Shown here one piece after another: positions 1 to 64,000 of a DNA stretch of 64,000 nucleotides. The notes under the pieces are model-generated. The model ran no database searches, was not told where the DNA came from, and saw nothing but the letters and a program-made list of their open reading frames with translations. The position numbers were made by a program, and so were the translations under genes. Within the stretch, counting starts at the first letter, position 1, and each line of letters starts with the position of its first letter. This stretch comes from a bacterium (lineage in GTDB: Bacteria; UBA8248): NCBI GenBank assembly GCA_965261085.1, contig OZ253442.1, positions 3,744,001-3,808,000 of the forward strand, read 5' to 3'.

Positions 1-1060
1 CCGGGCGGCGAAGCGGGTGACGGTGGGCCGCCACGGCATCGTCACGGCCGAGGAGGCGCGGCGGCGGGCGGCGCTCATCATCGCGCGGATCAAGGCGGGC
101 GAGGAGCCCGTGCCCGAACCGCCGGCGGAGGGCCCGCGGGTGGCGGAACTCGCCCGCGCGTATCTCGAAGAACACGTCGCGGTGCGCTGTAAGCCGAGAA
201 CGGCGGAGATGTACGGCCAGGTCGTCAGGAAACACATCCTGCCCGCACTCGGCAGGATGCCCGCGCTTGCGGTCGAACGCGTCCATGTGAGCGGGTTGCA
301 CCACAAGCTCCGGGATACGCCGATCATGGCGAACCGCGTGGTGGACACGCTCTCGCGAATATACAACGCCGCCGGGGAGCGGGGACTGATCCCCGAGGAC
401 CACAACCCGTGCCGGCTGGTGGTCAAGTACCGTGAGCGCGCCCGCGAGCGGTTCCTGACCGGGGAGGAGTTCCGGCGTCTCGGCCGGGTGCTCGCCGAGT
501 CGCAGACCCGCAAGGGGGTTTCGGTCCACGCGGCGGCGGCTATCCGCCTGCTCCTGCTGACCGGATGCCGGAAGGGCGAGATACTCAACCTGCGCTGGGA
601 CGAGGTGGACCTGGAAGCCAACGAACTGCGGTTGCCTGACACCAAGACCGGGCCCCGGACGATCTCGCTCTCGCCCGAAGCGGCCGGCGTCCTGGCGGCG
701 GTCCCGCACGTTCCGGACAACCCCTTCGTCATCCCAGGCAAGGTCAAGGGCAGGCCCATGCGCAACCTGAACGACCCCTGGGATATCGTCTGCGAGCGTG
801 CGGGACTCACGGACATGCGAATCCACGACTGCAGGCACAGCTACGCGTCCAGGGCCCTGGCGCTGGGCGAGTCTCTCCCGATGATCGGGAAACTCCTCGG
901 CCACACCCAGGTCGAGACCACGGCGCGCTATGCGCACCTCGCGCGGGACTCGGTGCACGAGGCGGCGGTGCGGGTCTCCGACAGTATCGCGGCGGATATC
1001 CTGAAGGGGTACCGGCAGGTGTCGCTACAGGCGCGCTCCGGGCAGCGAACGAGAAAGTAG
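1..1060 (+). CDS. Tyrosine recombinase/integrase with arm-binding N-terminus; probably starts before the window
   Basis: Catalytic motifs LLLTGCRKGE (R), DTKTG (K), HDCRH (HxxR), LLGH, TARYAH (Y); the N-terminal 'TVGRHGIVTAEEARRRA' is the tail of an arm-DNA-binding domain. Confidence 0.93.
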   Translation, partial: RAAKRVTVGRHGIVTAEEARRRAALIIARIKAGEEPVPEPPAEGPRVAELARAYLEEHVAVRCKPRTAEMYGQVVRKHILPALGRMPALAVERVHVSGLHHKLRDTPIMANRVVDTLSRIYNAAGERGLIPEDHNPCRLVVKYRERARERFLTGEEFRRLGRVLAESQTRKGVSVHAAAAIRLLLLTGCRKGEILNLRWDEVDLEANELRLPDTKTGPRTISLSPEAAGVLAAVPHVPDNPFVIPGKVKGRPMRNLNDPWDIVCERAGLTDMRIHDCRHSYASRALALGESLPMIGKLLGHTQVETTARYAHLARDSVHEAAVRVSDSIAADILKGYRQVSLQARSGQRTRK

Positions 1061-1128
1061 AGTTCCGGGCGCGCCGCCAATCTTCGGCATGGAACATCAA
1101 ACGATGCCTTCTCTATGGCAGTTGTGCC

Positions 1129-1519
1129 GTGTTGGCTTGGTGTTGATACGATAGGTTGGTAATATCAACTCCCCAGCGGAAATTCTTGAAAACATTCGAT
1201 ATATTAATGGATTATGGAGTAATGCCGAGAGCAGGCTCCGCCTATCCGTCACGCGATTCGGTGTGCGGGGCCGCAGAGCGCATCGCCGAGAGCATTGCGG
1301 CCGACACCCTGTGAGAAGGCCGCCCGTGTCTCAAGCCAGGGATTTCCAGTCTGGAGCGATACCGTTCTCCCGCAGGAACCCTTCCGCCATCCTGGCGATT
1401 TGCGCCTCCTAGGGATTTCCTGCGGAAGGTAATCAGGAAAGAATTTTATTACAATGCGTTACAGGGCATCAAATTTTCCGCTCGTTCAGTCCGGCATCGA
1501 ATCAACACTATAGCAACAC
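1129..1519. repeat. Inverted pair of GTGTTG-N5-GTGTTGAT motifs (1129-1147 and 1501-1519); att/arm-site-like
   Basis: gtgttggcttggtgttgat versus the reverse complement of atcaacactatagcaacac; immediately downstream of the integrase. Confidence 0.45.
1222..1314 (+). pseudogene. Degenerate copy of the integrase C-terminus
   Basis: Translates MPRAGSAYPSRDSVCGAAERIAESIAADTL*, matching integrase ARYAHLARDSVHEAAVRVSDSIAADIL. Confidence 0.75.
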
Positions 1520-2221
1520 CGCATCCGAACCGTAATTCTGGCGCCGTCTGACGCCCCGAGGCGGCTCACGCACAAGGATTCGCCGAGGGCTGCTGTCCCG
1601 GCCTCCCGCCCCGGAACCCGCGGCGGAGCGCTGGCTCCCGATCGGGTACTTGCCCAATCCCGGCAGGGGAATGCGTCTCCTCTCGCGAGAGTGCTCCGGA
1701 GCGCCTTCAGAAACGTCCTCCGCCCGGGCCGCGATTATCGGAGTTCCCCGTGTCTTGTCCCCCTGAATTGAACCGCATGTGAGCACGCATGTTCGCAAAG
1801 TGTGCGAAGGGGCGCAATCGCGCCGCGGTCCGCCGGCGCGACGTCGAGGCCCGCTTCCGTCTCATCACCGAGCGCCACGGCGCGGTGCCCGCCAACACAA
1901 CCGAGGCCGCCGCAGATGTCGCACTCCAGAAGGCCCGAGAGCAGATGGCGGGGCGGTACAAATGGTCAGGCCCCAGCGTCTTCAATAACACAGAAGAAGT
2001 AAGCATCCGGCGAAGGCCGCGCCTGATGCGGCATGGTCGTAGTGATGGGCGGCTATGAGGTAGGTTGTCGCGAGGTAGTCCTCGATCGATGGCCTCAGGC
2101 TATCGGAATCGCCGATGTGGTTGATCCACGAAACGCCCACGCCAAATTCTGAGTTTTCGCCCTCCACGGCGAAGCCGAACGCGCCGCCGAAGCCTGCGAT
2201 GTGGTCGTCGCCCTCCGGCGT

Positions 2222-2630
2222 GTTGTCGGAGAGCTGCAAGCCCTGCTCTCCCAAGCCGACCGCTCTCTGGGCCGTCTCGACGAGTCCATACAGACACTGT
2301 CTTATCCGGATTTGTTCGTTCTCACGTACGTCCGCAAAGAGGCCGTGCTGTCGAGCCATATTGAAGGGATGCAGAGATAGCTGCAAGACCTGCTGGAGGC
2401 CGAGGCAAGGGTATTCGCGCCGAATCGAGCGAACGACGTAGACGAAGTGGTGAACTATGCCAGCACCATGAATCACGGCCTCGGACGGCTGTCCGAAATA
2501 CCGGTTTCGAGCCGACTGATCCGTGAAATCCATGCCAAATTATTCCAGGGCGCGCGGGGCTCTCATCTCACGCACAGCGTGTTGCGGGCCAGCCAGAACT
2601 GGATCGGACCCTCGGGTGCACGCTTCATGA
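2222..2630 (+). pseudogene. Fic/DOC family protein N-terminal remnant
   Basis: LLSQADRSLGRLD...YVRKEAVLSSHIEG...EVVNY...RLIREIHAKL...SQNWIG; in-frame TAG at 2378-2380; truncated by the IS3 fragment. Confidence 0.8.
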
Positions 2631-2640
2631 GGCCCTCTTC

Positions 2641-3136
2641 GACTACTTGTCGTGGTGGATGAGTTCACACGGAAGTGTTTGTCGATAGATGTGGGTGGTA
2701 AGCTCAAGTCTGAAGATGTGCTGGAGCGCCTGAGCGAGTTGTTTGTAAGACGGGGACTCCCCGAACAGGTTCGCTTGGACAACGGCCCTGAGTTCACCTT
2801 GAAACGTGTGAGAAACCGGCTCTCGAATACAGGTGTGCAAACGCTCTTCATCGAGCCTGACAGCCCCTGGGAAAATGGATATGTCGAATCTTTTAACGGG
2901 AAGATGCGGGATAAACTCTTGAATCCGGAGAGGTTCGATACCCTGTTTGAAGCGAAAGTGCTGGTGGAGCGCCAGCGGCATATCTACAACAGGATCAGGC
3001 CGCACAGTTCATTAGCTTACCGGCCTCCGGTACCTGAAACAAAAGAACCATGGCCTCCGGGCTTCGCTCCGCTTCACCCTTCGTCCATGGTTCCAGAAAC
3101 CTCGTAGCCGGTGGTACAACTATTGGGGGAAGGTCA
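2641..3136 (+). mobile_element. IS3-family remnant: OrfB catalytic core (2652-3107) plus right inverted repeat (3111-3136)
   Basis: DDE motifs VDEFTRKCL, DNGPEF, SPWENGYVESFNGKMRD; terminus gtggtacaactattgggggaaggtca. Confidence 0.88.
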
Positions 3137-3205
3137 ATCACGTGATCACGTTTCCCCTTTTGTTTTTCATCAAACCTGTGGCGCCATTTTGACGAGGTGC
3201 AAACG

Positions 3206-4600
3206 TCAACATAACTCAATGTTATATTTTGCGAACAGATCATCAAAGAATTGTCCCAGAAGTATTTCTCCGCTATCGCATTCTCTAAGTTCATTTGCAC
3301 CAAATCTATATACATCATACCCGCATAAGCGAAGATCCCGGTCAGCGGCTACCATTTTCGCATAAGCTTCTGAATCAGCTTTGCCTGTAATCTTATCTGA
3401 ATAATGATGCATGCCGTCGACTTCAATCACAATTCTTGTACTTGATGAAACCAAAATAAGAAAATCCATTCTTTGGCGAAAGAGAGCGGACCTCCCGCGT
3501 TTCGCAACAGTCTGAGGATCGTAATGAAGCCACACTTCTGGTAGCAGTGCTGGTAATTTCGGAACAGCTTCACCGAAGTGCTTATAGAAGGTACGAAACA
3601 GATGTTTTTGGGGTGGAGAATTTTCCGGCAAGGAAGCGAGAAGGCGTTTGTACAAAGACCGCTTTGCGGTATTAATTTCGCACCCGTTGGTTTCTGCCCA
3701 CCATTCCTGCAAGTCCTTCCACCGGAGCCCGGAATCAGGAATCGGCCTATCGTAGACCAGAACCTTATCTGCGTGGCTAACGATCTCAATATCGTTATTC
3801 ACCGCGTCTCGAAACCGAAGGTCGGGCTTATTAAACGAAGCAAAAATCAGATTTTTAGGCCGCCCCGTAGATCCTGTCCCCGCCGACTGCAACTTGAAGG
3901 CAGGATAGCCGTCAATCGAATCTGTTTCGGCAAGTTCGAGACCACACGTTGAAAGAACCCTGTTCACCGCATGGGCGAATGAGCGTTGGCTTGATTCCTC
4001 TGGGCATACTTCTGAACTAGCCAAAGACTCAATCAATCTGGCAAATCGCTTACTAGAGCACTCAAGTGAGCCCAGCGTTTTGAAGAATTCCAGTACCGAC
4101 CAGCCTCCAGGCTTCCAAATCATATTTTGTTGAATTTGCTGCCGAAGCGACTTTGATATTTCCTCAAGTCCGAATTTTCGCAAGCCTCGATCCGTAGGAC
4201 TCTCAAGTACCCAAAGCCTGCCTACAGCTTCAAGAAAACCATCATCGTCGACCGGGAGTGTCAGCCCTTCTAGTCCCTTGGCGATCTCTCGTCGCATTTT
4301 TTTCGAAATGGTTGGAAAGTCCAAATCGGACCATATGATTTCCTCGATCAAAAATGTATGTTCGTTTCCGTCCGACACAGGAAATTGGCGAATGAATTTA
4401 TTCGCCACCCGCCGGACCAGGGTAGGATCCTTGCCAAGGTTCACTAATCGGCTCTCAATGTACTGGCGTTTGGTCAGTTTCGGATCGTCATACGAGCCAG
4501 GAAGTTCAAGGGCATCACAAAGGCTTGGCAATTCAACCCTTCGCTCCGGCTGTAGCCGCGAAACAATGCCATTACTCAGGTGTTCTGCAAGCTCTCCCAT
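3206..4600 (-). CDS. AbiJ N-terminal domain 3-type protein with C-terminal DUF559-like PD-(D/E)xK nuclease; candidate abortive-infection protein
   Basis: GRPKNLIFAS-KPDLRFRDAVNNDIEIV block; RMDFLIL...IVIEVDG...DRDLRLCGYDVYRFG nuclease signature; lower GC than the flanks. Confidence 0.75.
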   Translation of the reverse strand: MGELAEHLSNGIVSRLQPERRVELPSLCDALELPGSYDDPKLTKRQYIESRLVNLGKDPTLVRRVANKFIRQFPVSDGNEHTFLIEEIIWSDLDFPTISKKMRREIAKGLEGLTLPVDDDGFLEAVGRLWVLESPTDRGLRKFGLEEISKSLRQQIQQNMIWKPGGWSVLEFFKTLGSLECSSKRFARLIESLASSEVCPEESSQRSFAHAVNRVLSTCGLELAETDSIDGYPAFKLQSAGTGSTGRPKNLIFASFNKPDLRFRDAVNNDIEIVSHADKVLVYDRPIPDSGLRWKDLQEWWAETNGCEINTAKRSLYKRLLASLPENSPPQKHLFRTFYKHFGEAVPKLPALLPEVWLHYDPQTVAKRGRSALFRQRMDFLILVSSSTRIVIEVDGMHHYSDKITGKADSEAYAKMVAADRDLRLCGYDVYRFGANELRECDSGEILLGQFFDDLFAKYNIELC

Positions 4601-4884
4601 TTTGAATTGCTCCTATTGTCAATCATAAGTCAGTTAGTCAAGTTGTGTTGGTTTTGTTAGATCTGACGATATTTTCCTCCTTGAAATCCTGGAGCAACCG
4701 AACGATTTCATCTAAATTACCTTCCGTACAAGTAACTACGATGAGTATGACCTATCGGCCGAATACGTGGCACTTGATGTTCCACGGTGACGCTTGGCAA
4801 ACTTTAGACATCGTCGATTCCATTTTGCAATGCAACACGGGTCAGGAGCGACGACATAGCCTCTTGCAGGCACCTAAGGTATCA

Positions 4885-5040
4885 GCCGGGGCTGCCCAGG
4901 GCGATCCGTTTTGGAGTGATGGCATAGCCGGGGTGGAGAAAACCATCACCCCAGGCTGAACATCACCGTCAGATATTTCGACAACATCCAACACCAGGCG
5001 GAGCACCTTGCGGCCCTGCGCCTCCAGTCGATGGGCGCGC
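4885..5040 (-). pseudogene. Possible degenerate IS4-family transposase fragment
   Basis: Minus-strand peptide GFLHPGYAITPKRIALG resembles the IS4/IS50 'LHPTLAVTP..PLG' motif; frameshifted. Confidence 0.3.
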
Positions 5041-5299
5041 TAAGTGATGTCCGTCACAAGGAAGAGCTTGATGCTCGAGATTCGCGCCAGCAAGGAAAGT
5101 TCCCTCATCTTTTTCGATCCCCCAAGTCGTGGTGGCTTTCAAGTGGTTGCCCATGTCTGAGGCTGGTTGTAAACTTCATTCAATTCAATGCGTTATATGG
5201 ATTCTTTATAAGGAATCAAACCGGGAGGCGTAGATTTTCCACCTCGGATACTTCACCCGAACGAGGTGCGGGGCTCCGGGAAAGAGGGGGAGGAGTCCT

Positions 5300-5593
5300 T
5301 TGACGAAAATCGACATCATCAACCTCGTGTCGGACGATACGGGCCTCAGCAAAGTCAAGGCTGAAGAAGCCGTCGAGACAATCATCGACACCATCAAGGG
5401 ATCGCTCGAGAGCGGCGAGTCTGTCATCTTGAGGCGCTTCGGCTCCTTCCAGGTGAGGGAGAAGAACGCTCGCATGGGGCGCAATCCGAAGACGGGCCGG
5501 GAAGCGCCCATCAGCGCTCGCAAGGTTGTAAGCTTCAAAGCGGGAAAACACTTCAAGGAAGCGGTGAACGGCGCCGAGGTGAAATTCCATTGA
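5300..5593 (+). CDS. hup: HU/IHF family histone-like DNA-binding protein
   Basis: MTKIDII...RFGSFQVREKNARMGRNPKTG...VVSFKAGK; TTG start after GGAGGAG ribosome-binding site. Confidence 0.95.
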   Translation: MTKIDIINLVSDDTGLSKVKAEEAVETIIDTIKGSLESGESVILRRFGSFQVREKNARMGRNPKTGREAPISARKVVSFKAGKHFKEAVNGAEVKFH

Positions 5594-5658
5594 TCCTTTG
5601 ATTCGTCGGCCTGTTGGCACGGCGTCCCCATGACCGTAGAATCGATAACCCTCCCTGA

Positions 5659-5830
5659 ATGCGCGTCCATGTAAAGGCGCATTGCAAGCCGGGCGCCGCG
5701 GCATATCGGTTCGTAATCGAGAAGCACTTCCTGCCGTCGGAGGGCGCGATGGTGGTAGACCATGTCGGAGGAGGTGAGGTTTCGGTCTGCACCACCGGCT
5801 TCGCGACATGCCGGACCCGCGCCGCCATGC
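5659..5830 (+). pseudogene. Integrase central-domain remnant
   Basis: HVKAHCKPG..YRFVIEKHFLP..G then, after a frameshift, GLHHRLRDMP; parallels HVAVRCKP...KHILPALG...GLHHKLRDTP of the intact integrase. Confidence 0.7.
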
Positions 5831-6507
5831 CCCCAACCCGCCGAGTCGCGGAGAGCAAGAGCCGGCTCGGCGGATGGATGACCGGAAAAGGTCCTTGCCG
5901 CTCGATACTGCCGTTAACCTAGGTGCCGATTGATGTTTTCTCTGAAAATGTTAAGGGGAATATCCGACGATAAAATGCAAAGGAGGAGTCAAACCATGCG
6001 TGAAATGCATAACATAGTGTTCTTGTTTACCTTCACGGTTGTGCTGGCGGGGCAACCATCAGTTGCCCAAGTTCATCGAAGGTGTCAAATTCAAGGACGA
6101 CCTTGAGGCCGTTGACTTCGAAACCCGCGCCGCCTGATCACTCCATCACCCACTTTCGGGCATATCTCGTGGGGGCACAGGGCAGAAACTGGTAGATTTG
6201 CGAAGGGAAATCTGGTCACGGATGGTCTATTGGCAAGCATAGGGGTTGGCGCGGTTCATCTTTGTGGTCTCGCTCAGCGCCTACAGCAAGGCAACCGAAG
6301 GCTGACAGCGGTCCTGATTCAAGTCATCACAACAGCAGGGGAAGAAAAAGCACTTCGCGTGGAGCGGTCACAAAAGATATTTGATTGACTTAAAGATATC
6401 ATTGCCAAATACGTAGTGAATTGCGGTGAGCTTGTGCAACATCACCGCCCTTTCTATATGTCAATATAGTTTTTTCATATGGATGCGTACGAAGTGGATC
6501 CGTCGAG

Positions 6508-9500
6508 ATGAGCAAAGACAGCCCAGAGGATGCGAACAGACCTGAGCCGAGTGGCACCGGTATTGGGGCGGCGCCGTCACAGCGGGGCGTGAGCCCCTAC
6601 GCAACCGGCGGCGGGGGCGTGACCTTCGAGCGGAAGGTGGCGGTCCTGTACCTAACTCACTTGCTCGTCGGCGACAACACTACCGAACTCGGAGACGGTG
6701 CGCGGATCGTGAGTGTCGCGTTCCAACAGGCCCCGGACCATCCTGTCGACGATCTCGTCGTGAGTGCAGCCCGCCCGGACGAATTGCAGCCATCGTTGGT
6801 ACTTACGCTCGGGGTTCGGCGTTCACCGAATCTGGTAGTGAGCGATGAACCGACCCGGAAGCTCATCCGACAGTTTGTCCGTGCCGTGATCGATTTTCCT
6901 GCGGACGGACCGGAACGCCGGTTGGGGCTCGTCGTCGCCGGACCACAACCACACGCCGAGCAACTAGCTAAGCTCGCTCACCTTGCCGCAGTGCAGATGG
7001 ACGCACCCGGTTTCTTTAAGCTAGTCCAGACACCGGGTAAGTTCGATGCTGCCCTCCGAGGCAGGCTCGTTCAGCTCCAGAAGCTGGTGGAAAGCGCGCT
7101 GCACGAGCTTGATGTAGTGGAAAGCGATACAGCACTGGTCAAAAAACGCACATGGCAATTGCTGTCTAAGCTCACTGTGACTATGCCACGTCTTGAGTCG
7201 CCCGACGAGACGGATTGGTCCGGCGTGGTGAACAGCCTCATGCAGGTAGCGCGAAATTCTGATCTTACGACAGCGTCACGGCTTCGCGACCGGCTGGTCG
7301 CCCTTGCCAGTAACTATTCACCGAAAGCCGCGCGAGCAGATCTCACGATGTTGCGACGCGACTCGCACGCACTGCTCGACACCACGGCACGACGGCATCA
7401 GGATGGCTGGCAGACACTTGACAGCATCCATCGACGGACGTGTGAGTCCGTCCGTGCCGAGATCACTTCGAGCGATGGTGACCGCTCTGTGTGCTTGGAT
7501 CGAAGCGCCGCAGCAATGGAATTGGTCAAGATCGTGTCGGGTGCTGAGGCGGTGGTCGTTTCCGGGGAGTCCGGTGTAGGTAAGAGCGCGCTTGCAGTGT
7601 TGGGGCTTAACGATGCGGTCGATACCAAGCCGGGTGACTTACAGGCGTTGTGCATCAATCTGCGCCAAATCCCATGCCTCGCGATTACATTTGAAGAAAT
7701 GCTGGCCCACCCTCTGTTGACACTTCTGTCCGAACTAAGCGCACCGCAACGTATGCTCGTTGTTGACGGAGCGGACGCGGTCACCGAAGACAAGTATGAT
7801 GTATTTCGTTATCTAGTTGATGCTGCCCAAGATATCGGCGTCAAAGTGGTCGCAGTGACCTCCACCGACAGCAAGCAGGTTGTACTCGACGTTCTCAGCG
7901 AGCGCTTCGACACCGGTGTCGCGGAGTATGAAGTACCTCCACTCGGCGACTCGGAGATAGACGAGATAGTCGGAACCTTTTCGGAGTTGGAGCGGCTCAA
8001 TGCCAATCCGCGGTCGCGCGAACTCCTCCGTCGGCTTATCGTGGTGGATCTGCTCGTTCGCGGGCAAATTTCCGGCACTCCGCTGACTGACGCAGATGCG
8101 ATGAACGAGGTGTGGTCCGGGCTCGTTCGGCGGCGGGAAATGTCGGACAGGGGTTTCCCAGACGCGCGCGAGACGGCGCTTCTGCAACTTGCCAAACTGG
8201 AGCTTGGCGAGGGCGAACGCCTCGATGTCATCAACGTGATTGATCCAGCTGCCCTTGATGGCCTGCGTCGCGACGGATTGCTGCGAACTTCGCCTGAAGC
8301 TCCGCACATGATCGGTCCCGAGTTTGCGCACGACGAAGTACGCCGCTACGTGGTTGCACGTCTTCTCCTGGCCAGCGACAACCCTGCTTCGAGACTCTTC
8401 CAGACGGGAGCACCGCGTTGGTCGCTCGCGGCAGCACGATTAGCGTGTCAGGCATGGCTGGGGCGACCCGACACTTTCACGATGCCATTGAAGGGCAGGT
8501 TCGCTGCGCTGCAGGCATCTTTCGACGCGCTCGGTGCCGACCATGGAAGTCGCTGGGGTGACGTGCCCGGTGAAGCATTACTCACGCTTGCGCGTCCCGA
8601 AGCGCTGCTCCGGGACGCGTGGCCCGAACTGCTCGCTGACGATGGCGCTGGTCTTCGGCGGCTTGCCCGCCTGGTTGATCAGCGACTCCGCGACGAAAAT
8701 GGCGTCGTCGATGTCATCGCCGTGGAGCCGATCATCGCTCTTTTACTCGAAACCCCCTCCACATGGCGGTCTGGCAAACACACGGAAGGTATCTTCCGCG
8801 GCTGGCTACGCGGACATGTCATTGCGAATACTGCCGTAGGGCACCCGTTGCGCATCCTGCTTCGCCAGCGTCTCGTCGAATCGTGTGCGGCAGGAGACCG
8901 ACGCCTCGCCGAACAACGTGAGGCCGCCGCTACAGCGCGTGCTGCGCGCACGCCGGAAGAAATCGATCATGAGCGTCAGTTCGTTGAGAGGCACGGAGTG
9001 CTCCTTACGGAAATCGGCTACGGTGGCCGGTACCCCCGACAGCGACCCGAGGTACCCCGGGAGATCAAAGACGAGGTCGTTCTTGAGTTCCTAGCACTGC
9101 TGGGCCCAGACCTTGGTGACGACGGTGAGGCAATCCTAACTCGAGTCGCGAAGGACGCACCATCGTGGCTCGCTCCTGCCGTTGACGAGTTCTTCACCGG
9201 TCGAGCGCTCGCCAGCGGCCGCCGCGGGCTTTTGGCCGAACTGACCGAGGCGTACTACCTAGACGACGAGGTCGAAGTCGGTGAATTTGATATACACCAG
9301 GACGGGGTACGCTCTCACCGTGCGCGGAGCTTTGGTCTCCCACTCGCTGCGTGGGACCGCGGTCCGTTCCTGCCGCTGTTTCAGAGTGACTTCCGTAACG
9401 GTGTCGGAGTACTTAACCGCTTGCTCAATCACGCCGCGCGCATTCGTTCGCGCACGCTTGCCGATCTGGATCAGGCCCAAAAACCTCCCCAATCGGACAC

Positions 9501-11721
9501 TATTGGCCTATACGAGAGCGAACTCAATATAACTGGTGAGCGCCAACTCTACGTCGGCGATGAGCACGTTTGGCGCTGGTACCGAGGCAACGCAGTTGGA
9601 CCGTATCCATGCTTCAGTGCGTTACAGGCTCTGGAGCGGGTGTGTGACCATCTGATCGACAACGGCGTTCTGATCGAAACCCTGCTCTCGATACTATTGG
9701 ATGACTGCGAAAACCTCGCGATGGTCGGGCTCATCGTCGGGCTCCTCGTGCGGCATCTTGAGGACGCGGATTATCTTCTTGACCCCTACTTCACAGAGCC
9801 GCTCATCTGGCGCCAAGAGTTCGCACGAGTCGCAAATGAGGTGAGCGGACTCGCGGCCAACTCCGAGGGGCTCGTGGCGCCAGAGCGCCGGAACTGGTCG
9901 CTCCGAAAGGCAGCCATGTTCATGGTCGTACATGCTAAAGGCGAACGCATCGCAGAGCTACGTGCGCTCGGCGAGACTCTCATTCTCAATGCAAGTCGTC
10001 TCGTCGAGCCAGCACAAGATCACGAGCCTACGGAGACGGAGCCTCGTGCAGGGGTCACGGAACATGAGCTAGTAATTCAGGCGCGTGCCTGGGCAAGCAG
10101 CCTAGACCGTGAAAGGTACCAGGCGCATGAGACGGAGGAGGGCTTCTATGTCGAGACAACTCCACCGGACGACGTCGTGAAGGTGCTGCAGGACAACAAT
10201 GAGGATATGGAACGCGCGAGGGAGGCGATACGGTTAGTTGCCCGCTATCACATCGAGCCCAGAAAGGGAGGGCACGAAGCCATCGGACGCGATGAGTTGG
10301 CAGCCGACATAGCTAGCTTGCAGAAACAGATTGAGAACCCACCGTCTCTGGGAGCCCATGATCTTTGGGATACGTCCGCCTTGGTTGCCGCGGCGGCGCT
10401 CGAAGCGCACCTCCTGGAAGGTGCCAGCCTCCCAGATGACGCGCTTTCCTTCGCCGCAGGGATCGTGCTTCAGTTTGGAGAGGGCGAGGCGGGGCCACGA
10501 CAGTACGAGTTCGAAGACACATTCTATGAACAGGGCGCCGACCGCAGCGCGGCGCGGACCCTCCCCTTGCTGCTTTTGCCCGTTGCCGCGCAACTTCGCG
10601 CCGTGGTCGACAAAAAAGACGGATCGACGACCTTCGAGCGAGCCGTTCGTGCCGGCGTCAACCTTGCGCGAGCTGTGGCGTACGAAGTACGGCTTCACCT
10701 TGCACGTGGCTTGGATCATGTCTGGAAGACGCCGTGTGTGGAGGAAGGGCGCTGTCACCACGATCTGGGATGCCGAATAGCCGTCGAAACGATGCGCTCC
10801 TGCGTACTCGGCACCAGGGATCTCGAAACCGGACGACGCAGCGTCCTAACACTCAAGGAACCTGTCACCGAGTCGCTTGCCAGCACTACTGGCGACTCAA
10901 TCCGGGTGTCCCAGCTCGACGCAGCCATACGAGCACTCGCACCGGCAGCCATGGCCAATATCTGCGTGTCCTCGCAGGCCCGGGACCTCCTGTTGACTCT
11001 CCTTGCCGCTCAGCGGCGGTCTCTGCTCAACTGCGAGCACCGCGACCAGGATTCTCGGGGGTCGCACACTCTCGTGAGCGCACGAGCCCTACTGACGCTG
11101 GCCAGAAATGCCAACGATGCGGCCATCTACGAACACATCGATGCCTACGCCGACAACTCGGCGTTGCTCGCCAACTTGCTCGGTGCTTTGTCTTCAGCGG
11201 CGGAAGAAACACCAGACCGGGCAGCTACGGCGAGACGAATCTGGCCGAACGTAGTTCGCCACGTGCTTCAACTCAATCAGTCGGGACACAAGCCGTTTGC
11301 CGAAGCAAACTACGGTGAGATGGCACTTGCCGCCCTCATCCCCAATACCACCGGCGAGCTCCCCTACCTCTACCGCGAAGTCGATGACAACCCGATCGTA
11401 TGGTGGGATCCTTTGGAGTTGGTATCCGAGGTCGACGCGTGGCTGGCACCCGCAGCGGGCAATGCGACGTGTATCGATCGGCTGATATGGTTTGTCCGCG
11501 CGCTTGGACCTGACGACCAAGTTCGTGTGGGGCTGCCATGGGTGGCAAAACTCGTAGTAGCCGACCCCGTCCGCATCGCCCGAGGCACGTACATGCTGCC
11601 AACCTGGCTGATCGAGATGCGATCTGTCGCTGTCGATGCCGGGCTCTTGGCCAGTTGGCAGCAAGTGGTCGATGTCTTGGTTGTCGCAGGCGTAGCACAA
11701 CTCGCACCCTATTCGGATTAG
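6508..11721 (+). CDS. Large (1737 aa) STAND/AAA P-loop NTPase with nuclease-like N-terminus and long helical C-terminus; NLR/Avs-like defence candidate
   Basis: Walker A GESGVGKS, Walker B LVVDGAD; N-terminal TGGGGVTFERKV...FQQ...VDDLVV motif. Confidence 0.75.
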   Translation: MSKDSPEDANRPEPSGTGIGAAPSQRGVSPYATGGGGVTFERKVAVLYLTHLLVGDNTTELGDGARIVSVAFQQAPDHPVDDLVVSAARPDELQPSLVLTLGVRRSPNLVVSDEPTRKLIRQFVRAVIDFPADGPERRLGLVVAGPQPHAEQLAKLAHLAAVQMDAPGFFKLVQTPGKFDAALRGRLVQLQKLVESALHELDVVESDTALVKKRTWQLLSKLTVTMPRLESPDETDWSGVVNSLMQVARNSDLTTASRLRDRLVALASNYSPKAARADLTMLRRDSHALLDTTARRHQDGWQTLDSIHRRTCESVRAEITSSDGDRSVCLDRSAAAMELVKIVSGAEAVVVSGESGVGKSALAVLGLNDAVDTKPGDLQALCINLRQIPCLAITFEEMLAHPLLTLLSELSAPQRMLVVDGADAVTEDKYDVFRYLVDAAQDIGVKVVAVTSTDSKQVVLDVLSERFDTGVAEYEVPPLGDSEIDEIVGTFSELERLNANPRSRELLRRLIVVDLLVRGQISGTPLTDADAMNEVWSGLVRRREMSDRGFPDARETALLQLAKLELGEGERLDVINVIDPAALDGLRRDGLLRTSPEAPHMIGPEFAHDEVRRYVVARLLLASDNPASRLFQTGAPRWSLAAARLACQAWLGRPDTFTMPLKGRFAALQASFDALGADHGSRWGDVPGEALLTLARPEALLRDAWPELLADDGAGLRRLARLVDQRLRDENGVVDVIAVEPIIALLLETPSTWRSGKHTEGIFRGWLRGHVIANTAVGHPLRILLRQRLVESCAAGDRRLAEQREAAATARAARTPEEIDHERQFVERHGVLLTEIGYGGRYPRQRPEVPREIKDEVVLEFLALLGPDLGDDGEAILTRVAKDAPSWLAPAVDEFFTGRALASGRRGLLAELTEAYYLDDEVEVGEFDIHQDGVRSHRARSFGLPLAAWDRGPFLPLFQSDFRNGVGVLNRLLNHAARIRSRTLADLDQAQKPPQSDTIGLYESELNITGERQLYVGDEHVWRWYRGNAVGPYPCFSALQALERVCDHLIDNGVLIETLLSILLDDCENLAMVGLIVGLLVRHLEDADYLLDPYFTEPLIWRQEFARVANEVSGLAANSEGLVAPERRNWSLRKAAMFMVVHAKGERIAELRALGETLILNASRLVEPAQDHEPTETEPRAGVTEHELVIQARAWASSLDRERYQAHETEEGFYVETTPPDDVVKVLQDNNEDMERAREAIRLVARYHIEPRKGGHEAIGRDELAADIASLQKQIENPPSLGAHDLWDTSALVAAAALEAHLLEGASLPDDALSFAAGIVLQFGEGEAGPRQYEFEDTFYEQGADRSAARTLPLLLLPVAAQLRAVVDKKDGSTTFERAVRAGVNLARAVAYEVRLHLARGLDHVWKTPCVEEGRCHHDLGCRIAVETMRSCVLGTRDLETGRRSVLTLKEPVTESLASTTGDSIRVSQLDAAIRALAPAAMANICVSSQARDLLLTLLAAQRRSLLNCEHRDQDSRGSHTLVSARALLTLARNANDAAIYEHIDAYADNSALLANLLGALSSAAEETPDRAATARRIWPNVVRHVLQLNQSGHKPFAEANYGEMALAALIPNTTGELPYLYREVDDNPIVWWDPLELVSEVDAWLAPAAGNATCIDRLIWFVRALGPDDQVRVGLPWVAKLVVADPVRIARGTYMLPTWLIEMRSVAVDAGLLASWQQVVDVLVVAGVAQLAPYSD

Positions 11722-11999
11722 TCCCGTCAAAGATTGGATTTGCCCCGCTCTCATGGACGGTTAGGAACAGGGGGGTCTGTTCAGAAGATTCATTCTCAAA
11801 TTGATATACACTTTCCATTGAATTGATTGGCGATTCGCGACATTTCCGTCATGGAGGAAAAGTCGCTTGAGGCCCACAAAACAAGTTGAAATTTGTGCTG
11901 TCCACTTTTTTTCATGCGCTATATCTTGTGGATGATGGATACACATGACACATTTTCGGGGTCGGATTCGATGCCGGGCCCGGCGACCGGGACACTGCT

Positions 12000-12126
12000 T
12001 CAAGGGATATTGTCCTTGCCTCGGCAAGAACGTGCAACACTTTTGGCGGTGCTGAAACTGCGCAATGTCGAGGCGTTCAAAGCCCGCCGTGCCTACGCAT
12101 TGCTTCTTCTGGATAACAGCCAGTGA
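12000..12126 (+). pseudogene. IS630-like transposase N-terminal remnant
   Basis: ERATLLAVLK...KARRAYALLLLD resembles the IS630 'ARRANAILLLD' motif. Confidence 0.4.
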
Positions 12127-12156
12127 GGTTGTTAAAGAACAGGTTGTCGGAGCGGG

Positions 12157-12201
12157 CGCGTCGCGGAGAGCATCACGGGCGACATCCTGGGCGAAAGCTG
12201 A
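12157..12201 (+). pseudogene. Short integrase C-terminal remnant
   Basis: RVAESITGDILGES* resembles RVSDSIAADIL. Confidence 0.5.
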
Positions 12202-12405
12202 TGGATCAAAAGCTGGCCGATGTAGGAGGGATTGCCGACTGGGAAGGAACGAGAAGTATCCGAAGGCCTCATCGCCTTCCAGCGGACGGACATGACCGAC
12301 AACCTCGTCGCAGCCCGTTTTTTCCGGATGAACGTTATTGGACGGCCATGTTAGGTCGATTTACTGATCGTTATCGTCTCTTCAACGTCCGCTTAAGTGC
12401 AAAAG

Positions 12406-13125
12406 TCACGGGGGAAATGCCGCGCACAATTCCTTCTCGAATCTTTTTGCTTCTGTCAAACAACTTGATAGAGTCGGCCACATCTGCTCAATTTGTGTTT
12501 TCCTTTTCTCATACTCTCTTACGTTTTTACTAAACCGCTTTTGCACAGGCAAGGCTGCTAGTTGGCGTCCCGGACTAGAGTGGCACTCCCAATCGCCTCT
12601 AAGAATCACGGGATTGTTGCGCCAGACTGCCGCAACTACCCAAGCTTCCATATTCTTCGAAGGTGTGCACAAAACAACTCGTGACGGACAGTGCTTCTCA
12701 CCAAGCCATCTGAGAATCACTTCCCTAAGCGCATTGGTGGTCGCTTGTGGCGGTGGACAGGGCTTTTCGCAAGGCAAATCATTGGCGCCCGGATCTGCGA
12801 TGTTCCCGCTCTGGTATGTTTTGCCCGCCACATCTGCGTCCAAATGCACTACTAAAATATCATGATTAGAGAGCACCGAAGAACCGGAGATGCAGCCCTC
12901 CCCCTCCGAGACCGATTGGCGAATCCATTTGTAAACCCCAACCCATCCAGCACCTGTGCCGCCGAACGACCCAGAACTAAGGGCGATCGACTCGTCCGGT
13001 TGTAACCTATGAAATTCGAAATCAGCATCTGACAACAGCGCACTTAGTATAGCCTTGATCACGATAGTGTCGGTTGGTCCCTCAACGGCTGCGGCGATGC
13101 GTATCGGCTTAGACATCGGGAACAC
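12406..13125 (-). CDS. TOPRIM-fold (DUF4276/RloB-like) putative nuclease partner of the ABC-ATPase
   Basis: VEGPTD glutamate motif, HLDAD DxD motif, PSKNMEAW; overlaps the upstream ATPase gene. Confidence 0.7.
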   Translation of the reverse strand: MFPMSKPIRIAAAVEGPTDTIVIKAILSALLSDADFEFHRLQPDESIALSSGSFGGTGAGWVGVYKWIRQSVSEGEGCISGSSVLSNHDILVVHLDADVAGKTYQSGNIADPGANDLPCEKPCPPPQATTNALREVILRWLGEKHCPSRVVLCTPSKNMEAWVVAAVWRNNPVILRGDWECHSSPGRQLAALPVQKRFSKNVREYEKRKTQIEQMWPTLSSCLTEAKRFEKELCAAFPP

Positions 13126-14308
13126 CTCCCAGGTGTCCCATTACCCACAATCGGGACAGCGACCAACCATTCTTTGCTTTCTCCAACATTTCCTTATCTA
13201 CGGTCACCCGACGAACGCTCGTGCGACCGGAATTTGTCCGGGACACGGTGAACAATCGCACATCGTCATTCTGCAACGGCAGCCCGTCCAAAACCAATGG
13301 GTTATGAGTTGTCAGCAAAATTTGACGTTGCTTACCCGCCTCAAGATACCATTGACAGAGGCGTTTCATCAAAGAACGAGCCAATCTGGGATTCAATCCG
13401 TGATCCGCGTTGTCCACGGCGCAAAGATCGGGACTCCTTTCATGCACCGCTAGGACCGCGAGAAACAAAACATATAGGGCGCCTTCGGAAGCGTCATAGC
13501 CAGTTAGACTATTTCGATCCTTCCCCATGAATCGGTCGCGAAATCGAACCACCGACTTCGACGCAGAAGCGGTTGACGATAGCGACAAGTTAGCGGTACG
13601 ACTCCAGCCAAAACTCTCAGCCCAATCAACAAGCTCTAAGACCTCGCGACATACCCGCTTGCTGTGCTGATCCTGCCTACGTTGTTTGAGTATATCCAAA
13701 ATAGCTCGCGGTAGCCCTCCTCCAGATAAACCGACTGGTTGTTTTGGTTGCATTTCTGGAGCTACACCGCGCAGGACAGCAGTTGTTGGTGAAAATATGA
13801 CGTAGTTTTGTAGGAGCTTCAACAAATGTAATGCGGATCCAGTTGAGACTTCAACCGCTTTCAACGCGGCTAACCCCCGTTCGGGATTAGTGCTTCTTGC
13901 CATGGCAGGTGAACGTCCAACTAGCTTTTGATCTTGGTATTCCCATAACTCTGTCTTGTATCTCCATGCAGGAGCTGGGTTTTTTAGTGGGTTGTGCAAG
14001 GACACTTCATATTTTCCGTGCTCCCCAGATGCTCCGAAATATAGGTGAGGGGGTATTTTCTTCCCGCCTTTAGAGGGAAAGGCAGTTTTGTATAATGCAG
14101 GAACGCCGGGACGGACACCGCGGGCAAGTAGGGTCTGATCGTCCACCTTGCCATCCGCCGCTGAGGAGAGAATGCCCAGAGCTTCGAGTAAATTGCTTTT
14201 TCCACTGCCATTGGCACCGATAAAGACATTGACTAGCCCGAGATCTACGGTGACGTCTTCTAGGGACTTGAATGTTCTAATGGTTAGAGTTTCTAGCATT
14301 TGATGCAT
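13109..14308 (-). CDS. ABC-type (AAA_21/AAA_15) ATPase
   Basis: IRTFKSL, Walker A GANGSGKSN, signature SEGAL, variant Walker B AVDNADHGLNP, H-loop LTTHNP. Confidence 0.88.
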   Translation of the reverse strand: MHQMLETLTIRTFKSLEDVTVDLGLVNVFIGANGSGKSNLLEALGILSSAADGKVDDQTLLARGVRPGVPALYKTAFPSKGGKKIPPHLYFGASGEHGKYEVSLHNPLKNPAPAWRYKTELWEYQDQKLVGRSPAMARSTNPERGLAALKAVEVSTGSALHLLKLLQNYVIFSPTTAVLRGVAPEMQPKQPVGLSGGGLPRAILDILKQRRQDQHSKRVCREVLELVDWAESFGWSRTANLSLSSTASASKSVVRFRDRFMGKDRNSLTGYDASEGALYVLFLAVLAVHERSPDLCAVDNADHGLNPRLARSLMKRLCQWYLEAGKQRQILLTTHNPLVLDGLPLQNDDVRLFTVSRTNSGRTSVRRVTVDKEMLEKAKNGWSLSRLWVMGHLGGVPDV

Positions 14309-14338
14309 TCCTTATTGGTCGTATCATGCAATATACTG

Positions 14339-14660
14339 GCCCGAGCTATTGATAGCAGGGCTGATATTGAAACAGCAGGCGTGGCGTGATCTGTTGTCAT
14401 GATGTTGCAATTCGTTGTTGAATCGTCTTTCTCTCCGAGCATCGAAACGGCCACGCCCGTCACGACCAAAGATACCCTTCTTTTCTTCTATCTGCCACCC
14501 GAACGGCGCGAGAAGGTGAAAACCGCCTTCAATGGCGGCTTGGTTCTCGCTGACGTTGGCCGGGTCTTGTTGCGTGAAGCGAAACACCGCTTCAACCTGG
14601 CCAAAACGGTGGCCGGGTGCATTCGGGGCCGGTGCAACCCAGTAGTTGTCGTGCATAAAG
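14339..14660 (+). mobile_element. IS1380-family left end and degenerate transposase N-terminus
   Basis: DTLLFFYLP...KVKTAFNGGLVLADVGRVLLREAKHRFNLA resembles IS1380 'KKVTAAFDGGRISSDGGVLLL'. Confidence 0.65.
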
Positions 14661-14782
14661 TGAGTGTGCTCGCTCTAATTGGTGGCGATGCGATCAGGTT
14701 ATCTGAGGGCAATTTGGTTGAGAGCGAGGGTGTGAGGGTGTCGCATGGTCGGCACCGGGAACAGGGGTGGGAACACCTCCTA

Positions 14783-15080
14783 TTAGCAGGCAAGCCGCGA
14801 ATGGTTCTTGAGGAAGCCGAGGAGGTGCGGCGTCTTCCATTCGCCGCTGGCGGTCAGCACCCAGCGCTTGCTGTGATGGAAGTCGGAATGCCACAGTCCA
14901 TAGCTTCGCGAGACCTGGTAGGTCAGCATCTCACGAGGCTCGGCCGCCGGACCCTGCTCGTCATCGGCTCCCTTACGAAGGTACTGGCGCACCAGCCCGC
15001 GAGCGCGCATGACCCGGGTCAGGGTCGCATTGGAGGGCATCGGACCCAGAGCGGGGTGGGTACCCGAACTGCAGGTCCTG
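14783..15080 (-). pseudogene. DDE integrase-core transposase remnant
   Basis: GLWHSDFHHSKRWVLTASGEWKTPHLLGFLKNHSRLAC is an rve-core first-Asp region. Confidence 0.6.
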
Positions 15081-15162
15081 CTTAGCGGCTGAACCTCGTC
15101 GCCGGGCGAATCATCTCCAGACCGGGGCGATCTTGTTCTCCTGCAGGAACTGTTCTGCCGCC

Positions 15163-15972
15163 TCAGAACGCGTAGCGCAGGGAAAGCCGAAGCCCGTGGC
15201 TCGCAAGCTTCGCCCGCGTGTCGGCGAGGTCGAGCAACAAAGGCTCCCGGCTTCCGTCCCGCCAGATCACCCGGCCCGCGCCACGCCCGGTATGGACGGC
15301 GCCGAGGTCGGTATAGCGCCAGGCCAGATCGAGCGTCGCGCGCTCGCCCAGCGCCGTCGCGACCCCCGCCGTCAGCATCCAGGCGAAGCTGGTCCGGCTC
15401 CCGCCCGGCACGAGGGTCGTCGTCCCAGGAAAGGTCATGCGCGTTTCGCCGATCCGGGTGCGGACGGCGCCCAGGCCTGTCCCGATGAACGGCCTGAAGG
15501 GGCCGAACCCCGAGGGGGCCGCTCCGGGCAGGTCGACGTAGGCGGCCAGCATGCCGGAGATGGATGAGAGCTCCGCTCTCACCGACTGCAAGCGTTCCGG
15601 CTCCAGGAAATTCGCGCGGCCCCCGAAGGCGTAGCGCGGTCGGTAATCGACCATGACCTCGACCCGCACCGCGGGCGCGGCGGCGTAGCCGAGCCCGAGT
15701 TCAAGAGGAACCACCGTACCGAAATCGCCGGCCGAACGGTAGGGCGCGCCGTCGCCGCCAGTGCCGCAGCCGTACAGCGCCGCAGGGGAGGTACTCGAAC
15801 AGTCCACGTCCGTGAACCGGGTTCCGGCCGGCCGGTCGAGACCGATCCCGGCCCGCAGGTAGAAGCCGCCGGCCGCGATGGCCGGGGCGGCGTGGCAGAA
15901 CCCCGCCGGCGCTGCGAACCACAGTACGAGGGCGGCGAGGAGGGGCCCGGCTCGCGAGAGTAGGGAGGACAT
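15163..15972 (-). CDS. Outer-membrane beta-barrel protein (opacity/Ail-like)
   Basis: Signal-peptide-like MSSLLSRAGPLLAALVLWFAAPA; FYLRAGIG, PFIGTGLG, LDLAWRYTDLG strands; C-terminal LRYAF. Confidence 0.8.
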   Translation of the reverse strand: MSSLLSRAGPLLAALVLWFAAPAGFCHAAPAIAAGGFYLRAGIGLDRPAGTRFTDVDCSSTSPAALYGCGTGGDGAPYRSAGDFGTVVPLELGLGYAAAPAVRVEVMVDYRPRYAFGGRANFLEPERLQSVRAELSSISGMLAAYVDLPGAAPSGFGPFRPFIGTGLGAVRTRIGETRMTFPGTTTLVPGGSRTSFAWMLTAGVATALGERATLDLAWRYTDLGAVHTGRGAGRVIWRDGSREPLLLDLADTRAKLASHGLRLSLRYAF

Positions 15973-16419
15973 GTTCGGGCCGCGATGCCGCGCCCGTTTT
16001 CCGGTACCAGGAAAGATCGTCTTTCTCCCTACCCGCCGGACCTTGGAGTCCGTGAGGCCGTTGTCCCGCGCAGTGGCCCTTCGCTCGAATGGCCGGTCAG
16101 AGCGGATGTCATTCGCCGGGGTGCGCCGCAGGTACGCCGCACCGTGCGGCGTACCTGCGTTCCAGGCCCATTGAAATCGCGCCGATTCGAGCATGCCCGC
16201 ATGAAAACCGCAAGAACGATCCGCGTGCCGGTTCCGCCTTCGCAGCGGAACCAATCCGCAAACGGGCTTCGATGCGCTCCTGGCCGCATCCGGCGACGCA
16301 CCGTCGCGATGGGCCGCTTGGAGGCCGAGGCGGGTGGTGGCCGGGGGTGCGGGAGCCGGGACCGGAGAGGCCCGGCGGCGCCCGTGACCTCTTGAACCGC
16401 AATCCCGGAGGAACGACCC

Positions 16420-16761
16420 ATGACGAACCGCAATCCATCCGGTCTCACCCGGGCCCTCGTCCTGGCGGGACCCGCCCTCGCACTACTCGCCACGGTGTTC
16501 TGCCTCTTGACCGGGAACGGCGTCCGCTTCCTCCGTGACGTCTGGTTCGCTGCGGCCCTCTGGAGCTTCGTCACCGCGCTCGCGCACGTCCTGTGGCTGG
16601 GGTTCCGCCATGGGGACTGGTCCGCTTTCAATCGCCATGAACTCCCCGAAGGTGACGGCGAGCGGTTCGATTGGGCGACGAAGACCGGCCGCTACGCCTG
16701 GCGCCGCGACCTGGAAGAGCAGGAGCTTCACGGTCACGACCCGGGCGCCCCCTGCCCGTAG
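16420..16761 (+). CDS. Small membrane protein (two hydrophobic segments)
   Basis: GGAGG ribosome-binding site; two TM-like stretches; high GC3. Confidence 0.6.
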   Translation: MTNRNPSGLTRALVLAGPALALLATVFCLLTGNGVRFLRDVWFAAALWSFVTALAHVLWLGFRHGDWSAFNRHELPEGDGERFDWATKTGRYAWRRDLEEQELHGHDPGAPCP

Positions 16762-16924
16762 AAGACCGCCGTCCCGCCGAACGCAGACCTGCAAACAACT
16801 ACCCTGCCGTCTCCCCCGCCGCGCCCTGCACCCTAAAGAGGTCGAGCCTGGCCGGGAGGGGGGCGGCGGAAGGGCGTCCGGGAGGATGTCCGCTTCTTTC
16901 AAACACCCACCAGGAGGAGACGAC

Positions 16925-17239
16925 ATGATGCAGACACCCAGGCGCGAGGCACACACATTCCTCACCCACCTGTTCGGTAGCGGCCTCGAAGACGAGCGCT
17001 ACGCCGTCGAGCGGTTCCGCTCGATGGACGACGGCGACATCCTTCCCCTGCCCGCCGGGGGGCGGACGAAGAGCGGGTGCGGGGCGAAGCGCGCGACCGC
17101 CTCCCGGAGAGCCGTGCGGCAGATGCGGCCCGCGCGGGACGAGATCATCGTCTGCACGGCCCTGAACCTCAAGGCCTCGGGCGTGCAGTATTGGGGCGCT
17201 CAGGCGACGGGTCTTTTTGGCGAACGCAGGCAGCGCTGA
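16925..17239 (+). CDS. Hypothetical protein
   Basis: AGGAGGAG ribosome-binding site before ATG 16925; open frame of 104 aa. Confidence 0.5.
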   Translation: MMQTPRREAHTFLTHLFGSGLEDERYAVERFRSMDDGDILPLPAGGRTKSGCGAKRATASRRAVRQMRPARDEIIVCTALNLKASGVQYWGAQATGLFGERRQR

Positions 17240-17329
17240 GGTGAAGTCTCCACTACGGGGGACGTCCCGCCGGCCACGCGCCGGCCGGATGCCGTCTGTA
17301 TTCCAGCCACCGGAGGGAGGAGAACAAGC

Positions 17330-18145
17330 ATGCCCCATAAGGACCCCGGTAAGGCCCGCGCGTATGGGCGTGAGCGCCACCGCAAACGCGCCGCCGAACG
17401 CCTCACGCAGGGGCTGTGTCCCAAGTGCGGGAAGACCCCGCCCGCGGCCGGCCGCAAGGTGTGTGAGTCCTGCGGCGACAAGCGGCGGACCGCCGAACGC
17501 GCCCGCTACGCCAGGGGCAAGGCCGAAGGCAAGCCCTACGGCGGACGGAAGCCTGAGAGCCGCCGCCGGGCCGCGCGGGAGAGGAGCAAGCGGCGCCGAC
17601 ATGGACGCCGCGAGGCGGGCCTGTGCACGAGTTGTGGAGACACTCCTCCCGTAGAGGGCGGTGCCCTCTGTGAGACCTGCCGTGAAGCGCGGAGAGCGGA
17701 CGAGCGGGAACTCTACGCCGCGCGGAGAGCCGCCGGCCTGTGCGGGCGCTGCGGGGGGTCTGTCTTCGGGGGCGCCTCGCTCTGCGGCTCTTGCGCGGCC
17801 CTCGGGGACGGGCGCGACCAAAAGAGGCGTAACGCCGCCCGCCGGGGGCGTTACGCCAAAAGGCGAGCTCGATGCTTTTGCACCGACTGCGGAGAGCCCA
17901 CGCAGGGGACCGCGAGGTGTGAGCCCTGCGCATACCGTTCCTATGCCCGCTCAGGCGAGCACCGCGGCATGCCCCTCTACCCGCCGCGCTACACCGTGGT
18001 CGAACTCGCCACCGGCGAGGACCACGGGACATGGGACAGTTGGGAGGAGGTCGCCATGTGCCTCGCTTTCGCGAAGCTCTCGCGTGAGGAAGTCGAGGTG
18101 GTGACCGACGCATCCCCGATGACGACAATCACCGCCTGGGGGTGA
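17330..18145 (+). CDS. Basic protein with four repeated double-CxxC (zinc-ribbon) units
   Basis: GLCPKC/VCESC, GLCTSC/LCETC, GLCGRC/LCGSC, FCTDC/RCEPC separated by Arg-rich helices; GGAGGGAGGAG ribosome-binding site. Confidence 0.8.
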   Translation: MPHKDPGKARAYGRERHRKRAAERLTQGLCPKCGKTPPAAGRKVCESCGDKRRTAERARYARGKAEGKPYGGRKPESRRRAARERSKRRRHGRREAGLCTSCGDTPPVEGGALCETCREARRADERELYAARRAAGLCGRCGGSVFGGASLCGSCAALGDGRDQKRRNAARRGRYAKRRARCFCTDCGEPTQGTARCEPCAYRSYARSGEHRGMPLYPPRYTVVELATGEDHGTWDSWEEVAMCLAFAKLSREEVEVVTDASPMTTITAWG

Positions 18146-18260
18146 GCGCCGGCGGCCGCCCCTGCACGTGCCGCCGTCCCGGAGCCGTCCGGAACCAGTA
18201 TTGACGGGGCGGGGGGGGGGGGCGTCCCCACACGTGTAGCCGGCCCGCCGCCGGCCGGGC

Positions 18261-18635
18261 TCAAGCCCGCCGCGCGAGCCGCCACCCGACAATCCAGGCC
18301 GGGAGGCTGATCACGAGCGCCCAGGCGGCGATCGCGATCGGCCCGAGGAGTCCCGCCACCAGCGACCCCGCCACCGTGGCGGCGCCGAGACAGACCCCCG
18401 CCATCCAGGCGGTGCGGCGGTAACCCAGTCGCCAAAGACGCCGGCATCCCAGCGCCGGCGGCAGGCTGCACGGCGCGACCGGAGCCGGCGACCTCGCCCA
18501 CAAGAGCAGCATCGACTCCCAGGTCGCGGGGTCAGGCCGGAAGCGCAGGACCGCGAAGGTAACCAAGCCGGCCGGCAGCCATAAAAACGCCGGCGCCCGG
18601 AAGCCGCACAACTCCATAAGTCCCCGTTTGTCCAT
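18261..18635 (-). CDS. Small hydrophobic membrane protein
   Basis: Several hydrophobic stretches, e.g. AWMAGVCLGAATVAGSLVAGLLGPIAIAAWALVISLPAW. Confidence 0.55.
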   Translation of the reverse strand: MDKRGLMELCGFRAPAFLWLPAGLVTFAVLRFRPDPATWESMLLLWARSPAPVAPCSLPPALGCRRLWRLGYRRTAWMAGVCLGAATVAGSLVAGLLGPIAIAAWALVISLPAWIVGWRLARRA

Positions 18636-18871
18636 GCCCCATCCGACCCGAATCCCGAACCAGGCGCAAGCCCGGGCGGGACTCCGAACATCCCCGCCAT
18701 CGAGGACAACCGGGCGGTGGCCGCGCACGGTCCGCGAGCGGTACTCATCGGCCGTGAACCTGCCCGGGAGAGGTAGAGAGAAGCGGGGAGCCGGGCAAAT
18801 GCCCGGTAGGGAGAGGGAGACGGTCTCCCGGTCCCGACGCCGGGGACGACAACCCGAGAGGAGGCTGGACA

Positions 18872-19018
18872 ATGTATGAGAACGACTTCGACCCCGACAA
18901 CCTGACCGGTGACGAACTCCTCGCCGAGATCGGACTCGACGCGTACACGATCCGCAAGCTGCGCAGTGAGGCGCTCCCCACCGAGGCGGGAAGAGGAGAG
19001 GAGTTCAGTAGCGTATAG
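18872..19018 (+). CDS. Small acidic hypothetical protein (48 aa)
   Basis: GAGGAGG ribosome-binding site; MYENDFDPDNLTGDELLAEIGLDAYTIRKLRSE... Confidence 0.45.
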   Translation: MYENDFDPDNLTGDELLAEIGLDAYTIRKLRSEALPTEAGRGEEFSSV

Positions 19019-19096
19019 GGCGAACCGAGGGGCCGGGGAGAGAGGATTCCCGGTCCCATCAACTGTCATCCACGTCACACCACAAGGAGAATCACC

Positions 19097-19534
19097 ATGG
19101 CATTCGGACTCAACCGCGCGGAACTGATCGGGCGTCTCGGCGCAGACGTCACCATCAACCACCTCACGAGCGGCGGCCGCGTCGCCAACATCTCTATCGC
19201 CACCGATGAGGGCTACGTCGACAAGCAGACAGGCGATCGGGTCGACAAGACCGAGTGGCACCGGGTCGTGACCTTCCAGCCCGGGCTGGTCGACATGTTC
19301 GAGAAACACGCGAAGAAGGGCCGTCTGGTCTACGTGGCGGGCAAGCTGCAGACCAGGCGCTGGAAGAAGGACGAGGAGGACTCCGAACGCTTCTCCACCG
19401 AGATCCTCCTGGCGCCGGGCGGGCGCGTACAGTTCCTCGACAAGGTGAACGGGAACGACAACGGCAACGGCGCGAACCCCGAGGCGGCGGTGGCGGCGTC
19501 CGCAGGTGTAGTAGGGGAAGACATTCCATTCTGA
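19097..19534 (+). CDS. ssb: Single-stranded DNA-binding protein (mobile-element type)
   Basis: LNRAELIGRLG, TEWHRVV, KGRLVYVAGKLQTRRW, acidic C-terminal EDIPF. Confidence 0.95.
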   Translation: MAFGLNRAELIGRLGADVTINHLTSGGRVANISIATDEGYVDKQTGDRVDKTEWHRVVTFQPGLVDMFEKHAKKGRLVYVAGKLQTRRWKKDEEDSERFSTEILLAPGGRVQFLDKVNGNDNGNGANPEAAVAASAGVVGEDIPF

Positions 19535-19543
19535 TCCCAACAC

Positions 19544-19574
19544 GGGCCGGCGCTTCGGCGCCGGCTCTTTTTTT
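19544..19574 (+). terminator. Intrinsic terminator after ssb
   Basis: GGGCCGGCGC-TTCG-GCGCCGGCTC followed by T7. Confidence 0.85.
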
Positions 19575-19599
19575 GCTCTCCATCCAGAGGAGGTCCGCC

Positions 19600-20604
19600 A
19601 TGCCCCAAACACCCTCTCCCGCGGCCGAAATCGCCGTGGCGCTCGCCTCGCGCGCCGAGGACGTCTGCCGCCGCTATCTGCCGCGGGGCAAAAAGCAGGG
19701 CCGCTACTGGGTTGCGGGTGATCTCGGTGGCGCGCCAGGACGCTCGCTCTTCGTCCGCCTCTACGGCCCGGGCCTGCCGGGCAAGTGGACCGACGCTGCC
19801 ACCGGAGAGCACGGCGACCTGCTCGACTTGATCCGCCGCCGAAGCGCCGCACCCACGCTCCGCGCGGCCATGGACGAAGCCCGCGCCTTCCTCGCACTGC
19901 CGGCTTCGCCGGCCCCGGGCGAGGGAGGGACGTACAACGCGACAGAAGCGGCGCGGCGCATCTGGCGGCGTTGCCGCACGGTCGACGCCGCCCCGGCCGA
20001 GGCCTATCTCCGCGCGCGGGGGATCACGCGGTACCGCTTCCCCTCCCTGCGCTTCCATCCGGCGCTCTTCCACCGGGAGGCCGACCGGCGTCTGCCCGCA
20101 CTGGTCGCCGCCGTGACCGACCCGGACGGCGCGCTTCACGGCGTACACCGCACCTGGATCGATCCCCGGACGTCCGCCAAGGCCGGCGTCCTCCCGTCCC
20201 GCAAGGCGCTCGGCAGCGTCTTCGGGCGCGCCGTGCGCTTCGGGGTTCCCGGCTCCACGCTCCTGGTCGGGGAGGGGGTCGAGACAGTGCTCTCGATCGT
20301 CACCGCCGCGCCCCGGGTCCCCGCGGCGGCAGCGCTATCCGCCGGGAGCCTCGGCGCCTTCGTCCCGCCCGAAGGGGTTTCTCGACTCATCATCGCACGG
20401 GACAACGACGCAGAGGGGGAACGAGCCGCAGAGCGTCTCGCCTGGCGCTGCGCCCGAGCCGGGTTAGCCACCCGCGTCATCGTCTCCGAACGCGGCGACT
20501 TCAACGACGACCTGCTCACCCTGGGGTCACGGCGACTCGGTCTCAGGCTCGCCGCCCTCCTCCCGCTGGTCGAGGAGACGACCACACGCGCCGGAGAGGG
20601 GTGA
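19600..20604 (+). CDS. Toprim-domain (primase-like) protein of ICE/plasmid backbones
   Basis: GKWTDAATGEHGDLLDLI, AEAYLRARG, VGEGVET, IARDND, GDFNDDL; GAGGAGG ribosome-binding site. Confidence 0.88.
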   Translation: MPQTPSPAAEIAVALASRAEDVCRRYLPRGKKQGRYWVAGDLGGAPGRSLFVRLYGPGLPGKWTDAATGEHGDLLDLIRRRSAAPTLRAAMDEARAFLALPASPAPGEGGTYNATEAARRIWRRCRTVDAAPAEAYLRARGITRYRFPSLRFHPALFHREADRRLPALVAAVTDPDGALHGVHRTWIDPRTSAKAGVLPSRKALGSVFGRAVRFGVPGSTLLVGEGVETVLSIVTAAPRVPAAAALSAGSLGAFVPPEGVSRLIIARDNDAEGERAAERLAWRCARAGLATRVIVSERGDFNDDLLTLGSRRLGLRLAALLPLVEETTTRAGEG

Positions 20605-20938
20605 ACACTTGAGATGGATGCGAGAGAGGCTCAACTGCTCCCATCTGTGGCATTAGCTCTTCCGTCGTGATGTCCCATCTTCCCACACGTGCTCGCTGCG
20701 CCAACCCCTGCGGGGTCCTCCTCTTCGTTCCGGCCATGGCTCGCAAGGCAGGAACCCCGTCGCGGTAAGAGCGCGGCCGTGGCTCCGCGCTCGCTTCGCT
20801 CGCTTGTGCGCCCGCACCACCCGCGCCCTCCCCGCGACGGGCCTTGCGGCCATGGTGGCTTTGCTGCGCGCGCGTGGATCGTATGGGAATCACGTTCGGA
20901 GACTGGCTCCGGCGTACTCATTCCACAAGGAGAGAATC

Positions 20939-21859
20939 ATGAACGACATCCACACCATCGAAACTCAGGAACAGTCCTTCACCGCCATGGTCTGCGAGCA
21001 GGCGGCGCTCTTCGGCGCTACACCGGGCCGCGACGAGTTCGACTCACGCGTCGTCTGGGACGAGAAGGAGGCCACCTCCGCCGTCATCAAGGCCTTCCAC
21101 GTACTCGCACAGGCCGCACCCGACGGGACGCAACTAGCGGATGAGCGCGCGAACCTCATGTGGGGCTTCGTCAACACCCTCGACGCACAGACACAGCGCC
21201 TCGACCGCGCAGCCGACAGGCTCATCCCCGGCATCCGCGAACTACAGCGCGAGCAGGACGGCTCCGAGATCCGCTCCCGCGAACTCGAACTCACCACCGA
21301 CCGCGCCCAGAATCTCTCCGACAGGCGTGACGCCTTCGAACAACTGAGAGACACGGCAGCCGAGGCCTACCGCACAGAGACCGGCGAGGTCTGGCGGCCT
21401 AGGCGAGGGTCACACGTCTCGCAGACCGGCAAGCTCACCTCGGCCATGGTCGACGCGCGCGACTTCCAGCGGGCGAGAAAGGACCGCGAGAACACCGCGC
21501 ACCTCCCCCAGGGAACACTCGTCGCCGTCGCAGGCGGCAAGGAGGCGAACGATGTGAGCGCCATCATCGGCCACCTCGACAAGCTCAAGGCCAAGTACAC
21601 AGACGTCGTTCTCGTCCACGGCGGCGGTCCGGGGGCGGAGAAGATAGCGGCAGGCTGGGCGGAGCGGAACGGCGTCCACCAGGTCGTCTGCAAGCCCGAC
21701 TGGGACGCTCACGGACGGGCCGCACCCTTCAGGCGTAACGACGACCTGCTCGCCCTCCTGCCCAAGGGCGTCATCGCGTTCCCAGGCTCGGGCATCACCG
21801 ACAACCTCGTCGACAAGGCCCGCAGCCTCGGCATCCCCGTCCAGCGCGTCGCCGCATAG
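20939..21859 (+). CDS. DUF2493/YspA-like SLOG domain protein
   Basis: VAVAGG, LVHGGGPGAEKIAAGWA, AAPFRRND, IAFPGSGITDNLVDKAR; AAGGAG ribosome-binding site. Confidence 0.88.
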   Translation: MNDIHTIETQEQSFTAMVCEQAALFGATPGRDEFDSRVVWDEKEATSAVIKAFHVLAQAAPDGTQLADERANLMWGFVNTLDAQTQRLDRAADRLIPGIRELQREQDGSEIRSRELELTTDRAQNLSDRRDAFEQLRDTAAEAYRTETGEVWRPRRGSHVSQTGKLTSAMVDARDFQRARKDRENTAHLPQGTLVAVAGGKEANDVSAIIGHLDKLKAKYTDVVLVHGGGPGAEKIAAGWAERNGVHQVVCKPDWDAHGRAAPFRRNDDLLALLPKGVIAFPGSGITDNLVDKARSLGIPVQRVAA

Positions 21860-21872
21860 GACACACGACTCG

Positions 21873-21918
21873 GCGGGTCGTGTCGCCACCCCGGCGGCGC
21901 GGCCCGTTCTTCTTCTTT
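21873..21918 (+). terminator. Probable terminator hairpin
   Basis: gcgggtcgtgtcgcc / ggcggcgcggcccgt stem with G-U pairs, followed by tcttcttcttt. Confidence 0.5.
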
Positions 21919-22302
21919 GCACACCCCGCCGCACCGCTGTACGGACCCTCGTACAGAACTCCCCGCAATGGCGTCGGCCCCACTGTACGGACCTCCGTCA
22001 CACCGCTCGACACTTTGCTCCGCACCCGCGTCGGCCCCGCTGTACGAACTGCCGTACACACCTCCCCGCATTGCTCCGTCGCTTCCGTCCGCTCAGTCGC
22101 CGCGGCGGCTCCCGCCAGTCTCTCTCACCGGCTTCGATTCCCCCATCGTTCGTTCCTCAAATTCGGTCCTTTTGACGCCCTTCGGCGGCTCCTGTTTTCA
22201 CACCCCACGCATCTGAAGATGCTTGCTCCCCATGCGCGCGCCTGGCATGCAGCGTTCTGCGCCAACGACGACAAAGACCGCCCGCCTGTTGTTGGATCGA
22301 GC

Positions 22303-22418
22303 GTATGCTCTGAGCATACATCTGTATCCCATTGAAATCCCTGGGTTCCGCTCCGGGCGTATGCTCATGGCATACACTGAAAACAGGCTATTTCCTGCAA
22401 TGTATGCTATGAGCATAC
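22303..22418. repeat. Three 17-bp palindromes GTATGC-N5-GCATAC (22303-22319, 22359-22375, 22402-22418)
   Basis: gtatgctctgagcatac, gtatgctcatggcatac, gtatgctatgagcatac. Confidence 0.85.
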
Positions 22419-22579
22419 GCGACAGGCCTGCGCTGCGATATGATAGCTACCAGTTTAGTAGTCCGGTCTCAGGGGTCATTCGGAGGCCTTCGAGGTTCGA
22501 GACGGGTGTGCTCGGTGATAGGAAACAAGAATTATCCGATCATTTTGGGACCGGAGTCGATGAAAATATTCACGAATGA

Positions 22580-22897
22580 ATGACGAAACGAATGCTGCAG
22601 ACGACACAAAAGAACATCAGAGTCACGCCGAAACAGTGGAAACGCGTCTAACAAGAGGCCGAAATAAGGAGTGTTTCAGCGAACAAACTCGTGGTCGAAC
22701 TCACGATGGAGGCCCTGGAGCGCCGAGAATGGCCGCACACCGAAGCGAAAATCCACCTGTTGCGCTCCGCGATGTTCGCCGCCCAGGCCATCATCCGCGA
22801 CATGGAGAAGGCAGGACGCGAGGAGGAGATTCAGCAAATCAGCAGGAATATCTCCGAAGTCGCACCTGAATTGCCGGTCCAATCGGCACGGGATTGA
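22580..22897 (+). pseudogene. Ribbon-helix-helix-like protein with an internal stop
   Basis: QKNIRVTPKQWKRV*QEAEIRSVSANKLVVELTMEAL; TAA at 22649-22651 is in frame with the downstream 68-aa ORF. Confidence 0.55.
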
Positions 22898-23237
22898 GCC
22901 GGACTCGAGATATTTTGCGAGTGGTGCGGGGGAAGTTTCTGATGAGAATGGTCGTGTATCCGACGAACAAGCAACTTCAAACGTTCGGGTTCTAGGCGAG
23001 AACAAGTATCCTCCCATCGACTTGCAGGGCTTCGATGGGCTTGCGCCGACATTGGGACTTTCCGATATCCGAGCGGCCCGGGGAGGGATCCGGCATGTAA
23101 CATCCGGATGGACCACTTCAATGGGGCCGGCTCAGTCGGCCAAGCACGAGACAAAAAAAGGAAAGTGACACCGCTACATCGTCATGGAAAGACACGGCCG
23201 TGTGCGCTTGCGCGTTCACGTGTACCCGAACTCATAT

Positions 23238-26200
23238 TCATTTCTTCCCGGAAATTCGTTCTGGCTTATCGAATTCAGCACGCAACTTTCGTAACTCACC
23301 TTCAAGTTCGTCCTCTTTTGGGATTCCCATTGTAGGAAGAATTGCGAGCATCAGATCAACCGCTGCAATTGTCTCTGGCGAACCGCTTGCATCGCAAGCA
23401 TTAGCAATAGTTTCTTCGTGAATAGTCGGGTTCTTTAGGAGAAAGCGCTGGTTGTTCCATACAAAAGACCAATTTTTACGCAACCAGTTGAACGCTGGTT
23501 TGGCAATCTTTCTAGTTCTTGTTACCTGCTTCGCCACTAGAAAAACTTTAAAAACAACCTCAAATAACTGACTTGGCGACAAGGCCCCTTCCTCATCTCC
23601 AGCACTTTTAAGTATGGCCAATAGAAAGGCGAGCGAAGAATTGAAATCACTCTTACTCCCTGTCCCCCTCATCGCAGCTTGAAACCCAGTTCCTACCACA
23701 AAGCCACTACATTCAGTCATTTGGGCATTCAGTTCATCCAGTTTCTGGGTATTCTCTGTAAAAATACACGTGGAGGCGAAGAAAAGGATAAACATTTCGG
23801 CCAGTTCAGCATGGTCAGCCTGCTGATCGCGTGTCGGGGATGGCGGCAAGGCAAATGTAACGTTCTCAAGATTCAATCTGACGCGATTGCCATCCACTCC
23901 CTTCATGTACGCATACTGTGCCACAATTTCTTGTAAGGTAGAATAAAAGAGGGATACATCTAAATGGCGAAGAGCCTTGTTCATTATTGATTGTGTCAAA
24001 AGGATTTGACCCTCAAACACTGGCCCGCTTGGCAAGAATTGATCTAATTTCCGTGTTATGCCCAAATCCAAGTTGCAATTATTTTCAATAGTTGCCAGCA
24101 CGTACCAAGCAATCTCAATAGGTACGATATTCTTTTCGCCTATCTTGGGATGAGGCTCAGGGTTGCTTACTACCCCTGGATATATTTTCATTTCTTCGCC
24201 ATCGGCAAAGAGACCCTTCTCACCTGTGGCCTCTTGATCAAGCCACCCTAGAACATGGCGACAGGTTGAATGGCAGTGCGCGGCTCTGAGAGAGCTTGCC
24301 GGGTCAAGTTTGTTTAGTTCATGCAGCACACATACAAATTCTTGCAGGCAGGTAGTTTTGTCCTCATCATGCCAACTCGCTATGGCAGCATCAGCCATTA
24401 AACCAACGCGCATCGGAAACATGTCTGAAATATCGCATTCTGCTGAAGAGGTGCTTCCGTATAGATAATAGCGCCTTGCCGTTTTATAATCGCCCTGCTT
24501 TTCGGCACTGATCGCAGCGTCGCGTCCAAGGAATGCTCTCTCTGTCATGCTGAGGGGCGCATTTCCGTCAATCAATTGTTTTGACAATTCTAGGCTGCGT
24601 TTATGGTCATCAGCGCGATATAATACTTTGGCTTTTGCTCTCACTAGTTCGGAATTGGTTCGGCCGTATTTTGTTAAACCTCGGTCAAGTATCGAGATGG
24701 CGCGATCCTTTTCCCCTCCGTATTCATCGATGATGATCGCTTGGAATTTCGTGCAGCAAACGGCGAGGTCAATATATCCCCACCGGTTCGCAATACTTTC
24801 CAGACGGGAAAAAATTTCGGAGTGGGCGGTGGGGTCTATCGTGTTAGCGTCATGCTCTCTAAGCCAGGCTCCGCTTACAAGCATATCGACATCAAATTCC
24901 GGTCTTGAATATGGTGCAAGTAACTTCAAACGCAAGGCTTTATCGCAATTGTCCAAAAACTCAAAGACCACTAACAACTCTTCTATTTTTTGCAGTTGCC
25001 GCGCTTGGTTCGTGAACATAAGGCCTACGATTGGCACCCCGTTGGCTTCCTGCATACTGATTTCGTTTTTTAGTTCGTCTGGGAAATTTTTGTCTCGGTT
25101 CTCCAGGAGGTTGTCTAACTCAGTTACAATCTCCCAGAAATTCGGAATATTTCCAAATTTTGGCGTCGATAAGAGCAGTTTCGAGTAGATCAGAAAACAT
25201 ACGGAAGCGCGCATCACATCATCTTCAATACACCGGCTCTCAAGTGCAAAGGACTCCAGAACCTTCTGGAATTTTTTCTGTCTTTGCTCTTCGTGGCATA
25301 GCAAGAGAAGTTGTGCTCCGCGCAGCATCTGGCTGACATATGCGTTTTCCTCATAGGCAGGCACATCAGTTCTCAACAGTGAAAATATCAGGAGATGGGG
25401 TGTGATCATCTTAAGATCATCATGGTCCGCCCCAATGACGGACATGCAAAGTTTAATGATTGCCATTGCATTTTTCCCCGTCTTTGCAGCTATAAGTGCG
25501 GAATTAGCTTCGTAGGGGTCCAAGCAGTTATCCTTGAGTAATGAATTCGCAATCTCGAAGTTAATATTGGTTTTTTGATCTTCTGTGAGAGTGGAAGTTG
25601 CGTAGTTTAACAATAGTTGAGAAAGGGAAAATCGATCACTCTCCTGCTGATCGACCCAAGAGCCCATCAGCTTGTCAAATACGATGCCGGGATCCGCTAT
25701 AGGCGGTTCAATTTGAGCTATGTCCAATACGAAATTACGCCGAAAGCTCCCCGTTTTGAGCGAAAGGCGTTCCAATAACCTTCGAGCAGATTCAGGTAAT
25801 TCGTTTAGGAGACGTTCTCTAGATATTTGTCGAACAGCATCAATTTCTTTGTTGCCGTATAGCAGGGATTGCAATGAGCGAATTTCGTCAACATTCCAAC
25901 CATTGCTTTGCATGCTTTGAATCGCGGCAACGGCAAGTTGCGGATGCCCTCCGCCAGATATCAAGTGAATGTACTTTGCCCAGTGCGAGTCATGAATATT
26001 TAGTTTGGAAAGAATTTCATTTATGTCGGCTTCAGAAAAATCTCCAAATTTGTGTGCAATTGCGGTCGGAAGCCTCGCTGAAAAAAGGAAATCGGAACCT
26101 GGGGCTCTGGGGGAGGTGATGAGCAGGTGCAGACCTGTACGCTCACCCATTGCACGCAAGTAAAGAAGATTTTCAACAACACCGGGAGCGAAAGAGCATT

Positions 26201-27332
26201 CAAGGTCATCAATGAGGAAACCGTCAAAAACTTGCTCAACGATTGCATCGGCAACTGTGACTAGCACTTGTTGCACTTGGTCAGAATCGAGACCTCTCAA
26301 GTTGATGCAAACCCAGTTTCCTCCGAGTTGCCGGGCAACTATCTTTGCGCCTACGGTTTTTCCAACGCCCGCAGCACCGAAAAGCCATGCGACTCCAGAC
26401 TTCGAAAGGGAGGAAACGACATCGTGCACTAGGTCAACACGACTGGCGACTGCTGAGGGCAAGGGCACCTCGTTGATTGGGCGCGGCATGGAAATGCTTG
26501 TAGCGGTCAATGTTGAAGCTTCGGGCATGGAAGCGGCAAGAGCTTTGTTAATGAGCTTGCTCTGCTCCTCAAACTCGAAGCGGTTGACAGAGATGTTGGT
26601 AAAGTGCTCGATGATATTATCTAACATGTGACTGTCAACGTAACGATCACCCGGCTTTGTTGCCGTCTGGAGCAGGAAAAGGGAGATTTTGGCCAAGCAG
26701 TCTTCAACTTGAGATGATACTCCTCCACGCGCAATCAATAGTTTCGATATACGTGAGAGCAATTGGCGCTCCAAAAACTTCGTTTCAAGAGCACCGCAGT
26801 CAAAGTGAATTTTTTGCAAAAGTTCTTTTCTGAAATCTTCATCGTTCAATTCTCGAATGAAGTCCTTGGTTCGTTTCGAGAGTTTTGAAGATTCAAGGAC
26901 GTTTCTGAGTGGCGACACATCCCCGATTCGCGCTAGTTTCCTCCATGCTTCTAGTGTCGGAAATTTTCCGACCCGATGCTCTGCGGACTTCTCTTTACCA
27001 ATTTTGGATGTCGTCAGATGGCGTAGCCGGACTTTGAGGTCTGGGTTCTTCATTCTGAGAACAACATAGCTATCGATGCTGGTAATAATGTCATGAGAAT
27101 TGATTGTTACATTTTGAGCGGTTTCCTTGACTTGGACAGCATTCAAAGCATTCTGGGCTACTTTGGCGTAGTCTTCTGCAACCTCCAGGAAGAGAAATTC
27201 TTCGGATTCTAGCTCAAGCCAAGCCAATACGGAGTGATAAATTTGATATATGTAACCGCGTAAAGCGTGGACTGCCTCACGAGATGTATCACCGCATGGA
27301 GATAGACTTTCTTTTTTTCTGCTCGAAAACAT
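23238..27332 (-). CDS. Cap4-like PD-(D/E)xK nuclease + STAND NTPase + TPR-like repeats (Avs3-like architecture)
   Basis: AVHALRGYIYQ...LEVAED...VQVKET nuclease motif; Walker A GAAGVGKT; Walker B LIDDLE; SGGGHPQL; helical C-terminus. Confidence 0.78.
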   Translation of the reverse strand: MFSSRKKESLSPCGDTSREAVHALRGYIYQIYHSVLAWLELESEEFLFLEVAEDYAKVAQNALNAVQVKETAQNVTINSHDIITSIDSYVVLRMKNPDLKVRLRHLTTSKIGKEKSAEHRVGKFPTLEAWRKLARIGDVSPLRNVLESSKLSKRTKDFIRELNDEDFRKELLQKIHFDCGALETKFLERQLLSRISKLLIARGGVSSQVEDCLAKISLFLLQTATKPGDRYVDSHMLDNIIEHFTNISVNRFEFEEQSKLINKALAASMPEASTLTATSISMPRPINEVPLPSAVASRVDLVHDVVSSLSKSGVAWLFGAAGVGKTVGAKIVARQLGGNWVCINLRGLDSDQVQQVLVTVADAIVEQVFDGFLIDDLECSFAPGVVENLLYLRAMGERTGLHLLITSPRAPGSDFLFSARLPTAIAHKFGDFSEADINEILSKLNIHDSHWAKYIHLISGGGHPQLAVAAIQSMQSNGWNVDEIRSLQSLLYGNKEIDAVRQISRERLLNELPESARRLLERLSLKTGSFRRNFVLDIAQIEPPIADPGIVFDKLMGSWVDQQESDRFSLSQLLLNYATSTLTEDQKTNINFEIANSLLKDNCLDPYEANSALIAAKTGKNAMAIIKLCMSVIGADHDDLKMITPHLLIFSLLRTDVPAYEENAYVSQMLRGAQLLLLCHEEQRQKKFQKVLESFALESRCIEDDVMRASVCFLIYSKLLLSTPKFGNIPNFWEIVTELDNLLENRDKNFPDELKNEISMQEANGVPIVGLMFTNQARQLQKIEELLVVFEFLDNCDKALRLKLLAPYSRPEFDVDMLVSGAWLREHDANTIDPTAHSEIFSRLESIANRWGYIDLAVCCTKFQAIIIDEYGGEKDRAISILDRGLTKYGRTNSELVRAKAKVLYRADDHKRSLELSKQLIDGNAPLSMTERAFLGRDAAISAEKQGDYKTARRYYLYGSTSSAECDISDMFPMRVGLMADAAIASWHDEDKTTCLQEFVCVLHELNKLDPASSLRAAHCHSTCRHVLGWLDQEATGEKGLFADGEEMKIYPGVVSNPEPHPKIGEKNIVPIEIAWYVLATIENNCNLDLGITRKLDQFLPSGPVFEGQILLTQSIMNKALRHLDVSLFYSTLQEIVAQYAYMKGVDGNRVRLNLENVTFALPPSPTRDQQADHAELAEMFILFFASTCIFTENTQKLDELNAQMTECSGFVVGTGFQAAMRGTGSKSDFNSSLAFLLAILKSAGDEEGALSPSQLFEVVFKVFLVAKQVTRTRKIAKPAFNWLRKNWSFVWNNQRFLLKNPTIHEETIANACDASGSPETIAAVDLMLAILPTMGIPKEDELEGELRKLRAEFDKPERISGKK

Positions 27333-27440
27333 GTTGGTAATGTCCTAATGTTACTGGAAAATTGAGGAGGGGCGTATCTTCGGCAGAGGAATCACGAAAC
27401 CGTGCCAGTGGGCGATGGCACCAAAACGAGGAGGCACCCC

Positions 27441-27790
27441 ATAAAGAGAGATTACAGGCATCGATGTGCACTCGCCAAGCCCTATCCGCTCTGATAGAAG
27501 ATCCCCGATACGCGAACCGACCTAATCAAACTGGCCACGCTACTCACCGTCGAAGAAGTACTCGAAGCGGAATGCCGTGACGCTCTGGGCCGGTAATAAT
27601 ACGAGCACAGAGTGAAGCCAAGCCAGAGCAATCGGAACGGCTACCGTCGGGGTCGTCTCAAGACGGCGGAAGGGTTCATCTAATACGCGGCCCCTCAGAT
27701 TGTGGGCCGAGAAGAAGCGTTCTGCTCGACGATCCGGGACAACCTCAAGGGGCGCACCGAGGCTCTTGAGAGGTTGTCGGTAGAGCGCCG
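27441..27790 (+). pseudogene. IS256-family transposase N-terminal remnant
   Basis: LIKLATLLTVEEVLEAECRDALGR**YEH...RNGYRRGRLKTAEG; several stops. Confidence 0.75.
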
Positions 27791-27882
27791 GTCAACCACC
27801 GCCAGGCAGTGCGCACCACGAAACTCTAGGAGCGGTTGTTCGTCGAAGAGCGAGGTTTCAGTCCGTCAATTTTCATATGAGA

Positions 27883-28926
27883 TCAGACTCGATTGATTTC
27901 TGATTCAGCTTTTTGAAGCTGTTCCATAATCCACGCGAAATCAGGAACACTCCCAAGAATCATGCCCTGCATGGCCCTGTAATCTCTTTCGATCAATGAG
28001 CGCAGTTCCGGTTGCGGCATCAACCGTACCGAGCCAGGGACAGCTTTCTCGAACTGCTTCCAGGCTTGGCGAAAAGCTATGAGGTTATGCTCTCGGACCG
28101 CATCCAGTAGATTGTTGTTCGAGAGAGCTGACCTGCCGGATTCAGTAGCCGTCATCATTGCGACATCGTAGTAATGGCGCGATATCAAGTCCCTGTCAGA
28201 CGGCAGACGCCCTTCATCTTCATATCCGTAGTACAGGCCATGCAGGATCAGCAGCTTCTCCCAATAAGTGCGCTCCGGGGCGAGGGTCCTGATGCCCTCC
28301 ACGCCAAAAGACCAGTCGAGCAGTTCGTCGGAGATGTAAGGGCTGACGGTGCATGTCAAGTTCGGGTCCAGCGCGGATCTCGCTCCCGCCTCGATCTTCA
28401 CGCGCGGGGACACGTAGGAAACATCTCTGCTCGCGTACAGGGTGGGATATTCTATAAAGAGTGTCTGCCGGCTGTTGTCATCCTCATCCGGTAGAACGCT
28501 GCACCCCTCCACCATCTCGTCAATCGACCTAGTTAATGCTGTTTTCAAATCTCCCAAAATGTATTCGCTGCAAGCCTTTGTGAGTTCTCTAAAGAGGACG
28601 CTGCGTCTCTTGTTGGAGATATCCGTTGCAATCGTCGGGTCCCCGTCCCCTTCGAAGCCTAGGCCATCGCGATAGACGACTAAGTCGATGTCCTCGGAGA
28701 ACCGCTCAATGAGACCGAAGGCCTTGGAGAGGGATGTTCCTCCCTTGAAAAGCAGCTTTGGATGCCTGTCAGGCAGCCCGCTGTAAAGAGCATTGAGAAC
28801 GTAACAGACCCAGAAGTCCTTTTCCACGTAACCGGGGAGTGTGCCGAGACGACTTGCCGACGCTTCGAACACGTCGCTTTTGTCCTGCTCTGACAGGACG
28901 AAAAAGGATGTGAATGCTTCATTCAT
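27883..28926 (-). CDS. abiEii: AbiEii/AbiGii nucleotidyltransferase toxin (type IV TA)
   Basis: VEKDFWV, FKGGTSLSKAFGLIERFSEDIDL, ERTYWEKL, SRHYYD. Confidence 0.92.
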   Translation of the reverse strand: MNEAFTSFFVLSEQDKSDVFEASASRLGTLPGYVEKDFWVCYVLNALYSGLPDRHPKLLFKGGTSLSKAFGLIERFSEDIDLVVYRDGLGFEGDGDPTIATDISNKRRSVLFRELTKACSEYILGDLKTALTRSIDEMVEGCSVLPDEDDNSRQTLFIEYPTLYASRDVSYVSPRVKIEAGARSALDPNLTCTVSPYISDELLDWSFGVEGIRTLAPERTYWEKLLILHGLYYGYEDEGRLPSDRDLISRHYYDVAMMTATESGRSALSNNNLLDAVREHNLIAFRQAWKQFEKAVPGSVRLMPQPELRSLIERDYRAMQGMILGSVPDFAWIMEQLQKAESEINRV

Positions 28927-29546
28927 GAAGAGAGAGTCTCGTCAGTCATAATACTGTTCACCAACGGCAGCGCCCAGCCGGGTAGGTCGCGACTGTTTTG
29001 GGCCAGGTCGCGCTTTACCGCGTCGGGGAGGCGGCGCTTCAGAATCGAGTCGACGCGGGCGTCCGAGGCGGCCCCAGGGCCAAGCCAACGGAGCGCCTGA
29101 ACGACCGGGGCCGCGGCTTTTCCCGCCCAGCGCATGACACTTGGACTCGCATGTCGGAACTGGAGAGTTCGCCCGTCGATCTCGATTGATCGAGAGACGC
29201 CATCCGTCACAAAACACGGCTTGGCGGGGACTGCGTTAGTGAGACCTAGCTGGTTGGCGGCCACCATGCCATCAGGCATAATTTGGATGCCGTCTCTCCG
29301 TACGATTGCTGCGATTGCGGCATCCAGGTCGACTGACGCGGGCCGCTTCAGCACACCGCTCATCCTCGGCTTGTCATATAAGCCACGACCGAACCGGCGC
29401 AGTCGGCCTGCCTTGACGAGACGCGACAAGGCTTGGTCAACGGCCTCACGGCTTCCGATATCCAGGAAATCCCTCGGCGTGCACACCCATCTCCTGCTAG
29501 CGTTTTCGGATATCCTGTCCATGATTTTATCGGCAATGGAACTCAT
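28923..29546 (-). CDS. abiEi: AbiEi-type (DUF6088) antitoxin/transcriptional regulator
   Basis: DFLDIGSREAVDQALSRL...GRGLYD winged HTH, AANQLGLTNAVP; ATGA overlap with the toxin gene. Confidence 0.88.
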   Translation of the reverse strand: MSSIADKIMDRISENASRRWVCTPRDFLDIGSREAVDQALSRLVKAGRLRRFGRGLYDKPRMSGVLKRPASVDLDAAIAAIVRRDGIQIMPDGMVAANQLGLTNAVPAKPCFVTDGVSRSIEIDGRTLQFRHASPSVMRWAGKAAAPVVQALRWLGPGAASDARVDSILKRRLPDAVKRDLAQNSRDLPGWALPLVNSIMTDETLSS

Positions 29547-29749
29547 TCGAGTATACCTCCCACTTCACGAATGTCAGAAATATTATCATATCTATCTGAC
29601 ATATCAAATGTATTCTAGCGATATCGACAAGTGCGAGCACCCATTATTAGTTTCTATCGAAACTACGGGTGGAGTGGTATTAGATTACGCATCGCGCGTT
29701 TGGGACCGACGGCTTCCGTTAGTACGTTTGCGCCTTCTACCAGAAAGGC

Positions 29750-30019
29750 GAATAACAAAAGCAGCCAAAGAGGCTCCTGTTGGGGCTTTTCCCTCCTTTA
29801 TTTAGAGGCGATTTAAAATGGACTTTGGTTATATTCGTTTTTGTGTGCTTGACCTTTGGAGTTTCTGATCTCGTGTTTTGTTTCGTTTATAATCGCTTGT
29901 ACACGAAGGACTTAATTTCGAGCGGATTCAAAGCGAAAAGTGCTCGTGGTAGAGTTTCTATAGATAATGTTTCTGCCTTGTTGAAAATGCCAGTACCTCA
30001 TTATGAGGATGAGAAATGA
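29750..30019 (+). pseudogene. HrgC/DUF2628-like small membrane protein, N-terminally damaged
   Basis: KEAPVG followed in another frame by FPPLFRGDLKW...FVYNRLYTKDLI..GFK. Confidence 0.5.
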
Positions 30020-30405
30020 ATACAAAACATGAAACTTGAACAGAAAAAACTGAGCATGAAGAAGTAACAAAAAAGCAATATGAAGATGCTGTTAAGCATA
30101 TACTGCTGTATATGCTTGACGAGAAAGAACCACTAGAAAAGCGTGTGCCTACTCGTGAAGAACTGAGAAAAAATGGAAGCTAAAGAAGAGGCTGGGAGAG
30201 GAGCAGTAATGACATATGAAGGCCAAGAGGAGAAATCAGTGGCAAAAGACATATTACTTGAAATCCGTGAAACGTATATGGAACCTCCATGTGACATAGA
30301 AGATGAACAACGTGCTGAAGGAATACAAAATCATTTTAGAGATGCATTAGAAAAATTGCCTAAAGAAATTCAAAATGGTTTATCCGATTCAATGGAGCGA
30401 GATAA

Positions 30406-31791
30406 GAGTTACGGTCAAATCTGGTGTATGGCCGTCCTGAATCCAGCGGCCCTCCTGCCCGTTTCTTTTTCGTCCACACCATCGACGAACCTCACGTCGG
30501 CGATCACGTCTGCCAGATGACGGAAGCCGCGTAGCCGGCGCCATCGCTTCTCGGCGCTCATGGCGAGCTGATGAACCAGACTCAGCGCCGTCTTCTCGCT
30601 CAGGCAGTTCCTGGTCTTCGCCGTTCGCAGCCGAATGGTGGCGAAGGTCGACTCGATGGGATTCGTCGTCCGAAGGTGCCCCCAGTGCGCCGCAGGGAAG
30701 TCGTAGAAGGCGAGCAACTCCTCCCGATCTCTCGCCAGGCATTCGGCGGCCCTGGGGTACTTCGCCTCCCAGGTGGCGAGGAAGCGCTCGAACGCCTTGT
30801 GCGCATTCATCCGGGTGTCGGAGCGCCATATCTCATGCAGCATCGACTTCGCTTCGCCCTGAACGCGTTTGGGCAGCTTGTCGAGCACGTTCGCCGTCTT
30901 GTGCACCCAGCAGCGCTGCGCACGGGTCTCGGGATACACCTCGGCCAGGGCCGACCAGAACCCCAGCCCTCCGTCGCCCACCGCCAGCTTCGCCGCTTTC
31001 ACACCCCGGTCCCGCAGGCTCAACAGAACCGCTTTCCAGCTCTCCTTCGATTCACGGAATCCTGCTTCCAGAGCCAGGAAGCGCTTGCGGCCACGCGTGT
31101 CGCAGCCCACCACCACCAACAGACAACGCCGCTCCCCGCCGCGCACGTTCACGTAGATCCCGTCCGCCCACAGATACACGAACTCCTCGCCATGCCAGTC
31201 CCGCTCGCGCCACTGTGCGTACTCGCGCTCCCAGCCCTCCTTGAGCCGCGTGACCGTCGCCGGGGACAAGCCCCTCACCGATTCGCCGAACAGCGCCGTG
31301 AGCGCCTCACCGAAGTCGTTCGTCGATATCCCCTTCAGGTACAGCCACGGAATCACCGCCTCAACACGCCTCGTCTTCTTCAGATACGGCGGCAAAAGCT
31401 CCGAGCGGAAACACCGGCCAGCGCCCGACCTGTCCCGCGTCCGCGGAACCCGAACACGCACCGGGCCGACCCCCGTCAACACCTCCCGCGATGGCAGATA
31501 GCCGTTGCGAACGAGCGCGCGACGGCCCCGTGTGTCTCGCGCGGCCGAATGATCCTCCAGAAAGGCCCCTAACTCCGCTTCCACGGCATACCGGATGATT
31601 CGTTGCGCGCCCTCGCGCACCAGTTCGCTCAACTCGTCCCGAAAGGCTGGATTCATAAAGGGAATCGTCGTATCTTTCTGCATGGTGGCGCATCTCCTAT
31701 GTGCTGAATGACCGGGCTTCTGACAACCCTATTTCAGCAGGATGCGCCGCCTTCTTCAATTCAGCCCATACACCAGATCTGAATGTAACTC
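30406..31791 (-). mobile_element. Intact IS256-family element
   Basis: 26-bp imperfect IRs gagttacggtcaaatctggtgtatgg / ccatacaccagatctgaatgtaactc; flanks gcgagataa / gcgagagataa. Confidence 0.92.
30415..31683 (-). CDS. IS256-family transposase
   Basis: RNGYL, YLWADG, AVGDGGLG, QRCWVHK, RTTNPIES. Confidence 0.95.
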   Translation of the reverse strand: MQKDTTIPFMNPAFRDELSELVREGAQRIIRYAVEAELGAFLEDHSAARDTRGRRALVRNGYLPSREVLTGVGPVRVRVPRTRDRSGAGRCFRSELLPPYLKKTRRVEAVIPWLYLKGISTNDFGEALTALFGESVRGLSPATVTRLKEGWEREYAQWRERDWHGEEFVYLWADGIYVNVRGGERRCLLVVVGCDTRGRKRFLALEAGFRESKESWKAVLLSLRDRGVKAAKLAVGDGGLGFWSALAEVYPETRAQRCWVHKTANVLDKLPKRVQGEAKSMLHEIWRSDTRMNAHKAFERFLATWEAKYPRAAECLARDREELLAFYDFPAAHWGHLRTTNPIESTFATIRLRTAKTRNCLSEKTALSLVHQLAMSAEKRWRRLRGFRHLADVIADVRFVDGVDEKETGRRAAGFRTAIHQI

Positions 31792-32159
31792 GCGAGAGAT
31801 AAGAATGAAATTAAATGTTGGTACAACGTTGTTTTGTTATCTCTAGAGAGTCGTGAAGAACTTAAAATAAGAAAATATAGGTCTCTTTGTTTTGAGGATA
31901 TTGAAGGAAACGTATTCGTTTACGGAGAAAGAGTCTTAATTCAATCATGAGTTAACAAAAATATGCGGATTTAAGTAAATAATTCCCTACCAATTAGCTA
32001 ACGTGATCTCACGCCCGCTGAAAATCTCCCGCCGTCTCTAAACGGACGTTTTATATTTTCCGCGGGGTTTACGACTTGGTTGCCTAGTGCCGTTGATTTG
32101 ATTCGGAAACGCCGCAAACGGGCGATTGTCACCCATGCGTTGTGCATGTTTATCGAGGA

Positions 32160-35100
32160 TCAATCGTATCTCTCTGCGCGCTGCTCAAGCCACTGTAAAC
32201 GACGATCTGTTTCGATGTCTTGATCAGCCTTGATCAGCCTATCGATAATCTCTGGAACTTCATGATAGCTCCCTGTACTTTTGGGACCACAGACCAACCA
32301 AACCAAATCTAGCGTTTCGCGTGGAAATTTCTCCGGTGCTTCTGATGAGGTGATGGCATGAAGACTCCCGTACCCACGATCATATGGAGAGATATAAGGT
32401 CGAAGAAGCTCCAAAGCCGCGGGGAATTCGCTGCCTGAACCAACCGCAAGCTCGATCAAATGAGGGGTAAGCGACACATCCTGGAATTCGCGTTCCATCG
32501 GCCAAATCTTCTCAAAGAACGGGACTCCAAGCTCTCTCCAAGCTATTTCTACACTTTTCTGATCATTTTGAAGCCACATCGCTAGCACTTCCAGCGTGCC
32601 GCAACGGATGGCTTGCGGAGCCTTCCTCAGAACGTTGGCAACTTCAATAGCCGTCAAGCCCCACTGTACAGTATTGTTTCCCTCAAGTTCGGCCAACGTT
32701 GGGCGAAGAATGTTCGAAGCAATTGTGGCAGCATGGTGATCTATCGATTCGCTTTCAACCACGCCTCTCAAGATCGCCTTCCTGAACGACTGCGTGACTT
32801 CGGGCGTGATCGAACCAAACCTCAACATCACAGCGCGTAGTGCCACCCCTCCATTCTCGGCAGCATTGATGCGCGGGCCAAATATATCGACGACGTATTG
32901 CCGATCTATAGTGAGCAAGAATGCTACACTACGCGCTAGTATGGCGCGCCCTAGTTGACCCGCCGCACCTCCAAAATCGCAAATACTCTTTATGAGCCTA
33001 AGTTGAGTCTCTGTAGGCCCGTCTCCTTTTTTCTTGCGCGCTTCAATCTGAAGCAATAGCGTTTGCGAAATCTTCCCTGCCGGGGAATTGATCGCTCTCT
33101 CGTATAGATTGGCCGTGAGATCAAGTAATTCTTCGGGTTGATTCGAAATCGCTTCCAAAAGTTTCACGAGCCAACCATCGACATCCAGGACGCGCTCTCG
33201 CGGTGCGAAGTAGAGCAAGTCGCACAGGCCGGAGACCATTGGCTGCAGGGTATCGGCATCCACTCCATGCAGATGTTCCAGCGCCTGAACTGACAGATCC
33301 TCTCGTACTGCCTTGCTAACCTCATCGCCGAATGCCAGTCCACCGAGAAACTGGTTCCACAGCACTCCGTTTTCTGGCGTTAGTTCTCCTTTGGAAAGTG
33401 AATCGAACGCACCTTGCGGGTCGGATCGGCAAAATGCGGACCAGCCTTGCTGCAAATCGAGGTCAGGACTGCCGGCGAGTTTATGCGCGATCTGAAGACG
33501 ATCATCTTCCAGCGCCTCTACAATCGGCGCAGGATCACCAACAATATCGCGGGCACCGGAGATGTATCCTCCGAAGAAATCCCGATCCTCTACCGCACGG
33601 TTTAGATGGTCGTGCCGTTCGGCTATGGCTGAAAGTTCAGTGGCTCCGACGTTAGATAGAATACCGGCGTCTTGCAACATTTTGAGGCGAAGCCATACCG
33701 CAGAATCGCGTGCATGCGCTCTCCAATCAGTTTCGCCCGGTTCTATGGGGTAGCTGTCGTAATAAGTATCGCCACTTTTTAAAATCCGTTCTTCAACCTT
33801 GTTCACGAGTTCTGCGGATGCTGTCCCCGCCCGTTCTTTCAGCAGAAGCGCAATCTCACGTCGGATCGACCAGAAATCCTGTTCAGAGACCGACAACAAG
33901 ATCGACATCGCCTCGTCCGCATCGAAGAGTGTGGAATTTCGCATCGCGTGCAGACAAAGACGCAGACCGATCCGACCGGGAAGATTCTTCCAACCCGTAA
34001 CAACACTTCTCGTGTGATCACGGTCCGAAATCGCGGCATCGGACAAGGATTCCGTGAGAGCTCGAACCAGATAATTCACACCTTCGCGGTACAGATTCTG
34101 ATCATGGCGTTCAATTGATGGCACTGTGAAATCGTTTTCGTCAAATTCTTCGCCGATCATATCGAGTTCGGTCTCAAGGCTGAGAGCCAAGCGTAGTTCA
34201 GCTGTTGCGAGGTCGAGAATCGCCTTGGCGCGGTCCGGCATCGAACACAAAACATCAACCAACTCCCCCGCGCTGTGTAAATTAGAGATTGTCGTGCGTG
34301 GCCAAATAATGTCGCCAAGTCTTTGGATCGGTTGACCAGCACTCTCTTCACGAGGCTCGCGATGACTTCGGCTTAAAATCAGCCTTGGTGCGATTAGATT
34401 CACGGCTTTTTGTAAATCGCTATCTAGGACCACCCCACTAGCAAGTCGTTGCTTGCTCACATAGTAAGCCAATTCATCGCGCTGCATGGATTCGGCAAGG
34501 CAAAACAGGCGCCACACACGGATCCAGGTTTCGTCCAAACCTTTCACGTGAAGCAATCGTTGTTCGATTTTCTGAGTAAAAGGCTGGCCTAGACGTTCTT
34601 GCCACTCAAGTGCACATTCAAGTCGGTCTCTATTTTGCCAGTCTTTGGCAACCCATGAGGAAATCACCCAAACCTCAACGCCGGACCATAGCCTCTCGTC
34701 CTGAAAGACCTCGAACCATTCGGGATCGACAATTGCATTCAGCGCAACCGACCAGAGATCCCGGTGTCCACCGAAAAGCCAACGTAGTTCTTGCCGAGAA
34801 TCAACATTCGCATCTGCAGCTGGACGTTCTAGAATTTTTCGTGCCCGTTCCCTGCGGGAGCGTTTAGGACGTTCGGCGATCTCCGCCAATGCCGCCAAGT
34901 CGCGCCAAAGGGGCGAGTGGTCGTGTTCCCCTGTTTTGGGATTTACCCTGCAGTAGGGCAACAGCGTCACGGCGAGAGTGCCCCAGGAGCGGGTGGCTTC
35001 CTCCTGGTTATGTTCGTATGAATCGAACGCATAAACCGTTTTGAGATCGGAAAAACGTACCCGGTCCGCTTCAAGCACGTTGAGGAAATAGCGAACCGGC

Positions 35101-35774
35101 GCATCGTTCGCGCTGTATCCCGCGAGCACGATCGCCTTGCAGCGCGCCAGATCGAAAAGAAAGCGCGATGCCCATCCAGAGCGCATATAGGCATCGCCAT
35201 AATCAGCGCTCGTAAGTACCAGCGGAGTGTACTCAAGACCTATTTCGTGATCTGCGAGACGCCCATGAATGTGAATAACGCCTGAAAAAGATGAACTCCC
35301 TGGAGCCGGCAGCGCTTGACCAGCGAAGCTAAAATCTCGGGGTGTTTCATATGGCATGACCTCGACGGCTGCCCGCTCAAGCAGCGTATCGAAATTTGTG
35401 GTGACTACCGTTATCAGGTTGTCGCGATTACGCGACAAGCGAAGGATCGTGCGATGCTGATCCAGACGGGGATGCTCGGGCACTGCGAGCAGTTCCGAGA
35501 CTGTGCGCGTCACTGCGTGGGGGTTCGCCAACCGCCGACTGAGCGATCCCAAGACCTCCTCGAAGCGGCCTGCGTCGAACGCGTATTGCTCCGAGTCTGT
35601 TCTCTCGATCTCTAAGGTCTCGTATGTGCGTTCGACCAACTCCCCAAAATCCGGCATTTGCGGGGCGCTTATCCCTGTGCCACAGAGAAAAACCACTTCA
35701 CCGGCAAGAAGTGAATCGATCAGTTCACCGGGGAATTCAGGACCACCATTTGGAAGGCTAAGGGTCATAACCAT
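32160..35774 (-). CDS. dsr1: SIR2-domain anti-phage sirtuin, Dsr1-like
   Basis: GPEFPGELIDSLLAGEVVFLCGTGIS, TTNFDTLLE, IHIHGRL, LVLTSADYGDAY, GYSANDAPVRY; long helical C-terminus; 1204 aa. Confidence 0.8.
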   Translation of the reverse strand: MVMTLSLPNGGPEFPGELIDSLLAGEVVFLCGTGISAPQMPDFGELVERTYETLEIERTDSEQYAFDAGRFEEVLGSLSRRLANPHAVTRTVSELLAVPEHPRLDQHRTILRLSRNRDNLITVVTTNFDTLLERAAVEVMPYETPRDFSFAGQALPAPGSSSFSGVIHIHGRLADHEIGLEYTPLVLTSADYGDAYMRSGWASRFLFDLARCKAIVLAGYSANDAPVRYFLNVLEADRVRFSDLKTVYAFDSYEHNQEEATRSWGTLAVTLLPYCRVNPKTGEHDHSPLWRDLAALAEIAERPKRSRRERARKILERPAADANVDSRQELRWLFGGHRDLWSVALNAIVDPEWFEVFQDERLWSGVEVWVISSWVAKDWQNRDRLECALEWQERLGQPFTQKIEQRLLHVKGLDETWIRVWRLFCLAESMQRDELAYYVSKQRLASGVVLDSDLQKAVNLIAPRLILSRSHREPREESAGQPIQRLGDIIWPRTTISNLHSAGELVDVLCSMPDRAKAILDLATAELRLALSLETELDMIGEEFDENDFTVPSIERHDQNLYREGVNYLVRALTESLSDAAISDRDHTRSVVTGWKNLPGRIGLRLCLHAMRNSTLFDADEAMSILLSVSEQDFWSIRREIALLLKERAGTASAELVNKVEERILKSGDTYYDSYPIEPGETDWRAHARDSAVWLRLKMLQDAGILSNVGATELSAIAERHDHLNRAVEDRDFFGGYISGARDIVGDPAPIVEALEDDRLQIAHKLAGSPDLDLQQGWSAFCRSDPQGAFDSLSKGELTPENGVLWNQFLGGLAFGDEVSKAVREDLSVQALEHLHGVDADTLQPMVSGLCDLLYFAPRERVLDVDGWLVKLLEAISNQPEELLDLTANLYERAINSPAGKISQTLLLQIEARKKKGDGPTETQLRLIKSICDFGGAAGQLGRAILARSVAFLLTIDRQYVVDIFGPRINAAENGGVALRAVMLRFGSITPEVTQSFRKAILRGVVESESIDHHAATIASNILRPTLAELEGNNTVQWGLTAIEVANVLRKAPQAIRCGTLEVLAMWLQNDQKSVEIAWRELGVPFFEKIWPMEREFQDVSLTPHLIELAVGSGSEFPAALELLRPYISPYDRGYGSLHAITSSEAPEKFPRETLDLVWLVCGPKSTGSYHEVPEIIDRLIKADQDIETDRRLQWLEQRAERYD

Positions 35775-36022
35775 CTCTGAGCAGAGCGCAGTATCATCCG
35801 GTCCGAAACCGGCGGGGTCGGGCTAGTACCGCATGATCCCGATCTGCCCGTAACTGTGAGAGTCATTACAGGAAGCACGAAATAACAATGCAATACACAT
35901 CGGTATAACTCACGGCGGGGCCTTCCACTCTACACTTGTACAATGGCACAACTCATCCGTAATTGCCACGTAGCGGTCCATAGGCTTCCCTCCCGCGGTG
36001 AGGACTTTTCAGTTGGCGGTAG

Positions 36023-36649
36023 TCACTCCGATTGTCTCGCAGTGAGTTCGAAAATCCTTTCTACGGGGAATTCAGCGAGGGTATCCAACGTCTGAACATC
36101 TGTCGAATTCAATCGGTAATCACCTAAAAAGCATTCGATATGGTTTTCGAAAAAACTCGATACACTGCGGCTATAGAAATCAAAAATGTCTTTTGAATTC
36201 AATCCTAAAACTGAGTTTGCAGAAAAAATTCGCATTCCTTTTGACTTGGAATAGACCCAAACAAAGGAAGCTGGTGTTCGAAAAAGCATAGTCTCGCATT
36301 GTAAATGTAGGCGATTCCAATCTGGTTTTGAAAACTGTTGACCAGGTTCCGCTCTCTTAGCTTGTGCCAGGAACCCCTTTTTCGAACGGTAACCTGACAG
36401 ATCCAGGTCGAGGACTCCCATCAGATCCGCGCCGTGCCGTTTCTCTTCGGCGGCGATACCACGACCTGTCCTGAGATTACGATCTTTCCATACTATGCTA
36501 CCTTGAGACTGCGTTACGAAACTGTCCTCAGCTGTGTGAGTTACAATAACCGGAACCCTGGGGGCATCCATCAACTGACTTTCACCATCCGAGCTAAATA
36601 GCCTGTTTTGAAACCGATCTTCAATCGCCCCAAGGATACGATCCGTCAA
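36023..36649 (-). CDS. PD-(D/E)xK restriction-like nuclease, possibly N-terminally truncated
   Basis: EEKRHGADL...KKGFLAQAKR motif; frame extends upstream (ALDAYRENRVVEEPQL) to an in-frame TAG. Confidence 0.6.
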   Translation of the reverse strand: MTDRILGAIEDRFQNRLFSSDGESQLMDAPRVPVIVTHTAEDSFVTQSQGSIVWKDRNLRTGRGIAAEEKRHGADLMGVLDLDLSGYRSKKGFLAQAKRAEPGQQFSKPDWNRLHLQCETMLFRTPASFVWVYSKSKGMRIFSANSVLGLNSKDIFDFYSRSVSSFFENHIECFLGDYRLNSTDVQTLDTLAEFPVERIFELTARQSE

Positions 36650-37017
36650 TTGTGGTTCCTCAACAACACGGTTTTCGCGATAGGCATCAAGCGCTCCGTC
36701 CTATCACAACGACCTAAGAGAACGTGAACCGCACCTTTCTACCGCCCTGAGAAGTTTCGATTGCCATTCTTACCAAGTCCTGCGGCTCGCTCGGCTCAAT
36801 GGATCATGGAGCCTCGCGTGAAATCAATCCAACACACGTCACCGCCTGTCCTTTGATTTAGCAGGCGTGCAGAATTCACAAAGCTGGAGGGGCAGCCGTC
36901 TCAAGTTTCCTGTATTGGACCTCAACATATTCCCCTTGACAGCCATATCTCGCATCCCTACATCGTCTCCGACGGTCCTTGTTCGGAGTGATTGAGTAAA
37001 GGACCTCGTGCACAAGC

Positions 37018-39654
37018 TCAATGTGAACGCATCGCAATCTCGGCTATTCGGTGCACCTCTGTTTTCACGTTTTCGACGGAAGTTGCCGCGTCTCGGATTC
37101 TAGACATGTGCTCCTCGATCACGTTGTTCTTGATTCCGGTCGCGGTCTCTCGCAACTCTACAGGGATTTCGGTCAGGCGCTGGTTGGCCACACCAATGAA
37201 CTCATCAAACACCTCACATCGTGCGAAGATAGTCTTGTGCAATTCGGTCAGTGCTTGCTCCGCCTGTCGATGTGATTCGGAGTGTTTTTTCAGCCACTCG
37301 ACAACCCCTTCGGTGATCGCATGATCAACTTGGAGCGGCATTTCATCCAGGTCGCCAAGCAACTGATTATAGGATTCATCAAAGTACGCTTTAAGTGCGG
37401 TTGCCAGATGGTGTCGTTTCGTCCGAACCGTCCACTTCTCCATAAGCACAAGTCGTAGCGCCCACCGAAGGTTTTCATTCCTCGCACCGGTAACAATATA
37501 TACGAGCGCCAAGACGAAGACTGACGACAATGCGCCGACTAAAACCGATTCAAATAGCCCATTCGGCAAGACTGACAATAGGACCTCAAATTGACTGGGC
37601 GCAAACTCGGCAAAGGCAAACAGCAAAACCGAGAAGGAAAAGGCAACCAAGGCAAAGCGACCAACCAAAGTCGCCCTCGCCCTCCAGATCCGCATCTTCG
37701 AACTGGCAACTCGCGCTCGCTCCGCGCTAACTTCCTGGACGTAACGGTCGACACTTTCTGACAAGCTCGAAAGAAACTCATCGACTCTCTGCTGGCAGAC
37801 GACGTTGATGCGATTTACCACAAGCTTACGGTATCCTTCGCCGAATCCGCTATCGCTGAGTGACGTTTCTTCGTCGTCATCCATAGACGGTTCCAAATCC
37901 TCGGGCTCCTCACGACGTAGAAGCCTCAGGCGTTCCTTGCAATTCTCGGAGCTCTGTGAAATGGCAGTGAAACCAAGGCAGTTCAGGGCATCGATGGACT
38001 CTGCGTGCACAGCCTGCTCTCCTGACTCGTCGAACCCCACGAAACCATGTTCCCGAAGCAGATCGCTTGAGCTAGGCGCTGAAATGTACGCGTAGAAGGA
38101 TTTGACACTGTCATCGTGTCTGCTTTGGAATCTTTCGAGGGAAGATTCAATATCGCGAGCGCTCGAACCAATTTCCCCAGCTTCCGATGTGCTTCGCAAA
38201 TGTTGAGTGGAACTGGCGACAGCCGCTGTGAGTTGTTGATTGACGATCCGAAGAATGCCCCGTGCGCACCTCGTCGATGCACCCGCAAGTCCGGATTCGT
38301 CACCGCTTACATCGACCTGACTGCCAAGGAACTCTTTCGCGTCCACTCCGCCCTTCGTTGGAAACCAACCGCGTGTCCTCCCCATGTAGTGTCTTCGCAC
38401 CCGACGCCACGTAGGCGCGCGCACGCTGCTGAGTTGTCGCTTCAGGGCACCCCTAATTTCTTCCTCGATCTTACGGAGCGTTGGTTCCTGGGTTTCATTG
38501 ATCGCCTGTGGCGTTACAATTGCCTCTACCGCGACAGACCCAGTTGGTATGGTTTGACGCGCGTCGTGCAGCCTCTGCCGGACGGACGCGAAGGAAGACT
38601 CAAGGGACTGGATAAGCTCTTCCACTGCTGTCGCCGTTCCATCAGCACGTCTCTGAGCCTCGCTAAGCAGGCGATTTAGATTTTCGCTACGGGTAGAAAT
38701 GTACGTTAGCAACACACCGAGCGCATCGGCGGCGGTCGCTAGAACATAGCGCCCTTGGGCTTGTCTTATACGCGATCTGTGCTCATCATCAGTGACGATT
38801 GGTAGCAATGCGTTTCTAACCTGTTCTACTCTGAATCCTTCCTTTGAGTCCACGAAGAACCGTTGCGCGGTTTGAAATCTATCAAGGTGATTTTGGAATC
38901 TGGAGTCCCTCCTTAACCTTTCTATGGCTTCGTCCCAGAATGCCTCTGCGTGGTTTGCTTGCCATCCCGTCTCGAAGCTAGCCGTGCGTGACGTCAAAAA
39001 TTCTTCCGCGCTGGTAACAACAATGAGCTTCGGTACATCAGAGAGTTTGTTGAACGCTGTATCTAACAGCTCAAAGTCCTTTTCCTTGTCTGCGAACGGG
39101 CGTCGGCCATCGATCGTGATTACAAGGACGTGACAAAGGTGTAGGAACCGGGTCACGGCTTCATGTTCTGCCGCCTCGTTGCCGAGGCCTGGAGTGTCAA
39201 CCAGGGTCGCATGTTCCAAAAATTCCAAGGCAGGTCCGTGGACAACGTCCACAGTGTCGATGCTTGTATATGCGGACTGCCTTATCGAGTGGGCGTGGTC
39301 GCGGTGCGAAATCAGCGTGATCTTCGTATCCGTCGGGTGCAGCCCAACGTCCCGCTTGTATCCGGGATTTTGAGCAGATGAAATGCCGAGTAGTGCATTG
39401 ATCAGACTCGATTTTCCTGAGCTAAAGTGCCCAAGAAAGCCTACCAACGCGATACTCTCCGATTGGCTCAGCAAGTCCGGAATAGACTTGGCGATGTTAT
39501 GGAGCTGAGTCCAGGCACGACATCGCTCAAGATACTCCAACGTCGTGGCGGGGGAGTCGAGTAAGTCTTCATCGATATTTAGTATCGACAGGGACTCCGA
39601 GTTATCGAGCGCACCCACCGCCTGATAAAGAGACTCCAGCGTCTGCTCAAACAT
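37018..39654 (-). CDS. Dynamin-like GTPase with coiled-coil stalk and two transmembrane helices
   Basis: G1 GHFSSGKS, G2 HPTDT, G3 LVDTPGLG; hydrophobic hairpin FALVAFSFSVLLFAFA / VLVGALSSVFVLALVYIV. Confidence 0.82.
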   Translation of the reverse strand: MFEQTLESLYQAVGALDNSESLSILNIDEDLLDSPATTLEYLERCRAWTQLHNIAKSIPDLLSQSESIALVGFLGHFSSGKSSLINALLGISSAQNPGYKRDVGLHPTDTKITLISHRDHAHSIRQSAYTSIDTVDVVHGPALEFLEHATLVDTPGLGNEAAEHEAVTRFLHLCHVLVITIDGRRPFADKEKDFELLDTAFNKLSDVPKLIVVTSAEEFLTSRTASFETGWQANHAEAFWDEAIERLRRDSRFQNHLDRFQTAQRFFVDSKEGFRVEQVRNALLPIVTDDEHRSRIRQAQGRYVLATAADALGVLLTYISTRSENLNRLLSEAQRRADGTATAVEELIQSLESSFASVRQRLHDARQTIPTGSVAVEAIVTPQAINETQEPTLRKIEEEIRGALKRQLSSVRAPTWRRVRRHYMGRTRGWFPTKGGVDAKEFLGSQVDVSGDESGLAGASTRCARGILRIVNQQLTAAVASSTQHLRSTSEAGEIGSSARDIESSLERFQSRHDDSVKSFYAYISAPSSSDLLREHGFVGFDESGEQAVHAESIDALNCLGFTAISQSSENCKERLRLLRREEPEDLEPSMDDDEETSLSDSGFGEGYRKLVVNRINVVCQQRVDEFLSSLSESVDRYVQEVSAERARVASSKMRIWRARATLVGRFALVAFSFSVLLFAFAEFAPSQFEVLLSVLPNGLFESVLVGALSSVFVLALVYIVTGARNENLRWALRLVLMEKWTVRTKRHHLATALKAYFDESYNQLLGDLDEMPLQVDHAITEGVVEWLKKHSESHRQAEQALTELHKTIFARCEVFDEFIGVANQRLTEIPVELRETATGIKNNVIEEHMSRIRDAATSVENVKTEVHRIAEIAMRSH

Positions 39655-39714
39655 TCACTTTCCCAGAAGTAGACCCTTCGCTGCTGCAAAAGCGCTCTGA
39701 CTATGCATTCACTC

Positions 39715-40052
39715 GCACACGACACCGTCGCCGTCGCGGTCGGCCAGATCAGCCACGGTCGCTTCGAGCTTGGGCTCCGTCTCGACAGGCGTCAGACCAG
39801 CCTTGATGCATGCGATGAGCTTGGCGGCGTCCTTACGGGCTTGATCGGGTGCCACATCCCTGTGCCAGCCGACGGTGACGCGCTTCGACTTGCCGTTCGC
39901 CCGGACCTGCACCACATAGACCTTGAGCCCGCTGGGGTACACACGAAGACCGAAGCCGGAAGCTCGCTATTCCAAAAAACGCGTCCTTGCCGTCGACGGA
40001 GAGGCGGTCCACGATACGCTTGGAGAGCGTTCGGTACTGGCGTTCGGGCATG
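39715..40052 (-). pseudogene. Integrase arm-binding N-terminal remnant
   Basis: MPERQYRTLSKRIVDRLSVDGKD then, frameshifted, YPSGLKVYVVQVR...KRVTVG...ATVADLA. Confidence 0.8.
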
Positions 40053-40496
40053 TCCTCGTTCCTGCGATAGGGGTCGTCATGCCGGAGCGCGGATTGAGGG
40101 CCTCGATGTGGTGAATTCTCGCGTAAGCAATCCAAAAGCAACCGGCTGAAATTCGAGGTGCATTGAAGCGCATCGGAGGCGAGAATGCAAGGGGCAGAGT
40201 GGGCCGTGAAATTTTGGAATATAAATTATTTACAACAACTTATATCGGATGAGCCCAGGTCAGCGCATGCCAGCGCAGGTCGCGCCGCTCGGCGGTCTCG
40301 CGCGCCAGCGTCCCGCCGAGCGTCAGCCAGCCGGCTGAGCGGGATGGAATCGACGGTTGGTTCAGGATGGGTTATAGGTACCTCCTCTAGTGGATTGGAT
40401 GGGAAAGCTCTAAATCCCTCTCTGGTCTTCCCGGGTTCGCTCCGAGCCCGCCCGCTCCCTCACACCCCCAGTAGTAGTGGAGGCTCAACGAGCGGG

Positions 40497-40662
40497 TCCT
40501 TTCCGTTTTGGCCGGGGAACACACGGGGGTCATCCGGCTAGCGGGGAACCTCCTCCAACACCCTGAGCACGGGTGCCGTCAGCGAAACTATGCAAGTGGC
40601 CGCCTTGGCGTCTTAGAGTCTCAACTCGCCCGCCCTACGGTCCACGTCGTCCCAGCGTATTC
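40497..40662 (-). pseudogene. Integrase catalytic-domain remnant
   Basis: RWDDVDRRAGELRL*DAK...VSLTAPVLRVLEEVPR*PDDP parallels LRWDEVDLEANELRLPDTKTGPRTISLSP...VPDNP. Confidence 0.75.
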
Positions 40663-40799
40663 GGTTTGCGCCGATGCTTTCCTAATCCCCATCACTCCAC
40701 GAACGAACCTTTGCCGTAAGCGATGGGATGGACGCGCCCTCCCGAAGGCATCACACTGTGGTGAGGTGGTGTCGTTACCGCCCTGCAGGAGGGGAATCC

Positions 40800-41825
40800 A
40801 TGGAACAGGTTCACATCATCGGCATCGATCTGGCAAAACAGAGCTTTCAACTCCACGGCACGCGCCCGGACGGATCGGTCGCGTTCCGGAAGAAGCTTAC
40901 CAGGGCGAAGGTGTTGGGCTTTCTGGCTTCGCAGCCGCGGTGCCTGGTGGCGATGGAGGCATGTGCGAGCGCGCACTACTGGGGGCGTGAGATCGGCAAG
41001 CTCGGCCATGAGGTGAAGCTTATCCCGCCGATCTACGTGAAACCCTTCGTCAAGCGCCACAAGAACGACGAGGCTGATGCGGAGGCGATCTGCGAGTCGG
41101 CCTCTCGCCCGACCATGCACTTCGTGGCCGTGAAGACTGAAGAGCAGCAGGCCCGAGGGATGCTGTTCCGCACGCGCGATTTGCTGGTGCGACAGCGCAC
41201 CCAGACGATCAACGCGCTGCGCGGCCATCTGGCGGAGTTCGGCGTCGTTGCTCCCCAGGGTCCCGCCCATGTCGCGCGGCTGGCGTCGGCCGTTGCAGAT
41301 CCGGGCTTGGGCCTGCCCGAGGCGGTCCGCGATCTGGGCGGGGTTCTGCTCGATCAGATCGCCGGCCTCAATGCGAAGATCGGGGAGTTGGAGAGGCAAC
41401 TTCTCGCGAGTGCGCGCCAAGACGAGGAGGCGAGGCGCCTGATGAGCATACCGGGGATCGGGGCGATCGGGGCGATGGCGATCCAGGCCTTCGCGCCGCC
41501 GATGGAAAGCTTCCGGCGCGGTCGCGACTTCTCCGCCTGGCTCGGGCTCGTCCCGCGGCAGCACTCCACCGGTGGCAAGCCCCGGCTGGGCAGGATATCG
41601 AAGATGGGCCAGCGCGACGTCAGGCGGTTGTTGATCATAGGCGCGATGACGGTGGTGCGCTGGGCGGTCCGGCGCGGCGCTCCGCCGGGCTCATGGCTGG
41701 CCCGGATGCTGGCGCGAAAGCCGCGTATGCTGGTCGCGGTGGCGCTGGCCAACAGGATGGCGCGCATCGCCTGGGCGCTGATGACGAAAAAAGAGGTCTA
41801 CAAGGAGCCGGTGCCGGCCGCCTGA
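40800..41825 (+). CDS. IS110-family DEDD recombinase/transposase
   Basis: IGIDLAK, AMEAC, KNDEADAEAI, SIPGIG, GLVPRQHSTGG; GGAGGGG ribosome-binding site. Confidence 0.95.
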   Translation: MEQVHIIGIDLAKQSFQLHGTRPDGSVAFRKKLTRAKVLGFLASQPRCLVAMEACASAHYWGREIGKLGHEVKLIPPIYVKPFVKRHKNDEADAEAICESASRPTMHFVAVKTEEQQARGMLFRTRDLLVRQRTQTINALRGHLAEFGVVAPQGPAHVARLASAVADPGLGLPEAVRDLGGVLLDQIAGLNAKIGELERQLLASARQDEEARRLMSIPGIGAIGAMAIQAFAPPMESFRRGRDFSAWLGLVPRQHSTGGKPRLGRISKMGQRDVRRLLIIGAMTVVRWAVRRGAPPGSWLARMLARKPRMLVAVALANRMARIAWALMTKKEVYKEPVPAA

Positions 41826-42081
41826 GCGGCAGGCGAGCGGATAATGCCGGGAATGTGAGCAGGTCGGAGGACAGGTAAGGGGCATACGGTCAATGAGACG
41901 GGATCGGGAAAACCAGGACCTGAATGGAGAGCTTTCAAGCTCGCGTAAGCGATTCGGACCCGATCCGCGCATCTCCATACGGGCCCGTGGCAAGAGGGAA
42001 ACGCCGCAATCTAGAGGCCGAATACACGACTGCGCCTGACCACATTGCGCCGAACTGTCCGAAGAAAAAGCTTGCATTTTG
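41826..42081 (+). ncRNA. Putative seek/bridge RNA of IS110 copy 1
   Basis: Two stem-internal-loop units carrying segments that match the target (CTGAATG, GTAAGC) and the donor junction (TCCAT, ATACAC). Confidence 0.7.
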
Positions 42082-42201
42082 GGGCGCGTCCATACACATT
42101 CGGTCGAGGGGTGATGGTGTCCGCGTAGCTCATTCCGGATAATCGAAGAGATTCCCGTAAGGTGCTGGTAACATCTTCCGGCATGTGGTAATCATGTCGG
42201 C

Positions 42202-44520
42202 ATGAAGATTTGCACGGAAGCTGTCGAGACGGAGCCGGCGTTGGTCGAGAGGCCGGATGAGCCATGGCCTCATCCCCCCGAGTTGTTCACAACCGGAGAG
42301 GCGTACTGGCGTTCGCTGTACGAGCGCGAGCGTGCGCGCGCGGAGGCGGCGGAAGCGCGCTGCGAGGAGTTGCGGTGGAAGGAGGTGGATACGCGCACGC
42401 GGGCGGGTTCGCTGAAGTGGTATCTCGACAACTGCCGGAGGAAGCTTGCCGCGAGCGTCGGGAAGTTGAAGGAAGTCCGCCGCGCGGCGAAGAAGGACAT
42501 CCTGGCGCTCGAGGCGGAAGTGGCTCGACAGGAGAAGCTTCTTCGCAAAGCCGGTGTCGAGCCGGGCAAGCGCAGCCCGCTCGCGTCGCTGCGCAAAGAG
42601 GTGGCCCGGTTGCGCAAGGCTCTCTCGGGCGCGTTGCCTCCGGGGGAGGCCGCGCGGCTGCGCAGAGTCGTGGAGAAGCGGGAGAATACGATCGAGTCTC
42701 TGCGCAAGGAGATTGAGGGGCGGGAGGAGGCGCTCGCCCGGCTGAAGAATCGGCTGGCCTGGGAGAAGCTGGAGACGAAGTCTCAGAAGAAGACGGTCCA
42801 GTGGCGTGACGAGGAGGTCATCCGGCTCTGCGGGAAGTTGCGGGAATTGCGTGACGATTTGCGGGTCTCCCTCAGGGCCGCGGACGTCGCGAAGGAACGG
42901 CTGAAGGAGCGGTTGTTGCGCGCGAAGGAGGCGTTGCGCTCGAGGTCGCCGTCTCGTTCGGACGCGGAACTTCGCAAGGCCCTGGGGAGGTCGCGGCGTC
43001 AGAAGACGGCGCTCAGGTCCCTCTCCAGGGAGAACGGGCGGTTGTGCCGTGCGCTTCGCAAGTCGGAGACCCACAGGGCGCGGCTGGAGGCCGAGCTCGC
43101 GAAGCTTCGCGCCACCGGAGCGGTGCTGGCGAGAAGGCTGTTCGGGCGCGGGAGCGAACGACAGGAGAGGCCACGCTCGGAGCGCAGGCGCGGCGGGCAG
43201 CCCGGCGCCCAAGGCCATGGCCGCACCCCGCGGCCCGCGCTCGGGGAGAGGACCGAAGTTCGCAACCCGCCGGCCAGCGCGCGCGTCTGCGCCGGTTGCG
43301 GGCAGCCCTACGTGGCGAACGGCGCACGCATGTCGAGCATCGTCGAGATCGAAGTCTCGGCCTACAGGCGGGTCATACGCCGTCCGAGGTGGCGCCGGGT
43401 GTGCGCGTGCGCGTCGTCTCCCATGGAAGTGTCGGCGCCGCCTGCGCCGCGCCTGTTTGCGGGCACGTCTTACGGGACGAGCGTCTGGGCGCGCCTGCTG
43501 TTCGAGCGCTACGCCTGCTTCCGCCCACTCAACCGGGTCGCCGCGTGGCTCTCCGACCAGGGACTTCCGGTCTCCGCGGGCACGCTGGGCGACAGCACAC
43601 ACCGCTTCACGCCGCTGTTCGAGCCGCTGGCCCGGGCGATCCTCGCCCGCCAGAACGAGGCGGCGGTGCGCCATGGGGACGAGACGACGTGGCGCGTACA
43701 GTCGCTTCGCGAGCAAGGACGCTCGAGCCGCGCCTGGCTGTGGGCCTCGGTAAGCACAGACTCCGTCTACTTCCACGTCGACCCCTCGAGGAGCGCCGAT
43801 GTCGCGATGAAGCTGTTCGGCGCGGCCGGCCCCCATACAGTCATCGTCTGCGACCGCTACAGCGCCTACAAGAAGCTGGCGCGCGAACTCGACGGCGCCG
43901 TGAGTCTTGGCTTCTGCTGGAGCCACGTTCGGCGCGATTATATCCACTGCGCCGCCGGCGATGCGCGGCTGACGTCGTGGTGTGAGAGATGGATCGGGCG
44001 GATTGCGCTGCTCTACCGCCTGAACGAGGCGCGCCTGGCCCGTTACGACTCAGGCTTCGAACGCCAGGACGCGGCGTTCGAAGCGGCGCAGGCCGCGCTC
44101 AAGAAGGCGCTCGATAGCCTGTTCGCGCAGGCCCGACGGGAACTGTCGGCCCTGCCGGCGCAGGTGCGCGAGGGCAAGGCGCTTCGCTCACTGCTGAACC
44201 ACCGCGAAGGGCTGAGCGTCTTCGTCGAGCGCCCCTCGGTGCCAATGGATAATAACGCCGTCGAGCGCGCGCTTAGGGGACCGGTGATCGGGAGGCGGCT
44301 CTCGTTCGGCTCCGTGAGTGAGGCCGGCGCCAGGTTCTCGGCGATGATGTACTCGGTCCTCGGCACCCTCGCGTCGAACGGCATCGACCCGCTCCGCTGG
44401 CTGGAGGCATGGCTCACGGCCTGCGCGGAGAACGGCGACCGGGCGCCCGGGGACCTCTCCGCGTGGCTGCCCTGGTCGATGAATGAGGAGCGCAGGCGCG
44501 CCCTCATGGCGCCGGGATGA
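42202..44520 (+). CDS. IS66-family transposase with long N-terminal coiled coil
   Basis: LFGRGSE, RGGQPGAQGHGR, CAGCG zinc finger, HGDETTW, CDRYSAY, CWSHVRR, DNNAVERALRGPVIGRR. Confidence 0.92.
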   Translation: MKICTEAVETEPALVERPDEPWPHPPELFTTGEAYWRSLYERERARAEAAEARCEELRWKEVDTRTRAGSLKWYLDNCRRKLAASVGKLKEVRRAAKKDILALEAEVARQEKLLRKAGVEPGKRSPLASLRKEVARLRKALSGALPPGEAARLRRVVEKRENTIESLRKEIEGREEALARLKNRLAWEKLETKSQKKTVQWRDEEVIRLCGKLRELRDDLRVSLRAADVAKERLKERLLRAKEALRSRSPSRSDAELRKALGRSRRQKTALRSLSRENGRLCRALRKSETHRARLEAELAKLRATGAVLARRLFGRGSERQERPRSERRRGGQPGAQGHGRTPRPALGERTEVRNPPASARVCAGCGQPYVANGARMSSIVEIEVSAYRRVIRRPRWRRVCACASSPMEVSAPPAPRLFAGTSYGTSVWARLLFERYACFRPLNRVAAWLSDQGLPVSAGTLGDSTHRFTPLFEPLARAILARQNEAAVRHGDETTWRVQSLREQGRSSRAWLWASVSTDSVYFHVDPSRSADVAMKLFGAAGPHTVIVCDRYSAYKKLARELDGAVSLGFCWSHVRRDYIHCAAGDARLTSWCERWIGRIALLYRLNEARLARYDSGFERQDAAFEAAQAALKKALDSLFAQARRELSALPAQVREGKALRSLLNHREGLSVFVERPSVPMDNNAVERALRGPVIGRRLSFGSVSEAGARFSAMMYSVLGTLASNGIDPLRWLEAWLTACAENGDRAPGDLSAWLPWSMNEERRRALMAPG

Positions 44521-44524
44521 CGCC

Positions 44525-45397
44525 GTGACCGAGTGCCGCTACTACGGGCGCGACTTCACGACGGAAGAGATGGCGCTGCTGCGCGCGCTGATCGCAGGCT
44601 CTCCTGCGCTCAACCGCCATGCGCTCTCGAAGGAGTTCTGCCGCCGCATCGGCTGGTACAAGCCCGACGGCGGACTCAAGGACATGATGGCACGGGTGAC
44701 CATGCTCGCCATGGACAAGGACGGCCTGATCACGCTCCCCCCGCCGATGCGGCCACGCCACGCGGCTCGGCCAATCGTCTTCGGACCCGACACCGAAGCG
44801 CCTCTCATCCCGTCGCCGACCACCCTCGATGAGGTCCGCCCCATCGGGATGCGCATCGTCGTGCGCGGAACCCGCGAGGGCCAGCTCTGGAACGAGTTCG
44901 TCGCCCGCTACCACTACCTCGGTTACAAGACCCTCGTCGGCGCACAGATGCGCTACGCCGTCCACGACCGCGACGGCAGGCCCCTCGCCATGCTCGGCTT
45001 CTCCACCGCCGCGTGGAAGCTCGCCCCGCGCGACAGCTTCATCGGCTGGACGCCCAAGCTGCGTGAGAAGAACCTCCCCTTCGTGGTCGACAACCCGAGG
45101 TTCCTCATCCTGCCATGGATCAAAATCCCCAACCTCGGCTCGCACCTCCTCGCCATCATCCGCAGGCGCCTGCCCGGGGACTGGACCGAACGCTATGGCG
45201 TCACCCCCGTGCTCGTCGAGACCTTCGTCGAAACGCCCCGCTACACCGGAGCCGTCTACAGGGCATCGGGATGGATTCCCGTTGGAACCACCCAGGGACG
45301 AGGGCGCTACGACAGGGACAGACGCTACGACAAGCCCAAAAAGGACGTCTGGCTAAGGCCGCTCCGCAGCAACTGGAAGCAAGTCCTCAGCCGCTGA
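44525..45397 (+). CDS. DUF4338 (Druantia DruA-like) protein inside the IS66 element
   Basis: WNEFVARYHYLGY, GFSTAAWKLAPRDSFIGW, NPRFLILPW..PNLGSH, LVETFV, YTGAVYRASGW..VGTTQGRG. Confidence 0.85.
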   Translation: MTECRYYGRDFTTEEMALLRALIAGSPALNRHALSKEFCRRIGWYKPDGGLKDMMARVTMLAMDKDGLITLPPPMRPRHAARPIVFGPDTEAPLIPSPTTLDEVRPIGMRIVVRGTREGQLWNEFVARYHYLGYKTLVGAQMRYAVHDRDGRPLAMLGFSTAAWKLAPRDSFIGWTPKLREKNLPFVVDNPRFLILPWIKIPNLGSHLLAIIRRRLPGDWTERYGVTPVLVETFVETPRYTGAVYRASGWIPVGTTQGRGRYDRDRRYDKPKKDVWLRPLRSNWKQVLSR

Positions 45398-45441
45398 AAC
45401 AAACCCCATCACCCCTCGACCGAATGTGTATGGACGCGCCC

Positions 45442-45697
45442 CAAAATGCAAGCTTTTTCTTCGGACAGTTCGGCGCAATGTGGTCAGGCGCAGTCGTGTA
45501 TTCGGCCTCTAGATTGCGGCGTTTCCCTCTTGCCACGGGCCCGTATGGAGATGCGCGGATCGGGTCCGAATCGCTTACGCGAGCTTGAAAGCTCTCCATT
45601 CAGGTCCTGGTTTTCCCGATCCCGTCTCATTGACCGTATGCCCCTTACCTGTCCTCCGACCTGCTCACATTCCCGGCATTATCCGCTCGCCTGCCGC
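45442..45697 (-). ncRNA. Putative seek/bridge RNA of IS110 copy 2
   Basis: Reverse complement of 41826-42081. Confidence 0.7.
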
Positions 45698-46723
45698 TCA
45701 GGCGGCCGGCACCGGCTCCTTGTAGACCTCTTTTTTCGTCATCAGCGCCCAGGCGATGCGCGCCATCCTGTTGGCCAGCGCCACCGCGACCAGCATACGC
45801 GGCTTTCGCGCCAGCATCCGGGCCAGCCATGAGCCCGGCGGAGCGCCGCGCCGGACCGCCCAGCGCACCACCGTCATCGCGCCTATGATCAACAACCGCC
45901 TGACGTCGCGCTGGCCCATCTTCGATATCCTGCCCAGCCGGGGCTTGCCACCGGTGGAGTGCTGCCGCGGGACGAGCCCGAGCCAGGCGGAGAAGTCGCG
46001 ACCGCGCCGGAAGCTTTCCATCGGCGGCGCGAAGGCCTGGATCGCCATCGCCCCGATCGCCCCGATCCCCGGTATGCTCATCAGGCGCCTCGCCTCCTCG
46101 TCTTGGCGCGCACTCGCGAGAAGTTGCCTCTCCAACTCCCCGATCTTCGCATTGAGGCCGGCGATCTGATCGAGCAGAACCCCGCCCAGATCGCGGACCG
46201 CCTCGGGCAGGCCCAAGCCCGGATCTGCAACGGCCGACGCCAGCCGCGCGACATGGGCGGGACCCTGGGGAGCAACGACGCCGAACTCCGCCAGATGGCC
46301 GCGCAGCGCGTTGATCGTCTGGGTGCGCTGTCGCACCAGCAAATCGCGCGTGCGGAACAGCATCCCTCGGGCCTGCTGCTCTTCAGTCTTCACGGCCACG
46401 AAGTGCATGGTCGGGCGAGAGGCCGACTCGCAGATCGCCTCCGCATCAGCCTCGTCGTTCTTGTGGCGCTTGACGAAGGGTTTCACGTAGATCGGCGGGA
46501 TAAGCTTCACCTCATGGCCGAGCTTGCCGATCTCACGCCCCCAGTAGTGCGCGCTCGCACATGCCTCCATCGCCACCAGGCACCGCGGCTGCGAAGCCAG
46601 AAAGCCCAACACCTTCGCCCTGGTAAGCTTCTTCCGGAACGCGACCGATCCGTCCGGGCGCGTGCCGTGGAGTTGAAAGCTCTGTTTTGCCAGATCGATG
46701 CCGATGATGTGAACCTGTTCCAT
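45698..46723 (-). CDS. IS110-family DEDD recombinase/transposase
   Basis: Protein identical to copy 1. Confidence 0.95.
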   Translation of the reverse strand: MEQVHIIGIDLAKQSFQLHGTRPDGSVAFRKKLTRAKVLGFLASQPRCLVAMEACASAHYWGREIGKLGHEVKLIPPIYVKPFVKRHKNDEADAEAICESASRPTMHFVAVKTEEQQARGMLFRTRDLLVRQRTQTINALRGHLAEFGVVAPQGPAHVARLASAVADPGLGLPEAVRDLGGVLLDQIAGLNAKIGELERQLLASARQDEEARRLMSIPGIGAIGAMAIQAFAPPMESFRRGRDFSAWLGLVPRQHSTGGKPRLGRISKMGQRDVRRLLIIGAMTVVRWAVRRGAPPGSWLARMLARKPRMLVAVALANRMARIAWALMTKKEVYKEPVPAA

Positions 46724-47234
46724 GGATTCCCCTCCTGCAGGGCGGTAACGACACCACCTCACCACAGTGTGATGCCTTCGGGAGGGCGCGTCCATCCCAT
46801 CGCTTACCCTTTGCCCGACGTAAACGCGCGCCTATGCGCTGGAGTTGTAATTCATCCGCTTGCGTTTTGATTACATCCTGCGGAAGCTAGATTCCGAACA
46901 AGAGCGGGGATATTTAATATTTTCAAATGATATCAATGGGATAGCAGGATTCCACACCCGTTGGAAATACCCTAGTATCTATAAACGGGCGAAATATGAA
47001 ATTTGCGGATATTTATTTCGGTCCGAAACAAAGCTTCATTCCCCGCAACCCCTTGTCCGGAAGGGATTCGTCCGGGAGGCGGATGCGGTTTTCTCTTTCA
47101 TGGGTCCCTGCCTTCCGGGAAGAGCGACGCCCATCTCCCCCAAGGTAGCCATCGACAGGGGAGGGATGTTATCTGGAAACAGACGCCGTCCCGTGAACGG
47201 CGTTGCGGGTCCTGCACGGGCCGCCCGCATGCGC

Positions 47235-47375
47235 CTTACATACACATCCATCTCTGCCGGCGGCTCGTAGAACGTGAAATCCTCCGCATCGAGGTCCGTG
47301 ACATCGACGTTCTCCAGCCGGATCGTGCCGCCGCCCTCCGCGCTCAAGTCGATGACGGCGTCGTCGACAGCATGT
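47235..47375 (-). pseudogene. C-terminal fragment of an RTX-type secreted protein
   Basis: AVIDLSAEGGGTIRLENVDVTDLDAEDFTFYEPP resembles the C-termini of Ca-binding T1SS substrates. Confidence 0.55.
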
Positions 47376-47438
47376 GAGGCGCACGCGGCGAAGAATCCAG
47401 ACAATCTTGAATCCTGAACCAAGGGAAGGAGAAATGCC

Positions 47439-47570
47439 ATGGCGAATATTACGGGCGGCGCGGACGACGATACGCTCGAAGGCGGCGATGGCATCGACTT
47501 TCTCTATGGCGGCGAGGTCGACGACACGCTCACGGGCGGGGCAGACGCGGGCATTTCCAGACGAGAATGA
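47439..47570 (+). pseudogene. N-terminal fragment of an RTX/hemolysin-type Ca-binding protein
   Basis: MANITGGADDDTLEGGDGIDFLYGGEVDDTLTGGAD (GGxGxD nonapeptides); AAGGAG ribosome-binding site; stops after 43 aa. Confidence 0.65.
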
Positions 47571-47577
47571 AGCGCGT

Positions 47578-48441
47578 TCACCTTCTCGCTCCATACGCGC
47601 CCATGAGATCGACCGTCGAGAACGTGCCGCCGACTTCCTCGTGGTTCGGCCCGTAAAATGAACCGTTGATGGTTCCCCAATCGAAAGTCCCATTATCCTC
47701 AACCCTTTGGTTGAGCCATTCGATATTCTCGTAACTCCCACCCGCGCTTCCACCTCTGATATTCGTGAAGGAAACATCCATCCGGGCATCACCAACAGAC
47801 GCCCTGAATTCGAGCCGGGCATCCCCCTCTATATGCTCTCCCCTGTTCGCTCCCGACGAATCCACCCCCAGCATGACGCCCTCGTAGGTGGCCGATGTCG
47901 CCGGAAGACTCCCCGACTTGTTTCCTACAGACATGCCAAAGCCCATTTCGAAATAAATGCCCCGGATGGTGGTCTCACCCACGAATGATCCGAATATGTT
48001 GTGACTCATCCATGCGCCATATCCTTCGACATCCACTTCGCCATCATCCAACGGAATGGTTTGAGACGCGCGATATAGTTCAACACCATTCCTGCTTTCA
48101 ATTCCGACGAGCTGAAAATCATTCGAGATCGAATCGTCCGCATCGACAAAGTCTCCAACGACAAATCGCTCTGAATACCCCAATGGCGCATTGCTCGCCA
48201 CGCAACCATCGAGCAAACAGGTGGTGTCAATGGTGAAATCCACCGCCTTTCCTTCTTGGTCCCGGCCATACAGATACATATCGCTCATCAGCAAAAGCGC
48301 ATCGCTATTCAACTGGGAGAGATTGTCCGCATCAGGCATCACGGCAGGTCGTTGCGGCATCCCGGAGCCGCCACCGCCCCCGCAACCGAGCGCAAGAACC
48401 GCCACCAAGGAAATCGCCAGAATGTTCCTGATCATTTTCAT
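47578..48441 (-). CDS. Lipoprotein with TbpB-like beta-barrel C-terminus
   Basis: Lipobox LALG-C followed by GGGGGSG; ATYEGVMLG; INGSFYGPNHEEVGGTF...GAYGA. Confidence 0.8.
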   Translation of the reverse strand: MKMIRNILAISLVAVLALGCGGGGGSGMPQRPAVMPDADNLSQLNSDALLLMSDMYLYGRDQEGKAVDFTIDTTCLLDGCVASNAPLGYSERFVVGDFVDADDSISNDFQLVGIESRNGVELYRASQTIPLDDGEVDVEGYGAWMSHNIFGSFVGETTIRGIYFEMGFGMSVGNKSGSLPATSATYEGVMLGVDSSGANRGEHIEGDARLEFRASVGDARMDVSFTNIRGGSAGGSYENIEWLNQRVEDNGTFDWGTINGSFYGPNHEEVGGTFSTVDLMGAYGARR

Positions 48442-48686
48442 CGTCCCCCTTGTTACGAGATATGTCCGACCGGACCCAAAGGCGGGCCGGTCTCCAAACA
48501 ACTCACGGATTCCTGGCGGGTTCCCGCCTGTTCCGACCCTTCGGGAATCGTCTTTATGGAAATTCCATTTATTCGAACGAGATTCCCTACCGGTATCGCC
48601 GGTCGATTCCCCGCGCCGCGCAAACGGATGGCCCGGCCAGGAGCGCAAGCCCGCTCGCCGGCGACCCCATGCGACGGACGCTCGCC

Positions 48687-51600
48687 CTAGAAGCGCATCC
48701 CGAAGCTCACCCGCCCGGAATACCGCGTATCGTCCGAACCGATGCCGCCCACCGACACTTCTCCGCTTACCGAGAAGCGGCCCTTGCGGTAGACGCCGCC
48801 CAGCCCCAGTAGGAGCCTGGTTTTAGACGATTTCGATTCGAGTTTCTCTCCCGATACGTCGACGAGCGTCTCCGCGTCGCCGAGTTTCTGCTCCACGTCC
48901 ACCGAACCCCGTAGGGAGAACGTCCCTCCATCCCAGGCGCGCTCGGTCTCGGCCACCACTCCGACGCCGCCCGTGAGGCGCCTCGCATCATCGAGAGAGA
49001 AACGAGCGCCCATCGAGTCGGTGAATTTGTCGATGGAAACTTCCGAGCGCGTCGCCCAGGCGCGGGGCGTGAGCTTCATCTTCCCGTTCATCTTGATGCG
49101 CCTGCCCGCCTCGATGTTCAGGAGCGTGCCGCGCGCGGCGGCGTCCCGCTTCAAGACCCCTATCTCGTCGTCGCCGGATTTAACCTCCACGTCGTAATCC
49201 GTCAGCGAGAGGCTCCCGTTTGCGTAATAACCGCCCGGCCCCTTCCAGAAACCATCGAGCGACACGCCGATTCCCTCCGCCTCGATGTCCCCGCCGCCTG
49301 TTGGTGCGGAAACGTCCGCAGAACCCGTCACGTGGCGCACCGATATCGAACCGGTGAAATGCTCGCCCATTCCGACGTCCAGCCCGGCTTGCGCCGTAAA
49401 GCGTTCGAAGTCGTATTCCGCACCTACGGTTGCACGATCGGGCGCATGGCTTCCCGTGCTTCCTGAGAGACGCGCCCACACGGGCGAGCCGGGCGAGGTC
49501 AGCCGCTCCCCGTCCGGCCCCCCGCCGCCGAGGCGCAGCAAAAAGCCGGGCAGGGCCTCATAAACCGCCGAGCGCGGAGCGTAGACCTCGTGGAATATGG
49601 GCGAGCCGAGGATTTCGATGGAGTCTTCGGCGGAGAAATTCCGACCGGCGATGACATCGGCGGCCGGCTCGCCGGCGACCTGGTCGCCGCCCTCGAGAAA
49701 ATCGGCCGCCGCATCGCCCAAGCCGTCGAACACGTTCTTGACGACCCGGCCGCCGCCCTTGATAAAAACGGACACCGCTTTGCCCGAGCCGTCGTGCACG
49801 CGCTTCGGTGGAGTCATGCAGTCCGGGGGCGTCCCGACTTGCCCCTCCGGGCACGTCGTAGGCGGCGGAGGAGGCGGAGGCGGCGTGGGCGTCGGGGTCG
49901 GCGTGGGCGTCGTGGGCGGCGGTGGAGTGGCGCAGTTCGGAGGTGTTCCGACTTGTCCCGGCGGACACATTGGCGGCGGCGGAGTAGTGCAGTCTGGGGG
50001 CGTTCCGACTTGTCCCGGCGGACACATTGGCGGCGGTGGAGTGGCGCAGTTCGGAGGTGTTCCGACTTGTCCCGGCGGACACATTGGCGGCGGCGGAGTA
50101 GTGCAGTCCGGGGGCGTTCCGACTTGTCCCGGCGGACACATTGGCGGTGGCGGAGTGGCGCAGTTCGGAGGCGTTCCGGTTAGTCCTTCCGGACAGGTGG
50201 GCCTGGCTGTTTCGTTGAAGTCCTCCGTCGAGAAATCCCGGTCGGTCACGACGCCCTCGGCCGGTTCGCTCACCGTCCAGTTCGCCGGGTCCGGGTCGGT
50301 GCGGTTCGTCACCTTGACGCCCTCCGCCCGCATCGTGACGTTCCACGCCCCGTTCGGGGCCACCGCGTCCTCGACCACGCCCGTCGCGCCCTTGTGCAGC
50401 ACGACTTCGTTGACCTCGATGGTCGTCTCCCCCCCGTCGTTGATGATCCAGTCGTCCCCGAGGACATCCGCCACAAGGCGGCCGTCGAGTTTCATGTCGA
50501 CGTGGAGTTTGGGCATGAGCGGATCGCCGTCCTCGACGGGCGTGTCGCCCGTGGCGAGAATCGCGATGCCCGACGCCGCGCCGACGCTGCCTTTGGGCCC
50601 GATGACGACCCGGCCACCGCCCGCGAGGTAGACCCCCGCCGCCTCGCCCGAGCCGCCCATCACGGGGCCGTTCACCGTCACCGTCTGCATGCGGTAGTCG
50701 TCCTCGTCCAGCGCGGCGGCCCTCTCTGCGCCGAGCCTGCCGACCTGGCCCACCTGGATGGCGTTCGCGCCGGCGCCCTCGGCCGTGACGCTCCCGTCGT
50801 CGACCGTGACGGTGATGGTCCTCTCGAGGTCCGTCGTGCTTCGATGCCAAGCCAGGATGCCGTGGGAATTCACGCCCTTGGTCGTAACGCTGCCGCCGGT
50901 GACGGCGATGTCGATGTCGCCGGTGCTTGTGTGATTGGCATAGATGCCGTTGGAAAAGGTGTCTCTGTAGCTGTCATGGAGGGCCGTACTTTCGGTCGTG
51001 ATAGTAACATCCGTTGTGTCGATGGTCACGTCGCCGGCGCCTTCGTGGTGGGCATGGATGCCGATGGAAAGGAGTCCTTTCGTCGTGATGCTGCCGCCGG
51101 CGACGTCGATGTCAATGGCGCCGGCGCCTAAATGGTAGGCACCTACTCCCTGGGAAAAGGTGACTTCGTTTCGGAGGTCCGTCGAGTCGCTCAGGATGGT
51201 GACGTTTTCCAGATCGATAGTGAGAACGCCTTTAGCCCCCCCTTCGTACACGCCAGAAACCGCATGTGACTCAATCCCTTTCGTCGTGATCCTGCCGCCT
51301 CGTACGATGATTGACGTATTGCCGGTCGAACCTGATCTGATGTAGCTTCTAATGCCATGGGAGTCGCTGCCATTTGTCGTGATGATGCTGCCACCGGCAA
51401 CGCCAATGTCGCCGTCGCCGTCGCTTGCATTATCGGCATAGACACCGTAGGAAGACGCGCCGCTCGTCGTGATGTATCCGCCGGTGACGTCGATGTCGAC
51501 GGTGCCCGTGACAGTGCCTTGATGAAGAACATAGATACCGTGGGAAGACGCGCCGCTCGTTGTGACGGAGCCGCCGGTGACGTCGATGTCGACGGCGCCC

Positions 51601-52385
51601 GTGCCCAGATGCTGGGCAACGATGCCGTGGGAGACGGTATCCTCGAGAACGGGATCGAGAGCGGTGCTCTCCGTCTTGATGGTGGCGGCCTGAACGTCAA
51701 TTTTGATGTTGCCGTTGCTTTCATGTAAGGCATAGACACCATCGGAAGTCACGCCCTTCGTCGTGATGGATCCGCCGGTGAAGTCGATGTCGACGGCGCC
51801 CGTGCCCTGATGCCAGCCCAAGACGCCGCGGGACTTGACGCCCTCCGTCGTGATGTTCGTCAGCTTGGTGGAGATGTTGATGTCCTCGGTGCCTTTATGC
51901 CGGCCCAAGACGCCGTGGGAACTGTCGCCCTCCGTCGTGATGGTGCTGGTCAAGATGTCCAGGTCCGGCCCGATGCGGTAGCTCAGGTCGATGTCGATGT
52001 ACCCGGAGCCTTCATGAAGGCCATGGACGCCGTGGGCGTTTTCGTCTGTCGTATCGATGTCGACGCCTTGGGCGTAAATGTCGATTTCAACGGTGGAATC
52101 GGCGTCCTGCGTACACTCGATGCTCTCTCCGGTTCCGGGCGTGTTGCTGCACACGGCCGCAGCAGACGCCTCGCCCGCTCCGAGAACGAGCGCGGCTAGC
52201 AGCACCAGGGCGGCGAGACCCGGCAGGGCGAGGCGTCTCCGGCCGCGCGCCATCCGGCCGGGCGGAGAGGAGCGGCCCGAATTGCGATTCAACCTCGAGG
52301 CCGGAGGCCGTGCGGCCTCTCGCTCCTGACGCCCCGACCCGCTGTTCAGCCACCGTTCTATAAAGACGAAATAGATTCCGAACAT
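48687..52385 (-). CDS. Autotransporter adhesin: beta-helix-like repeats, Pro/Cys-rich linker, C-terminal beta-barrel
   Basis: Extended signal peptide ending GEASA; about 10 repeats of DIDVTGGSITTxGxxSHGIYAxH; WARLSGS barrel start; terminal FGMRF. Confidence 0.88.
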   Translation of the reverse strand: MFGIYFVFIERWLNSGSGRQEREAARPPASRLNRNSGRSSPPGRMARGRRRLALPGLAALVLLAALVLGAGEASAAAVCSNTPGTGESIECTQDADSTVEIDIYAQGVDIDTTDENAHGVHGLHEGSGYIDIDLSYRIGPDLDILTSTITTEGDSSHGVLGRHKGTEDINISTKLTNITTEGVKSRGVLGWHQGTGAVDIDFTGGSITTKGVTSDGVYALHESNGNIKIDVQAATIKTESTALDPVLEDTVSHGIVAQHLGTGAVDIDVTGGSVTTSGASSHGIYVLHQGTVTGTVDIDVTGGYITTSGASSYGVYADNASDGDGDIGVAGGSIITTNGSDSHGIRSYIRSGSTGNTSIIVRGGRITTKGIESHAVSGVYEGGAKGVLTIDLENVTILSDSTDLRNEVTFSQGVGAYHLGAGAIDIDVAGGSITTKGLLSIGIHAHHEGAGDVTIDTTDVTITTESTALHDSYRDTFSNGIYANHTSTGDIDIAVTGGSVTTKGVNSHGILAWHRSTTDLERTITVTVDDGSVTAEGAGANAIQVGQVGRLGAERAAALDEDDYRMQTVTVNGPVMGGSGEAAGVYLAGGGRVVIGPKGSVGAASGIAILATGDTPVEDGDPLMPKLHVDMKLDGRLVADVLGDDWIINDGGETTIEVNEVVLHKGATGVVEDAVAPNGAWNVTMRAEGVKVTNRTDPDPANWTVSEPAEGVVTDRDFSTEDFNETARPTCPEGLTGTPPNCATPPPPMCPPGQVGTPPDCTTPPPPMCPPGQVGTPPNCATPPPPMCPPGQVGTPPDCTTPPPPMCPPGQVGTPPNCATPPPPTTPTPTPTPTPPPPPPPPTTCPEGQVGTPPDCMTPPKRVHDGSGKAVSVFIKGGGRVVKNVFDGLGDAAADFLEGGDQVAGEPAADVIAGRNFSAEDSIEILGSPIFHEVYAPRSAVYEALPGFLLRLGGGGPDGERLTSPGSPVWARLSGSTGSHAPDRATVGAEYDFERFTAQAGLDVGMGEHFTGSISVRHVTGSADVSAPTGGGDIEAEGIGVSLDGFWKGPGGYYANGSLSLTDYDVEVKSGDDEIGVLKRDAAARGTLLNIEAGRRIKMNGKMKLTPRAWATRSEVSIDKFTDSMGARFSLDDARRLTGGVGVVAETERAWDGGTFSLRGSVDVEQKLGDAETLVDVSGEKLESKSSKTRLLLGLGGVYRKGRFSVSGEVSVGGIGSDDTRYSGRVSFGMRF
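49815..50200 (-). repeat. 57-bp coding tandem repeat CPPGQVGTPP(N/D)C(A/T)TPPPPM, about 6 units
   Basis: Visible in both DNA and protein; units alternate NCA / DCT. Confidence 0.9.
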
Positions 52386-52693
52386 GTCACCTTTCCTTTC
52401 CTCGTGCGAGACCCGAGCCGGAAGCAAACTTGGCGTTCAGGTCGCTGACAAGTCTCATTTACCGGGTATGAATGGCCCCCGCGGTGCTACGGTCGGCCGT
52501 ATAATCGTCAGTCATGTCGAAGTTTCCCGTTCAATTGCCGTTCCGTTGCCGCCGGGCCGCCCCGGCAGGGCGCCCGCAGCGCAGACGCACGAAAGCCGCC
52601 GGCGGACCGGCGGCCATGAAGGTCTTAGAGAAAGGATTGCCGCCCCGAGAGGGCGGACCGGTCCGGTCGGTCCGACCGGACGCCCGATCTAAT

Positions 52694-52812
52694 CTTGAGG
52701 CTTGAGGCTTGAGGCTTGAGGCTTGAGGCTTGAGGCTTGAGGCTTGAGGCTTGAGGCTTGAGGCTTGAGGCTTGAGGCTTGAGGCTTGAGGCTTGAGGCT
52801 TGAGGCTTGAGG
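52694..52812. repeat. Perfect heptamer tandem repeat (CTTGAGG)17
   Basis: 119 bp counted directly. Confidence 0.97.
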
Positions 52813-52817
52813 CCCTC

Positions 52818-52846
52818 AGTATATGATGACCCGACGCCTCACGCAA
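52818..52846 (-). promoter_or_regulatory. Sigma70-like promoter TTGCGT-N17-TATACT reading into the heptamer array
   Basis: Plus-strand agtata at 52818-52823 and acgcaa at 52841-52846; same motif in the second cassette. Confidence 0.6.
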
Positions 52847-53564
52847 ATTCAGGCCTCGCGCCGACTTCCCTTGATATTCCATGCGTTCCCTTTTCTTTCT
52901 TGCGTTCGTTTCACGAGGCGCGGCATGGAACCCGCAATGGGCCCGGGCGATGCGTCGAACGATACGGAGCCGGCCCCTGTGAAGGAACCGGGCGCCTCCT
53001 AGCCAAAGTCTGGTCACTTTCTAGGATAAACGATTCGGACACACCTTGTGAAACTCTAAATTCGAGGCCTGAGCAATAATCAAATTTGTGCAAATGCGGG
53101 GCCCTTGCGGGGGGCGATTCACGGGTCTTACAGCCGGAAACGAAACCCTCCGGCCGCAGGCGAGGGGAGGAGACATGAGATGTCGAAACCCCCAAGCCGC
53201 AGGAACGCGGCGCTCCGGGAGGCGATGGCGAAAGGCGAAACAGGACGGAGGCGCGGTTGCGTAGTGCGGGTGGAAGGGGAGACGGGATGGTTCCGGCGAC
53301 TCGGACCCGCCGGGATGCGCGGGAGTTTGAATTCGCCCGCTTTCGTTTTGATTACATATTGCGGAAGGCGGATTCCGGATGAAGTTAGTAAAAATAGATA
53401 TTTACAATTATATCAATAAGATAATGGAATTTCTTCGCCGATAAAAACACTCATCCGCATCTAAGCGGGCGGAAAGGCATTTATGTGCGTTCCGTAAGGA
53501 GGAACACTTCCTGCCGCTCGCGCCACCTTGTCGCCGACGGGATGCGGACACGAACTACGGAGCA

Positions 53565-54023
53565 TCATCCGGGACGCCGGCATCCCGTCCGCACCACCCG
53601 CCGCACCACCCACAACACCTTGTTGCGAATATGGACGTCTTCTGCGCGGCAGGGGGCGTGGCCGTTGTCGGCGGGGATGAGCCGGAGCCTTGGGCGTTCC
53701 TCCTCCGCGCCATCGCCGCGCACCGCCTCGACTCGTCTGGTCACAAGCCTCTCCCCGAGCCTGAGCAGGAACGCGCCTCCCGCCTCCGGGAGGCGGCTCG
53801 CGAGGTCGACCACGACCCAGTCGCCCTCGCGTATCTCAGGCTCCATCGAGTCGTCCTCCACATCGAGGATGCGCAGGTGTGTGGTCTCTTCACCTTCGTC
53901 GGTGCAATACGTCACCCGGAAAGGCTGGCAGAACTCTTCATCTCCCGTGGCGGGACCCGACCCGACGGGCTCTCCGGCCGGGGCCTCCCCGCCCGCACCG
54001 CCGTTGATGATGCAGTCCGTCAT
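53565..54023 (-). CDS. Peptidase S24 (LexA/CI C-terminal)-like protein without HTH
   Basis: VEDDSMEPEIREGDWVVVD...LVTRRV...LRLIPADN. Confidence 0.78.
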   Translation of the reverse strand: MTDCIINGGAGGEAPAGEPVGSGPATGDEEFCQPFRVTYCTDEGEETTHLRILDVEDDSMEPEIREGDWVVVDLASRLPEAGGAFLLRLGERLVTRRVEAVRGDGAEEERPRLRLIPADNGHAPCRAEDVHIRNKVLWVVRRVVRTGCRRPG

Positions 54024-54174
54024 GGGAGTCTTTCTTCCGGGTCATCCAGGCAATCGGGGACTCCGCCACGACATCCGCCGTCACACGGTCCCCGGCGATC
54101 CGTTCATGGCCTTGCGGCTTCGCGGGAGGGGCCGCTTCCCTCTATCCGGGAAGAGGGCGTCAGGCGCCTGTTCC

Positions 54175-54603
54175 TCACGGCCGCTTGACCTCCCACTCCA
54201 CCTCGCCGAGGACCTCGACGTCTTCTGCGAAGCAGGGGGCGCAGGCGGGGTTGGCGGGGATGAGCCTCAGGCGTTCGTCCTCCGCTCCATCGCCGGGCAT
54301 CGCCTCGGCTTGTCTGGCCACCAGACTCTCCCCGAGCCTGATCAGGAACTTTCCTCCCGCCTCCGGGCGCCGGCTCGCGAGGTCGACCACGACCCAATCG
54401 CCCTCGCGCAACTCAGGCTCCATCGAGTCGTCGCACACCCGCACGATGCGCAGGTGCGTGGTCTTCACGCCTTCTTCGGTGCGATGCTCCACCCAGAAAG
54501 GCTCGCCGATCTCGTTGTCGTCATCTCCCGTGTCGGGGATCAGCTCGACGGGTTCAATGAGCATGTCGTTCCCGTTACGGCCCTGTCTGGTGTCTTCCGT
54601 CAT
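54175..54603 (-). CDS. Peptidase S24-like protein without HTH (paralog)
   Basis: VCDDSMEPELREGDWVVVD...LVARQA...LRLIPANP...VEVLGEV. Confidence 0.78.
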   Translation of the reverse strand: MTEDTRQGRNGNDMLIEPVELIPDTGDDDNEIGEPFWVEHRTEEGVKTTHLRIVRVCDDSMEPELREGDWVVVDLASRRPEAGGKFLIRLGESLVARQAEAMPGDGAEDERLRLIPANPACAPCFAEDVEVLGEVEWEVKRP

Positions 54604-54707
54604 GGTGATATTCCTTTCCGGTAATCCGGGGAACCCGGTCCCCGATGTTCCGCGGGCCCTCGCCCGCATCCTTTCGCTTCACGTTCACGATTCCCGGTTG
54701 GATTCGA

Positions 54708-57700
54708 TCACCACCTCTTCGAACCCCTCAGGACGAGCCCGGCTTCGGGCTCACCGTCCCCGGCGGGTTCGGCGAGCGTGGCCTCGAGGTTCAGGGCGAA
54801 GGCGGGGCCGAGTTTCCAGCGCGCTCCCGCGCGCCAGGTCTCCCCGCCACCGGTGAGCGCCACGCCCGTATAGGGCGTCAGGAGACCGCGCCAGGCGTCC
54901 AGCCCGTAGCCCACCTCCGCGTTCAGGCCCGCGTCGGGGTCGAACTCCCCGCCCGCCACCGCGCGCTGCGCCCAGAGACGGCCCACTCCGCTCGATGACG
55001 CGCCCCAGGCGGAGCCGACCCGCACGGAGAGCCCACGGCCCTCCTCCCCGGGGGAGAGGGCGAGCGAGGCGCTCACGCCCCATTCCTCGTAATCGCGCTC
55101 CTCGTGCGCGATGAGGCCCCTTGCGCGCACCTCCATCGTGAGACCCCCGGAATTCGTCCAGCGGAGGCCGCCGCCCAGTTCTACGCCGCTTCCCGTCTCC
55201 GCGTCGCCTCCGTCGTGGCGAAGCCCTATTTCGAGGGAGGGCGTCAGCACGCCGCTTTCAAACTTCACCTCGCGCGAACCCTCCAGCGCCAGGCGCAGGC
55301 GCCGCGTCTGCGCATCCGCCGCGGCGAGTCCCGTCACCGCTTCCGACTCGGTCCGCACGAAGAGGACGTCGGTCTTGACCGCAAGGTCGTAGCCCGCGAC
55401 GGATGCGAGCTTGCCCCGGGCCCCGAACGCCGCCATCCCCATGGAGATGTCGGTCTCCATGCGCTCCACTATCCCCCCCGTGTTCTCCACCTCGAGCGTC
55501 AACCCGCCCTCGCCCAGGCCCAGGACGCCCCAGACCGAGAGGCGCTCGCTCAACGTGTAGCGCAGATAGGGGTAGGCGCTCGCGAGCGTCGATTCCAGCT
55601 CGCCCCGCGCGTCGGCCTCCGTGTAGGAACCCTCCCCCGTGCTGTAGGCGAGCGCCACGCCCGCCAGGACCCTGCCCCGCTCGTAATCAGCGCCCATCAC
55701 GCCCGTCGAGACGTCCCCCTCGAGCGTGAGCGCGTCCTCTTTGCCGCTGAAACTCGCGCGCGACCCCCGGGCCCACAGCGACCAGCGCCCGGACTCATCC
55801 TCGCCACCTGCCGAGGCCATATGAAACGAACTCGCCATCAGCAGCCCGGCCGTCGATATCTCGCCCGCTGTCGAATCGTCCGCCTCCGCCCGGAGAAGGT
55901 CCTTCGTCTCTCTCAAGTCCGGCCCGAGGACGCCTGCCTCCCCGAGGAGGGTCCCATCCGCTCCGGGCCACGAAGCGCCCAGCACCACCTGGTGGCCGCC
56001 GAGCGTCAACCGCGCCGGACCCGGAGAATTTGAATTCCCCTCGATCCGCGCGCCCACCGCGTCCAGCACCTGTTCCGCGACCGTGCGCCCGAAGCGCGCC
56101 AGCCACGCCTTGGGCATGTGGTCGGTGTTCTTGATCGTCCCCGTCGCCGTACCGTCCTCGATATACGCCCCCGTGGCGTTCGAGAGCGTGAGCGTCAGCG
56201 TCTCGCTCCCCTCGTCGTGCGCGTCGTCGAGCACAGCGACCGATACCGTCTTCGCCCTCTCGCCGGCCGCGAAGGTCAGCGCGCCGCTCACCGCCGTGTA
56301 GTCGGCGCCCGCCTTCGCCGTCCCGTCGGCGGTCGCGTAGTCCACCGTCACCCGCGACGACGGCGCCCGGTCGAGCCTCACCACGAAGGCAAGCGCCGCG
56401 TCCGGCCCCTCCTCCACCTCCGCATCCGCCACCGAGAGACCCGGCGGACCCAGGACCCTCGTCGATATCGCCGCCGACAGCGCCCGCCCGTCGCCGGTGC
56501 ACACCGCCCCCGGCGTACCGCAGGCGCGCCCACCCTCGAGCGTCACCGTCACGTCGCCAATCGAATCCGGCTTGACCGTCGCCTCCCACAGGTCCTTGCG
56601 CCGGTCCACCCGCTTCGCCTTCGTCACGCTCCCGCCGGACACCGATAAGGAGGCGTCGCGGAACGTCCGGAAGCCGATCGAGATGCCCTCGCTGAACGCG
56701 ATCCTGAGCTTGAACGCCGTCTTCCCGTCATGCTCCGCCGGCGCCTGCACGAAGCTCGCCGTCAGCGCCACGACCACTGGTTCGACCGCGGGGCCGGCCA
56801 CCGTGGCCGTCGCCGTGTTGGTCAACCGCCTGCGGTCCCCGCCCCGGGTGCAGATCGCCCCGGAGACCCCGCACTCGCGCCCGCCCGCCAGCGTGACCGT
56901 CACATCGCCCTCGCCGTCGGGCTCGACCGTGATCCGCCACAGGTCGTGGCGCCGGTCCACCCGGCGCGCCCCGGTCACCTCGCCCCCGTCCACCGTGAAC
57001 GAGGCGTCGCGCATCGACCGGAAGCCGATCCCGATCTCCTCGCTGAACGCCACCCGGAAGTGGAACGCGTCCTCCCCGTCGTGCGCCTCCGGCAGGCCCT
57101 CGAACGCCGCCGTCAGCGGCGCAGGGCCCGGACCCTCTACCGTCGTCGCGATCCCCTCCGACAGCGAACGCCCGTCCTCCGTGCAGATCGCCCCCGGCTC
57201 GTCGCACGGACGCCCCCCGTCGATCCGCATCGTCAGGTCGTCGTCCGAGCCCGGCTCGATCTCGAACTCCCACACGCGCTCGCCGTCTTCCTGTCCGCCA
57301 CCCGAACGGCCCGCCGAACGACCCGCCGCGCCTCCGCCCGGCCGGTTGTCCACCTGGCGCACCGACGTCACCCGGCCGCCCTCGACCTTCACCCCGTGCT
57401 CGCCGACGTTCTCCGGGCTCTCCTCGATCGCCTCGCTGAACGCCACCCGAACCTTGACCCGGCCCGAGCCGTCATGGTGCTCCGGCGGCGACACGAACCG
57501 CGCCTTCAGCGACCGCGCACCGCCCTCGCCGGCCGGGCACGCGTTCGTGACCGTCCCTTCGCTGTCCGCGACCGACAGGCAGGCCCTGACCGGGCTGCCG
57601 AGCTGGAAGCTCCTCGATGTCGTCGTGACGAACCCGGTCAAGGGGAGGCCGGCGTTGGTGTGACTAGCCCTGCACCCGAACCCCATCCGGAGCCGCACGG

Positions 57701-59378
57701 GGCCAGCGTCCGCCGGGATCTCGACCGAATCGAACTCCCAGTACCCCGTGGTGAACGTTTCCCACGTGAAGTCCTCCAGAAACAACGTCTCTCCGTGGCA
57801 GCCGGACCTGACATCGTCGTTGAAGTACTCGATCGCGATGGGGCCGCGAACTCCGAGAGCGCCCCATCCCGTGAAGTCGCGCCCGCTGCTCCGGTGGTGG
57901 TTGAGAAGGTTCGTCACCTTGACCCGGTAGCGGAATGTCTCGCCCCCGGTGATGCTTTCGATGTCGGCGCCACTTGCGTCAACGACCGCCAGGCTCACGA
58001 TCGGGTTTGTCGGCTGCTTCGCCCCGGTGCGCGCCGTCGCCACCTCCGACCAGGCGCCCCGGCCGATGGCGTTCCTCGCCCGCACCCGCAGCTCGTACTC
58101 GGTGGACGCGTCCAGGAAGGGATAGAGCAGAAGGCGCGTCCCCGCGGACTCGGTCCGCGCGGTCCGGGACCGTCTGTTTTCGTTTTCTGGATCGGCGGCC
58201 TTCCAGTACTTCACCTCGTAGTCGGTGATCGACCCAGCCGGAGCCGAGGCCGGCGCCGACCACTCCACCTCCAGCAGCCCCCCCGTGCGCGGGGGCGCGG
58301 TCGCCGTCACCGCGGTCGGGGCCGCGGGAGACGCCCGCAGCCGCGGCGTCACGGAGGCCGTCGAGGACCAGTCCAGGCCGGTGTCGCGCCAGTGGTAGGT
58401 ATGGGTGCCGCTCTCAAACTGTGCGTCGCTGAACGCGAACTTGTCGCTGCCGATATGCAAGACCAGCCTTGCCCTGTCGGCGGCGGTTAACGCACGGTTC
58501 AGGCTGAAATACAGGATACGATCGTCCCCGGCGGTCGCCACCCCGACTCCAACCATCGCCTCATCGATCCAGTAGCGGTTCGCGCCGAAGCTGATTCTGC
58601 GGTCGATCAGGCCACCCACCCCGGCACCGCGCCATGTCTTGTGGAATCCATACCCGATGGTCTTTCCGCTGGCTTCGGCCACCTCCCCCACCTGCACCGC
58701 CCCGCACCAGACGTCGCCCGGGTTCAGCGTGCAGGTCGTGGGCGGGAGCTCGCGCGTGATTCTGATGTTGTAGAGCGTATCGGCCATAAATACCGGGGAA
58801 CTCGCGGTACTCCTCCACTGAAGTGAGTTAGACCCCAACGCATCATCCGGGTCGATCATGACTTGGCTGGCGTCGACCATTGGGAAGGAAGTCGACCCGA
58901 TATGCAGCGTCAATGACTCCCGGAACTGACGGTTTGCGAGATTGCCTTGCTTGCCCGGCGAAAACCAAAGCTCAAGTATGGAGTCGGGACCGAGTATAGT
59001 GCCATGGATGTACTCAACGGCTTCTATTACATATTCATCGGAATCATGGGTGAATGTGCCGCTTTTACCGATGCCTCCGTAAGCGGTGGAGTGGCTGCCC
59101 TTGGGGTCGCCGTCGGCGTAGCTGATTGTCGTATAAGTCGCTTGCGTATCGACGAACCCCATATGCATCGTGGTCCTGAAGAGGATTTCGGACTCCTGCG
59201 CCTGGGCCGTGGCCGGCAGGGCGAGGGCGCAGGAGAGCGCGAGCAGCGCAGCGACGGCGAGCGCGCGTGCGGAGCGGAGGAGCCCGCCCGCCATGCGGCG
59301 CCGGAGTCCGGAAGGGGAGCCGTGATGCGCTCTTGAACCGTCGTTCCCTGGAGACGAAGCTTTCACGGATGCCGTCAT
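54708..59378 (-). CDS. Large autotransporter-like surface protein with Fn3, three repeated Ig-like modules and a Calx-beta domain
   Basis: Signal ending PATAQA; Fn3 LEVEWSAP...YELRVRARNAIGRGAWS; 3x P.HDG...FSE...GG.VT; Calx-beta VTVDYATADGTAKAGADY; AWLARFGRTVA linker; barrel ending in W. Confidence 0.88.
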   Translation of the reverse strand: MTASVKASSPGNDGSRAHHGSPSGLRRRMAGGLLRSARALAVAALLALSCALALPATAQAQESEILFRTTMHMGFVDTQATYTTISYADGDPKGSHSTAYGGIGKSGTFTHDSDEYVIEAVEYIHGTILGPDSILELWFSPGKQGNLANRQFRESLTLHIGSTSFPMVDASQVMIDPDDALGSNSLQWRSTASSPVFMADTLYNIRITRELPPTTCTLNPGDVWCGAVQVGEVAEASGKTIGYGFHKTWRGAGVGGLIDRRISFGANRYWIDEAMVGVGVATAGDDRILYFSLNRALTAADRARLVLHIGSDKFAFSDAQFESGTHTYHWRDTGLDWSSTASVTPRLRASPAAPTAVTATAPPRTGGLLEVEWSAPASAPAGSITDYEVKYWKAADPENENRRSRTARTESAGTRLLLYPFLDASTEYELRVRARNAIGRGAWSEVATARTGAKQPTNPIVSLAVVDASGADIESITGGETFRYRVKVTNLLNHHRSSGRDFTGWGALGVRGPIAIEYFNDDVRSGCHGETLFLEDFTWETFTTGYWEFDSVEIPADAGPVRLRMGFGCRASHTNAGLPLTGFVTTTSRSFQLGSPVRACLSVADSEGTVTNACPAGEGGARSLKARFVSPPEHHDGSGRVKVRVAFSEAIEESPENVGEHGVKVEGGRVTSVRQVDNRPGGGAAGRSAGRSGGGQEDGERVWEFEIEPGSDDDLTMRIDGGRPCDEPGAICTEDGRSLSEGIATTVEGPGPAPLTAAFEGLPEAHDGEDAFHFRVAFSEEIGIGFRSMRDASFTVDGGEVTGARRVDRRHDLWRITVEPDGEGDVTVTLAGGRECGVSGAICTRGGDRRRLTNTATATVAGPAVEPVVVALTASFVQAPAEHDGKTAFKLRIAFSEGISIGFRTFRDASLSVSGGSVTKAKRVDRRKDLWEATVKPDSIGDVTVTLEGGRACGTPGAVCTGDGRALSAAISTRVLGPPGLSVADAEVEEGPDAALAFVVRLDRAPSSRVTVDYATADGTAKAGADYTAVSGALTFAAGERAKTVSVAVLDDAHDEGSETLTLTLSNATGAYIEDGTATGTIKNTDHMPKAWLARFGRTVAEQVLDAVGARIEGNSNSPGPARLTLGGHQVVLGASWPGADGTLLGEAGVLGPDLRETKDLLRAEADDSTAGEISTAGLLMASSFHMASAGGEDESGRWSLWARGSRASFSGKEDALTLEGDVSTGVMGADYERGRVLAGVALAYSTGEGSYTEADARGELESTLASAYPYLRYTLSERLSVWGVLGLGEGGLTLEVENTGGIVERMETDISMGMAAFGARGKLASVAGYDLAVKTDVLFVRTESEAVTGLAAADAQTRRLRLALEGSREVKFESGVLTPSLEIGLRHDGGDAETGSGVELGGGLRWTNSGGLTMEVRARGLIAHEERDYEEWGVSASLALSPGEEGRGLSVRVGSAWGASSSGVGRLWAQRAVAGGEFDPDAGLNAEVGYGLDAWRGLLTPYTGVALTGGGETWRAGARWKLGPAFALNLEATLAEPAGDGEPEAGLVLRGSKRW

Positions 59379-59589
59379 TGTCTCACCTTTCCTTTCATGT
59401 GGTGCGCCGCCGTCCCGCACCGGTCCGGACGCAAGACCGGCGTCCGGGTCGTCCATGACTCATGCTTGTCGGTGGGGGATTCGCTGGTATTCGTCGCCAG
59501 GCGGGAATGCTCGCTTTCGGGCGCATCTGCGCCCGAAAAGGCGCACCCCCCCGGGGGGGTGAAGGCGCCGACCGGACGCCCGATCTATT

Positions 59590-59680
59590 CTTGAGGCTTG
59601 AGGCTTGAGGCTTGAGGCTTGAGGCTTGAGGCTTGAGGCTTGAGGCTTGAGGCTTGAGGCTTGAGGCTTGAGGCTTGAGG
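59590..59680. repeat. Perfect heptamer tandem repeat (CTTGAGG)13
   Basis: 91 bp counted directly. Confidence 0.97.
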
Positions 59681-59685
59681 CCCTC

Positions 59686-59714
59686 AGTATATGATGACCC
59701 GACGCCTCACGCAA
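59686..59714 (-). promoter_or_regulatory. Sigma70-like promoter TTGCGT-N17-TATACT
   Basis: Same motif and spacing as in cassette copy 1. Confidence 0.6.
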
Positions 59715-60066
59715 ATTCAGGCCTCGCGCCGACTTCCCTTGATATCCCATTCGTTCTTGTTTCTTTCTTGCGTTCGTTTCATGAGACGCCCCATGGAACC
59801 CTCACGGGCCCGGGCGATGCGTCGAACGATACGGAGCCGACCCCTGTGAAGGAACCGGGCGCCTCCTAGCCAAAATATGATCACTTTCTAGGATAAGCGA
59901 TTCGGACACACCTTGTGAAACTCTAAATTCGAGGCCTGAGCAATAATTAAATTTGTGCAAATGCGGGCCCTTGCGGGGGGGGGATTGCCCTCATCGCCCC
60001 GTCGCCGCTGCGGGGTCGGCATCGCGCAGAAACGCATCCCGTGCGGGCCGGACTCCGATGACAAGG

Positions 60067-62376
60067 TCACATGGCATCGACCTCTTCCACCATCAGCGTG
60101 TAGGTGCCCTGGCAGATGCCAAAAGCGCCTGCCGACACGTAGTAGGTGGCGCCCTCATCCGGCGTGAAATCCACCCGGCTGTTGCGGTGGTCCACGCCGA
60201 TGTCGTCATTCCTCGTGCGGGCGATCCGGTCGCCCTCCTCGTCGTAGATCCCGCGCAGATACGGGTCGGGCAGCGTGCCGTCGCCCGTCGGCGACCCCTT
60301 CAGTTCGAAGCGGTACGTCTTGTGCGCCTCCAGCTCGACCGCGAACCAGTCCTGGTCGCCGAGCGGCTCGATGTCGCCCGTGGCCGAGCCGCCGACCACC
60401 ACCCTCCCGGTCGTGGTGGAGTCGGCCGCGTAGTCGTCCGAAACCTCGGTGACCGCCAGCGTGTAGGTGCCGACATAACCGCCGTCAGCGCCTGCCGACA
60501 CGTAGTAGGTGGCGCCCTCAGCCGGCGCGAAATACACCCGGCTGTTGCGGCCCACACCGCTGTCGTAATTCGTCGTGCCGTCGATCGGCTCGCTGTCGGC
60601 ATCGTGGATCCCGAGCAGAACCGGGTTAATCAAGGTGCCGCCGCCGGTCGGCGACCCCTCCAGGTCGAACCGATAGAGCTTGTCCGCCTCCAGGGTCACC
60701 GCAAACCAGTCGGTGTCGCCGGGGGCATCGATGTTGCCCGTGGCCGAGCCGCCGACCACAACCCGGCCGGAGGTGGTGACGTCGGCCGGCAGGTCGGCGT
60801 CGCCCTCCGAGACGCTCGCCGCCTCGTCCTGGGCCTGGGCTGTCTCGGGCTCCGCCGGCGGGACGACCGTTTCCGCAGGCGGCTCGTCCTGTTCCTGTTC
60901 CTGCGCCGCTAGCCGCTCCGCCTCCAGCCGCGCCACTTCGGCCGGGTCCGCGTCGCCCACCCCGTAGCGGAACACATACGCGTTCGCACCCGCCTCCCGC
61001 GCCTCCACCCGTACGTAATACGTCCCCGCCGGCAGCGTCTCGCGCATCCACTCGTTCGCCGTGCCGGAACGCTCGCTGCTGTGCAGCACGTTGCCCTCTG
61101 CGTCCTCCAGCACCAGGTCCGCATCGGCGTCCTGGCGCCGAAGCCCAAGCGCCACCTCGCGCGGCCCGCTCAGCGTGAACCGGTACCACGCCACCCCATC
61201 GGCGCCGCCGTCCAGCGTACCCCGCGGGAACCGCGCCGCTGCCAACTCCGTGATGTCCCCGAGGTCCTCGGCCGCCGCGCGCGCCGGGTCCGCAACAGGC
61301 GGATTGCCCTCCACCGGCTCATCCACGTCGGTGACGCTGACGGTCGCGGTGGTGTCGGTCGTCTGATCCCCGTCACTCGCCCGGACAGTCAGCTCGAAGC
61401 TGGTCGAACCGGTCTCGTAGTCCTCGCCCCCGCCCGTGTAGAACAGCTCGCCGCCGGCCGCGTCGATCTCGAACAGCCCCGCCGCGTTGCCCCCCTCGAT
61501 GCTGTAGGTCACTGAACCGCCGTCCGGATCCGTCGCCGAGACCGTGCCCAGCGATATCCGGTTCGCGCTGCCGTCCGTGTTCTCCGCCAGATCGAAGCCG
61601 TAGCCCGCCTGCCCAAACGCCGGTGCTTCCGCCACGTCGGTGACGTTGACGGTCGCGGTGGTGTCGGTCGTCTGATCCCCGTCGCTCGCCCGGACAGTCA
61701 GCTCGAAGCTGGTCGAACCGGTCTCGTAGTCCTCGCCCCCGCCCGTGTAGAACAGCTCGCCGCCGGTCGCGTCGATCTCGAACAGCCCCGCCGCGTTGCC
61801 GCCCTCGATGCTGTAGGTCAGCGTGTCGCCTTCCGGGTCTACCGCCGAGACCGTGCCCAGCGATATCCGGTTCGCGCTGCCGTCCGCGTTCTCCGGGAGT
61901 TCGAAACCGTAGAACTGAGAGCCGAATGCCGGTGGCTGCTGCTGAACCTGCTCCTGCGCGACCGGCGGATCCTCTGGATCCGGGTCCGGCGCCACGATCG
62001 GCGGCGAGGTGTCCGTCACCTCGACCTCGTAGGTGCCCCGGCCGGAAAAGATCCCCGCCGCGCCCGCCGCGATGTAGTGGGTCCCGCTCTCGGTCGCCGT
62101 GAAGGTCACCCGGCTGTTGTAGCCTTCGCCCCCGTCGTCGTTCGTCGTACGCGGAATGAGATTGCCGCCGGAATCGTGGATGCCGCGCAGATAGGGATCG
62201 CTCAGCGTGCCGTCGTCCGTGGGGCCGCCTCTCAGATCGATGACGTAGGTCCGCCCCGCCACCAGCTCCACCGCGAACCAGTCGCTGTCGCCGTTGCTCC
62301 CGATGTTGCCCGTGGCCGTGTCGCCCACCGCGACGGCGCCCGTGGTCTGTACGTCGGCCGTATAATCGTCAGGCAT
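60067..62376 (-). CDS. Secreted protein with PPC (pre-peptidase C-terminal)-like repeats and two cadherin domains
   Basis: GDxDWFAVEL...DPYLRGIxD...YYVSAG repeats; duplicated ENADG...AVDPEGD...DYE...LTVRASDG...VTDV; no signal peptide; GAAAGGAAAGG ribosome-binding site. Confidence 0.85.
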   Translation of the reverse strand: MPDDYTADVQTTGAVAVGDTATGNIGSNGDSDWFAVELVAGRTYVIDLRGGPTDDGTLSDPYLRGIHDSGGNLIPRTTNDDGGEGYNSRVTFTATESGTHYIAAGAAGIFSGRGTYEVEVTDTSPPIVAPDPDPEDPPVAQEQVQQQPPAFGSQFYGFELPENADGSANRISLGTVSAVDPEGDTLTYSIEGGNAAGLFEIDATGGELFYTGGGEDYETGSTSFELTVRASDGDQTTDTTATVNVTDVAEAPAFGQAGYGFDLAENTDGSANRISLGTVSATDPDGGSVTYSIEGGNAAGLFEIDAAGGELFYTGGGEDYETGSTSFELTVRASDGDQTTDTTATVSVTDVDEPVEGNPPVADPARAAAEDLGDITELAAARFPRGTLDGGADGVAWYRFTLSGPREVALGLRRQDADADLVLEDAEGNVLHSSERSGTANEWMRETLPAGTYYVRVEAREAGANAYVFRYGVGDADPAEVARLEAERLAAQEQEQDEPPAETVVPPAEPETAQAQDEAASVSEGDADLPADVTTSGRVVVGGSATGNIDAPGDTDWFAVTLEADKLYRFDLEGSPTGGGTLINPVLLGIHDADSEPIDGTTNYDSGVGRNSRVYFAPAEGATYYVSAGADGGYVGTYTLAVTEVSDDYAADSTTTGRVVVGGSATGDIEPLGDQDWFAVELEAHKTYRFELKGSPTGDGTLPDPYLRGIYDEEGDRIARTRNDDIGVDHRNSRVDFTPDEGATYYVSAGAFGICQGTYTLMVEEVDAM
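61324..61910. repeat. Near-identical direct duplication of the cadherin module (309-bp offset)
   Basis: cacgtcggtgacg... begins at both 61324 and 61633. Confidence 0.85.
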
Positions 62377-62500
62377 GGCTGCCCCCTTTCCTTTCCCGTG
62401 CAATCAATTAAATATAAGTTCCCGTACCTTCGTCCGCCCGTACCCGTGGACGGACATCAGAGGGCCGGAGACGGAACCGCCCGGCGGTCTAGCGGACTTG

Positions 62501-62800
62501 CGATCTATTCATGAGGTTTGAGGCCTTGCGCAATATGCATCCGTGGAAACACGGATTCCCGTACACGTCATCTTTCTTCTTTCCCTTTCACGAAGCGCCC
62601 CATGAACCGGGCCCGTACGACCAAGTCGAGCGACACGGAGCCGGCTCGTGGTACGGAACCAGGCGCCTCCTGGCCAAAGTCTGATCACTTTTCAGGATAA
62701 ACGATTCGGACACACCTTGTGAAACGGGAAATTTTTGGGCTAGGGACACTTTAATTTGGGCAAATGCGGGGCCCTTGCGGGGGGGGGGGGGGCGATTGCC
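62501..62800 (-). promoter_or_regulatory. Conserved upstream cassette, copy 3 (diverged; two degenerate heptamers, G14 tract)
   Basis: cgatctatt-catgagg-tttgagg; shared core; G14 at 62779-62792. Confidence 0.7.
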
Positions 62801-62870
62801 CTCGGCGCCCCGGCGCCTCGGGTCCGGTTCGGATCGACGCCATTCTGTCCGGACCGGCGCGGACCCGCCA

Positions 62871-64000
62871 TCACATGCCGTCGACTACCCACAGCGTGTA
62901 GGTGCCCAGGTGATTGCCAGAAGCGCCTGCCGACACGTAGTAGGTGGCGCTCTCGTCCGGCGTGAAAGACACCAAGCTGTTGTTGCCCCAGCCGCCGTCG
63001 TCATTCGCCGTGCCGTCGATCAGTTCGCCGTCCTCGTCGTAGATGCCGCGCAGATACGGGTCACCCAGGGTGCCGTGGTGCGTCGGCGACCCCATCAGGT
63101 GGAAGCGGTACGTCTTGCCCTCCCCCAGATCGACTGCGAACCAGTCCCGGTCACCGGGGGTTCCGATCGTACCCGTGACCCAGCCGTCGACCGCAACCGT
63201 CCCGGTCGTGGCGGGGTCGGCCGCGTAGTCGCCGTCCGGATTCTCGCTCTCGCTGACCCTCAGCGTGTAGGTGCCGGTCCAATAATCGTGGTCAGAGCCT
63301 GCCGACACGTAGTAGGTGGCATCCTCATTCGGTGTGAAAGACACCCGGCTGTTGCGGACCCGACCGCCGTCGTCGTTCGTCGTGCCGTCGATCCGGTTGC
63401 CGCCGGCATCGTAGATCCCGCGCAGATACGTGTCACGCAAGGTGCCGCTCCACGACCAGATTCCCTCCAGGTCGAACTGGTACGTCTTGCCCGCCTCCAG
63501 GGTCACCGCGAACCAGTCCCGGTCGCCGAAGTATCCGACATTGCCCGTGGCCGAGCCGCCCACCACAACCGTCCCGGTCGTGGTGGCATCGGCCGCGTAG
63601 TCGTCGGCCGGATTCTCGCTGACCCTCAGCGTGTAGGTGCCGGTTCTATTGCTGTAACCGCCGGCCGACACGTAGTAGGTGGCGTCCTCATCCGGCGTGA
63701 AATACACCCGGGTGTCGTAGCTTGCGCCGCCGTTGTCGTTCGTCGTGCCGTCGATCAGTTCGCCGTTGGCATCGTAGATGCCGCGCAGATACGGGTTGCG
63801 CAACGTGCTGGGGCCGGTCGCCCGCGCCTCCAGCTCGAACCGATAGAGCGTGCCCGCCTCCAGGGTCACTGCAAACCAGTCCCGGTCGCCATTGTATTCG
63901 ATAGTGCCCGTGGCCGAGCCGCCGACCACAACCCTCCCGGTCGTGGTGGAGTCGTCCGCGTAGGCGTCCGCGTAGTCGTCCGTCGCGTCGCTGACCGCCA
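62871..64000 (-). CDS. PPC-like repeat secreted protein; 5' end lies outside the window
   Basis: Three repeats DDYAAD.TTTG.V.VGGSATG...GDRDWFAV...YYVSAG; ends VVDGM. Confidence 0.85.
   Translation of the reverse strand, partial: AVSDATDDYADAYADDSTTTGRVVVGGSATGTIEYNGDRDWFAVTLEAGTLYRFELEARATGPSTLRNPYLRGIYDANGELIDGTTNDNGGASYDTRVYFTPDEDATYYVSAGGYSNRTGTYTLRVSENPADDYAADATTTGTVVVGGSATGNVGYFGDRDWFAVTLEAGKTYQFDLEGIWSWSGTLRDTYLRGIYDAGGNRIDGTTNDDGGRVRNSRVSFTPNEDATYYVSAGSDHDYWTGTYTLRVSESENPDGDYAADPATTGTVAVDGWVTGTIGTPGDRDWFAVDLGEGKTYRFHLMGSPTHHGTLGDPYLRGIYDEDGELIDGTANDDGGWGNNSLVSFTPDESATYYVSAGASGNHLGTYTLWVVDGM

What the first reader, a model, noticed from the sequence alone, without database searches (positions are those of the whole stretch)
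40708..46815. IS110/IS1111 element inserted at the same base in both terminal inverted repeats of an IS66 element
Seen: two 1376-bp IS110 copies in inverted orientation. Removing them rebuilds the same IR, GTAAG-C-ATTCGGTCGAGGGGTGATGG, at both ends of an IS66 transposase + DUF4338 unit, and the whole structure is flanked by an exact 8-bp duplication CCTTTGCC. A single C is present at both junctions of each IS110. Known: IS66 elements start with GTAA and make 8-bp duplications; IS1111-group members IS4321/IS5075 target the IRs of Tn21-type transposons. Inference: this IS110 is programmed against IS66 ends, so it parasitises or hitch-hikes on another IS and may reversibly lock it. It looks like a composite transposon but is a doubly hit IS66.
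Basis: partly seen in the sequence, partly recalled or inferred. Interest (0 to 1): 0.9.

Follow-up and report, generated by a model that had tools for sequence, protein, structure and literature searches.

The report
RNA-guided IS1111 element splitting IS66 ends
A small jumping gene that chooses its landing site with its own guide RNA has inserted at exactly the same base in both ends of a second, unrelated jumping gene (IS66 type), a new example of a known habit of this family rather than a new kind of system.

Summary
Window 40716-46807 is one IS66-family element (transposase plus a DruA/DUF4338-like gene). It has an exact 8-bp duplication, CCTTTGCC. Both 26-bp terminal repeats are split after GTAAGC by identical 1376-bp IS1111-group (IS110-family) elements.

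All 4 full-length copies in the 4.27-Mb genome sit at GTAAGC|ATTCGGTCG inside IS66-type repeats. Two intact copies of the 12-mer remain, and both are also IS66-type ends. A contig from another sample carries the empty site.

The 3' non-coding region encodes a seekRNA/bridge-RNA-like fold. Its two loop segments match GTAAGC and CATTCGG. Across 40 related elements with different guides, these two segments covary with the elements' own flanks (0 of 10,000 permutations as good).

So this is RNA-programmed targeting of IS66 ends, not a composite transposon. Relatives in other genomes carry guides for other IS66-type end variants. The GTAAGC/GTAACC guide type is scattered over the transposase tree.

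That the insertion immobilises IS66, reversibly or not, is inference only. In kind this is known: IS4321/IS5075 target Tn21 ends and IS1383 targets IS1384 ends. I file it as a new member of a known kind, of moderate interest.

The parts
40708..40715 (.). Left copy of the 8-bp target duplication CCTTTGCC made by the IS66 element
   Evidence: The empty-site contig in X5 joins 40707 to 46808 with 8 shared letters.
40716..40721 (+). Tip (GTAAGC) of the left IS66 terminal inverted repeat, cut off from the rest of the IR. C 40721 is the crossover base.
   Evidence: The intact 26-mer is at C1:276201.
40722..42097 (+). IS1111-group (IS110-family) element, copy A, 1376 bp. Equally 40721-42096 if the shared C is given to the left end.
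   Evidence: 4 copies at 100% in the genome. Pfam/NCBIfam. PDB hits to the ISCro4 and IS621 transposases.
40728..40739 (+). Left subterminal inverted repeat ATGGACGCGCCC
   Evidence: Read. It is the reverse complement of 42082-42093.
40800..41825 (+). DEDD transposase/recombinase gene (341 aa from the ATG at 40800, behind AGGAGGGG). The ORF is open from 40728.
   Evidence: The motif GLVPRQHSTG aligns with the Ser-Gly loop of ISCro4.
41893..42042 (+). seekRNA / bridge-RNA-like non-coding RNA within the 272-bp downstream non-coding region (41826-42097)
   Evidence: RNAalifold consensus. Covariance model R1, 162 bits on this copy. 15 of 30 pairs have compensatory changes.
41920..41926 (+). T guide CTGAATG, complementary (one G:U) to top-strand C|ATTCGG of the IS66 IR
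   Evidence: Covaries with right flanks in relatives.
41945..41950 (+). B guide GTAAGC, identical to the IR tip (pairs with the bottom strand). It is followed by invariant GAT, which equals the first 3 bases of the IS left end.
   Evidence: Equals the left flank 6/6 in 30 of 40 related guide types.
42022..42029 (+). Donor-loop segment ATACACGA. It equals the last 6 bases of the right end plus the first 2 of the left end, and covaries with right-end variants in relatives.
   Evidence: compared with the right-end alignment.
42082..42093 (+). Right subterminal inverted repeat GGGCGCGTCCAT, followed by the terminal extension ACA(C)
42098..42117 (+). Inner 20 bp of the left IS66 IR (ATTCGGTCGAGGGGTGATGG)
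42202..44520 (+). IS66-family DDE transposase (772-aa ORF; DDE domain at residues 422-711; long N-terminal extension)
44483..45397 (+). DruA/DUF4338-like gene carried inside the IS66 element
   Evidence: PF14236, 1.3e-36. Also present in the diverged third copy and in relatives.
45406..45425 (-). Inner 20 bp of the right IS66 IR
45426..46801 (-). IS1111-group element, copy B, identical to copy A (guides at 45597-45603 and 45573-45578)
46802..46807 (-). Tip (GTAAGC on the minus strand) of the right IS66 IR
46808..46815 (.). Right copy of the 8-bp duplication CCTTTGCC
46832..46874 (-). Core of a ~190-nt intergenic repeat (40 copies in the genome) next to which IS66-type elements preferentially sit
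40684..40707 (-). Remnant of an older IS66-type IR, on whose tip the present IS66 landed
   Evidence: (family D7, 83% to the right IR) and reading.

Best explanation
What it is. A 1376-bp IS1111-group member of the IS110 family encodes a DEDD recombinase. Downstream of that gene it encodes a ~150-nt seekRNA/bridge-RNA-like transcript.

How it targets. One internal loop of the RNA carries two short guides. The 5' guide pairs with the top strand (C|ATTCGG). The 3' guide pairs with the bottom strand (GTAAGC). They overlap at one C. Together they specify the 12-mer GTAAGCATTCGG, which in this genome exists only as bases 1-12 of IS66-type terminal inverted repeats.

How it inserts. The element, presumably as an excised circle, recombines at that C without making a duplication and always in one orientation. 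It has done so at 4 of the 6 available sites: both ends of the window's IS66 element, the right end of a sister copy, and one end of a 235-bp IS66-derived MITE. The inverted 'composite' look follows from the target being present in inverted orientation at the two IS66 ends.

Shown here:
- anatomy and site identity;
- guide-target complementarity;
- covariation of guides with flanks;
- the IS66 duplication and the empty site.

Inferred from the family:
- a circular intermediate and a junction promoter;
- RNA-protein action.

Inferred only (about 60%): splitting the IR six bases from its tip immobilises the IS66 copy until the guest excises. On that reading IS66 ends and their MITEs serve the guest as harmless, multiplying landing pads.
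For: - Copies and sites: 4 of 4 full-length copies (100% identical) are flanked by GTAAGC|...|ATTCGGTCG, with the left end always next to the IR tip.
- Free sites: intact 12-mers number 2, and both are IS66-type ends. 0.42 are expected by composition.
- Near-misses: 8 further intact IS66-type ends differ at 1-4 of the first 12 bases, and none is occupied. One of them, GTAACCATTCGG, is the other end of the hit MITE.
- Guides: CTGAATG (41920-41926) and GTAAGC (41945-41950) lie on the two sides of an internal loop closed by a conserved stem. This is the order (top-strand complement 5' of bottom-strand match, overlapping in the target) that Siddiquee et al. 2024 describe for IS1111 seekRNAs (sections read).
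- Covariation, first set: 16 distinct relatives give B own 5.47/6 against 3.44 cross, and T run 7.19 against 4.08. 0 of 10,000 permutations were as good for each.
- Covariation, larger set: of 101 model matches, 82 had both ends located, giving 40 distinct guide pairs. B equals the flank 6/6 in 30 of 40 (5.65 against 3.11). T run is >=7 in 23 of 40 (6.90 against 4.17). 0 of 10,000 permutations were as good for each.
- In-genome control: the diverged fragment at C1:1443326-1444017 has T CAGATTT and right flank AAATCTG.
- RNA fold: 96.7% of cells are paired, against 21-44% when partners are slid. 15 of 30 pairs show changes on both sides.
- Protein: NF033542 'IS110 family RNA-guided transposase', 321 bits against a cut-off of 140. 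PDB hits to the ISCro4 and IS621 transposases, E 4e-14 and 2e-11.
- IS66 moved first and on its own: 8-bp duplications at both full copies and at two MITEs, and an empty site in run X5.
Against: - No RNA data. No listed run is on record as RNA, so transcription, processing and ends of the RNA are unknown.
- No circle junction or restored IR at this locus could be looked for. Only contigs, not raw reads, were available.
- Guide matches of 6-7 nt occur by chance in a 272-nt region (one search lists many). The case therefore rests on position in the fold and on covariation, not on the match alone.
- The relatives are kin, so the permutation tests overstate independence.
- The covariance-model alignment is fitted to the structure it is then scored on.
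- In 10 of 40 guide types the B guide is not a perfect match. Some elements sit at sites that fit their guides poorly, such as L011 (4/6 and a run of 5) and several copies of the L035-L048 type.
- An internally deleted, diverged copy (C1:1872201-1873025) has GTAATC on the left and no IS66 IR on the right.
- Nothing here measures IS66 activity, so 'lock' is untested.
Confidence: 0.9

Rival explanations
1. Hitch-hiking. The IS1111 element entered one IS66 end once and was then carried along when IS66 transposed. On this view the right-end copies in the two IS66 elements are one insertion inherited by descent rather than independent RNA-guided hits.
For: Both full IS66 copies carry the guest in the right IR. 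The IS66 cores (3328 bp) and the guests are all 100% identical, so descent cannot be told from re-insertion.
Against: - To move as a unit, the IS66 transposase would have to use an outer end that shares only GTAAGC with its IR.
- The fourth guest copy is in a different element, a MITE with a different IR variant (ATTCGGTCGCGGGGTGATAG), so independent targeting certainly occurs.
- The left ends of the two IS66 copies differ in occupancy.
- 4 of 6 sites are filled, so repeated independent hits are expected.
Confidence: 0.12
2. A true composite transposon. The two inverted IS1111 copies mobilise the IS66 segment between them as cargo.
For: Two identical IS copies in inverted orientation bracket a 3.3-kb segment.
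Against: - The 8-bp duplication lies outside GTAAGC tips that belong to the IS66 IR.
- The family is described as making no target duplication (Siddiquee et al., introduction read).
- The same IS66 occurs with one intact end and its own 8-bp duplication.
- Relatives of the IS66 element occur without any guest in 16 loci of other genomes.
- Recombination between inverted copies would invert the segment, not excise it.
Confidence: 0.02
3. Assembly artefact. The inverted pair around IS66 is a mis-join of repeats, and in reality only one end, or a different IS66 copy, is hit.
For: Contigs from the probable source sample reach only 29-30 nt into the repeat, below the tool's 31-letter bridging rule. 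No record spans the stretch.
Against: - Both unique flanks are joined to GTAAGC followed by 23-24 nt of the IS1111 left end in X1 and X2 contigs. So both outer junctions exist in the reads.
- The flanks carry the matching 8-bp duplication, and the empty site exists elsewhere.
- The genome is a single 4.27-Mb contig.
- The only other IS66 core has different flanks.
Confidence: 0.03

Closest known systems
[quoted passage not shown]
   Same: An IS1111-group element with subterminal inverted repeats that inserts at one position and in one orientation inside the terminal IR of another transposable element. Such elements can also land on look-alike chromosomal sites (IS5075 in ureC; passages of PMC8269217 read).
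   Different: The target here is the IR of an IS66-family insertion sequence and its MITEs, cut six bases from the tip. The host is an uncultured alphaproteobacterium. The transposase is only distantly related. The 2003 paper itself was not held. I saw its title in reference lists and statements about it.
IS1383 targeting the inverted repeats of IS1384 in Pseudomonas putida H (Muller, Lauf & Hermann 2001)
   Same: By its title, an IS whose specific integration target is the IRs of another IS. It is cited among the IS110-family literature by Durrant et al.
   Different: A different target IS and host. I saw only the title, in a reference list, so position, orientation and family details are not compared.
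seekRNA of ISEc11, ISKpn4, ISPst6, ISPa11 (Siddiquee et al. 2024) and bridge RNA of IS621 (Durrant et al. 2024)
   Same: - The non-coding region lies downstream of tnp.
- The RNA has a top-strand complement 5' of a bottom-strand match, and the two overlap in the target.
- A second loop matches the element's own ends.
- Retargeting occurs naturally between close relatives.
   Different: No experimental RNA here. There is no Rfam match. The targets there are attC sites, REP sequences or short linear sites, not IS66 ends. Donor recognition here is only partly read: one segment covaries with the right end.
IS66 family (the host element)
   Same: DDE_Tnp_IS66 transposase, IRs beginning GTAA, 8-bp duplication.
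   Different: There is no tnpA or tnpB. Instead it has a long N-terminal extension on the transposase and a DruA/DUF4338-like gene. No paper in the library holds both 'DUF4338' and 'IS66'. That single-ORF IS66 relatives form an ISBst12-type group is my recollection and comes from no call.

Membership tests
IS110 family, IS1111 group | DEDD (RuvC-like) N-terminal domain plus the PF02371 C-terminal domain | tested here: met
   PF01548 2.1e-15 and PF02371 6.1e-22. NF033542, 321 bits against a cut-off of 140. PDB hits to the ISCro4 and IS621 transposases.
IS110 family, IS1111 group | Subterminal inverted repeats of about 11-13 bp with short asymmetric terminal extensions (7 or 6 bp left, 3 bp right) | tested here: met
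   12-bp perfect sTIR at 40728-40739 / 42082-42093. The extensions are (C)GATGGG and ACA(C), that is 7 and 3 if the shared C is given to the left. The criterion is from the section read.
IS110 family, IS1111 group | Long non-coding region downstream of tnp that encodes the guide RNA | tested here: met
   272 bp downstream against 78 bp upstream. Structured RNA with covarying guides. Transcription itself was not testable.
IS110 family, IS1111 group | Site- and orientation-specific insertion without a target duplication | tested here: met
   4 of 4 copies are at the same 12-mer in one orientation. Only one base (C) is shared at the junctions.
IS110 family, IS1111 group | GL-P----S(t)G motif in the C-terminal domain | tested here: met
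   GLVPRQHSTG, aligned to the corresponding loop of ISCro4. The motif is as given in the section read.
IS110 family, IS1111 group | Circular intermediate with abutted ends and a junction promoter | not testable with these tools
   Only contigs were available. A -35-like TTGCAT at 42072-42077 is conserved as GCTTGCA in all 19 aligned relatives, which is suggestive only.
IS66 family | DDE_Tnp_IS66 transposase | tested here: met
   PF03050 2.2e-56. NF033517, 279 bits against a cut-off of 180.
   26-bp IR GTAAGCATTCGGTCGAGGGGTGATGG. Duplications CCTTTGCC and CAAATTTT at the two copies, CTTCTGTC and AATGGTTC at two MITEs. Empty site with one copy of the 8 bp.
IS66 family | Accessory tnpA and tnpB genes upstream of tnpC (canonical IS66 group) | tested here: not met
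   There are only two ORFs between the IRs and no PF05717. A canonical tnpA/tnpB/tnpC element was seen for comparison in L068.
Composite transposon | Moves by the flanking IS copies and carries the target-site signature of those IS | tested here: not met
   The duplication and the ends are those of the inner IS66. The inner element exists alone elsewhere.
Druantia defence system | DruA together with the large helicase DruE and further dru genes | tested here: not met
   The DruA-like gene is one of two ORFs inside a 3.3-kb IR-bounded element. The PADLOC match is marginal (E 4.6e-4). The whole unit is absent from the empty site.

The most novel reading that the evidence does not exclude
IS66-family elements and a clade of bridge-RNA IS1111 elements may be locked in a guide-versus-end chase. 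The guests would repeatedly re-programme one or both guides to follow diverging IS66 IR tips: GTAAGC|ATTCGG here, GTAACC|GTTCAG in L007, GTAAGC|GTTCGT in L065, GTAAGC|GTTCCG in L073, GTAAGC|GGGGCG in a canonical tnpABC IS66 in L068. They would act as natural RNA-guided, excisable off-switches of another transposon.

The nesting here has three tiers. An intergenic repeat is preferentially hit by IS66-type elements, and their ends are in turn hit by IS1111.

The GTAAGC/GTAACC guide type needs at least 6 gains or losses on the transposase tree. This is compatible with recurrent capture of IS66 ends as targets.
Probability: 0.3. Interest if true: 0.7.

Novelty: new member of a known kind. Interest (0 to 1): 0.45.

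Why it matters
- It shows in raw sequence, with the guide readable next to its target, that an RNA-guided insertion sequence can specialise on the ends of another insertion sequence. It also shows that close relatives (86% identical transposases) are programmed for quite different sites.
- The 40 natural guide-target pairs collected here are a small training set for the less-studied IS1111 type of bridge/seek RNA.
- For annotation it is a warning: two inverted IS110 copies around a transposase are not necessarily a composite transposon.
- If splitting the IR does silence IS66 until the guest leaves, this would be a simple natural case of one mobile element regulating another. That step is untested.

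Tried and rejected
- Rfam gave no match to any family at E<=1 over 40600-46900 and nothing meaningful over the intergenic repeat.
- Folding the whole 272-nt non-coding region alone gave a z-score of only -1.46. The alignment-based fold was used instead.
- The match of 42016-42023 (GGCCGAAT) to the target right half was rejected as a guide. In relatives that segment varies without relation to their targets and is partly a conserved stem.
- My first regular expressions failed twice: for the right ends (fixed), and for the guides in 52 of 80 MAG loci. I replaced them with a covariance model. The first left-end locator mis-placed L023 and L007. One search corrected L023. L007's left end is aberrant at a contig end and stays a miss.
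- The T-guide score assumes a C at the crossover for all elements. It therefore under-scores those whose flank ends in T.
- A loose pattern for IS66 IR cores matched 1654 places genome-wide and was discarded as uninformative.
- No RNA holder was listed among the sequencing runs, so nothing can be said about expression.
- Contigs of X1/X2 do not bridge the junctions by the tool's 31-letter rule. Parts without cover in X5/X8 are not interpreted.
- Literature searches:
  - 'DUF4338' with 'IS66': 0 papers.
  - 'IS110 family' + 'IS66' + 'inserted into the' + 'inverted repeat of': 0 papers.
  - 'IS1111' + 'IS66' + 'inverted repeat' + 'target': 6 papers. One was opened (PMC7371123) and was irrelevant. 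The other five were judged from their titles and abstract openings in the listing only.
  - 'IS110' + 'bridge RNA' + 'other mobile genetic elements' + 'target': 3 papers, none relevant by title.
  - So I found no report of an IS110/IS1111 element targeting IS66 ends. ISfinder, TnCentral and subscription journals could not be searched, and supplementary tables of the 2024 target surveys were not seen.
- No structure or complex prediction was run, because no claim needs one.

Full report
**What is in the sequence**

The repeat finder reports inverted arms at 40716-42120 and 45403-46807, 1405 nt long. Reading both strands gives this order:
- flank, then CCTTTGCC (40708-40715);
- GTAAGC (40716-40721);
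- a 1376-bp element (40722-42097, plus strand);
- ATTCGGTCGAGGGGTGATGG (42098-42117);
- two genes;
- the mirror image of the above, ending with CCTTTGCC at 46808-46815.

The arms agree perfectly through the 26-bp repeat. One mismatch follows at 42118/45405, so the tool's '100%' is rounded.

The flanking elements encode a DEDD_Tnp_IS110 + Transposase_20 protein. It scores 321 bits against a cut-off of 140 on NF033542, 'IS110 family RNA-guided transposase'. It also matches the solved ISCro4 and IS621 transposases. The inner genes are a DDE_Tnp_IS66 transposase (NF033517, 279 bits against 180) and a DruA/DUF4338-like protein.

The window lies in a single 4,267,820-bp contig. BLAST finds four full-length copies of the 1376-bp element, all 100% identical, plus six shorter, diverged pieces.

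All four full copies are flanked by GTAAGC on the left and ATTCGGTCG on the right, in the same orientation relative to the target:
- Two are the window's pair.
- One is in the right end of a second, 100% identical IS66 copy (C1:276201-280916). Its left end is the uninterrupted 26-mer, and it has its own 8-bp duplication, CAAATTTT.
- One is in one end of a ~235-bp MITE-like element bounded by IS66-type repeats. Its other end, GTAACCATTCGG, is not hit.

The intact 12-mer GTAAGCATTCGG occurs twice in the genome: at that free left end, and at an empty copy of the MITE at C1:3722726. From base composition 0.42 occurrences are expected. Eight further intact IS66-type ends differ at 1-4 of the first 12 bases, and none is occupied.

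So IS66-type elements with 0, 1 and 2 insertions all exist. Occupancy of perfect sites is 4 of 6, and with that occupancy a doubly hit copy is not surprising.

**The IS66 element arrived first, as a unit**

The 8-bp duplications lie outside the GTAAGC tips at both full copies. Two MITEs show the same pattern, with CTTCTGTC and AATGGTTC.

In run X5, from a different sample and study, a contig joins 40707 to 46808. It skips 6100 bp, with 8 shared letters at the joint and 69 letters on its shorter side. That is the empty chromosomal site with a single CCTTTGCC.

In the probable source sample (X1, X2), contigs run from each unique flank through GTAAGC and 23-24 nt of the guest's left end. This fits both outer junctions. 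It falls one or two letters short of the tool's own bridging rule, and no record spans the whole stretch.

**Why the guest lands there**

The non-coding region is 272 bp downstream of the transposase gene, against 78 bp upstream. The ends carry a perfect 12-bp subterminal inverted repeat with short extensions. These are the marks of the IS1111 group as described by Siddiquee et al. 2024 (sections read).

A scan for pairing between the non-coding transcript and the target finds two segments:
- CTGAATG at 41920-41926, complementary to C|ATTCGG with one G:U pair;
- GTAAGC at 41945-41950, identical to the IR tip.

They are 18 nt apart and overlap in the target at the crossover C. Chance 6-8-mers are common in such a scan, so I tested the idea on relatives.

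*First test on relatives.* A DNA search of 60 related genomes gave 18 further full-length elements at 77-85% identity, each at a different site. In their alignment, exactly these two segments vary while the surrounding RNA is conserved, and they follow each element's own flanks. For 16 distinct rows (three duplicates dropped):
- the 3' segment matches the last six flank bases at 5.47 of 6, against 3.44 for mismatched pairings;
- the 5' segment pairs with the right flank over 7.19 nt, against 4.08;
- no permutation out of 10,000 was as good for either measure.

*Fold.* RNAalifold places the two segments on opposite sides of one internal loop. The loop is closed by a 14-bp stem and capped by a small hairpin. 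A second stem-loop follows.

*Larger test.* A covariance model built on this alignment found 101 matches in 96 loci, including 80 loci from metagenome-assembled genomes fetched with the transposase.
- On that alignment 96.7% of cells pair, against 21-44% when partners are slid, and 15 of 30 pairs show changes on both sides. The alignment is fitted to the model, which favours the structure.
- 82 of the 101 had both ends located, giving 40 distinct guide pairs.
- The 3' guide equals the flank 6/6 in 30 of the 40 (mean 5.65 against 3.11).
- The 5' guide pairs over at least 7 nt in 23 of the 40 (mean 6.90 against 4.17).
- Again 0 of 10,000 permutations were as good. The elements are kin, so these figures overstate independence.

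*Control inside the genome.* A diverged fragment at C1:1443326-1444017 has CAGATTT in the 5' guide position and AAATCTG as its right flank.

*Other features of the RNA.*
- The order of the guides, top-strand complement first with the two matches overlapping in the target, is the one reported for IS1111 seekRNAs.
- The 3' guide is followed in all relatives by GAT, the first three bases of the left end.
- In the second loop, ATACACGA follows the right-end variants of the relatives (ACAC, GCAC, GTAC, ATAC). This fits a donor-binding role. I could not read the rest of donor recognition.

**Is IS66 targeting peculiar to this genome?**

The exact element was found only in G000 among the 61 genomes searched; the next best match is 85% identical.

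Relatives of the IS66-DruA element occur in 13 of the 22 other genomes of the genus. In the 16 loci from other genomes that I inspected, no visible end is split. One of them, L116, carries the intact 12-mer in a genome that lacks this guest.

Other relatives of the guest are nonetheless aimed at other IS66-type ends:
- L007 has guides for GTAACC|GTTCAG and sits against GTTCAGTCGTGGGGTGATAGG.
- L065 sits in one IR of a 467-bp element with a partner IR and a DruA fragment.
- L073 sits in one IR of a 128-bp MITE.
- L068 and L076 sit at GTAAGC|GGGGCG. In L068 a canonical IS66 follows, with tnpA, and with tnpC carrying the LZ, zinc-finger and DDE domains.
- In G000 itself, two remnants that keep only the non-coding region lie in IS66-type MITE ends.

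On a quick maximum-likelihood tree of 59 transposase rows, the 17 rows with a GTAAGC or GTAACC guide need 7 changes of state, and at least 6 are forced by well-supported branches. The nearest relatives of the window's element (86% identity) aim elsewhere. The rows were 54 deduplicated plus 6 added. One row without a guide was dropped, and L002 and L010 were left out because no ORF of 250 aa was found.

The guide label is only a proxy for 'IS66 end'. An IS66 context was checked only for the cases listed above.

**Mechanism and its status**

*Shown:* a guest with the anatomy of an IS1111 element; a structured RNA whose two loop segments specify the 12-mer at which all copies sit; and a host element that transposed by its own rules before being hit.

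*Inferred from the family:*
- excision as a circle;
- a promoter across the joined ends (a TTGCAT at 42072-42077 is conserved in all 19 aligned relatives);
- recombination by a recombinase-RNA complex at the shared C, without duplication.

These rest on passages and sections read.

*Inferred only:* an IR whose tip is 1376 bp from its remaining 20 bp is unusable by the IS66 transposase. Such a block could be reversible, because excision by IS621 regenerates the target junction, though in vitro at about 1% efficiency against about 70% for insertion (passages of PMC13626964). Nothing here tests IS66 activity.

**Comparison with what is known**

Three things are in print:
- IS1111-family elements that target the terminal repeats of Tn21-family transposons (IS4321, IS5075);
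- an IS whose integration target is the IRs of another IS (IS1383 in IS1384; title seen);
- the RNA mechanism (2024 papers).

I found no report of IS66 ends as a target. The searches are listed under Tried and rejected. ISfinder and the supplementary target tables were out of reach.

The finding is therefore a new member of a known kind. It adds a readable guide, evidence of repeated natural retargeting among IS66 end variants, and a nested arrangement.

**Side observation**

IS66-type elements in this genome are themselves not randomly placed. A ~190-nt intergenic repeat has 40 copies and lies between ordinary genes. It is followed within 75 nt by an IS66-type end, or by the guest that splits one, in 12 of the 40 copies.

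The same adjacency appears in four other genomes of the genus when the coordinates are compared. The window's IS66 landed on the tip of an older IS66-type IR remnant beside such a repeat.

This points to site preference of the IS66-DruA elements. I did not resolve what the repeat is.

Noticed in passing
window 46832-46874 (-) and 53285-53500 (-); 40 copies in G000:C1: A ~190-nt intergenic repeat with core GTAATCAAAACGAAAGCGG...GCGCATCC. It starts sharply and ends near TGTCG. It has no Rfam match and lies between ordinary genes. 12 of its 40 copies have an IS66-type end, or the IS1111 that splits one, within 75 nt downstream. The same adjacency is seen in G004, G008, G013 and G014. This suggests site-preferential insertion of the IS66-DruA elements and a three-tier nesting.
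   Followed up: partly
window 40684-40707: The left flank of the IS66 element is itself the reverse complement of an IS66-type IR remnant (…GTTCGTTCGTGGAGTGATGGGG). So the present IS66 inserted at the tip of an older one. The MITE at C1:2515160-2516770 likewise sits (duplication AATGGTTC) inside another IS66-type IR.
   Followed up: partly
G000:C1 3722726-3722960, 2515160-2516770, 1213154-1213388, 2471041-2471163: Short (~120-235 bp) MITE-like elements bounded by IS66-type IRs of several sequence variants. One is occupied by the IS1111 element, and one identical-type copy is empty.
   Followed up: partly
G000:C1 1192354-1192553 and 2514915-2514991: Remnants consisting only of the IS1111 non-coding (guide RNA) region, lying in IS66-type MITE ends (right flank ATTCAGTCGTCGGGTGAG). 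They are signs of older rounds of the same association.
   Followed up: partly
window 44483-45397; L113 861-1733; L065: A DruA/DUF4338-like gene is a conserved passenger of this IS66 subgroup and has no other Druantia genes with it. One paper describes DUF4338 as a GNAT-like acetyltransferase domain (passage of PMC10853773). Its role in the element is unknown.
   Followed up: partly
window 42202-43200: The IS66 transposase ORF has a ~330-residue N-terminal extension. It has only weak, coiled-coil-like matches to DndD/PbeC models, and Pfam detects no LZ or zf-IS66 domains there.
   Followed up: no
L035-L048, L063 (one MAG chromosome): An IS1111 relative with guides for GTAACC|GTTCGG is present in many copies. 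Left flanks match the guide (mostly 6/6). Several right flanks do not (pairing runs of 3-5), which suggests rearrangements between copies or tolerance on the right side.
   Followed up: no
L011 (G014:C4:927589-928964): This element's guides specify GTAAGC|GTTCGG, the IR of the 13-copy IS66 relative of G013. It nevertheless sits at GGTATCC|GTTCATC (4/6 and a run of 5): an apparent off-target or decayed site.
   Followed up: no
L116 and L118, left flanks of IS66 relatives: Reversed fragments of an IS1111 left end with GTAAGC (…CCATCCCATCGCTT…, …CCCCATCGCTTAC…) lie immediately outside the IS66 left IR in two other genomes. They are further traces of intertwined histories.
   Followed up: no
L068 (MAG contig), 211-6087: An IS1111 relative lies between two canonical IS66 elements (tnpA, tnpB, tnpC) arranged head to head. 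It is inserted after GTAAGC of the right-hand one.
   Followed up: partly
G000:C1 ~996100-996240: One copy of the intergenic repeat begins directly after what looks like the 3' end of a tRNA gene (…GGTTCGAATCCCTCCCTCTCCGCCA).
   Followed up: no
G000:C1 275806-276122: A 79%-identical fragment of an IS1111-type transposase gene lies about 80 bp outside the intact left IR of the second IS66 copy, in the opposite orientation.
   Followed up: no

What the first reader, a model, noticed from the sequence alone, without database searches (positions are those of the whole stretch)
41895..42040. Guide segments for both target and donor are readable in the IS110 non-coding region
Seen: stem GGATCGGG (41901-41908) / CCCGATCC (41959-41966) encloses CTGAATG (41920-41926), a GAGCT-TTCA-AGCTC hairpin and GTAAGC (41945-41950). 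GTAAGC equals the left half of the target; CUGAAUG pairs with the right half CATTCGG with one G-U wobble. A second stem GCGCA / TGCGC encloses TCCAT (41974-41978) and ATACAC (42022-42027), matching the predicted circle junction ATACA-C-GATGGG. Known: this is the two-loop layout of IS110 bridge/seek RNAs. Inference: a complete, naturally programmed RNA-guided recombinase with perfect-match target GTAAGCATTCAG, potentially reprogrammable.
Basis: partly seen in the sequence, partly recalled or inferred. Interest (0 to 1): 0.85.

Follow-up and report, generated by a model that had tools for sequence, protein, structure and literature searches.

The report
Bridge RNA of an IS1111-type element
This is the guide ("bridge" or "seek") RNA gene of a small jumping gene of the IS110/IS1111 kind, naturally programmed to insert into the end of another jumping gene (an IS66-type element); it is a well-supported new example of a mechanism first described in 2024, not a new mechanism.

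Summary
They lie in the 272-nt 3' non-coding region of a 1376-bp IS110-family element of the IS1111 type (window 40722-42097, + strand). The genome holds four identical copies, each inserted at GTAAGC|ATTCGG in the terminal inverted repeat of an IS66-type element.

Folding energy alone is not significant (z -0.49). Relatives decide the case. Across 28 distinct guide sets from 65 loci:
- the segment at 41945-50 tracks the left flank;
- the segment at 41920-26 tracks the reverse complement of the right flank;
- the segment at 42022-27 tracks the element's right end (28 of 28).
Permutations reached the observed values 0 of 20000 times.

The donor right guide UCCAU (41974-78) pairs with left-end positions 2-6. 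More distant plasmid relatives, including IS4321/IS5075, support this.

Two corrections:
A covarying helix 41888-92/42037-41 closes both loops instead.
- The "perfect" target GTAAGCATTCAG occurs nowhere in the genome.

Verdict: new member of a known kind (Durrant 2024; Siddiquee 2024).

The parts
40716..40721 (+). Left target half (LT) GTAAGC. It is the outermost 6 bp of the IS66-type terminal inverted repeat. C40721 is the one base shared with the element's right end (the core).
   Evidence: Flanks of 4 copies; unoccupied sites.
40722..42097 (+). IS110-family element of the IS1111 type, copy 1, 1376 bp.
   Evidence: Four exact copies in the genome. Boundaries come from comparing occupied and empty sites.
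40722..40739 (+). Left end: GATGGG followed by the 12-bp sub-terminal inverted repeat ATGGACGCGCCC (40728-40739). Positions 2-6 (ATGGG) are the proposed partner of the donor right guide.
40800..41825 (+). Transposase/recombinase gene, 341 aa. It has DEDD_Tnp_IS110 and Transposase_20 domains. D10, E53, D90 and D93, and S256-T257-G258, align to the IS621 catalytic positions.
   Evidence: Pfam; PDB sequence matches to ISCro4 and IS621; residue numbering.
41845..42086 (+). Whole conserved RNA domain, closed by the long-range helix 41845-41860 / 42070-42086.
   Evidence: RNAalifold and pair counts on 24 relatives. This helix has 5 pairs with changes on both sides and is 96.8% paired.
41888..42041 (+). 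Two-loop core of the bridge RNA (154 nt), closed by GGUCA 41888-92 / UGACC 42037-41.
   Evidence: The helix is invariant in close relatives. It changes to GAUCGG/CCGAUC in plasmid relatives, giving 6 double changes at each of 2 positions. Covariance model R1 was built on this span.
41901..41966 (+). Target-binding arm. It has the stem 41901-08/41959-66, a CC/GG helix 41913-14/41956-57 and a hairpin 41929-42.
   Evidence: The stem is 98.4% paired. 6 of 8 stem positions have double changes in the wider alignment.
41920..41926 (+). Right target guide CUGAAUG. It pairs with the top strand of C+ATTCGG (42097/40721 core plus 42098-42103), with one U-G wobble.
   Evidence: Covariation with right flanks in relatives: longest Watson-Crick run 5.71 cognate versus 3.17 non-cognate, reached by 0 of 20000 permutations.
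41945..41950 (+). Left target guide GUAAGC. It is identical to the top strand of the left flank, so it pairs with the bottom strand.
   Evidence: Identity over 7 nt is 6.25 cognate versus 2.62 non-cognate, reached by 0 of 20000 permutations.
41974..41978 (+). Donor right guide UCCAU. It pairs with left-end positions 2-6, ATGGG (40723-40727), with one U-G wobble.
   Evidence: Both sides are invariant in close relatives. In plasmid relatives the base 5' of CCAU follows left-end position 6: A/G with U, T with G or A, C with G, and one mismatch. IS5075 shows CUCAU with ATGAG.
41982..42019 (+). Donor arm. It has an inner helix GGCC 41982-85 / GGCC 42016-19 and a hairpin 41987-91/42003-07.
   Evidence: 99% paired; GACC/GGUC compensatory change in 2 relatives.
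42022..42027 (+). Donor left guide AUACAC. It is identical to the last 6 nt of the element, 42092-42097.
   Evidence: 6 of 6 identity in 28 of 28 guide sets, across 7 different end sequences. The non-cognate mean is 4.45.
42082..42097 (+). Right end: sub-terminal inverted repeat GGGCGCGTCCAT (42082-93) followed by ACAC.
42098..45425 (+). Body of the IS66-family element whose two terminal repeats are both interrupted. The right target half ATTCGG is 42098-42103. The IS66 transposase ORF is 42202-44520. A DruA-domain ORF is 44483-45397.
   Evidence: Pfam; 26-bp perfect terminal repeats once the tips are counted in.
45426..46801 (-). Copy 2 of the same element, identical to copy 1, inserted in the other terminal repeat of the same IS66 element. 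Its bridge RNA core is 45482-45635 on the - strand.

Best explanation
Window 41845-42086 (two-loop core 41888-42041, + strand) encodes the bridge/seek RNA of an intact IS1111-type IS110-family insertion sequence (40722-42097).

Shown here:
- The RNA has a target arm whose internal loop carries CUGAAUG, which pairs with the top strand right of the insertion point, and GUAAGC, which pairs with the bottom strand left of it.
- It has a donor arm whose flanking strands carry UCCAU, which pairs with the element's left end, and AUACAC, which equals the element's right end.
- In relatives these four segments change together with the flanks and the ends.

Inferred from published work on IS621, ISEc11, ISKpn4 and ISPa11:
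- The element excises as a circle joining ...ATACAC to GATGGG...
- The RNA is made from the transposase transcript and bound by the DEDD/Ser(Thr) recombinase.
- The RNA holds the circle junction and the target together while strands are exchanged at the shared C.
- The result is insertion without a target duplication.

The programmed target is GTAAGC|ATTCGG, 6 bp inside the terminal inverted repeat of an IS66-family element.
For: 1. Element identity. It has Pfam DEDD_Tnp_IS110 and Transposase_20, a 341-aa protein, 12-bp sub-terminal inverted repeats, a 78-nt left end versus a 272-nt right non-coding end, and sequence matches to the solved ISCro4 and IS621 recombinases.

2. Activity and specificity. 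There are 4 exact 1376-bp copies, all at GTAAGC|ATTCGG. The genome has 6 exact 12-mers: 4 occupied and 2 empty, both empty ones in IS66-type repeats.

3. Guide-target covariation. From 65 usable loci of 81 sources I obtained 28 distinct guide sets. Permutations reached the observed value 0 of 20000 times for each measure.
- Left target guide identity: 6.25 of 7 cognate versus 2.62 non-cognate.
- Right target guide longest Watson-Crick run: 5.71 versus 3.17.
- Donor left guide: 6 of 6 in 28 of 28, versus 4.45.

4. Donor right guide. In plasmid relatives the base 5' of CCAU follows left-end position 6. E. coli plasmid relative L118 has UUCCAU with ATGGAA, and IS5075/IS4321 have CUCAU with ATGAG.

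5. Structure. 97.1% of 1246 cells are paired. 10 pairs show changes on both sides, versus 3.6 in shuffles, reached by 0 of 500 shuffles. The wider alignment gives 10 of 24 pairs with double changes.

6. Strand. 142 G-U cells would be mismatches on the other strand: 97.1% paired on + versus 86.4% on -.

7. Homology of the RNA. Model R1 finds the region just 3' of the transposase gene, on the same strand:
- Bosea: 73 bits.
- An E. coli plasmid element: 53 bits.
- IS4321 and IS5075: 18.9 and 17.7 bits, E about 1e-4.

8. Order and overlap of the target matches agree with Siddiquee 2024 (section 9 read). The 154-nt core equals the size they report for the long ISEc11 RNA (section 8).
Against: - No RNA from this organism was seen. 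The only RNA-library data are assembled contigs of relatives, which cannot show ends, strand or level.
- Folding energy is not better than shuffles.
- Rfam 15 has no matching family at E up to 1.
- No sigma-70-type promoter or intrinsic terminator was found in 40600-42250. A junction promoter candidate is weak: 6 of 12 here, and 7 of 12 in 9 of 22 relatives.
- The right-guide match is imperfect in several relatives. In the largest multi-copy group (13 loci of one genome), about 7 right flanks do not match the guide. Three of 28 sets have Watson-Crick runs of only 3 (the 13-locus group, L088 and L098; L088 reaches 4 with G-U allowed).
- Permutation tests ignore relatedness of the sequences.
- The donor right guide has one contradicting relative, L105 (A opposite G). 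L087 has a left-end change without a guide change.
- Target and donor share only C here (target CA, donor CG). 27 of 28 sets share a YG dinucleotide.
- IS4321/IS5075 were missed by the model with default filters.
Confidence: 0.9

Rival explanations
1. Seek-only model. The RNA chooses only the target. The element's own ends are recognised by the protein through the sub-terminal inverted repeats, and the AUACAC / UCCAU matches are by-products of sequence conservation.
For: - UCCAU and the left end ATGG are invariant in the 24 close relatives, so they carry no covariation there.
- UCCAU overlaps a possible helix GAGA 41895-98 / UCUC 41972-75 that is 96.8% paired, with one compensatory change.
- Siddiquee 2024 describe short seekRNAs of about 82 nt containing only the target matches.
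Against: - AUACAC-type segments follow 7 different right-end sequences in 28 of 28 guide sets.
- The base 5' of CCAU follows left-end position 6 in plasmid relatives, and in IS5075 and L118.
- The GAGA/UCUC helix is not kept in the Leisingera-type relatives.
Confidence: 0.06
2. Two independent stem-loops, with the donor loop closed by GCGCA 41967-71 / UGCGC 42031-35, form the functional structure of this copy.
For: This stem is perfect here and appears in the minimum-free-energy and centroid folds.
Against: - In 24 relatives it is paired in only 69.2% of cells.
- Two of its 5 pairs are broken in 14 and 18 sequences, and there is no change on both sides.
- The alternative closing helix 41888-92/42037-41 covaries.
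Confidence: 0.2
3. No guide RNA. The non-coding region resembles the target because it holds a relic of an IS66 end (41945-57 GTAAGCGATTCGG resembles GTAAGCATTCGG), and the protein recognises the IS66 repeat directly.
For: 41945-41957 resembles the uninterrupted target with one extra G. Several relatives also sit in IS66 ends.
Against: - GAU(U/A)(U/C)GGAC after the variable segment is conserved in relatives with unrelated targets.
- The variable segments track at least 15 different flank sequences.
- The structure covaries on the + strand.
Confidence: 0.02

Closest known systems
seekRNAs of IS1111-family elements ISEc11, ISPa11, ISKpn4, ISPst6 (Siddiquee et al. 2024, PMC11187229)
   Same: - The RNA lies in the non-coding region 3' of the transposase gene.
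- The element has sub-terminal inverted repeats and a transposase of 330-350 aa with an S/T-G motif.
- The top-strand-complementary segment lies 5' of the bottom-strand-complementary one, and the two overlap at the insertion point.
- The long RNA form is about 150 nt (154 nt for ISEc11), against a 154-nt core here.
- No promoter is seen inside the linear element.
   Different: - The target here is the end of an IS66-family element, rather than an attC site, a REP element or the ISEc11 site.
- I did not fetch those four elements, so their RNA homology to this one is untested.
- Nothing was tested experimentally here.
IS621 / ISCro4 bridge RNA (Durrant et al. 2024, PMC11208160; Hiraizumi et al. 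2024, PMC11208158)
   Same: - One RNA carries a target loop and a donor loop.
- Each loop reads both strands on either side of a short shared core.
- The recombinase is of the DEDD plus Ser type (PDB sequence matches, E 4e-14 and 2e-11).
   Different: - The RNA is 3' of the gene, not 5'.
- The order of left and right guides in each loop is reversed.
- The sub-terminal repeats are long.
- The bases 3' of the right guides do not match the non-cognate left arms, as the IS621 handshake guides do (my reading).
- Only one base, not two, is shared by donor and target in this copy.
IS4321 / IS5075 (annotated by RefSeq on plasmids; their targeting of Tn21-family terminal repeats is in the title of Partridge and Hall 2003, seen only in reference lists)
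   Same: - An IS1111-type element inserts at one fixed position inside the terminal inverted repeat of another transposable element.
- The non-coding region is matched by my model R1 at the same place and strand.
- The aligned guide positions fit the flanks and ends read in L116 and L117.
   Different: - The transposase is only about 42% identical.
- The model score is marginal (17.7-18.9 bits), and the hits were missed with default filters.
- The target is a Tn3-family repeat, not an IS66 repeat.

Membership tests
IS110 family, IS1111 group (insertion sequence) | DEDD (RuvC-like) N-terminal domain and C-terminal Transposase_20 domain with a conserved S/T-G motif | tested here: met
   PF01548 E 2.1e-15 and PF02371 E 6.1e-22. 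D10, E53, D90 and D93, and GLVPRQHSTG with T257 at the position of the IS621 catalytic Ser, by alignment. The motif definition comes from Siddiquee 2024 section 6.
IS110 family, IS1111 group (insertion sequence) | Sub-terminal inverted repeats of 7-17 bp, with short extensions beyond them | tested here: met
   ATGGACGCGCCC (40728-39) and GGGCGCGTCCAT (42082-93), with 6-nt and 4-nt extensions. The length range is from Durrant 2024 passages.
IS110 family, IS1111 group (insertion sequence) | The longer non-coding region lies downstream of the transposase gene | tested here: met
   78 nt upstream (40722-40799) versus 272 nt downstream (41826-42097).
IS110 family, IS1111 group (insertion sequence) | Site-specific insertion without target duplication | tested here: met
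   4 of 4 copies sit at the same 12-bp site. The empty sites read GTAAGCATTCGG with nothing duplicated.
Bridge RNA / seekRNA | Target-loop segments complementary to both strands of the target, co-varying with the target among relatives | tested here: met
   28 guide sets; permutations reached the observed value 0 of 20000 times. Named plasmid relatives agree.
Bridge RNA / seekRNA | IS1111-type order: top-strand match 5' of bottom-strand match, overlapping at the insertion point | tested here: met
   41920-26 precedes 41945-50, and both include the core C.
Bridge RNA / seekRNA | Donor-loop segments matching both ends of the element (the circle junction) and co-varying with them | tested here: met
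   Left donor guide: 28 of 28. Right donor guide: supported in more distant relatives, with one contradicting case, L105.
Bridge RNA / seekRNA | Conserved secondary structure with compensatory changes on the transposase strand | tested here: met
Bridge RNA / seekRNA | The RNA is transcribed, processed and bound by the transposase, and is required for transposition | not testable with these tools
   Only contigs of relatives in RNA libraries were available. No promoter was found.
Bridge RNA / seekRNA | Match to a curated RNA family | tested here: not met
   No Rfam 15 hit at E up to 1 in 40000-43000. I do not know whether Rfam 15 holds an IS1111-type bridge RNA model.

The most novel reading that the evidence does not exclude
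This clade of IS1111-type elements may be a specialised, RNA-programmed parasite of other mobile elements.

Its guides are repeatedly set to the ends of other insertion sequences:
- IS66 here, and in L076, L101 and L113.
- A Mutator/IS256-type element in L030.
- An IS630-like element in L068.
- Elements next to IS5-, IS30- and ISSpo9-annotated genes in L110, L118, L111 and L109.
- The bridge-RNA genes of its own relatives (L020, L024, L035).

The window's element splits both terminal repeats of one IS66 copy. It does so although target and donor share only one core base (CA versus CG). This hints that the crossover region in this group can be a single nucleotide, unlike the two-base core of IS621.
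Probability: 0.35. Interest if true: 0.55.

Novelty: new member of a known kind. Interest (0 to 1): 0.35.

Why it matters
The mechanism itself was published in 2024, so this example does not change the picture.

Its value is as a clean, natural data set. Transposases 75-85% identical carry at least 28 different guide sets, and target, donor and core bases all change in step. This gives a ready-made map of which RNA positions are programmable in an IS1111-type scaffold. That scaffold is much less studied structurally than IS621.

It also documents a target class, the IS66-family terminal repeat. My two literature searches (listings and abstract starts only) did not show this target class described.

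Finally, it is a natural case in which donor and target differ at the second core position.

Tried and rejected
- Thermodynamic test. Folds of 41826-42116 and 41895-42040 were no better than shuffles, so I rejected this as evidence either way.
- Rfam. No hit.
- Promoter and terminator scan of 40600-42250. Nothing found. A script scan of the computed circle junction gave only weak candidates, so this is not used as support.
- Inverted-repeat finder. My first automatic finder picked many spurious repeats. I replaced it with anchor motifs.
- Loci dropped. Of 81 sources, 14 were dropped before the statistics. Five had no target-arm anchor (L028, L048, L049, L051, L086). Nine had no recognisable left or right end in range (L021, L027, L029, L045, L056, L080, L085, L093, L096). 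L053 (duplicated hairpin) and L058 (misplaced right-end anchor) were dropped.
- In-genome diverged copies L005, L006 and L010. L006 and L010 partly fit (right guide and donor left guide). L005 does not fit its right flank. They look truncated and were not counted.
- Handshake guides. I looked for IS621-type handshake bases 3' of the right guides and found no match. The conserved GAU after the left target guide equals the first bases of the left end in 25 of 28 sets. It does not co-vary with the left end (L087, L024, L035, L041; IS5075 differs), so I left it as an idea only.
- Left-end position 7 versus the base 5' of UCCAU. No consistent pairing.
- RNA evidence. RNA-library runs held at most 0.09 of the sampled words. 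Contigs of relatives in two metatranscriptome runs cover about 41886-41991, and their loose ends diverge at the guide segments. Contigs cannot show transcription, ends or strand. No back-joining contig for a circle junction was listed.
- Other genome 12-mers. The 181 sites with 1-2 mismatches to the target were only skimmed. A few are other IS66-type ends, unoccupied.
- Flanking ORFs. The Pfam check on eight relatives (ten ORFs) gave hits for 3 of them (L076, L030, L068), a sub-threshold hit on a second L076 ORF, and none for the other six ORFs.
- Supplements of the papers were closed. Supplementary figures 6-7 of Siddiquee 2024 and Supplementary Table 5 and Extended Data Fig. 10 of Durrant 2024 may already show folds or targets of close relatives.
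Full report
**What is in the sequence.**
The minimum-free-energy fold of 41895-42040 reproduces the two stems and the hairpin. Its energy is not unusual: z = -0.49, and 63 of 200 shuffles fold at least as well. The whole non-coding region gives z = -0.48.

**The element.**
The region lies 3' of an ORF with Pfam DEDD_Tnp_IS110 and Transposase_20 domains. The likely start is at 40800, giving 341 aa. The protein matches the solved ISCro4 and IS621 recombinases by sequence (E 4e-14 and 2.1e-11). It has D10, E53, D90 and D93, and S256-T257-G258, at the aligned catalytic positions. The T-G form of the motif is one that Siddiquee et al. describe for IS1111 transposases.

The genome (one contig of 4.27 Mb) holds four exact 1376-bp copies. 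Two are in the window: 40722-42097 (+) and 45426-46801 (-). Occupied and empty sites fix the boundaries:
- Occupied sites read GTAAGC|GATGGG...ATACAC|ATTCGG.
- Empty sites read GTAAGCATTCGG.
- Only one base, C, is shared by the target and the circle junction.

The ends carry 12-bp sub-terminal inverted repeats. The left non-coding end is 78 nt and the right one 272 nt. These are the defining traits of the IS1111 group.

**The target.**
GTAAGCATTCGGTCGAGGGGTGATGG is the terminal inverted repeat of an IS66-family element. Its transposase ORF is 42202-44520. Once the separated tips are counted in, the two repeats match perfectly over 26 bp. Both repeats of the window's IS66 copy are interrupted, 6 bp from the tip, by the two copies in mirrored orientation. 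The whole 6092-bp composite (40716-46807) is flanked by an 8-bp direct repeat, CCTTTGCC. The genome has six exact GTAAGCATTCGG sites. Four are occupied and two are empty, both in IS66-type repeats. It has no GTAAGCATTCAG site.

**Relatives and guide covariation.**
The transposase has thousands of close relatives. A scan of one genome per species confirmed 343 relatives and returned the best 80 loci, 75-85% identical. Using conserved anchors I could read both ends, both flanks and the non-coding region in 67 of 81 sources. Two more were dropped for anchor failure. That left 65 loci and 28 distinct guide sets.

| Segment | Cognate | Non-cognate |
|---|---|---|
| Left target guide (homologous to 41945-50), identity to left flank over 7 nt | 6.25 | 2.62 |
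| Right target guide (homologous to 41920-26), longest Watson-Crick run with right flank | 5.71 | 3.17 |
| Donor left guide (homologous to 42022-27), identity to last 6 nt of the element | 6 of 6 in 28 of 28 sets | 4.45 |

The donor left guide holds across seven different end sequences. None of 20000 permutations reached the observed mean for any measure. These permutations ignore shared ancestry, but the flanks are very diverse.

Results against this reading:
- Three sets have right-guide Watson-Crick runs of only 3 (the 13-locus group, L088 and L098; L088 reaches 4 with G-U allowed).
- In the largest multi-copy group (13 loci in one genome), about seven right flanks do not fit the guide although most left flanks do. 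This may reflect later rearrangement between copies or looser right-side requirements.

Contigs from public runs also break away from the window exactly at the guide segments (loose ends at 41916 and 41950). This fits hypervariable guides inside a conserved scaffold.

**Donor right guide.**
UCCAU and the left end ATGG are invariant among the close relatives, so they carry no signal there. I therefore fetched 21 more distant relatives (42-70% identical) from named plasmids. In these, the base 5' of CCAU follows left-end position 6:
- Left end GATGGAG goes with CUCCAU (5 loci).
- GATGGTG goes with CGCCAU (4 loci, rG-dT wobble).
- GATGGCG goes with CGCCAU (1 locus).
- GATGATG goes with CACCAU (1 locus; position 6 pairs, position 5 does not).
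- AATGGAA goes with UUCCAU (E. coli plasmid element L118).
- IS5075/IS4321 have AATGAG with CUCAU.
- L105 contradicts the pattern (A opposite G).
- L087 has a left-end change without a guide change.

The alternative partner, ATGGA at positions 7-11, fits less well.

**Structure.**
- The first stem is 98.4% paired.
- The hairpin is 90% paired.
- The second stem, GCGCA/UGCGC, is only 69.2% paired. Two of its pairs are broken in 14 and 18 sequences, and no position changes on both sides.

RNAalifold proposes a different arrangement:
- a long-range helix 41845-60/42070-86;
- a helix GGUCA 41888-92 / UGACC 42037-41 that encloses both arms;
- a short GAGA/UCUC helix;
- the target arm;
- the donor arm, with GGCC/GGCC and a GYGGC/GCCGC hairpin.

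This structure is 97.1% paired. Ten pairs have changes on both sides, against 3.6 in shuffles (0 of 500 shuffles reach it), and it clearly beats slid controls.

Adding eight plasmid relatives (A2) gives further support. The enclosing helix changes from GGUCA/UGACC to GAUCGG/CCGAUC, with six double changes at each of two positions. Six of eight positions of the target stem show double changes. The GAGA/UCUC helix is not kept there.

The 142 G-U cells would be mismatches on the opposite strand: 97.1% paired on + versus 86.4% on -. The RNA is therefore read from the transposase strand.

**Link to named elements.**
I built a covariance model of the 154-nt core (R1). It finds the region just 3' of the transposase gene, on the same strand, in all plasmid relatives tested:
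- Bosea: 73 bits.
- An E. coli plasmid element: 53 bits.
- IS4321 and IS5075: marginally, at 18.9 and 17.7 bits with filters off. Both were missed with default filters.

In L116 and L117 the IS5075 and IS4321 copies sit in a Tn21-type terminal repeat, next to a Tn3-family transposase gene in L116. The bases at the aligned guide positions fit those flanks and ends. The scaffold and its guide positions are thus shared with long-known IS1111 members. I did not fetch ISEc11, ISKpn4 or ISPa11, the elements whose RNAs were tested experimentally.

**How it most likely works.**
Shown here: an intact element, four cognate insertions, and four guide segments that co-vary with their DNA partners on a covarying scaffold. 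Inferred from the literature:
- The element excises as a circle.
- The RNA comes from the transposase transcript. No internal promoter was found here, as Siddiquee et al. also report for ISEc11.
- A recombinase tetramer uses the RNA to pair the circle junction ATACA-C-GATGGG with the target GTAAG-C-ATTCGG.
- Strands are exchanged at the core.

The size of the enclosed core (154 nt) equals the long ISEc11 RNA, and the target arm (about 80 nt) matches the short form.

**Novelty.**
Bridge RNAs in the right end of IS1111-group elements (predicted in 93.0% of them) and programmable seekRNAs are published. This is a new member of a known kind. Three things may be of some interest:
- The target class. 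The IS66 terminal repeat was not evident in two literature searches, for which I saw listings and abstract starts only.
- The tendency of the clade to sit in other mobile elements.
- The core. 27 of 28 guide sets share a YG dinucleotide between target and donor. This element's target has CA against donor CG, with the guide adapted to the A.

All four insertions carry CG at the left junction and CA at the right. That is what a one-base crossover predicts, but at most three of the events are clearly independent.

Noticed in passing
window 40708-46815: One IS66-family element has both of its terminal repeats split by two mirrored copies of the IS1111-type element. The tips are GTAAGC 40716-21 and GCTTAC 46802-07, and the body is 42098-45425. 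The whole 6.1-kb composite is flanked by an 8-bp direct repeat, CCTTTGCC (40708-15 and 46808-15).
   Followed up: partly
window 44483-45397 (+): A 304-aa ORF inside the IS66-family element, overlapping the end of its transposase ORF, matches the Pfam DruA family (Druantia protein DruA, PF14236, E 1.3e-36). It looks like a passenger or accessory gene of this IS66 variant, which lacks separate tnpA and tnpB ORFs.
   Followed up: no
window 42202-44520 (+): The IS66-family transposase ORF is 772 aa. The DDE_Tnp_IS66 domain covers only residues 422-711. The first roughly 330 residues are a long Arg/Glu/Leu-rich, probably coiled-coil, extension.
   Followed up: no
window 40650-40715: Immediately left of the composite, on the - strand, lies a second IS66-like repeat remnant (TTCGTTCGTGGAGTGATGGGG). 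The IS66 element seems to have inserted next to or into an older IS66-type end.
   Followed up: no
L020:1295-1447 and L020 flanks; L024:2793-2949; L035:2794-2950: Some relatives are inserted into the bridge-RNA gene of another relative. L020 sits in the donor arm (AGAGGTC|GACATAC). L024 and L035 sit at the conserved 5' edge (GGGCAAAC|GGTCAA), so a second model hit lies directly beside the element.
   Followed up: partly
L030-L047 (13 loci of one genome, OZ253470.1): This is a multi-copy relative with one guide set. Most left flanks fit the guide (GGTAACC), but about seven right flanks do not. This suggests rearrangements between copies or tolerance on the right side. The matching right flank of L030 leads into a Mutator/IS256-type transposase gene.
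   Followed up: partly
L104:1870-1960: The Leisingera plasmid relative carries a tandem duplication of its last roughly 74 nt. The duplicated stretch runs from the donor left guide to the right end, giving two right ends.
   Followed up: no
L101 (Gemmobacter fulvus plasmid): This relative sits at GGTAAGC| (an IS66-type tip). Its own non-coding region is in turn cut by the end of another IS66-family element, just after GGTCAAGA.
   Followed up: no
genome G000:C1 1872201, 1443325-1444017, 1192341-1192623, 2514902-2515190: Diverged or truncated relatives of the element (78-90% identical) are present in the same genome. They carry different guide segments. L006's right guide CAGAUUU fits its right flank AAATCTG.
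   Followed up: partly

Follow-up and report, generated by a model that had tools for sequence, protein, structure and literature searches.

The tandem heptamers that precede large genes at this locus raise the question of whether they are adjustable control elements of these genes or repeats that slip without consequence. In a stretch of 64,000 nucleotides of contig OZ253442.1 (hereafter the window), the original prediction placed (CTTGAGG)n arrays, which read CCTCAAG on the gene strand, in a homologous cassette upstream of three large genes starting at positions 52385, 59378 and 62376. This arrangement was recovered, with 17 units, 13 units and a two-unit relic, respectively (Table 1).

Heptamer arrays in the window and the genome

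The arrays contain no mismatch and greatly exceed chance expectation: Tandem Repeats Finder reports array 1 with a period of 7, 17.1 copies and 100% matches, and array 2 with 13.1 copies and 100% matches, while 28 occurrences of the 14-mer CTTGAGGCTTGAGG were counted in the window versus none in 100 shuffles. A census of perfect repeats with units of 1-12 nt across the whole 4.27-Mb genome returned only four heptamer repeats of at least four units, all of which are cassette arrays and which constitute four of the five longest perfect repeats of the genome. Per gene, the tract length runs from 14 to about 190 nt. The array site of cassette copy 3 holds just two degenerate units, GCCTCAA ACCTCAT (62510-62524), followed by AATAGATCG, and the TTGCGT/TATACT motif is absent, so that the gene starting at 62376 is not currently variable.

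Table 1. Coordinates of the features discussed in the text
Feature	Position	Strand	Details
W1, 1232-aa autotransporter	48687..52385	-	C-terminal beta-domain, residues 969-1210, Pfam PF03797, E 3.6e-25
W1 leader, 308 nt from array to ATG	52386..52693	-	RBS GAAAGGAAAGG 52390-52400
Whole cassette copy 1 (core, P2, array, leader)	52386..53139	-	blastn; orthologous G008 cassette 84% identical, 787 columns
Heptamer array 1	52694..52813	-	perfect (CCTCAAG)17 on gene strand; unpaired in predicted leader centroid fold
P2 of cassette 1, promoter-like TTGCGT-N17-TATACT	52818..52846	-	4 nt before array; 8 of 12
P1, core promoter-like TTCACA-N18-TATCCT	53023..53052	-	within most conserved block GTTTCACAAGGTGTGTCCGAATCG; 9 of 12
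Conserved palindrome ATTTGCACAAAT, candidate regulator site upstream of P1	53084..53095	-	cassette alignment
Two small Peptidase_S24-like ORFs	53565..54669 (53565-54023; 54175-54669)	-	Pfam PF00717, E 1.2e-8, 1.1e-9
W2, 1556-aa surface protein (fn3, Calx-beta)	54708..59378	-	ORF and domain search
W2 leader, 211 nt	59379..59589	-	RBS 59386-59396; C7G7 hairpin 59546-59559
Heptamer array 2	59590..59681	-	perfect (CCTCAAG)13
P2 of cassette 2, promoter-like TTGCGT-N17-TATACT	59686..59714	-	custom scan
Core of cassette 2	59890..59983	-	P1 59890-59919, palindrome 59951-59962, poly-C C9 59975-59983
W3, 769-aa PPC/cadherin/Big_9 protein	60067..62376	-	ORF and domain search
Cassette copy 3	62377..62830	-	P1 62694-62723, palindrome 62754-62765, poly-C C14 62779-62792
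W4, 1186 aa, PPC/cadherin, 3' part	62871..64000	-	ORF and domain search

Distribution of the cassette and its downstream genes

Cassette copies 1 and 2 share 95.2% identity over 393 nt, and copies 1 and 3 share 78.4% over 222 nt. A blastn search returned nine full copies and two fragments in the genome, and a large secreted or surface protein is encoded downstream of every full copy (9/9), the classes represented being autotransporter, LRR/SWM/cadherin-like, Calx-beta/fn3 and PPC/cadherin. The proposals of a portable module, here found before unrelated genes, and of its genome-wide linkage to surface genes are consistent with these results, as is that of an independent n for each gene copy: the nine full copies carry 26, 2, 0, 2, 27, 17, 13, ~2 and ~2 units, paralogues ranging from 2 to 27, while the orthologous autotransporter has 17 units in the window, 23 in G008 and 8 in G011, i.e., in three species. 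A frame change interrupts each of genes A and B, located downstream of two further cassettes, and, if these changes are real, two array-bearing genes are broken. Copies B and D possess an intact P2 yet only two units; since the array site is also collapsed at W3, W4 and one G008 copy, long arrays are not required.

Among the window genes, W1 is 77% identical in the beta-domain to its G008 orthologue and 74% identical to that of G011. In W2, the N-terminal signal region is extended and the C-terminal end is beta-barrel-like (...RGSKRW); the protein shares 90% identity with gene E (genome position 3707094) over 940 aa. No N-terminal signal peptide was seen in W3. W4 has its own cassette just past the window end, 96% identical to copy 3. 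The Peptidase_S24-like ORF pair is positioned between W2 and cassette 1. The W1 leader contains a relic ORF of 18 codons (52459-52515, MTDDYTADRSTAGAIHTR up to its stop), which resembles the start of the PPC-type W3 and W4.

Promoter-like sites and leader properties

As originally described, TTGCGT-N17-TATACT (P2) is present about 5 nt before the array in copies 1 and 2, the gap being 4-5 nt. P2 matches 8 of 12 sigma-70 consensus positions, with just 3 of 6 in the -35 hexamer, and it scores too low for the promoter scanner and is therefore unlisted; in a custom scan, 1 of 300 random window positions scored as well as P2 of cassette 1. The P2 hexamers are kept in 7-8 of 8 P2-type cassettes, with a varying spacer. 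Across seven genomes, a -35/-10-like pair matching at least 8 of 12 positions and ending 4-9 nt before the array accompanies 11 of 14 arrays, with no more than 5 of 300 random positions of the same locus scoring equally well in each case. In several cases these array-flanking promoter sequences are mutually unrelated, e.g., TTGACA-N17-TAATTT in G011, TTGACG-N18-CATATT in G008 and TTGAAA-N17-TAAATT in G009.

In all four cassettes scanned, the scanner lists the core site P1, which lies about 205 nt upstream of the array (two sites found versus 0.3 expected), and GTTTCACAA is invariant in 18/18 aligned cassettes. Because P1 scores better and lies upstream, it is uncertain that the array is located at the transcript 5' end; if P1 is used, the array would be in the middle of the leader instead. 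Of 11 genomic occurrences of the palindrome motif ATTTGCNCAAAT, eight are in cassettes. The ribosome-binding site GAAAGGAAAGG is shared by the three window genes, in agreement with the original prediction, and each of the seven exact genome-wide matches to this 11-mer with a downstream ORF of 150 aa or more belongs to a cassette gene.

The sense strand is the C-rich strand in 14/14 arrays that have a gene about 5-310 nt downstream. The array RNA is C-rich and G-poor, is predicted to be unstructured, and is unpaired in the centroid folds of both the W1 and W2 leaders, whose structure does not exceed that of shuffles (z = 0.23 and 1.62). A hairpin partner for the array was sought in the leaders of seven loci and none was found, pairing being no better than in shuffles at 7/7. 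Furthermore, the scanner returned no terminator-like sites in the leaders, and no Rfam family matched.

Conservation and turnover in relatives

Cassette DNA was detected in one of 40 relatives searched, G008, a second species of the genus, where cassettes precede genes for an S8 peptidase, autotransporters, and Calx-beta/fn3, RTX and TbpB-like proteins, and where three copies carry the CCTCAAG unit with n = 22, 23 and 29. Arrays of at least four CCTCAAG units are present in five of 51 genomes of the phylum, including the present genome (G000); among these, G032, from another family of the class, has n = 12, and its upstream sequence can be aligned to the cassette core. Comparison of G000 with G008 gives 81% identity for the 298 nt preceding the array, yet the seven long arrays of these two genomes (157 units) contain zero substitutions. 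With n differing among orthologues, uninterrupted arrays and flanks about 81-84% identical, array turnover by slippage is much faster than point mutation. Two metagenome scans for population-level variation found nothing.

The arrays are not confined to adhesin genes, as in relatives they are also found before genes for a metallo-beta-lactamase-fold protein and a PAP2-like lipoprotein. In the congener G015, (CCGAACT)20 lies between SD plus ATG and the signal-peptide frame, both copies being out of frame, which argues that heptamer arrays serve as switches in this lineage. More widely, at least 119 stretches with CCTCAAG-unit arrays were found in many phyla; by a crude gene call, 57 are intergenic, with 11 at the sense 5' side only, 20 at the antisense 5' side only, six divergent and 20 neither. 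This lack of a sense-strand preference across phyla speaks against a universal RNA role of the unit, which may simply be slippage-prone.

Possible functions of the arrays

We favour, at a probability of roughly 0.55 and based on sequence and on analogy with hmw, a graded leader rheostat with Rho loading or decay as the preferred route. The cassette would represent a common upstream control region of a set of secreted/surface-protein genes, consisting of a conserved core (the palindrome and P1) and, in a subset of copies, a second module composed of P2, the 4-5 nt gap, the perfect (CCTCAAG)n tract and an untranslated leader of 200-300 nt. As a hypermutable simple sequence repeat, the tract would be lengthened or shortened by slipped-strand mispairing, independently at each locus, so that each gene would have its own length of unstructured, C-rich and G-poor leader RNA. 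Expression of the downstream gene would then be graded by tract length, with less output from longer tracts, and at least about 10 units (at least 70 nt) may provide a Rho-loading (rut-like) or decay-prone untranslated stretch. The Rho route is suggested solely by base composition; a rho gene is present in the genome. Beside the anatomy, genome-wide restriction, cross-species conservation of position and unit, n differences and gene classes observed above, this reading has us infer the transcription start, within-population instability and an effect on expression.

It is possible, though doubtful, that the arrays are neutral or selfish products of slippage, tolerated in an untranslated leader and spread by duplication and recombination of the cassette, so that n varies without an effect on the gene. 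The occurrence of the same heptamer in many phyla and in every orientation to genes would fit this, as would the coexistence of n = 1-2 copies with intact promoter motifs and long genes, and the absence of a conserved RNA structure, hairpin partner or terminator tied to the array; moreover, the cassettes are paralogous, and their common position and orientation are therefore partly inherited. It is less easily reconciled with arrays that lie 4-9 nt past a -10-like hexamer, behind several unrelated promoters and before unrelated genes, that persist over family-level divergence, and that have no counterpart among long heptamer repeats elsewhere in the genome, nor with the G015 array, whose location makes an effect on translation unavoidable.

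A three-phase switch through an upstream ORF appears unlikely. Here, P1 transcripts would carry a short ORF that begins at a conserved ATG, 70 nt ahead of the array and preceded by the SD-like run GAAAGAAAAGGGAA, and continues through P2 and the array; since 7 is not divisible by 3, the value of n mod 3 would set the stop just after the array, in mid-leader or at the main RBS, and only in the frame reaching the RBS would translation be coupled to that of the main gene and the leader be shielded from polarity. Such an ATG (or an earlier in-frame start) with an open frame is found in 6/6 P2-type arrays checked in G000 and G008, and at -73 in G032, while the other two frames are shut 3-42 nt before the array and have no start codon. 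Leaders of the W2/E type have stops at +2, +127 and +192/+207, the last being a TGA inside CATGAAAGG at the RBS, and G015 offers a true coding-region version in the same gene family. However, an open frame of 23 codons is weak evidence in GC-rich DNA, the peptide is unconserved, with mostly non-synonymous substitutions by reading of the alignment, and conservation is centred on the P2 hexamers rather than on codons. Furthermore, no frame reaches the RBS in W1 (post-array stops at +2, +66 and +160) or its G008 orthologue, and none of the long arrays checked in these two genomes is in the RBS-reaching frame, meaning that either all are OFF or the model is wrong. Less likely still is a binding platform, in which repeated CCUCAAG, or its DNA, would offer a protein or small RNA multiple binding sites, with n setting their occupancy. 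The unit is constant across species while the flanks diverge, a second unit in congeners, GAACTCC, likewise gives a sense-strand CUC every 7 nt, and the post-array flank ..TAGATCG.. is kept within the genus; against this, slippage alone accounts for perfect homogeneity, a 7-bp period cannot hold sites on one helix face, no Rfam family or candidate binder was found, and the genome holds no complement elsewhere, the 14-mer being confined to the arrays.

Comparison with known systems

The graded rheostat has its closest model in the (ATCTTTC)n repeats of Haemophilus influenzae hmw1A/hmw2A (see also PMC8262952, PMC2424069, PMC10127715), and the analogy drawn originally is apt. According to PMC12721329, these repeats lie in the 5'-UTR downstream of the promoter and vary between 11 and 63 units with no correlation between paralogues, and higher n goes with lower expression. 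Both systems have a perfect heptamer between promoter and start codon of a large surface-protein (in hmw, adhesin) gene, several paralogous loci per genome with uncorrelated n, a similar n range (13-29 here), a pyrimidine-rich, G-poor sense-strand unit, and mosaic, recombining paralogues with 5' ends in common; copies with n = 1-2 occur here, whereas the hmw floor is 11. The present cassettes further differ in having no G-rich arm and no long hairpin, in existing as nine copies with a common upstream core, in preceding genes for autotransporter/beta-barrel-anchored proteins rather than for two-partner-secretion HMW1A, and in belonging to an uncultured environmental/symbiotic lineage rather than a human pathogen.

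Neisseria opa genes carry a pentamer CTCTT repeat in the signal-peptide region, which acts as a coding-region switch. Both systems have, at the 5' end of genes for surface proteins, a repeat whose unit length is not divisible by 3, and the G015 array resembles opa in its position. The window arrays, in contrast, are outside the main ORF, which starts from a separate RBS and ATG located 211-308 nt further on; of the three frames, two are shut shortly before the array and lack a start codon. Cyanobacterial STRR sequences are intergenic heptanucleotide repeats with many dispersed copies per genome; tandem heptamers in intergenic DNA are likewise found here, and similar short arrays of this and related heptamers are widespread in other phyla, but the present genome has only four arrays, all at one defined cassette site. 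By analogy with the Haemophilus adhesin repeats, the heptamer arrays probably act as mutation-driven volume knobs, and the system is best described as a probable leader rheostat of the hmw type, in a new lineage.

A repeated cassette with heptamer arrays precedes large surface-protein genes

A homologous cassette had been proposed to precede the genes starting at positions 52385, 59378 and 62376 of the window (W1, W2 and W3), and reading and alignment of the three intergenic regions bore this out; the predicted heptamer counts of 17, 13 and about 2 were likewise reproduced, by Tandem Repeats Finder for the first two copies and by reading for the third. Because the genes discussed are all on the minus strand, the unit reads CCTCAAG on the gene strand. 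In blastn comparisons the cassettes of copies 1 and 2 are 95.2% identical over 393 nt and those of copies 1 and 3 are 78.4% identical over 222 nt, with copy 3 carrying two degenerate units only and no TTGCGT/TATACT motif. The 14-mer of the heptamer array occurs 28 times in the window, as opposed to 0 occurrences in 100 shuffles, and the cassette-array arrangement is real and highly non-random. The ribosome-binding site GAAAGGAAAGG is indeed common to all three genes, and its exact 11-mer followed by an ORF of at least 150 aa was encountered in seven cases genome-wide, all seven being cassette genes. Pfam assigned Autotransporter beta-domain, Calx-beta, fn3, PPC and cadherin domains, and no TPS domain.

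Table. Coordinates and contents of the cassette copies and associated features. Locations are window positions unless a genome or stretch (L-number) prefix is given; n, number of heptamer units.
Feature	Location	Strand	n	Description
W1	48687-52385	-	17	1232-aa autotransporter
W2	54708-59378	-	13	1556-aa fn3/Calx-beta protein; extended signal region, beta-barrel-like C-terminus
W3	60067-62376	-	~2	769-aa PPC/cadherin/Big_9 protein
W4	from 62871 past window end	-	~2	PPC/cadherin; cassette just past window end
Copy A	genome 1167286-1170969		26	LRR/SWM/cadherin-like gene
Copy A, other-frame ORF	L009:618-3452			944 aa
Copy B	L010:3696-5873		2	LRR/fn3 gene
Copy B, other-frame ORF	L010:5629-9000			at least 1124 aa
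Copy C			0	cadherin/PPC gene; cassette truncated
Copy D			2	173-aa remnant
Copy E			27	cadherin-like/Calx-beta, 2311 aa
Array 1	52694-52813		17.1	period 7, 100% matches
Array 2	59590-59681		13.1	period 7, 100% matches
Copy 3 units	62510-62524		2	degenerate
Promoter-like site, cassette 1	52800-52827	+		TTGAGG-N16-TATGAT, 9/12
Promoter-like site, cassette 2	59668-59695	+		TTGAGG-N16-TATGAT, 9/12
Relic in W1 leader	52459-52515	-		18 codons
Poly-C, cassette 3	62779-62792			C14
Poly-C, cassette 2	59975-59983			C9
Hairpin in W2 leader	59546-59559	-		C7G7
Small ORF	53565-54023	-		Peptidase_S24-like
Small ORF	54175-54669	-		Peptidase_S24-like
Mobile/defence cluster	42202-46795			upstream of locus
Transposase	42202-44520			IS66 family
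Druantia protein	44483-45397			DruA-like
Transposase	45698-46795			IS110 family
Lipoprotein ORF	47578-48648			TbpB-like; after mobile/defence cluster
Two integrases	L013:5474-7749			phage-type; just past W4
Regulator gene	L009:7784-8674	-		LysR-type, 296 aa
Regulator gene	L011:14458-15348	-		LysR-type, 296 aa
Core fragment	genome 1172744-1172819			
Core fragment	genome 2489418-2489477			
(GAACTCC)n, G015	L172:4302-4441	+	20	relative of the window's host
(GAACTCC)n, G015	L173	-	20	second copy
(GAACTCC)n, G009	L174	-	14	relative of the window's host

The W1 leader harbours an 18-codon relic, MTDDYTADRSTAGAIHTR*, which corresponds to the N-terminus of the PPC-type genes (W3, W4 and C), indicating that the cassette has recombined between unrelated genes; the entire leader is 84% conserved in the W1 orthologue of a second species of the genus (G008). 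At the 5' edge of cassette 3 lies the longest homopolymer of the genome, a C14 tract, the equivalent site being C9 in cassette 2, C6 in cassette 1 and an interrupted CCACCCC elsewhere; located some 12 nt upstream of the core palindrome, this poly-C tract may represent a second slippage-prone tract. A perfect C7G7 hairpin, CACCCCCCCGGGGGGGTG, which consists of two adjoining homopolymer tracts, follows the array in the W2 leader and likewise in copy E. Two small Peptidase_S24-like ORFs are situated between W2 and cassette 1 on the same strand, while a mobile/defence cluster and a TbpB-like lipoprotein ORF are found at one side of the locus and two phage-type integrases at the other.

Distribution of the cassette across the genome

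The host genome (G000) is represented by a single 4.27-Mb contig with a G+C content of 58.7%, in which a blastn search for further cassettes, a check set out with the original prediction, identified nine full copies and two fragments. The repeat number differs among these paralogues (n = 2, 2, 13, 17, 26 and 27). When the perfect repeats of the genome were tallied for unit lengths of 1-12 nt, the four cassette arrays proved to be all the heptamer repeats of at least four units, and they are among the five longest perfect repeats.

Of the two modules of the cassette, one is a core of approximately 210 nt, present in every copy and including the palindrome ATTTGCNCAAAT, the invariant GTTTCACAA and TTATCCT; the other consists of TTGCGT-N17-TATACT, the array, the flank A(A/T)TAGATCGGG and a leader of 200-300 nt. 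Cassettes A and D each have a gene for a LysR-type regulator immediately upstream, itself headed by a core fragment with the palindrome, GTTTCACAA and TTATCCT, and the two proteins are candidates for regulating the core promoter.

For both gene A and gene B, a long overlapping ORF carries on in another frame, no obvious homopolymer being seen at either overlap; these frame splits could be real frameshifts or assembly errors. A correspondence between collapsed arrays and decayed genes is not supported, since gene B (n = 2) has a continuation of at least 1124 aa in another frame. Copies with one or two units retain intact promoter motifs, which speaks against a special role of the array.

Position of the arrays relative to candidate promoters

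Two promoter-like motifs are found on the gene strand of the cassette. P1, TTCACA-N18-TATCCT in the core, scores 9/12, lies approximately 205 nt upstream of the array and was called by a promoter scanner in all four cassettes scanned, while P2, TTGCGT-N17-TATACT, scores 8/12 and ends 4 nt before the array. P2 had been predicted just ahead of the arrays of copies 1 and 2, where it is present and ends 4-5 nt before the first unit; it is missing from copy 3. Among P2-type cassettes TTGCGT is conserved in eight of eight and TATACT in seven of eight, and the site is supported by this conservation of the hexamers while the spacer varies, but its -35 matches the consensus at only three of six positions and a standard scanner lists only the upstream P1. 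The array would thus constitute the +1 region of a P2 transcript or lie some 205 nt into a P1 transcript, and in either case it would be part of the leader of the downstream gene. As at the hmw loci of Haemophilus influenzae, large genes for surface proteins here have a perfect heptamer repeat placed between a promoter-like site and their start codon.

A custom scan for a -35/-10 pair ending 3-9 nt before the array was applied to 14 arrays from seven genomes, and a pair scoring at least 8/12 preceded eleven of these, each being matched by at most 5 of 300 random positions of the same locus. The exceptions were the W1 orthologue of G008 and the array of the relative G003 (both scoring 7), as well as that of G032, a member of another family, for which no pair qualified under the rule though TTGACT-N18-TTAAAT is visible. 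Several of the array-proximal promoter-like pairs are unrelated to each other in sequence. A promoter-like site is also present on the plus strand at arrays 1 and 2, with the array unit as its -35; it would fire away from the gene and into the core, with a spacing that is independent of n.

Array variation and conservation among relatives

Cassette DNA was detected in one of the 40 relatives searched, i.e., G008, where the genes behind the core encode an S8 peptidase, autotransporters, Calx-beta/fn3 and RTX proteins and a TbpB-like lipoprotein. Three of its cassettes carry CCTCAAG arrays (n = 22, 23 and 29) and one other copy has a collapsed site. The n = 23 cassette heads the W1 orthologue and is 84% identical to that of W1 over 787 columns; the two proteins have the N-terminus MFGI.FVFIERWLN in common and beta-domains that are 77% identical.

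CCTCAAG arrays of at least four units occur in five of 51 genomes of the phylum, G000 included. In G011, a W1-type autotransporter gene (74% identity) is preceded by TTGACA-N17-TAATTT, 4 nt and (CCTCAAG)8, and a second array (n = 10) precedes a gene for a PAP2-like Tat lipoprotein, the orthologue of which in G003 has at least seven units in an array cut by the contig end. In G032, an array with n = 12 and an upstream region aligning with the cassette core precede the gene for a Calx-beta/Big_12 protein of at least 1566 aa. Conservation of this arrangement predates the split between two families. Scans of metagenomes returned no stretch with the array 3' junction pattern and none with the core 21-mer.

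The orthologous autotransporter carries 17, 23 and 8 units in the three species G000, G008 and G011. The 298 nt before the array are 81% identical between G000 and G008, and the array flanks diverge by 16-19%; under point mutation alone, a 119-nt tract at the same divergence would be expected to accumulate approximately 20 differences, yet none of the 157 units in seven long arrays of these two genomes carries a substitution. This is the signature of tracts that are probably renewed by slippage, at a rate far above that of point mutation, and of the indirect evidence for hypermutability it is the strongest. On an evolutionary scale the arrays are dynamic, and they are tied to genes of the secretome.

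A pattern search with the exact mirror sequence, included as a control, brought to light (GAACTCC)n arrays in two congeners of the window's host, G015 and G009, with the C-rich strand as the sense strand. The G015 array is flanked by a Shine-Dalgarno sequence with an ATG, 47 nt upstream, and by the sole frame encoding the signal peptide of a fn3/Calx-beta/PPC protein of 1400-1500 aa. With n = 20, the frame of this ATG ends 5 nt past the array, and both copies are out of frame. As judged from sequence, this is the architecture of a classical translational switch, indicating that heptamer tracts at the 5' ends of this gene family would be used in more than one way.

Alternative explanations

Several other ways in which the array or the core could act were considered. 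A switch based on promoter spacing or an upstream site does not fit, as the array lies downstream of the -10 of both candidate promoters. A coding-region switch such as that of G015 was rejected for the window, as the main ATG lies 211-308 nt downstream of the array; stop codons intervene in all frames in W1 and in two of three in W2. Ahead of the array, two of three frames are closed 3-26 nt upstream and lack a start codon, while the third opens at a conserved ATG 70 nt upstream, so that n mod 3 could set the stop of an upstream ORF; the peptide is not conserved, however, and this option is therefore ranked as improbable. A small conserved protein in the core is contradicted by copy E, in which the 24-codon ORF of W1 and W2 is frame-shifted. 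A structured cis-regulatory RNA, i.e., a riboswitch or leader family, was likewise dismissed: Rfam gave no match at E-values up to 1 across window positions 48000-64000, and RNAalifold on 18 cassette cores returned three pairs, none of which covary. In view of this lack of RNA structure and Rfam matches, the core reads as a DNA-level control sequence.

A hairpin of the hmw type was also rejected. The array is unpaired in centroid folds of the natural leaders, whose stability does not exceed that of shuffles (z = 0.23 and 1.62), and the duplex energy of ten units with the 300-nt leader falls within the shuffle range at all seven loci, at least 4 of 20 shuffles doing as well. Terminator-like hairpins seen by eye after the arrays were not upheld, a scanner having detected no intrinsic terminator in any of the leaders of W1, W2, A and E. 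Finally, a universal role of (CCUCAAG)n on the sense strand is unsupported. CCTCAAG arrays of at least four units are found in no fewer than 119 stretches, spread over many phyla or groups (Planctomycetota, Pseudomonas, Myxococcales, Wallbacteria, Acidobacteriota and others; loci L034-L113), most having 4-7 units among other degenerate heptamers. In a survey of 78 loci using crude gene calls, from which two loci of the window's own genus were left out, the 57 intergenic arrays showed no strand preference (11 sense-5' only, 20 antisense-5' only, 6 divergent and 20 neither), while the 21 loci called 'coding sense' are subject to bias, the array being free of stop codons on the sense strand. The heptamer unit as such is without universal function.

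A putative contingency module and its possible mechanism

The best available reading of the cassette arrays on comparative grounds, to which we assign a probability of roughly 55%, is that of a contingency or rheostat module, in agreement with the original prediction. The closest known system is that of hmw1A/hmw2A in H. influenzae. A report on these loci describes a heptamer tract in the 5'-UTR behind promoter P2, with n ranging from 11 to 63 without correlation between paralogues, expression that drops as n grows, and a long hairpin in which about ten repeats pair with a downstream G-rich arm and which is cut by RNase III (PMC12721329). The anatomy and the variation of n from paralogue to paralogue are alike in the two systems. 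In contrast, the hairpin that defines the hmw system is absent here, the genes are not two-partner-secretion HMW1A-type adhesins, and the loci form a nine-copy cassette with a common core that tolerates collapsed tracts. The repeat string was absent from the literature searched.

Rho-loading regions are typically unstructured, C-rich, G-poor and untranslated RNA. The unit contains three C and one G, and the long arrays, of 91-189 nt, are predicted to be unstructured, C-rich, G-poor and untranslated, with no start codon between P2 and the array; rho, MutS homologues and an RNase III gene are all present in the genome. The sequence is thus predicted to provide what a rut site calls for, namely an unstructured, C-rich, G-poor, untranslated leader of at least 70-80 nt in a genome with rho. 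It is a possible though doubtful extension that this represents a class-wide control cassette for symbiosis-type surface proteins, in which a C-rich heptamer tract, prone to slippage and placed exactly at the transcription start, would act as a length-tunable Rho-loading site, the length of naked rut-like RNA setting the output of each paralogue, and in which the tract would have moved, within the gene family, between the leader (as a rheostat) and the segment from start codon to signal peptide (as an ON/OFF frame switch, in G015). If true, this would provide a hairpin-independent mechanism for repeat rheostats, and no contingency-locus system would have been described earlier from a symbiont lineage that is uncultured and non-pathogenic. 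Should n tune expression, the loci would offer a natural counter-example to the hairpin/RNase III model of hmw, as no hairpin partner was found here.

Biological significance

Phase variation driven by repeats is usually seen as a property of host-adapted pathogens with small genomes, and a literature search on phase variation or contingency loci in sponge symbionts, judged by title and abstract, returned nothing relevant. Here, the logic of phase variation appears in an uncultured lineage, before eukaryote-like surface proteins (LRR, cadherin, fn3, SRCR, Calx-beta and autotransporters). The array loci are break points of short-read assemblies, and long-read metagenomes could show heterogeneity within populations directly. 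If n tunes expression, standing surface diversity would be generated without sensing, which would bear on the persistence of symbionts in a host that takes up its food by phagocytosis and encounters phages.
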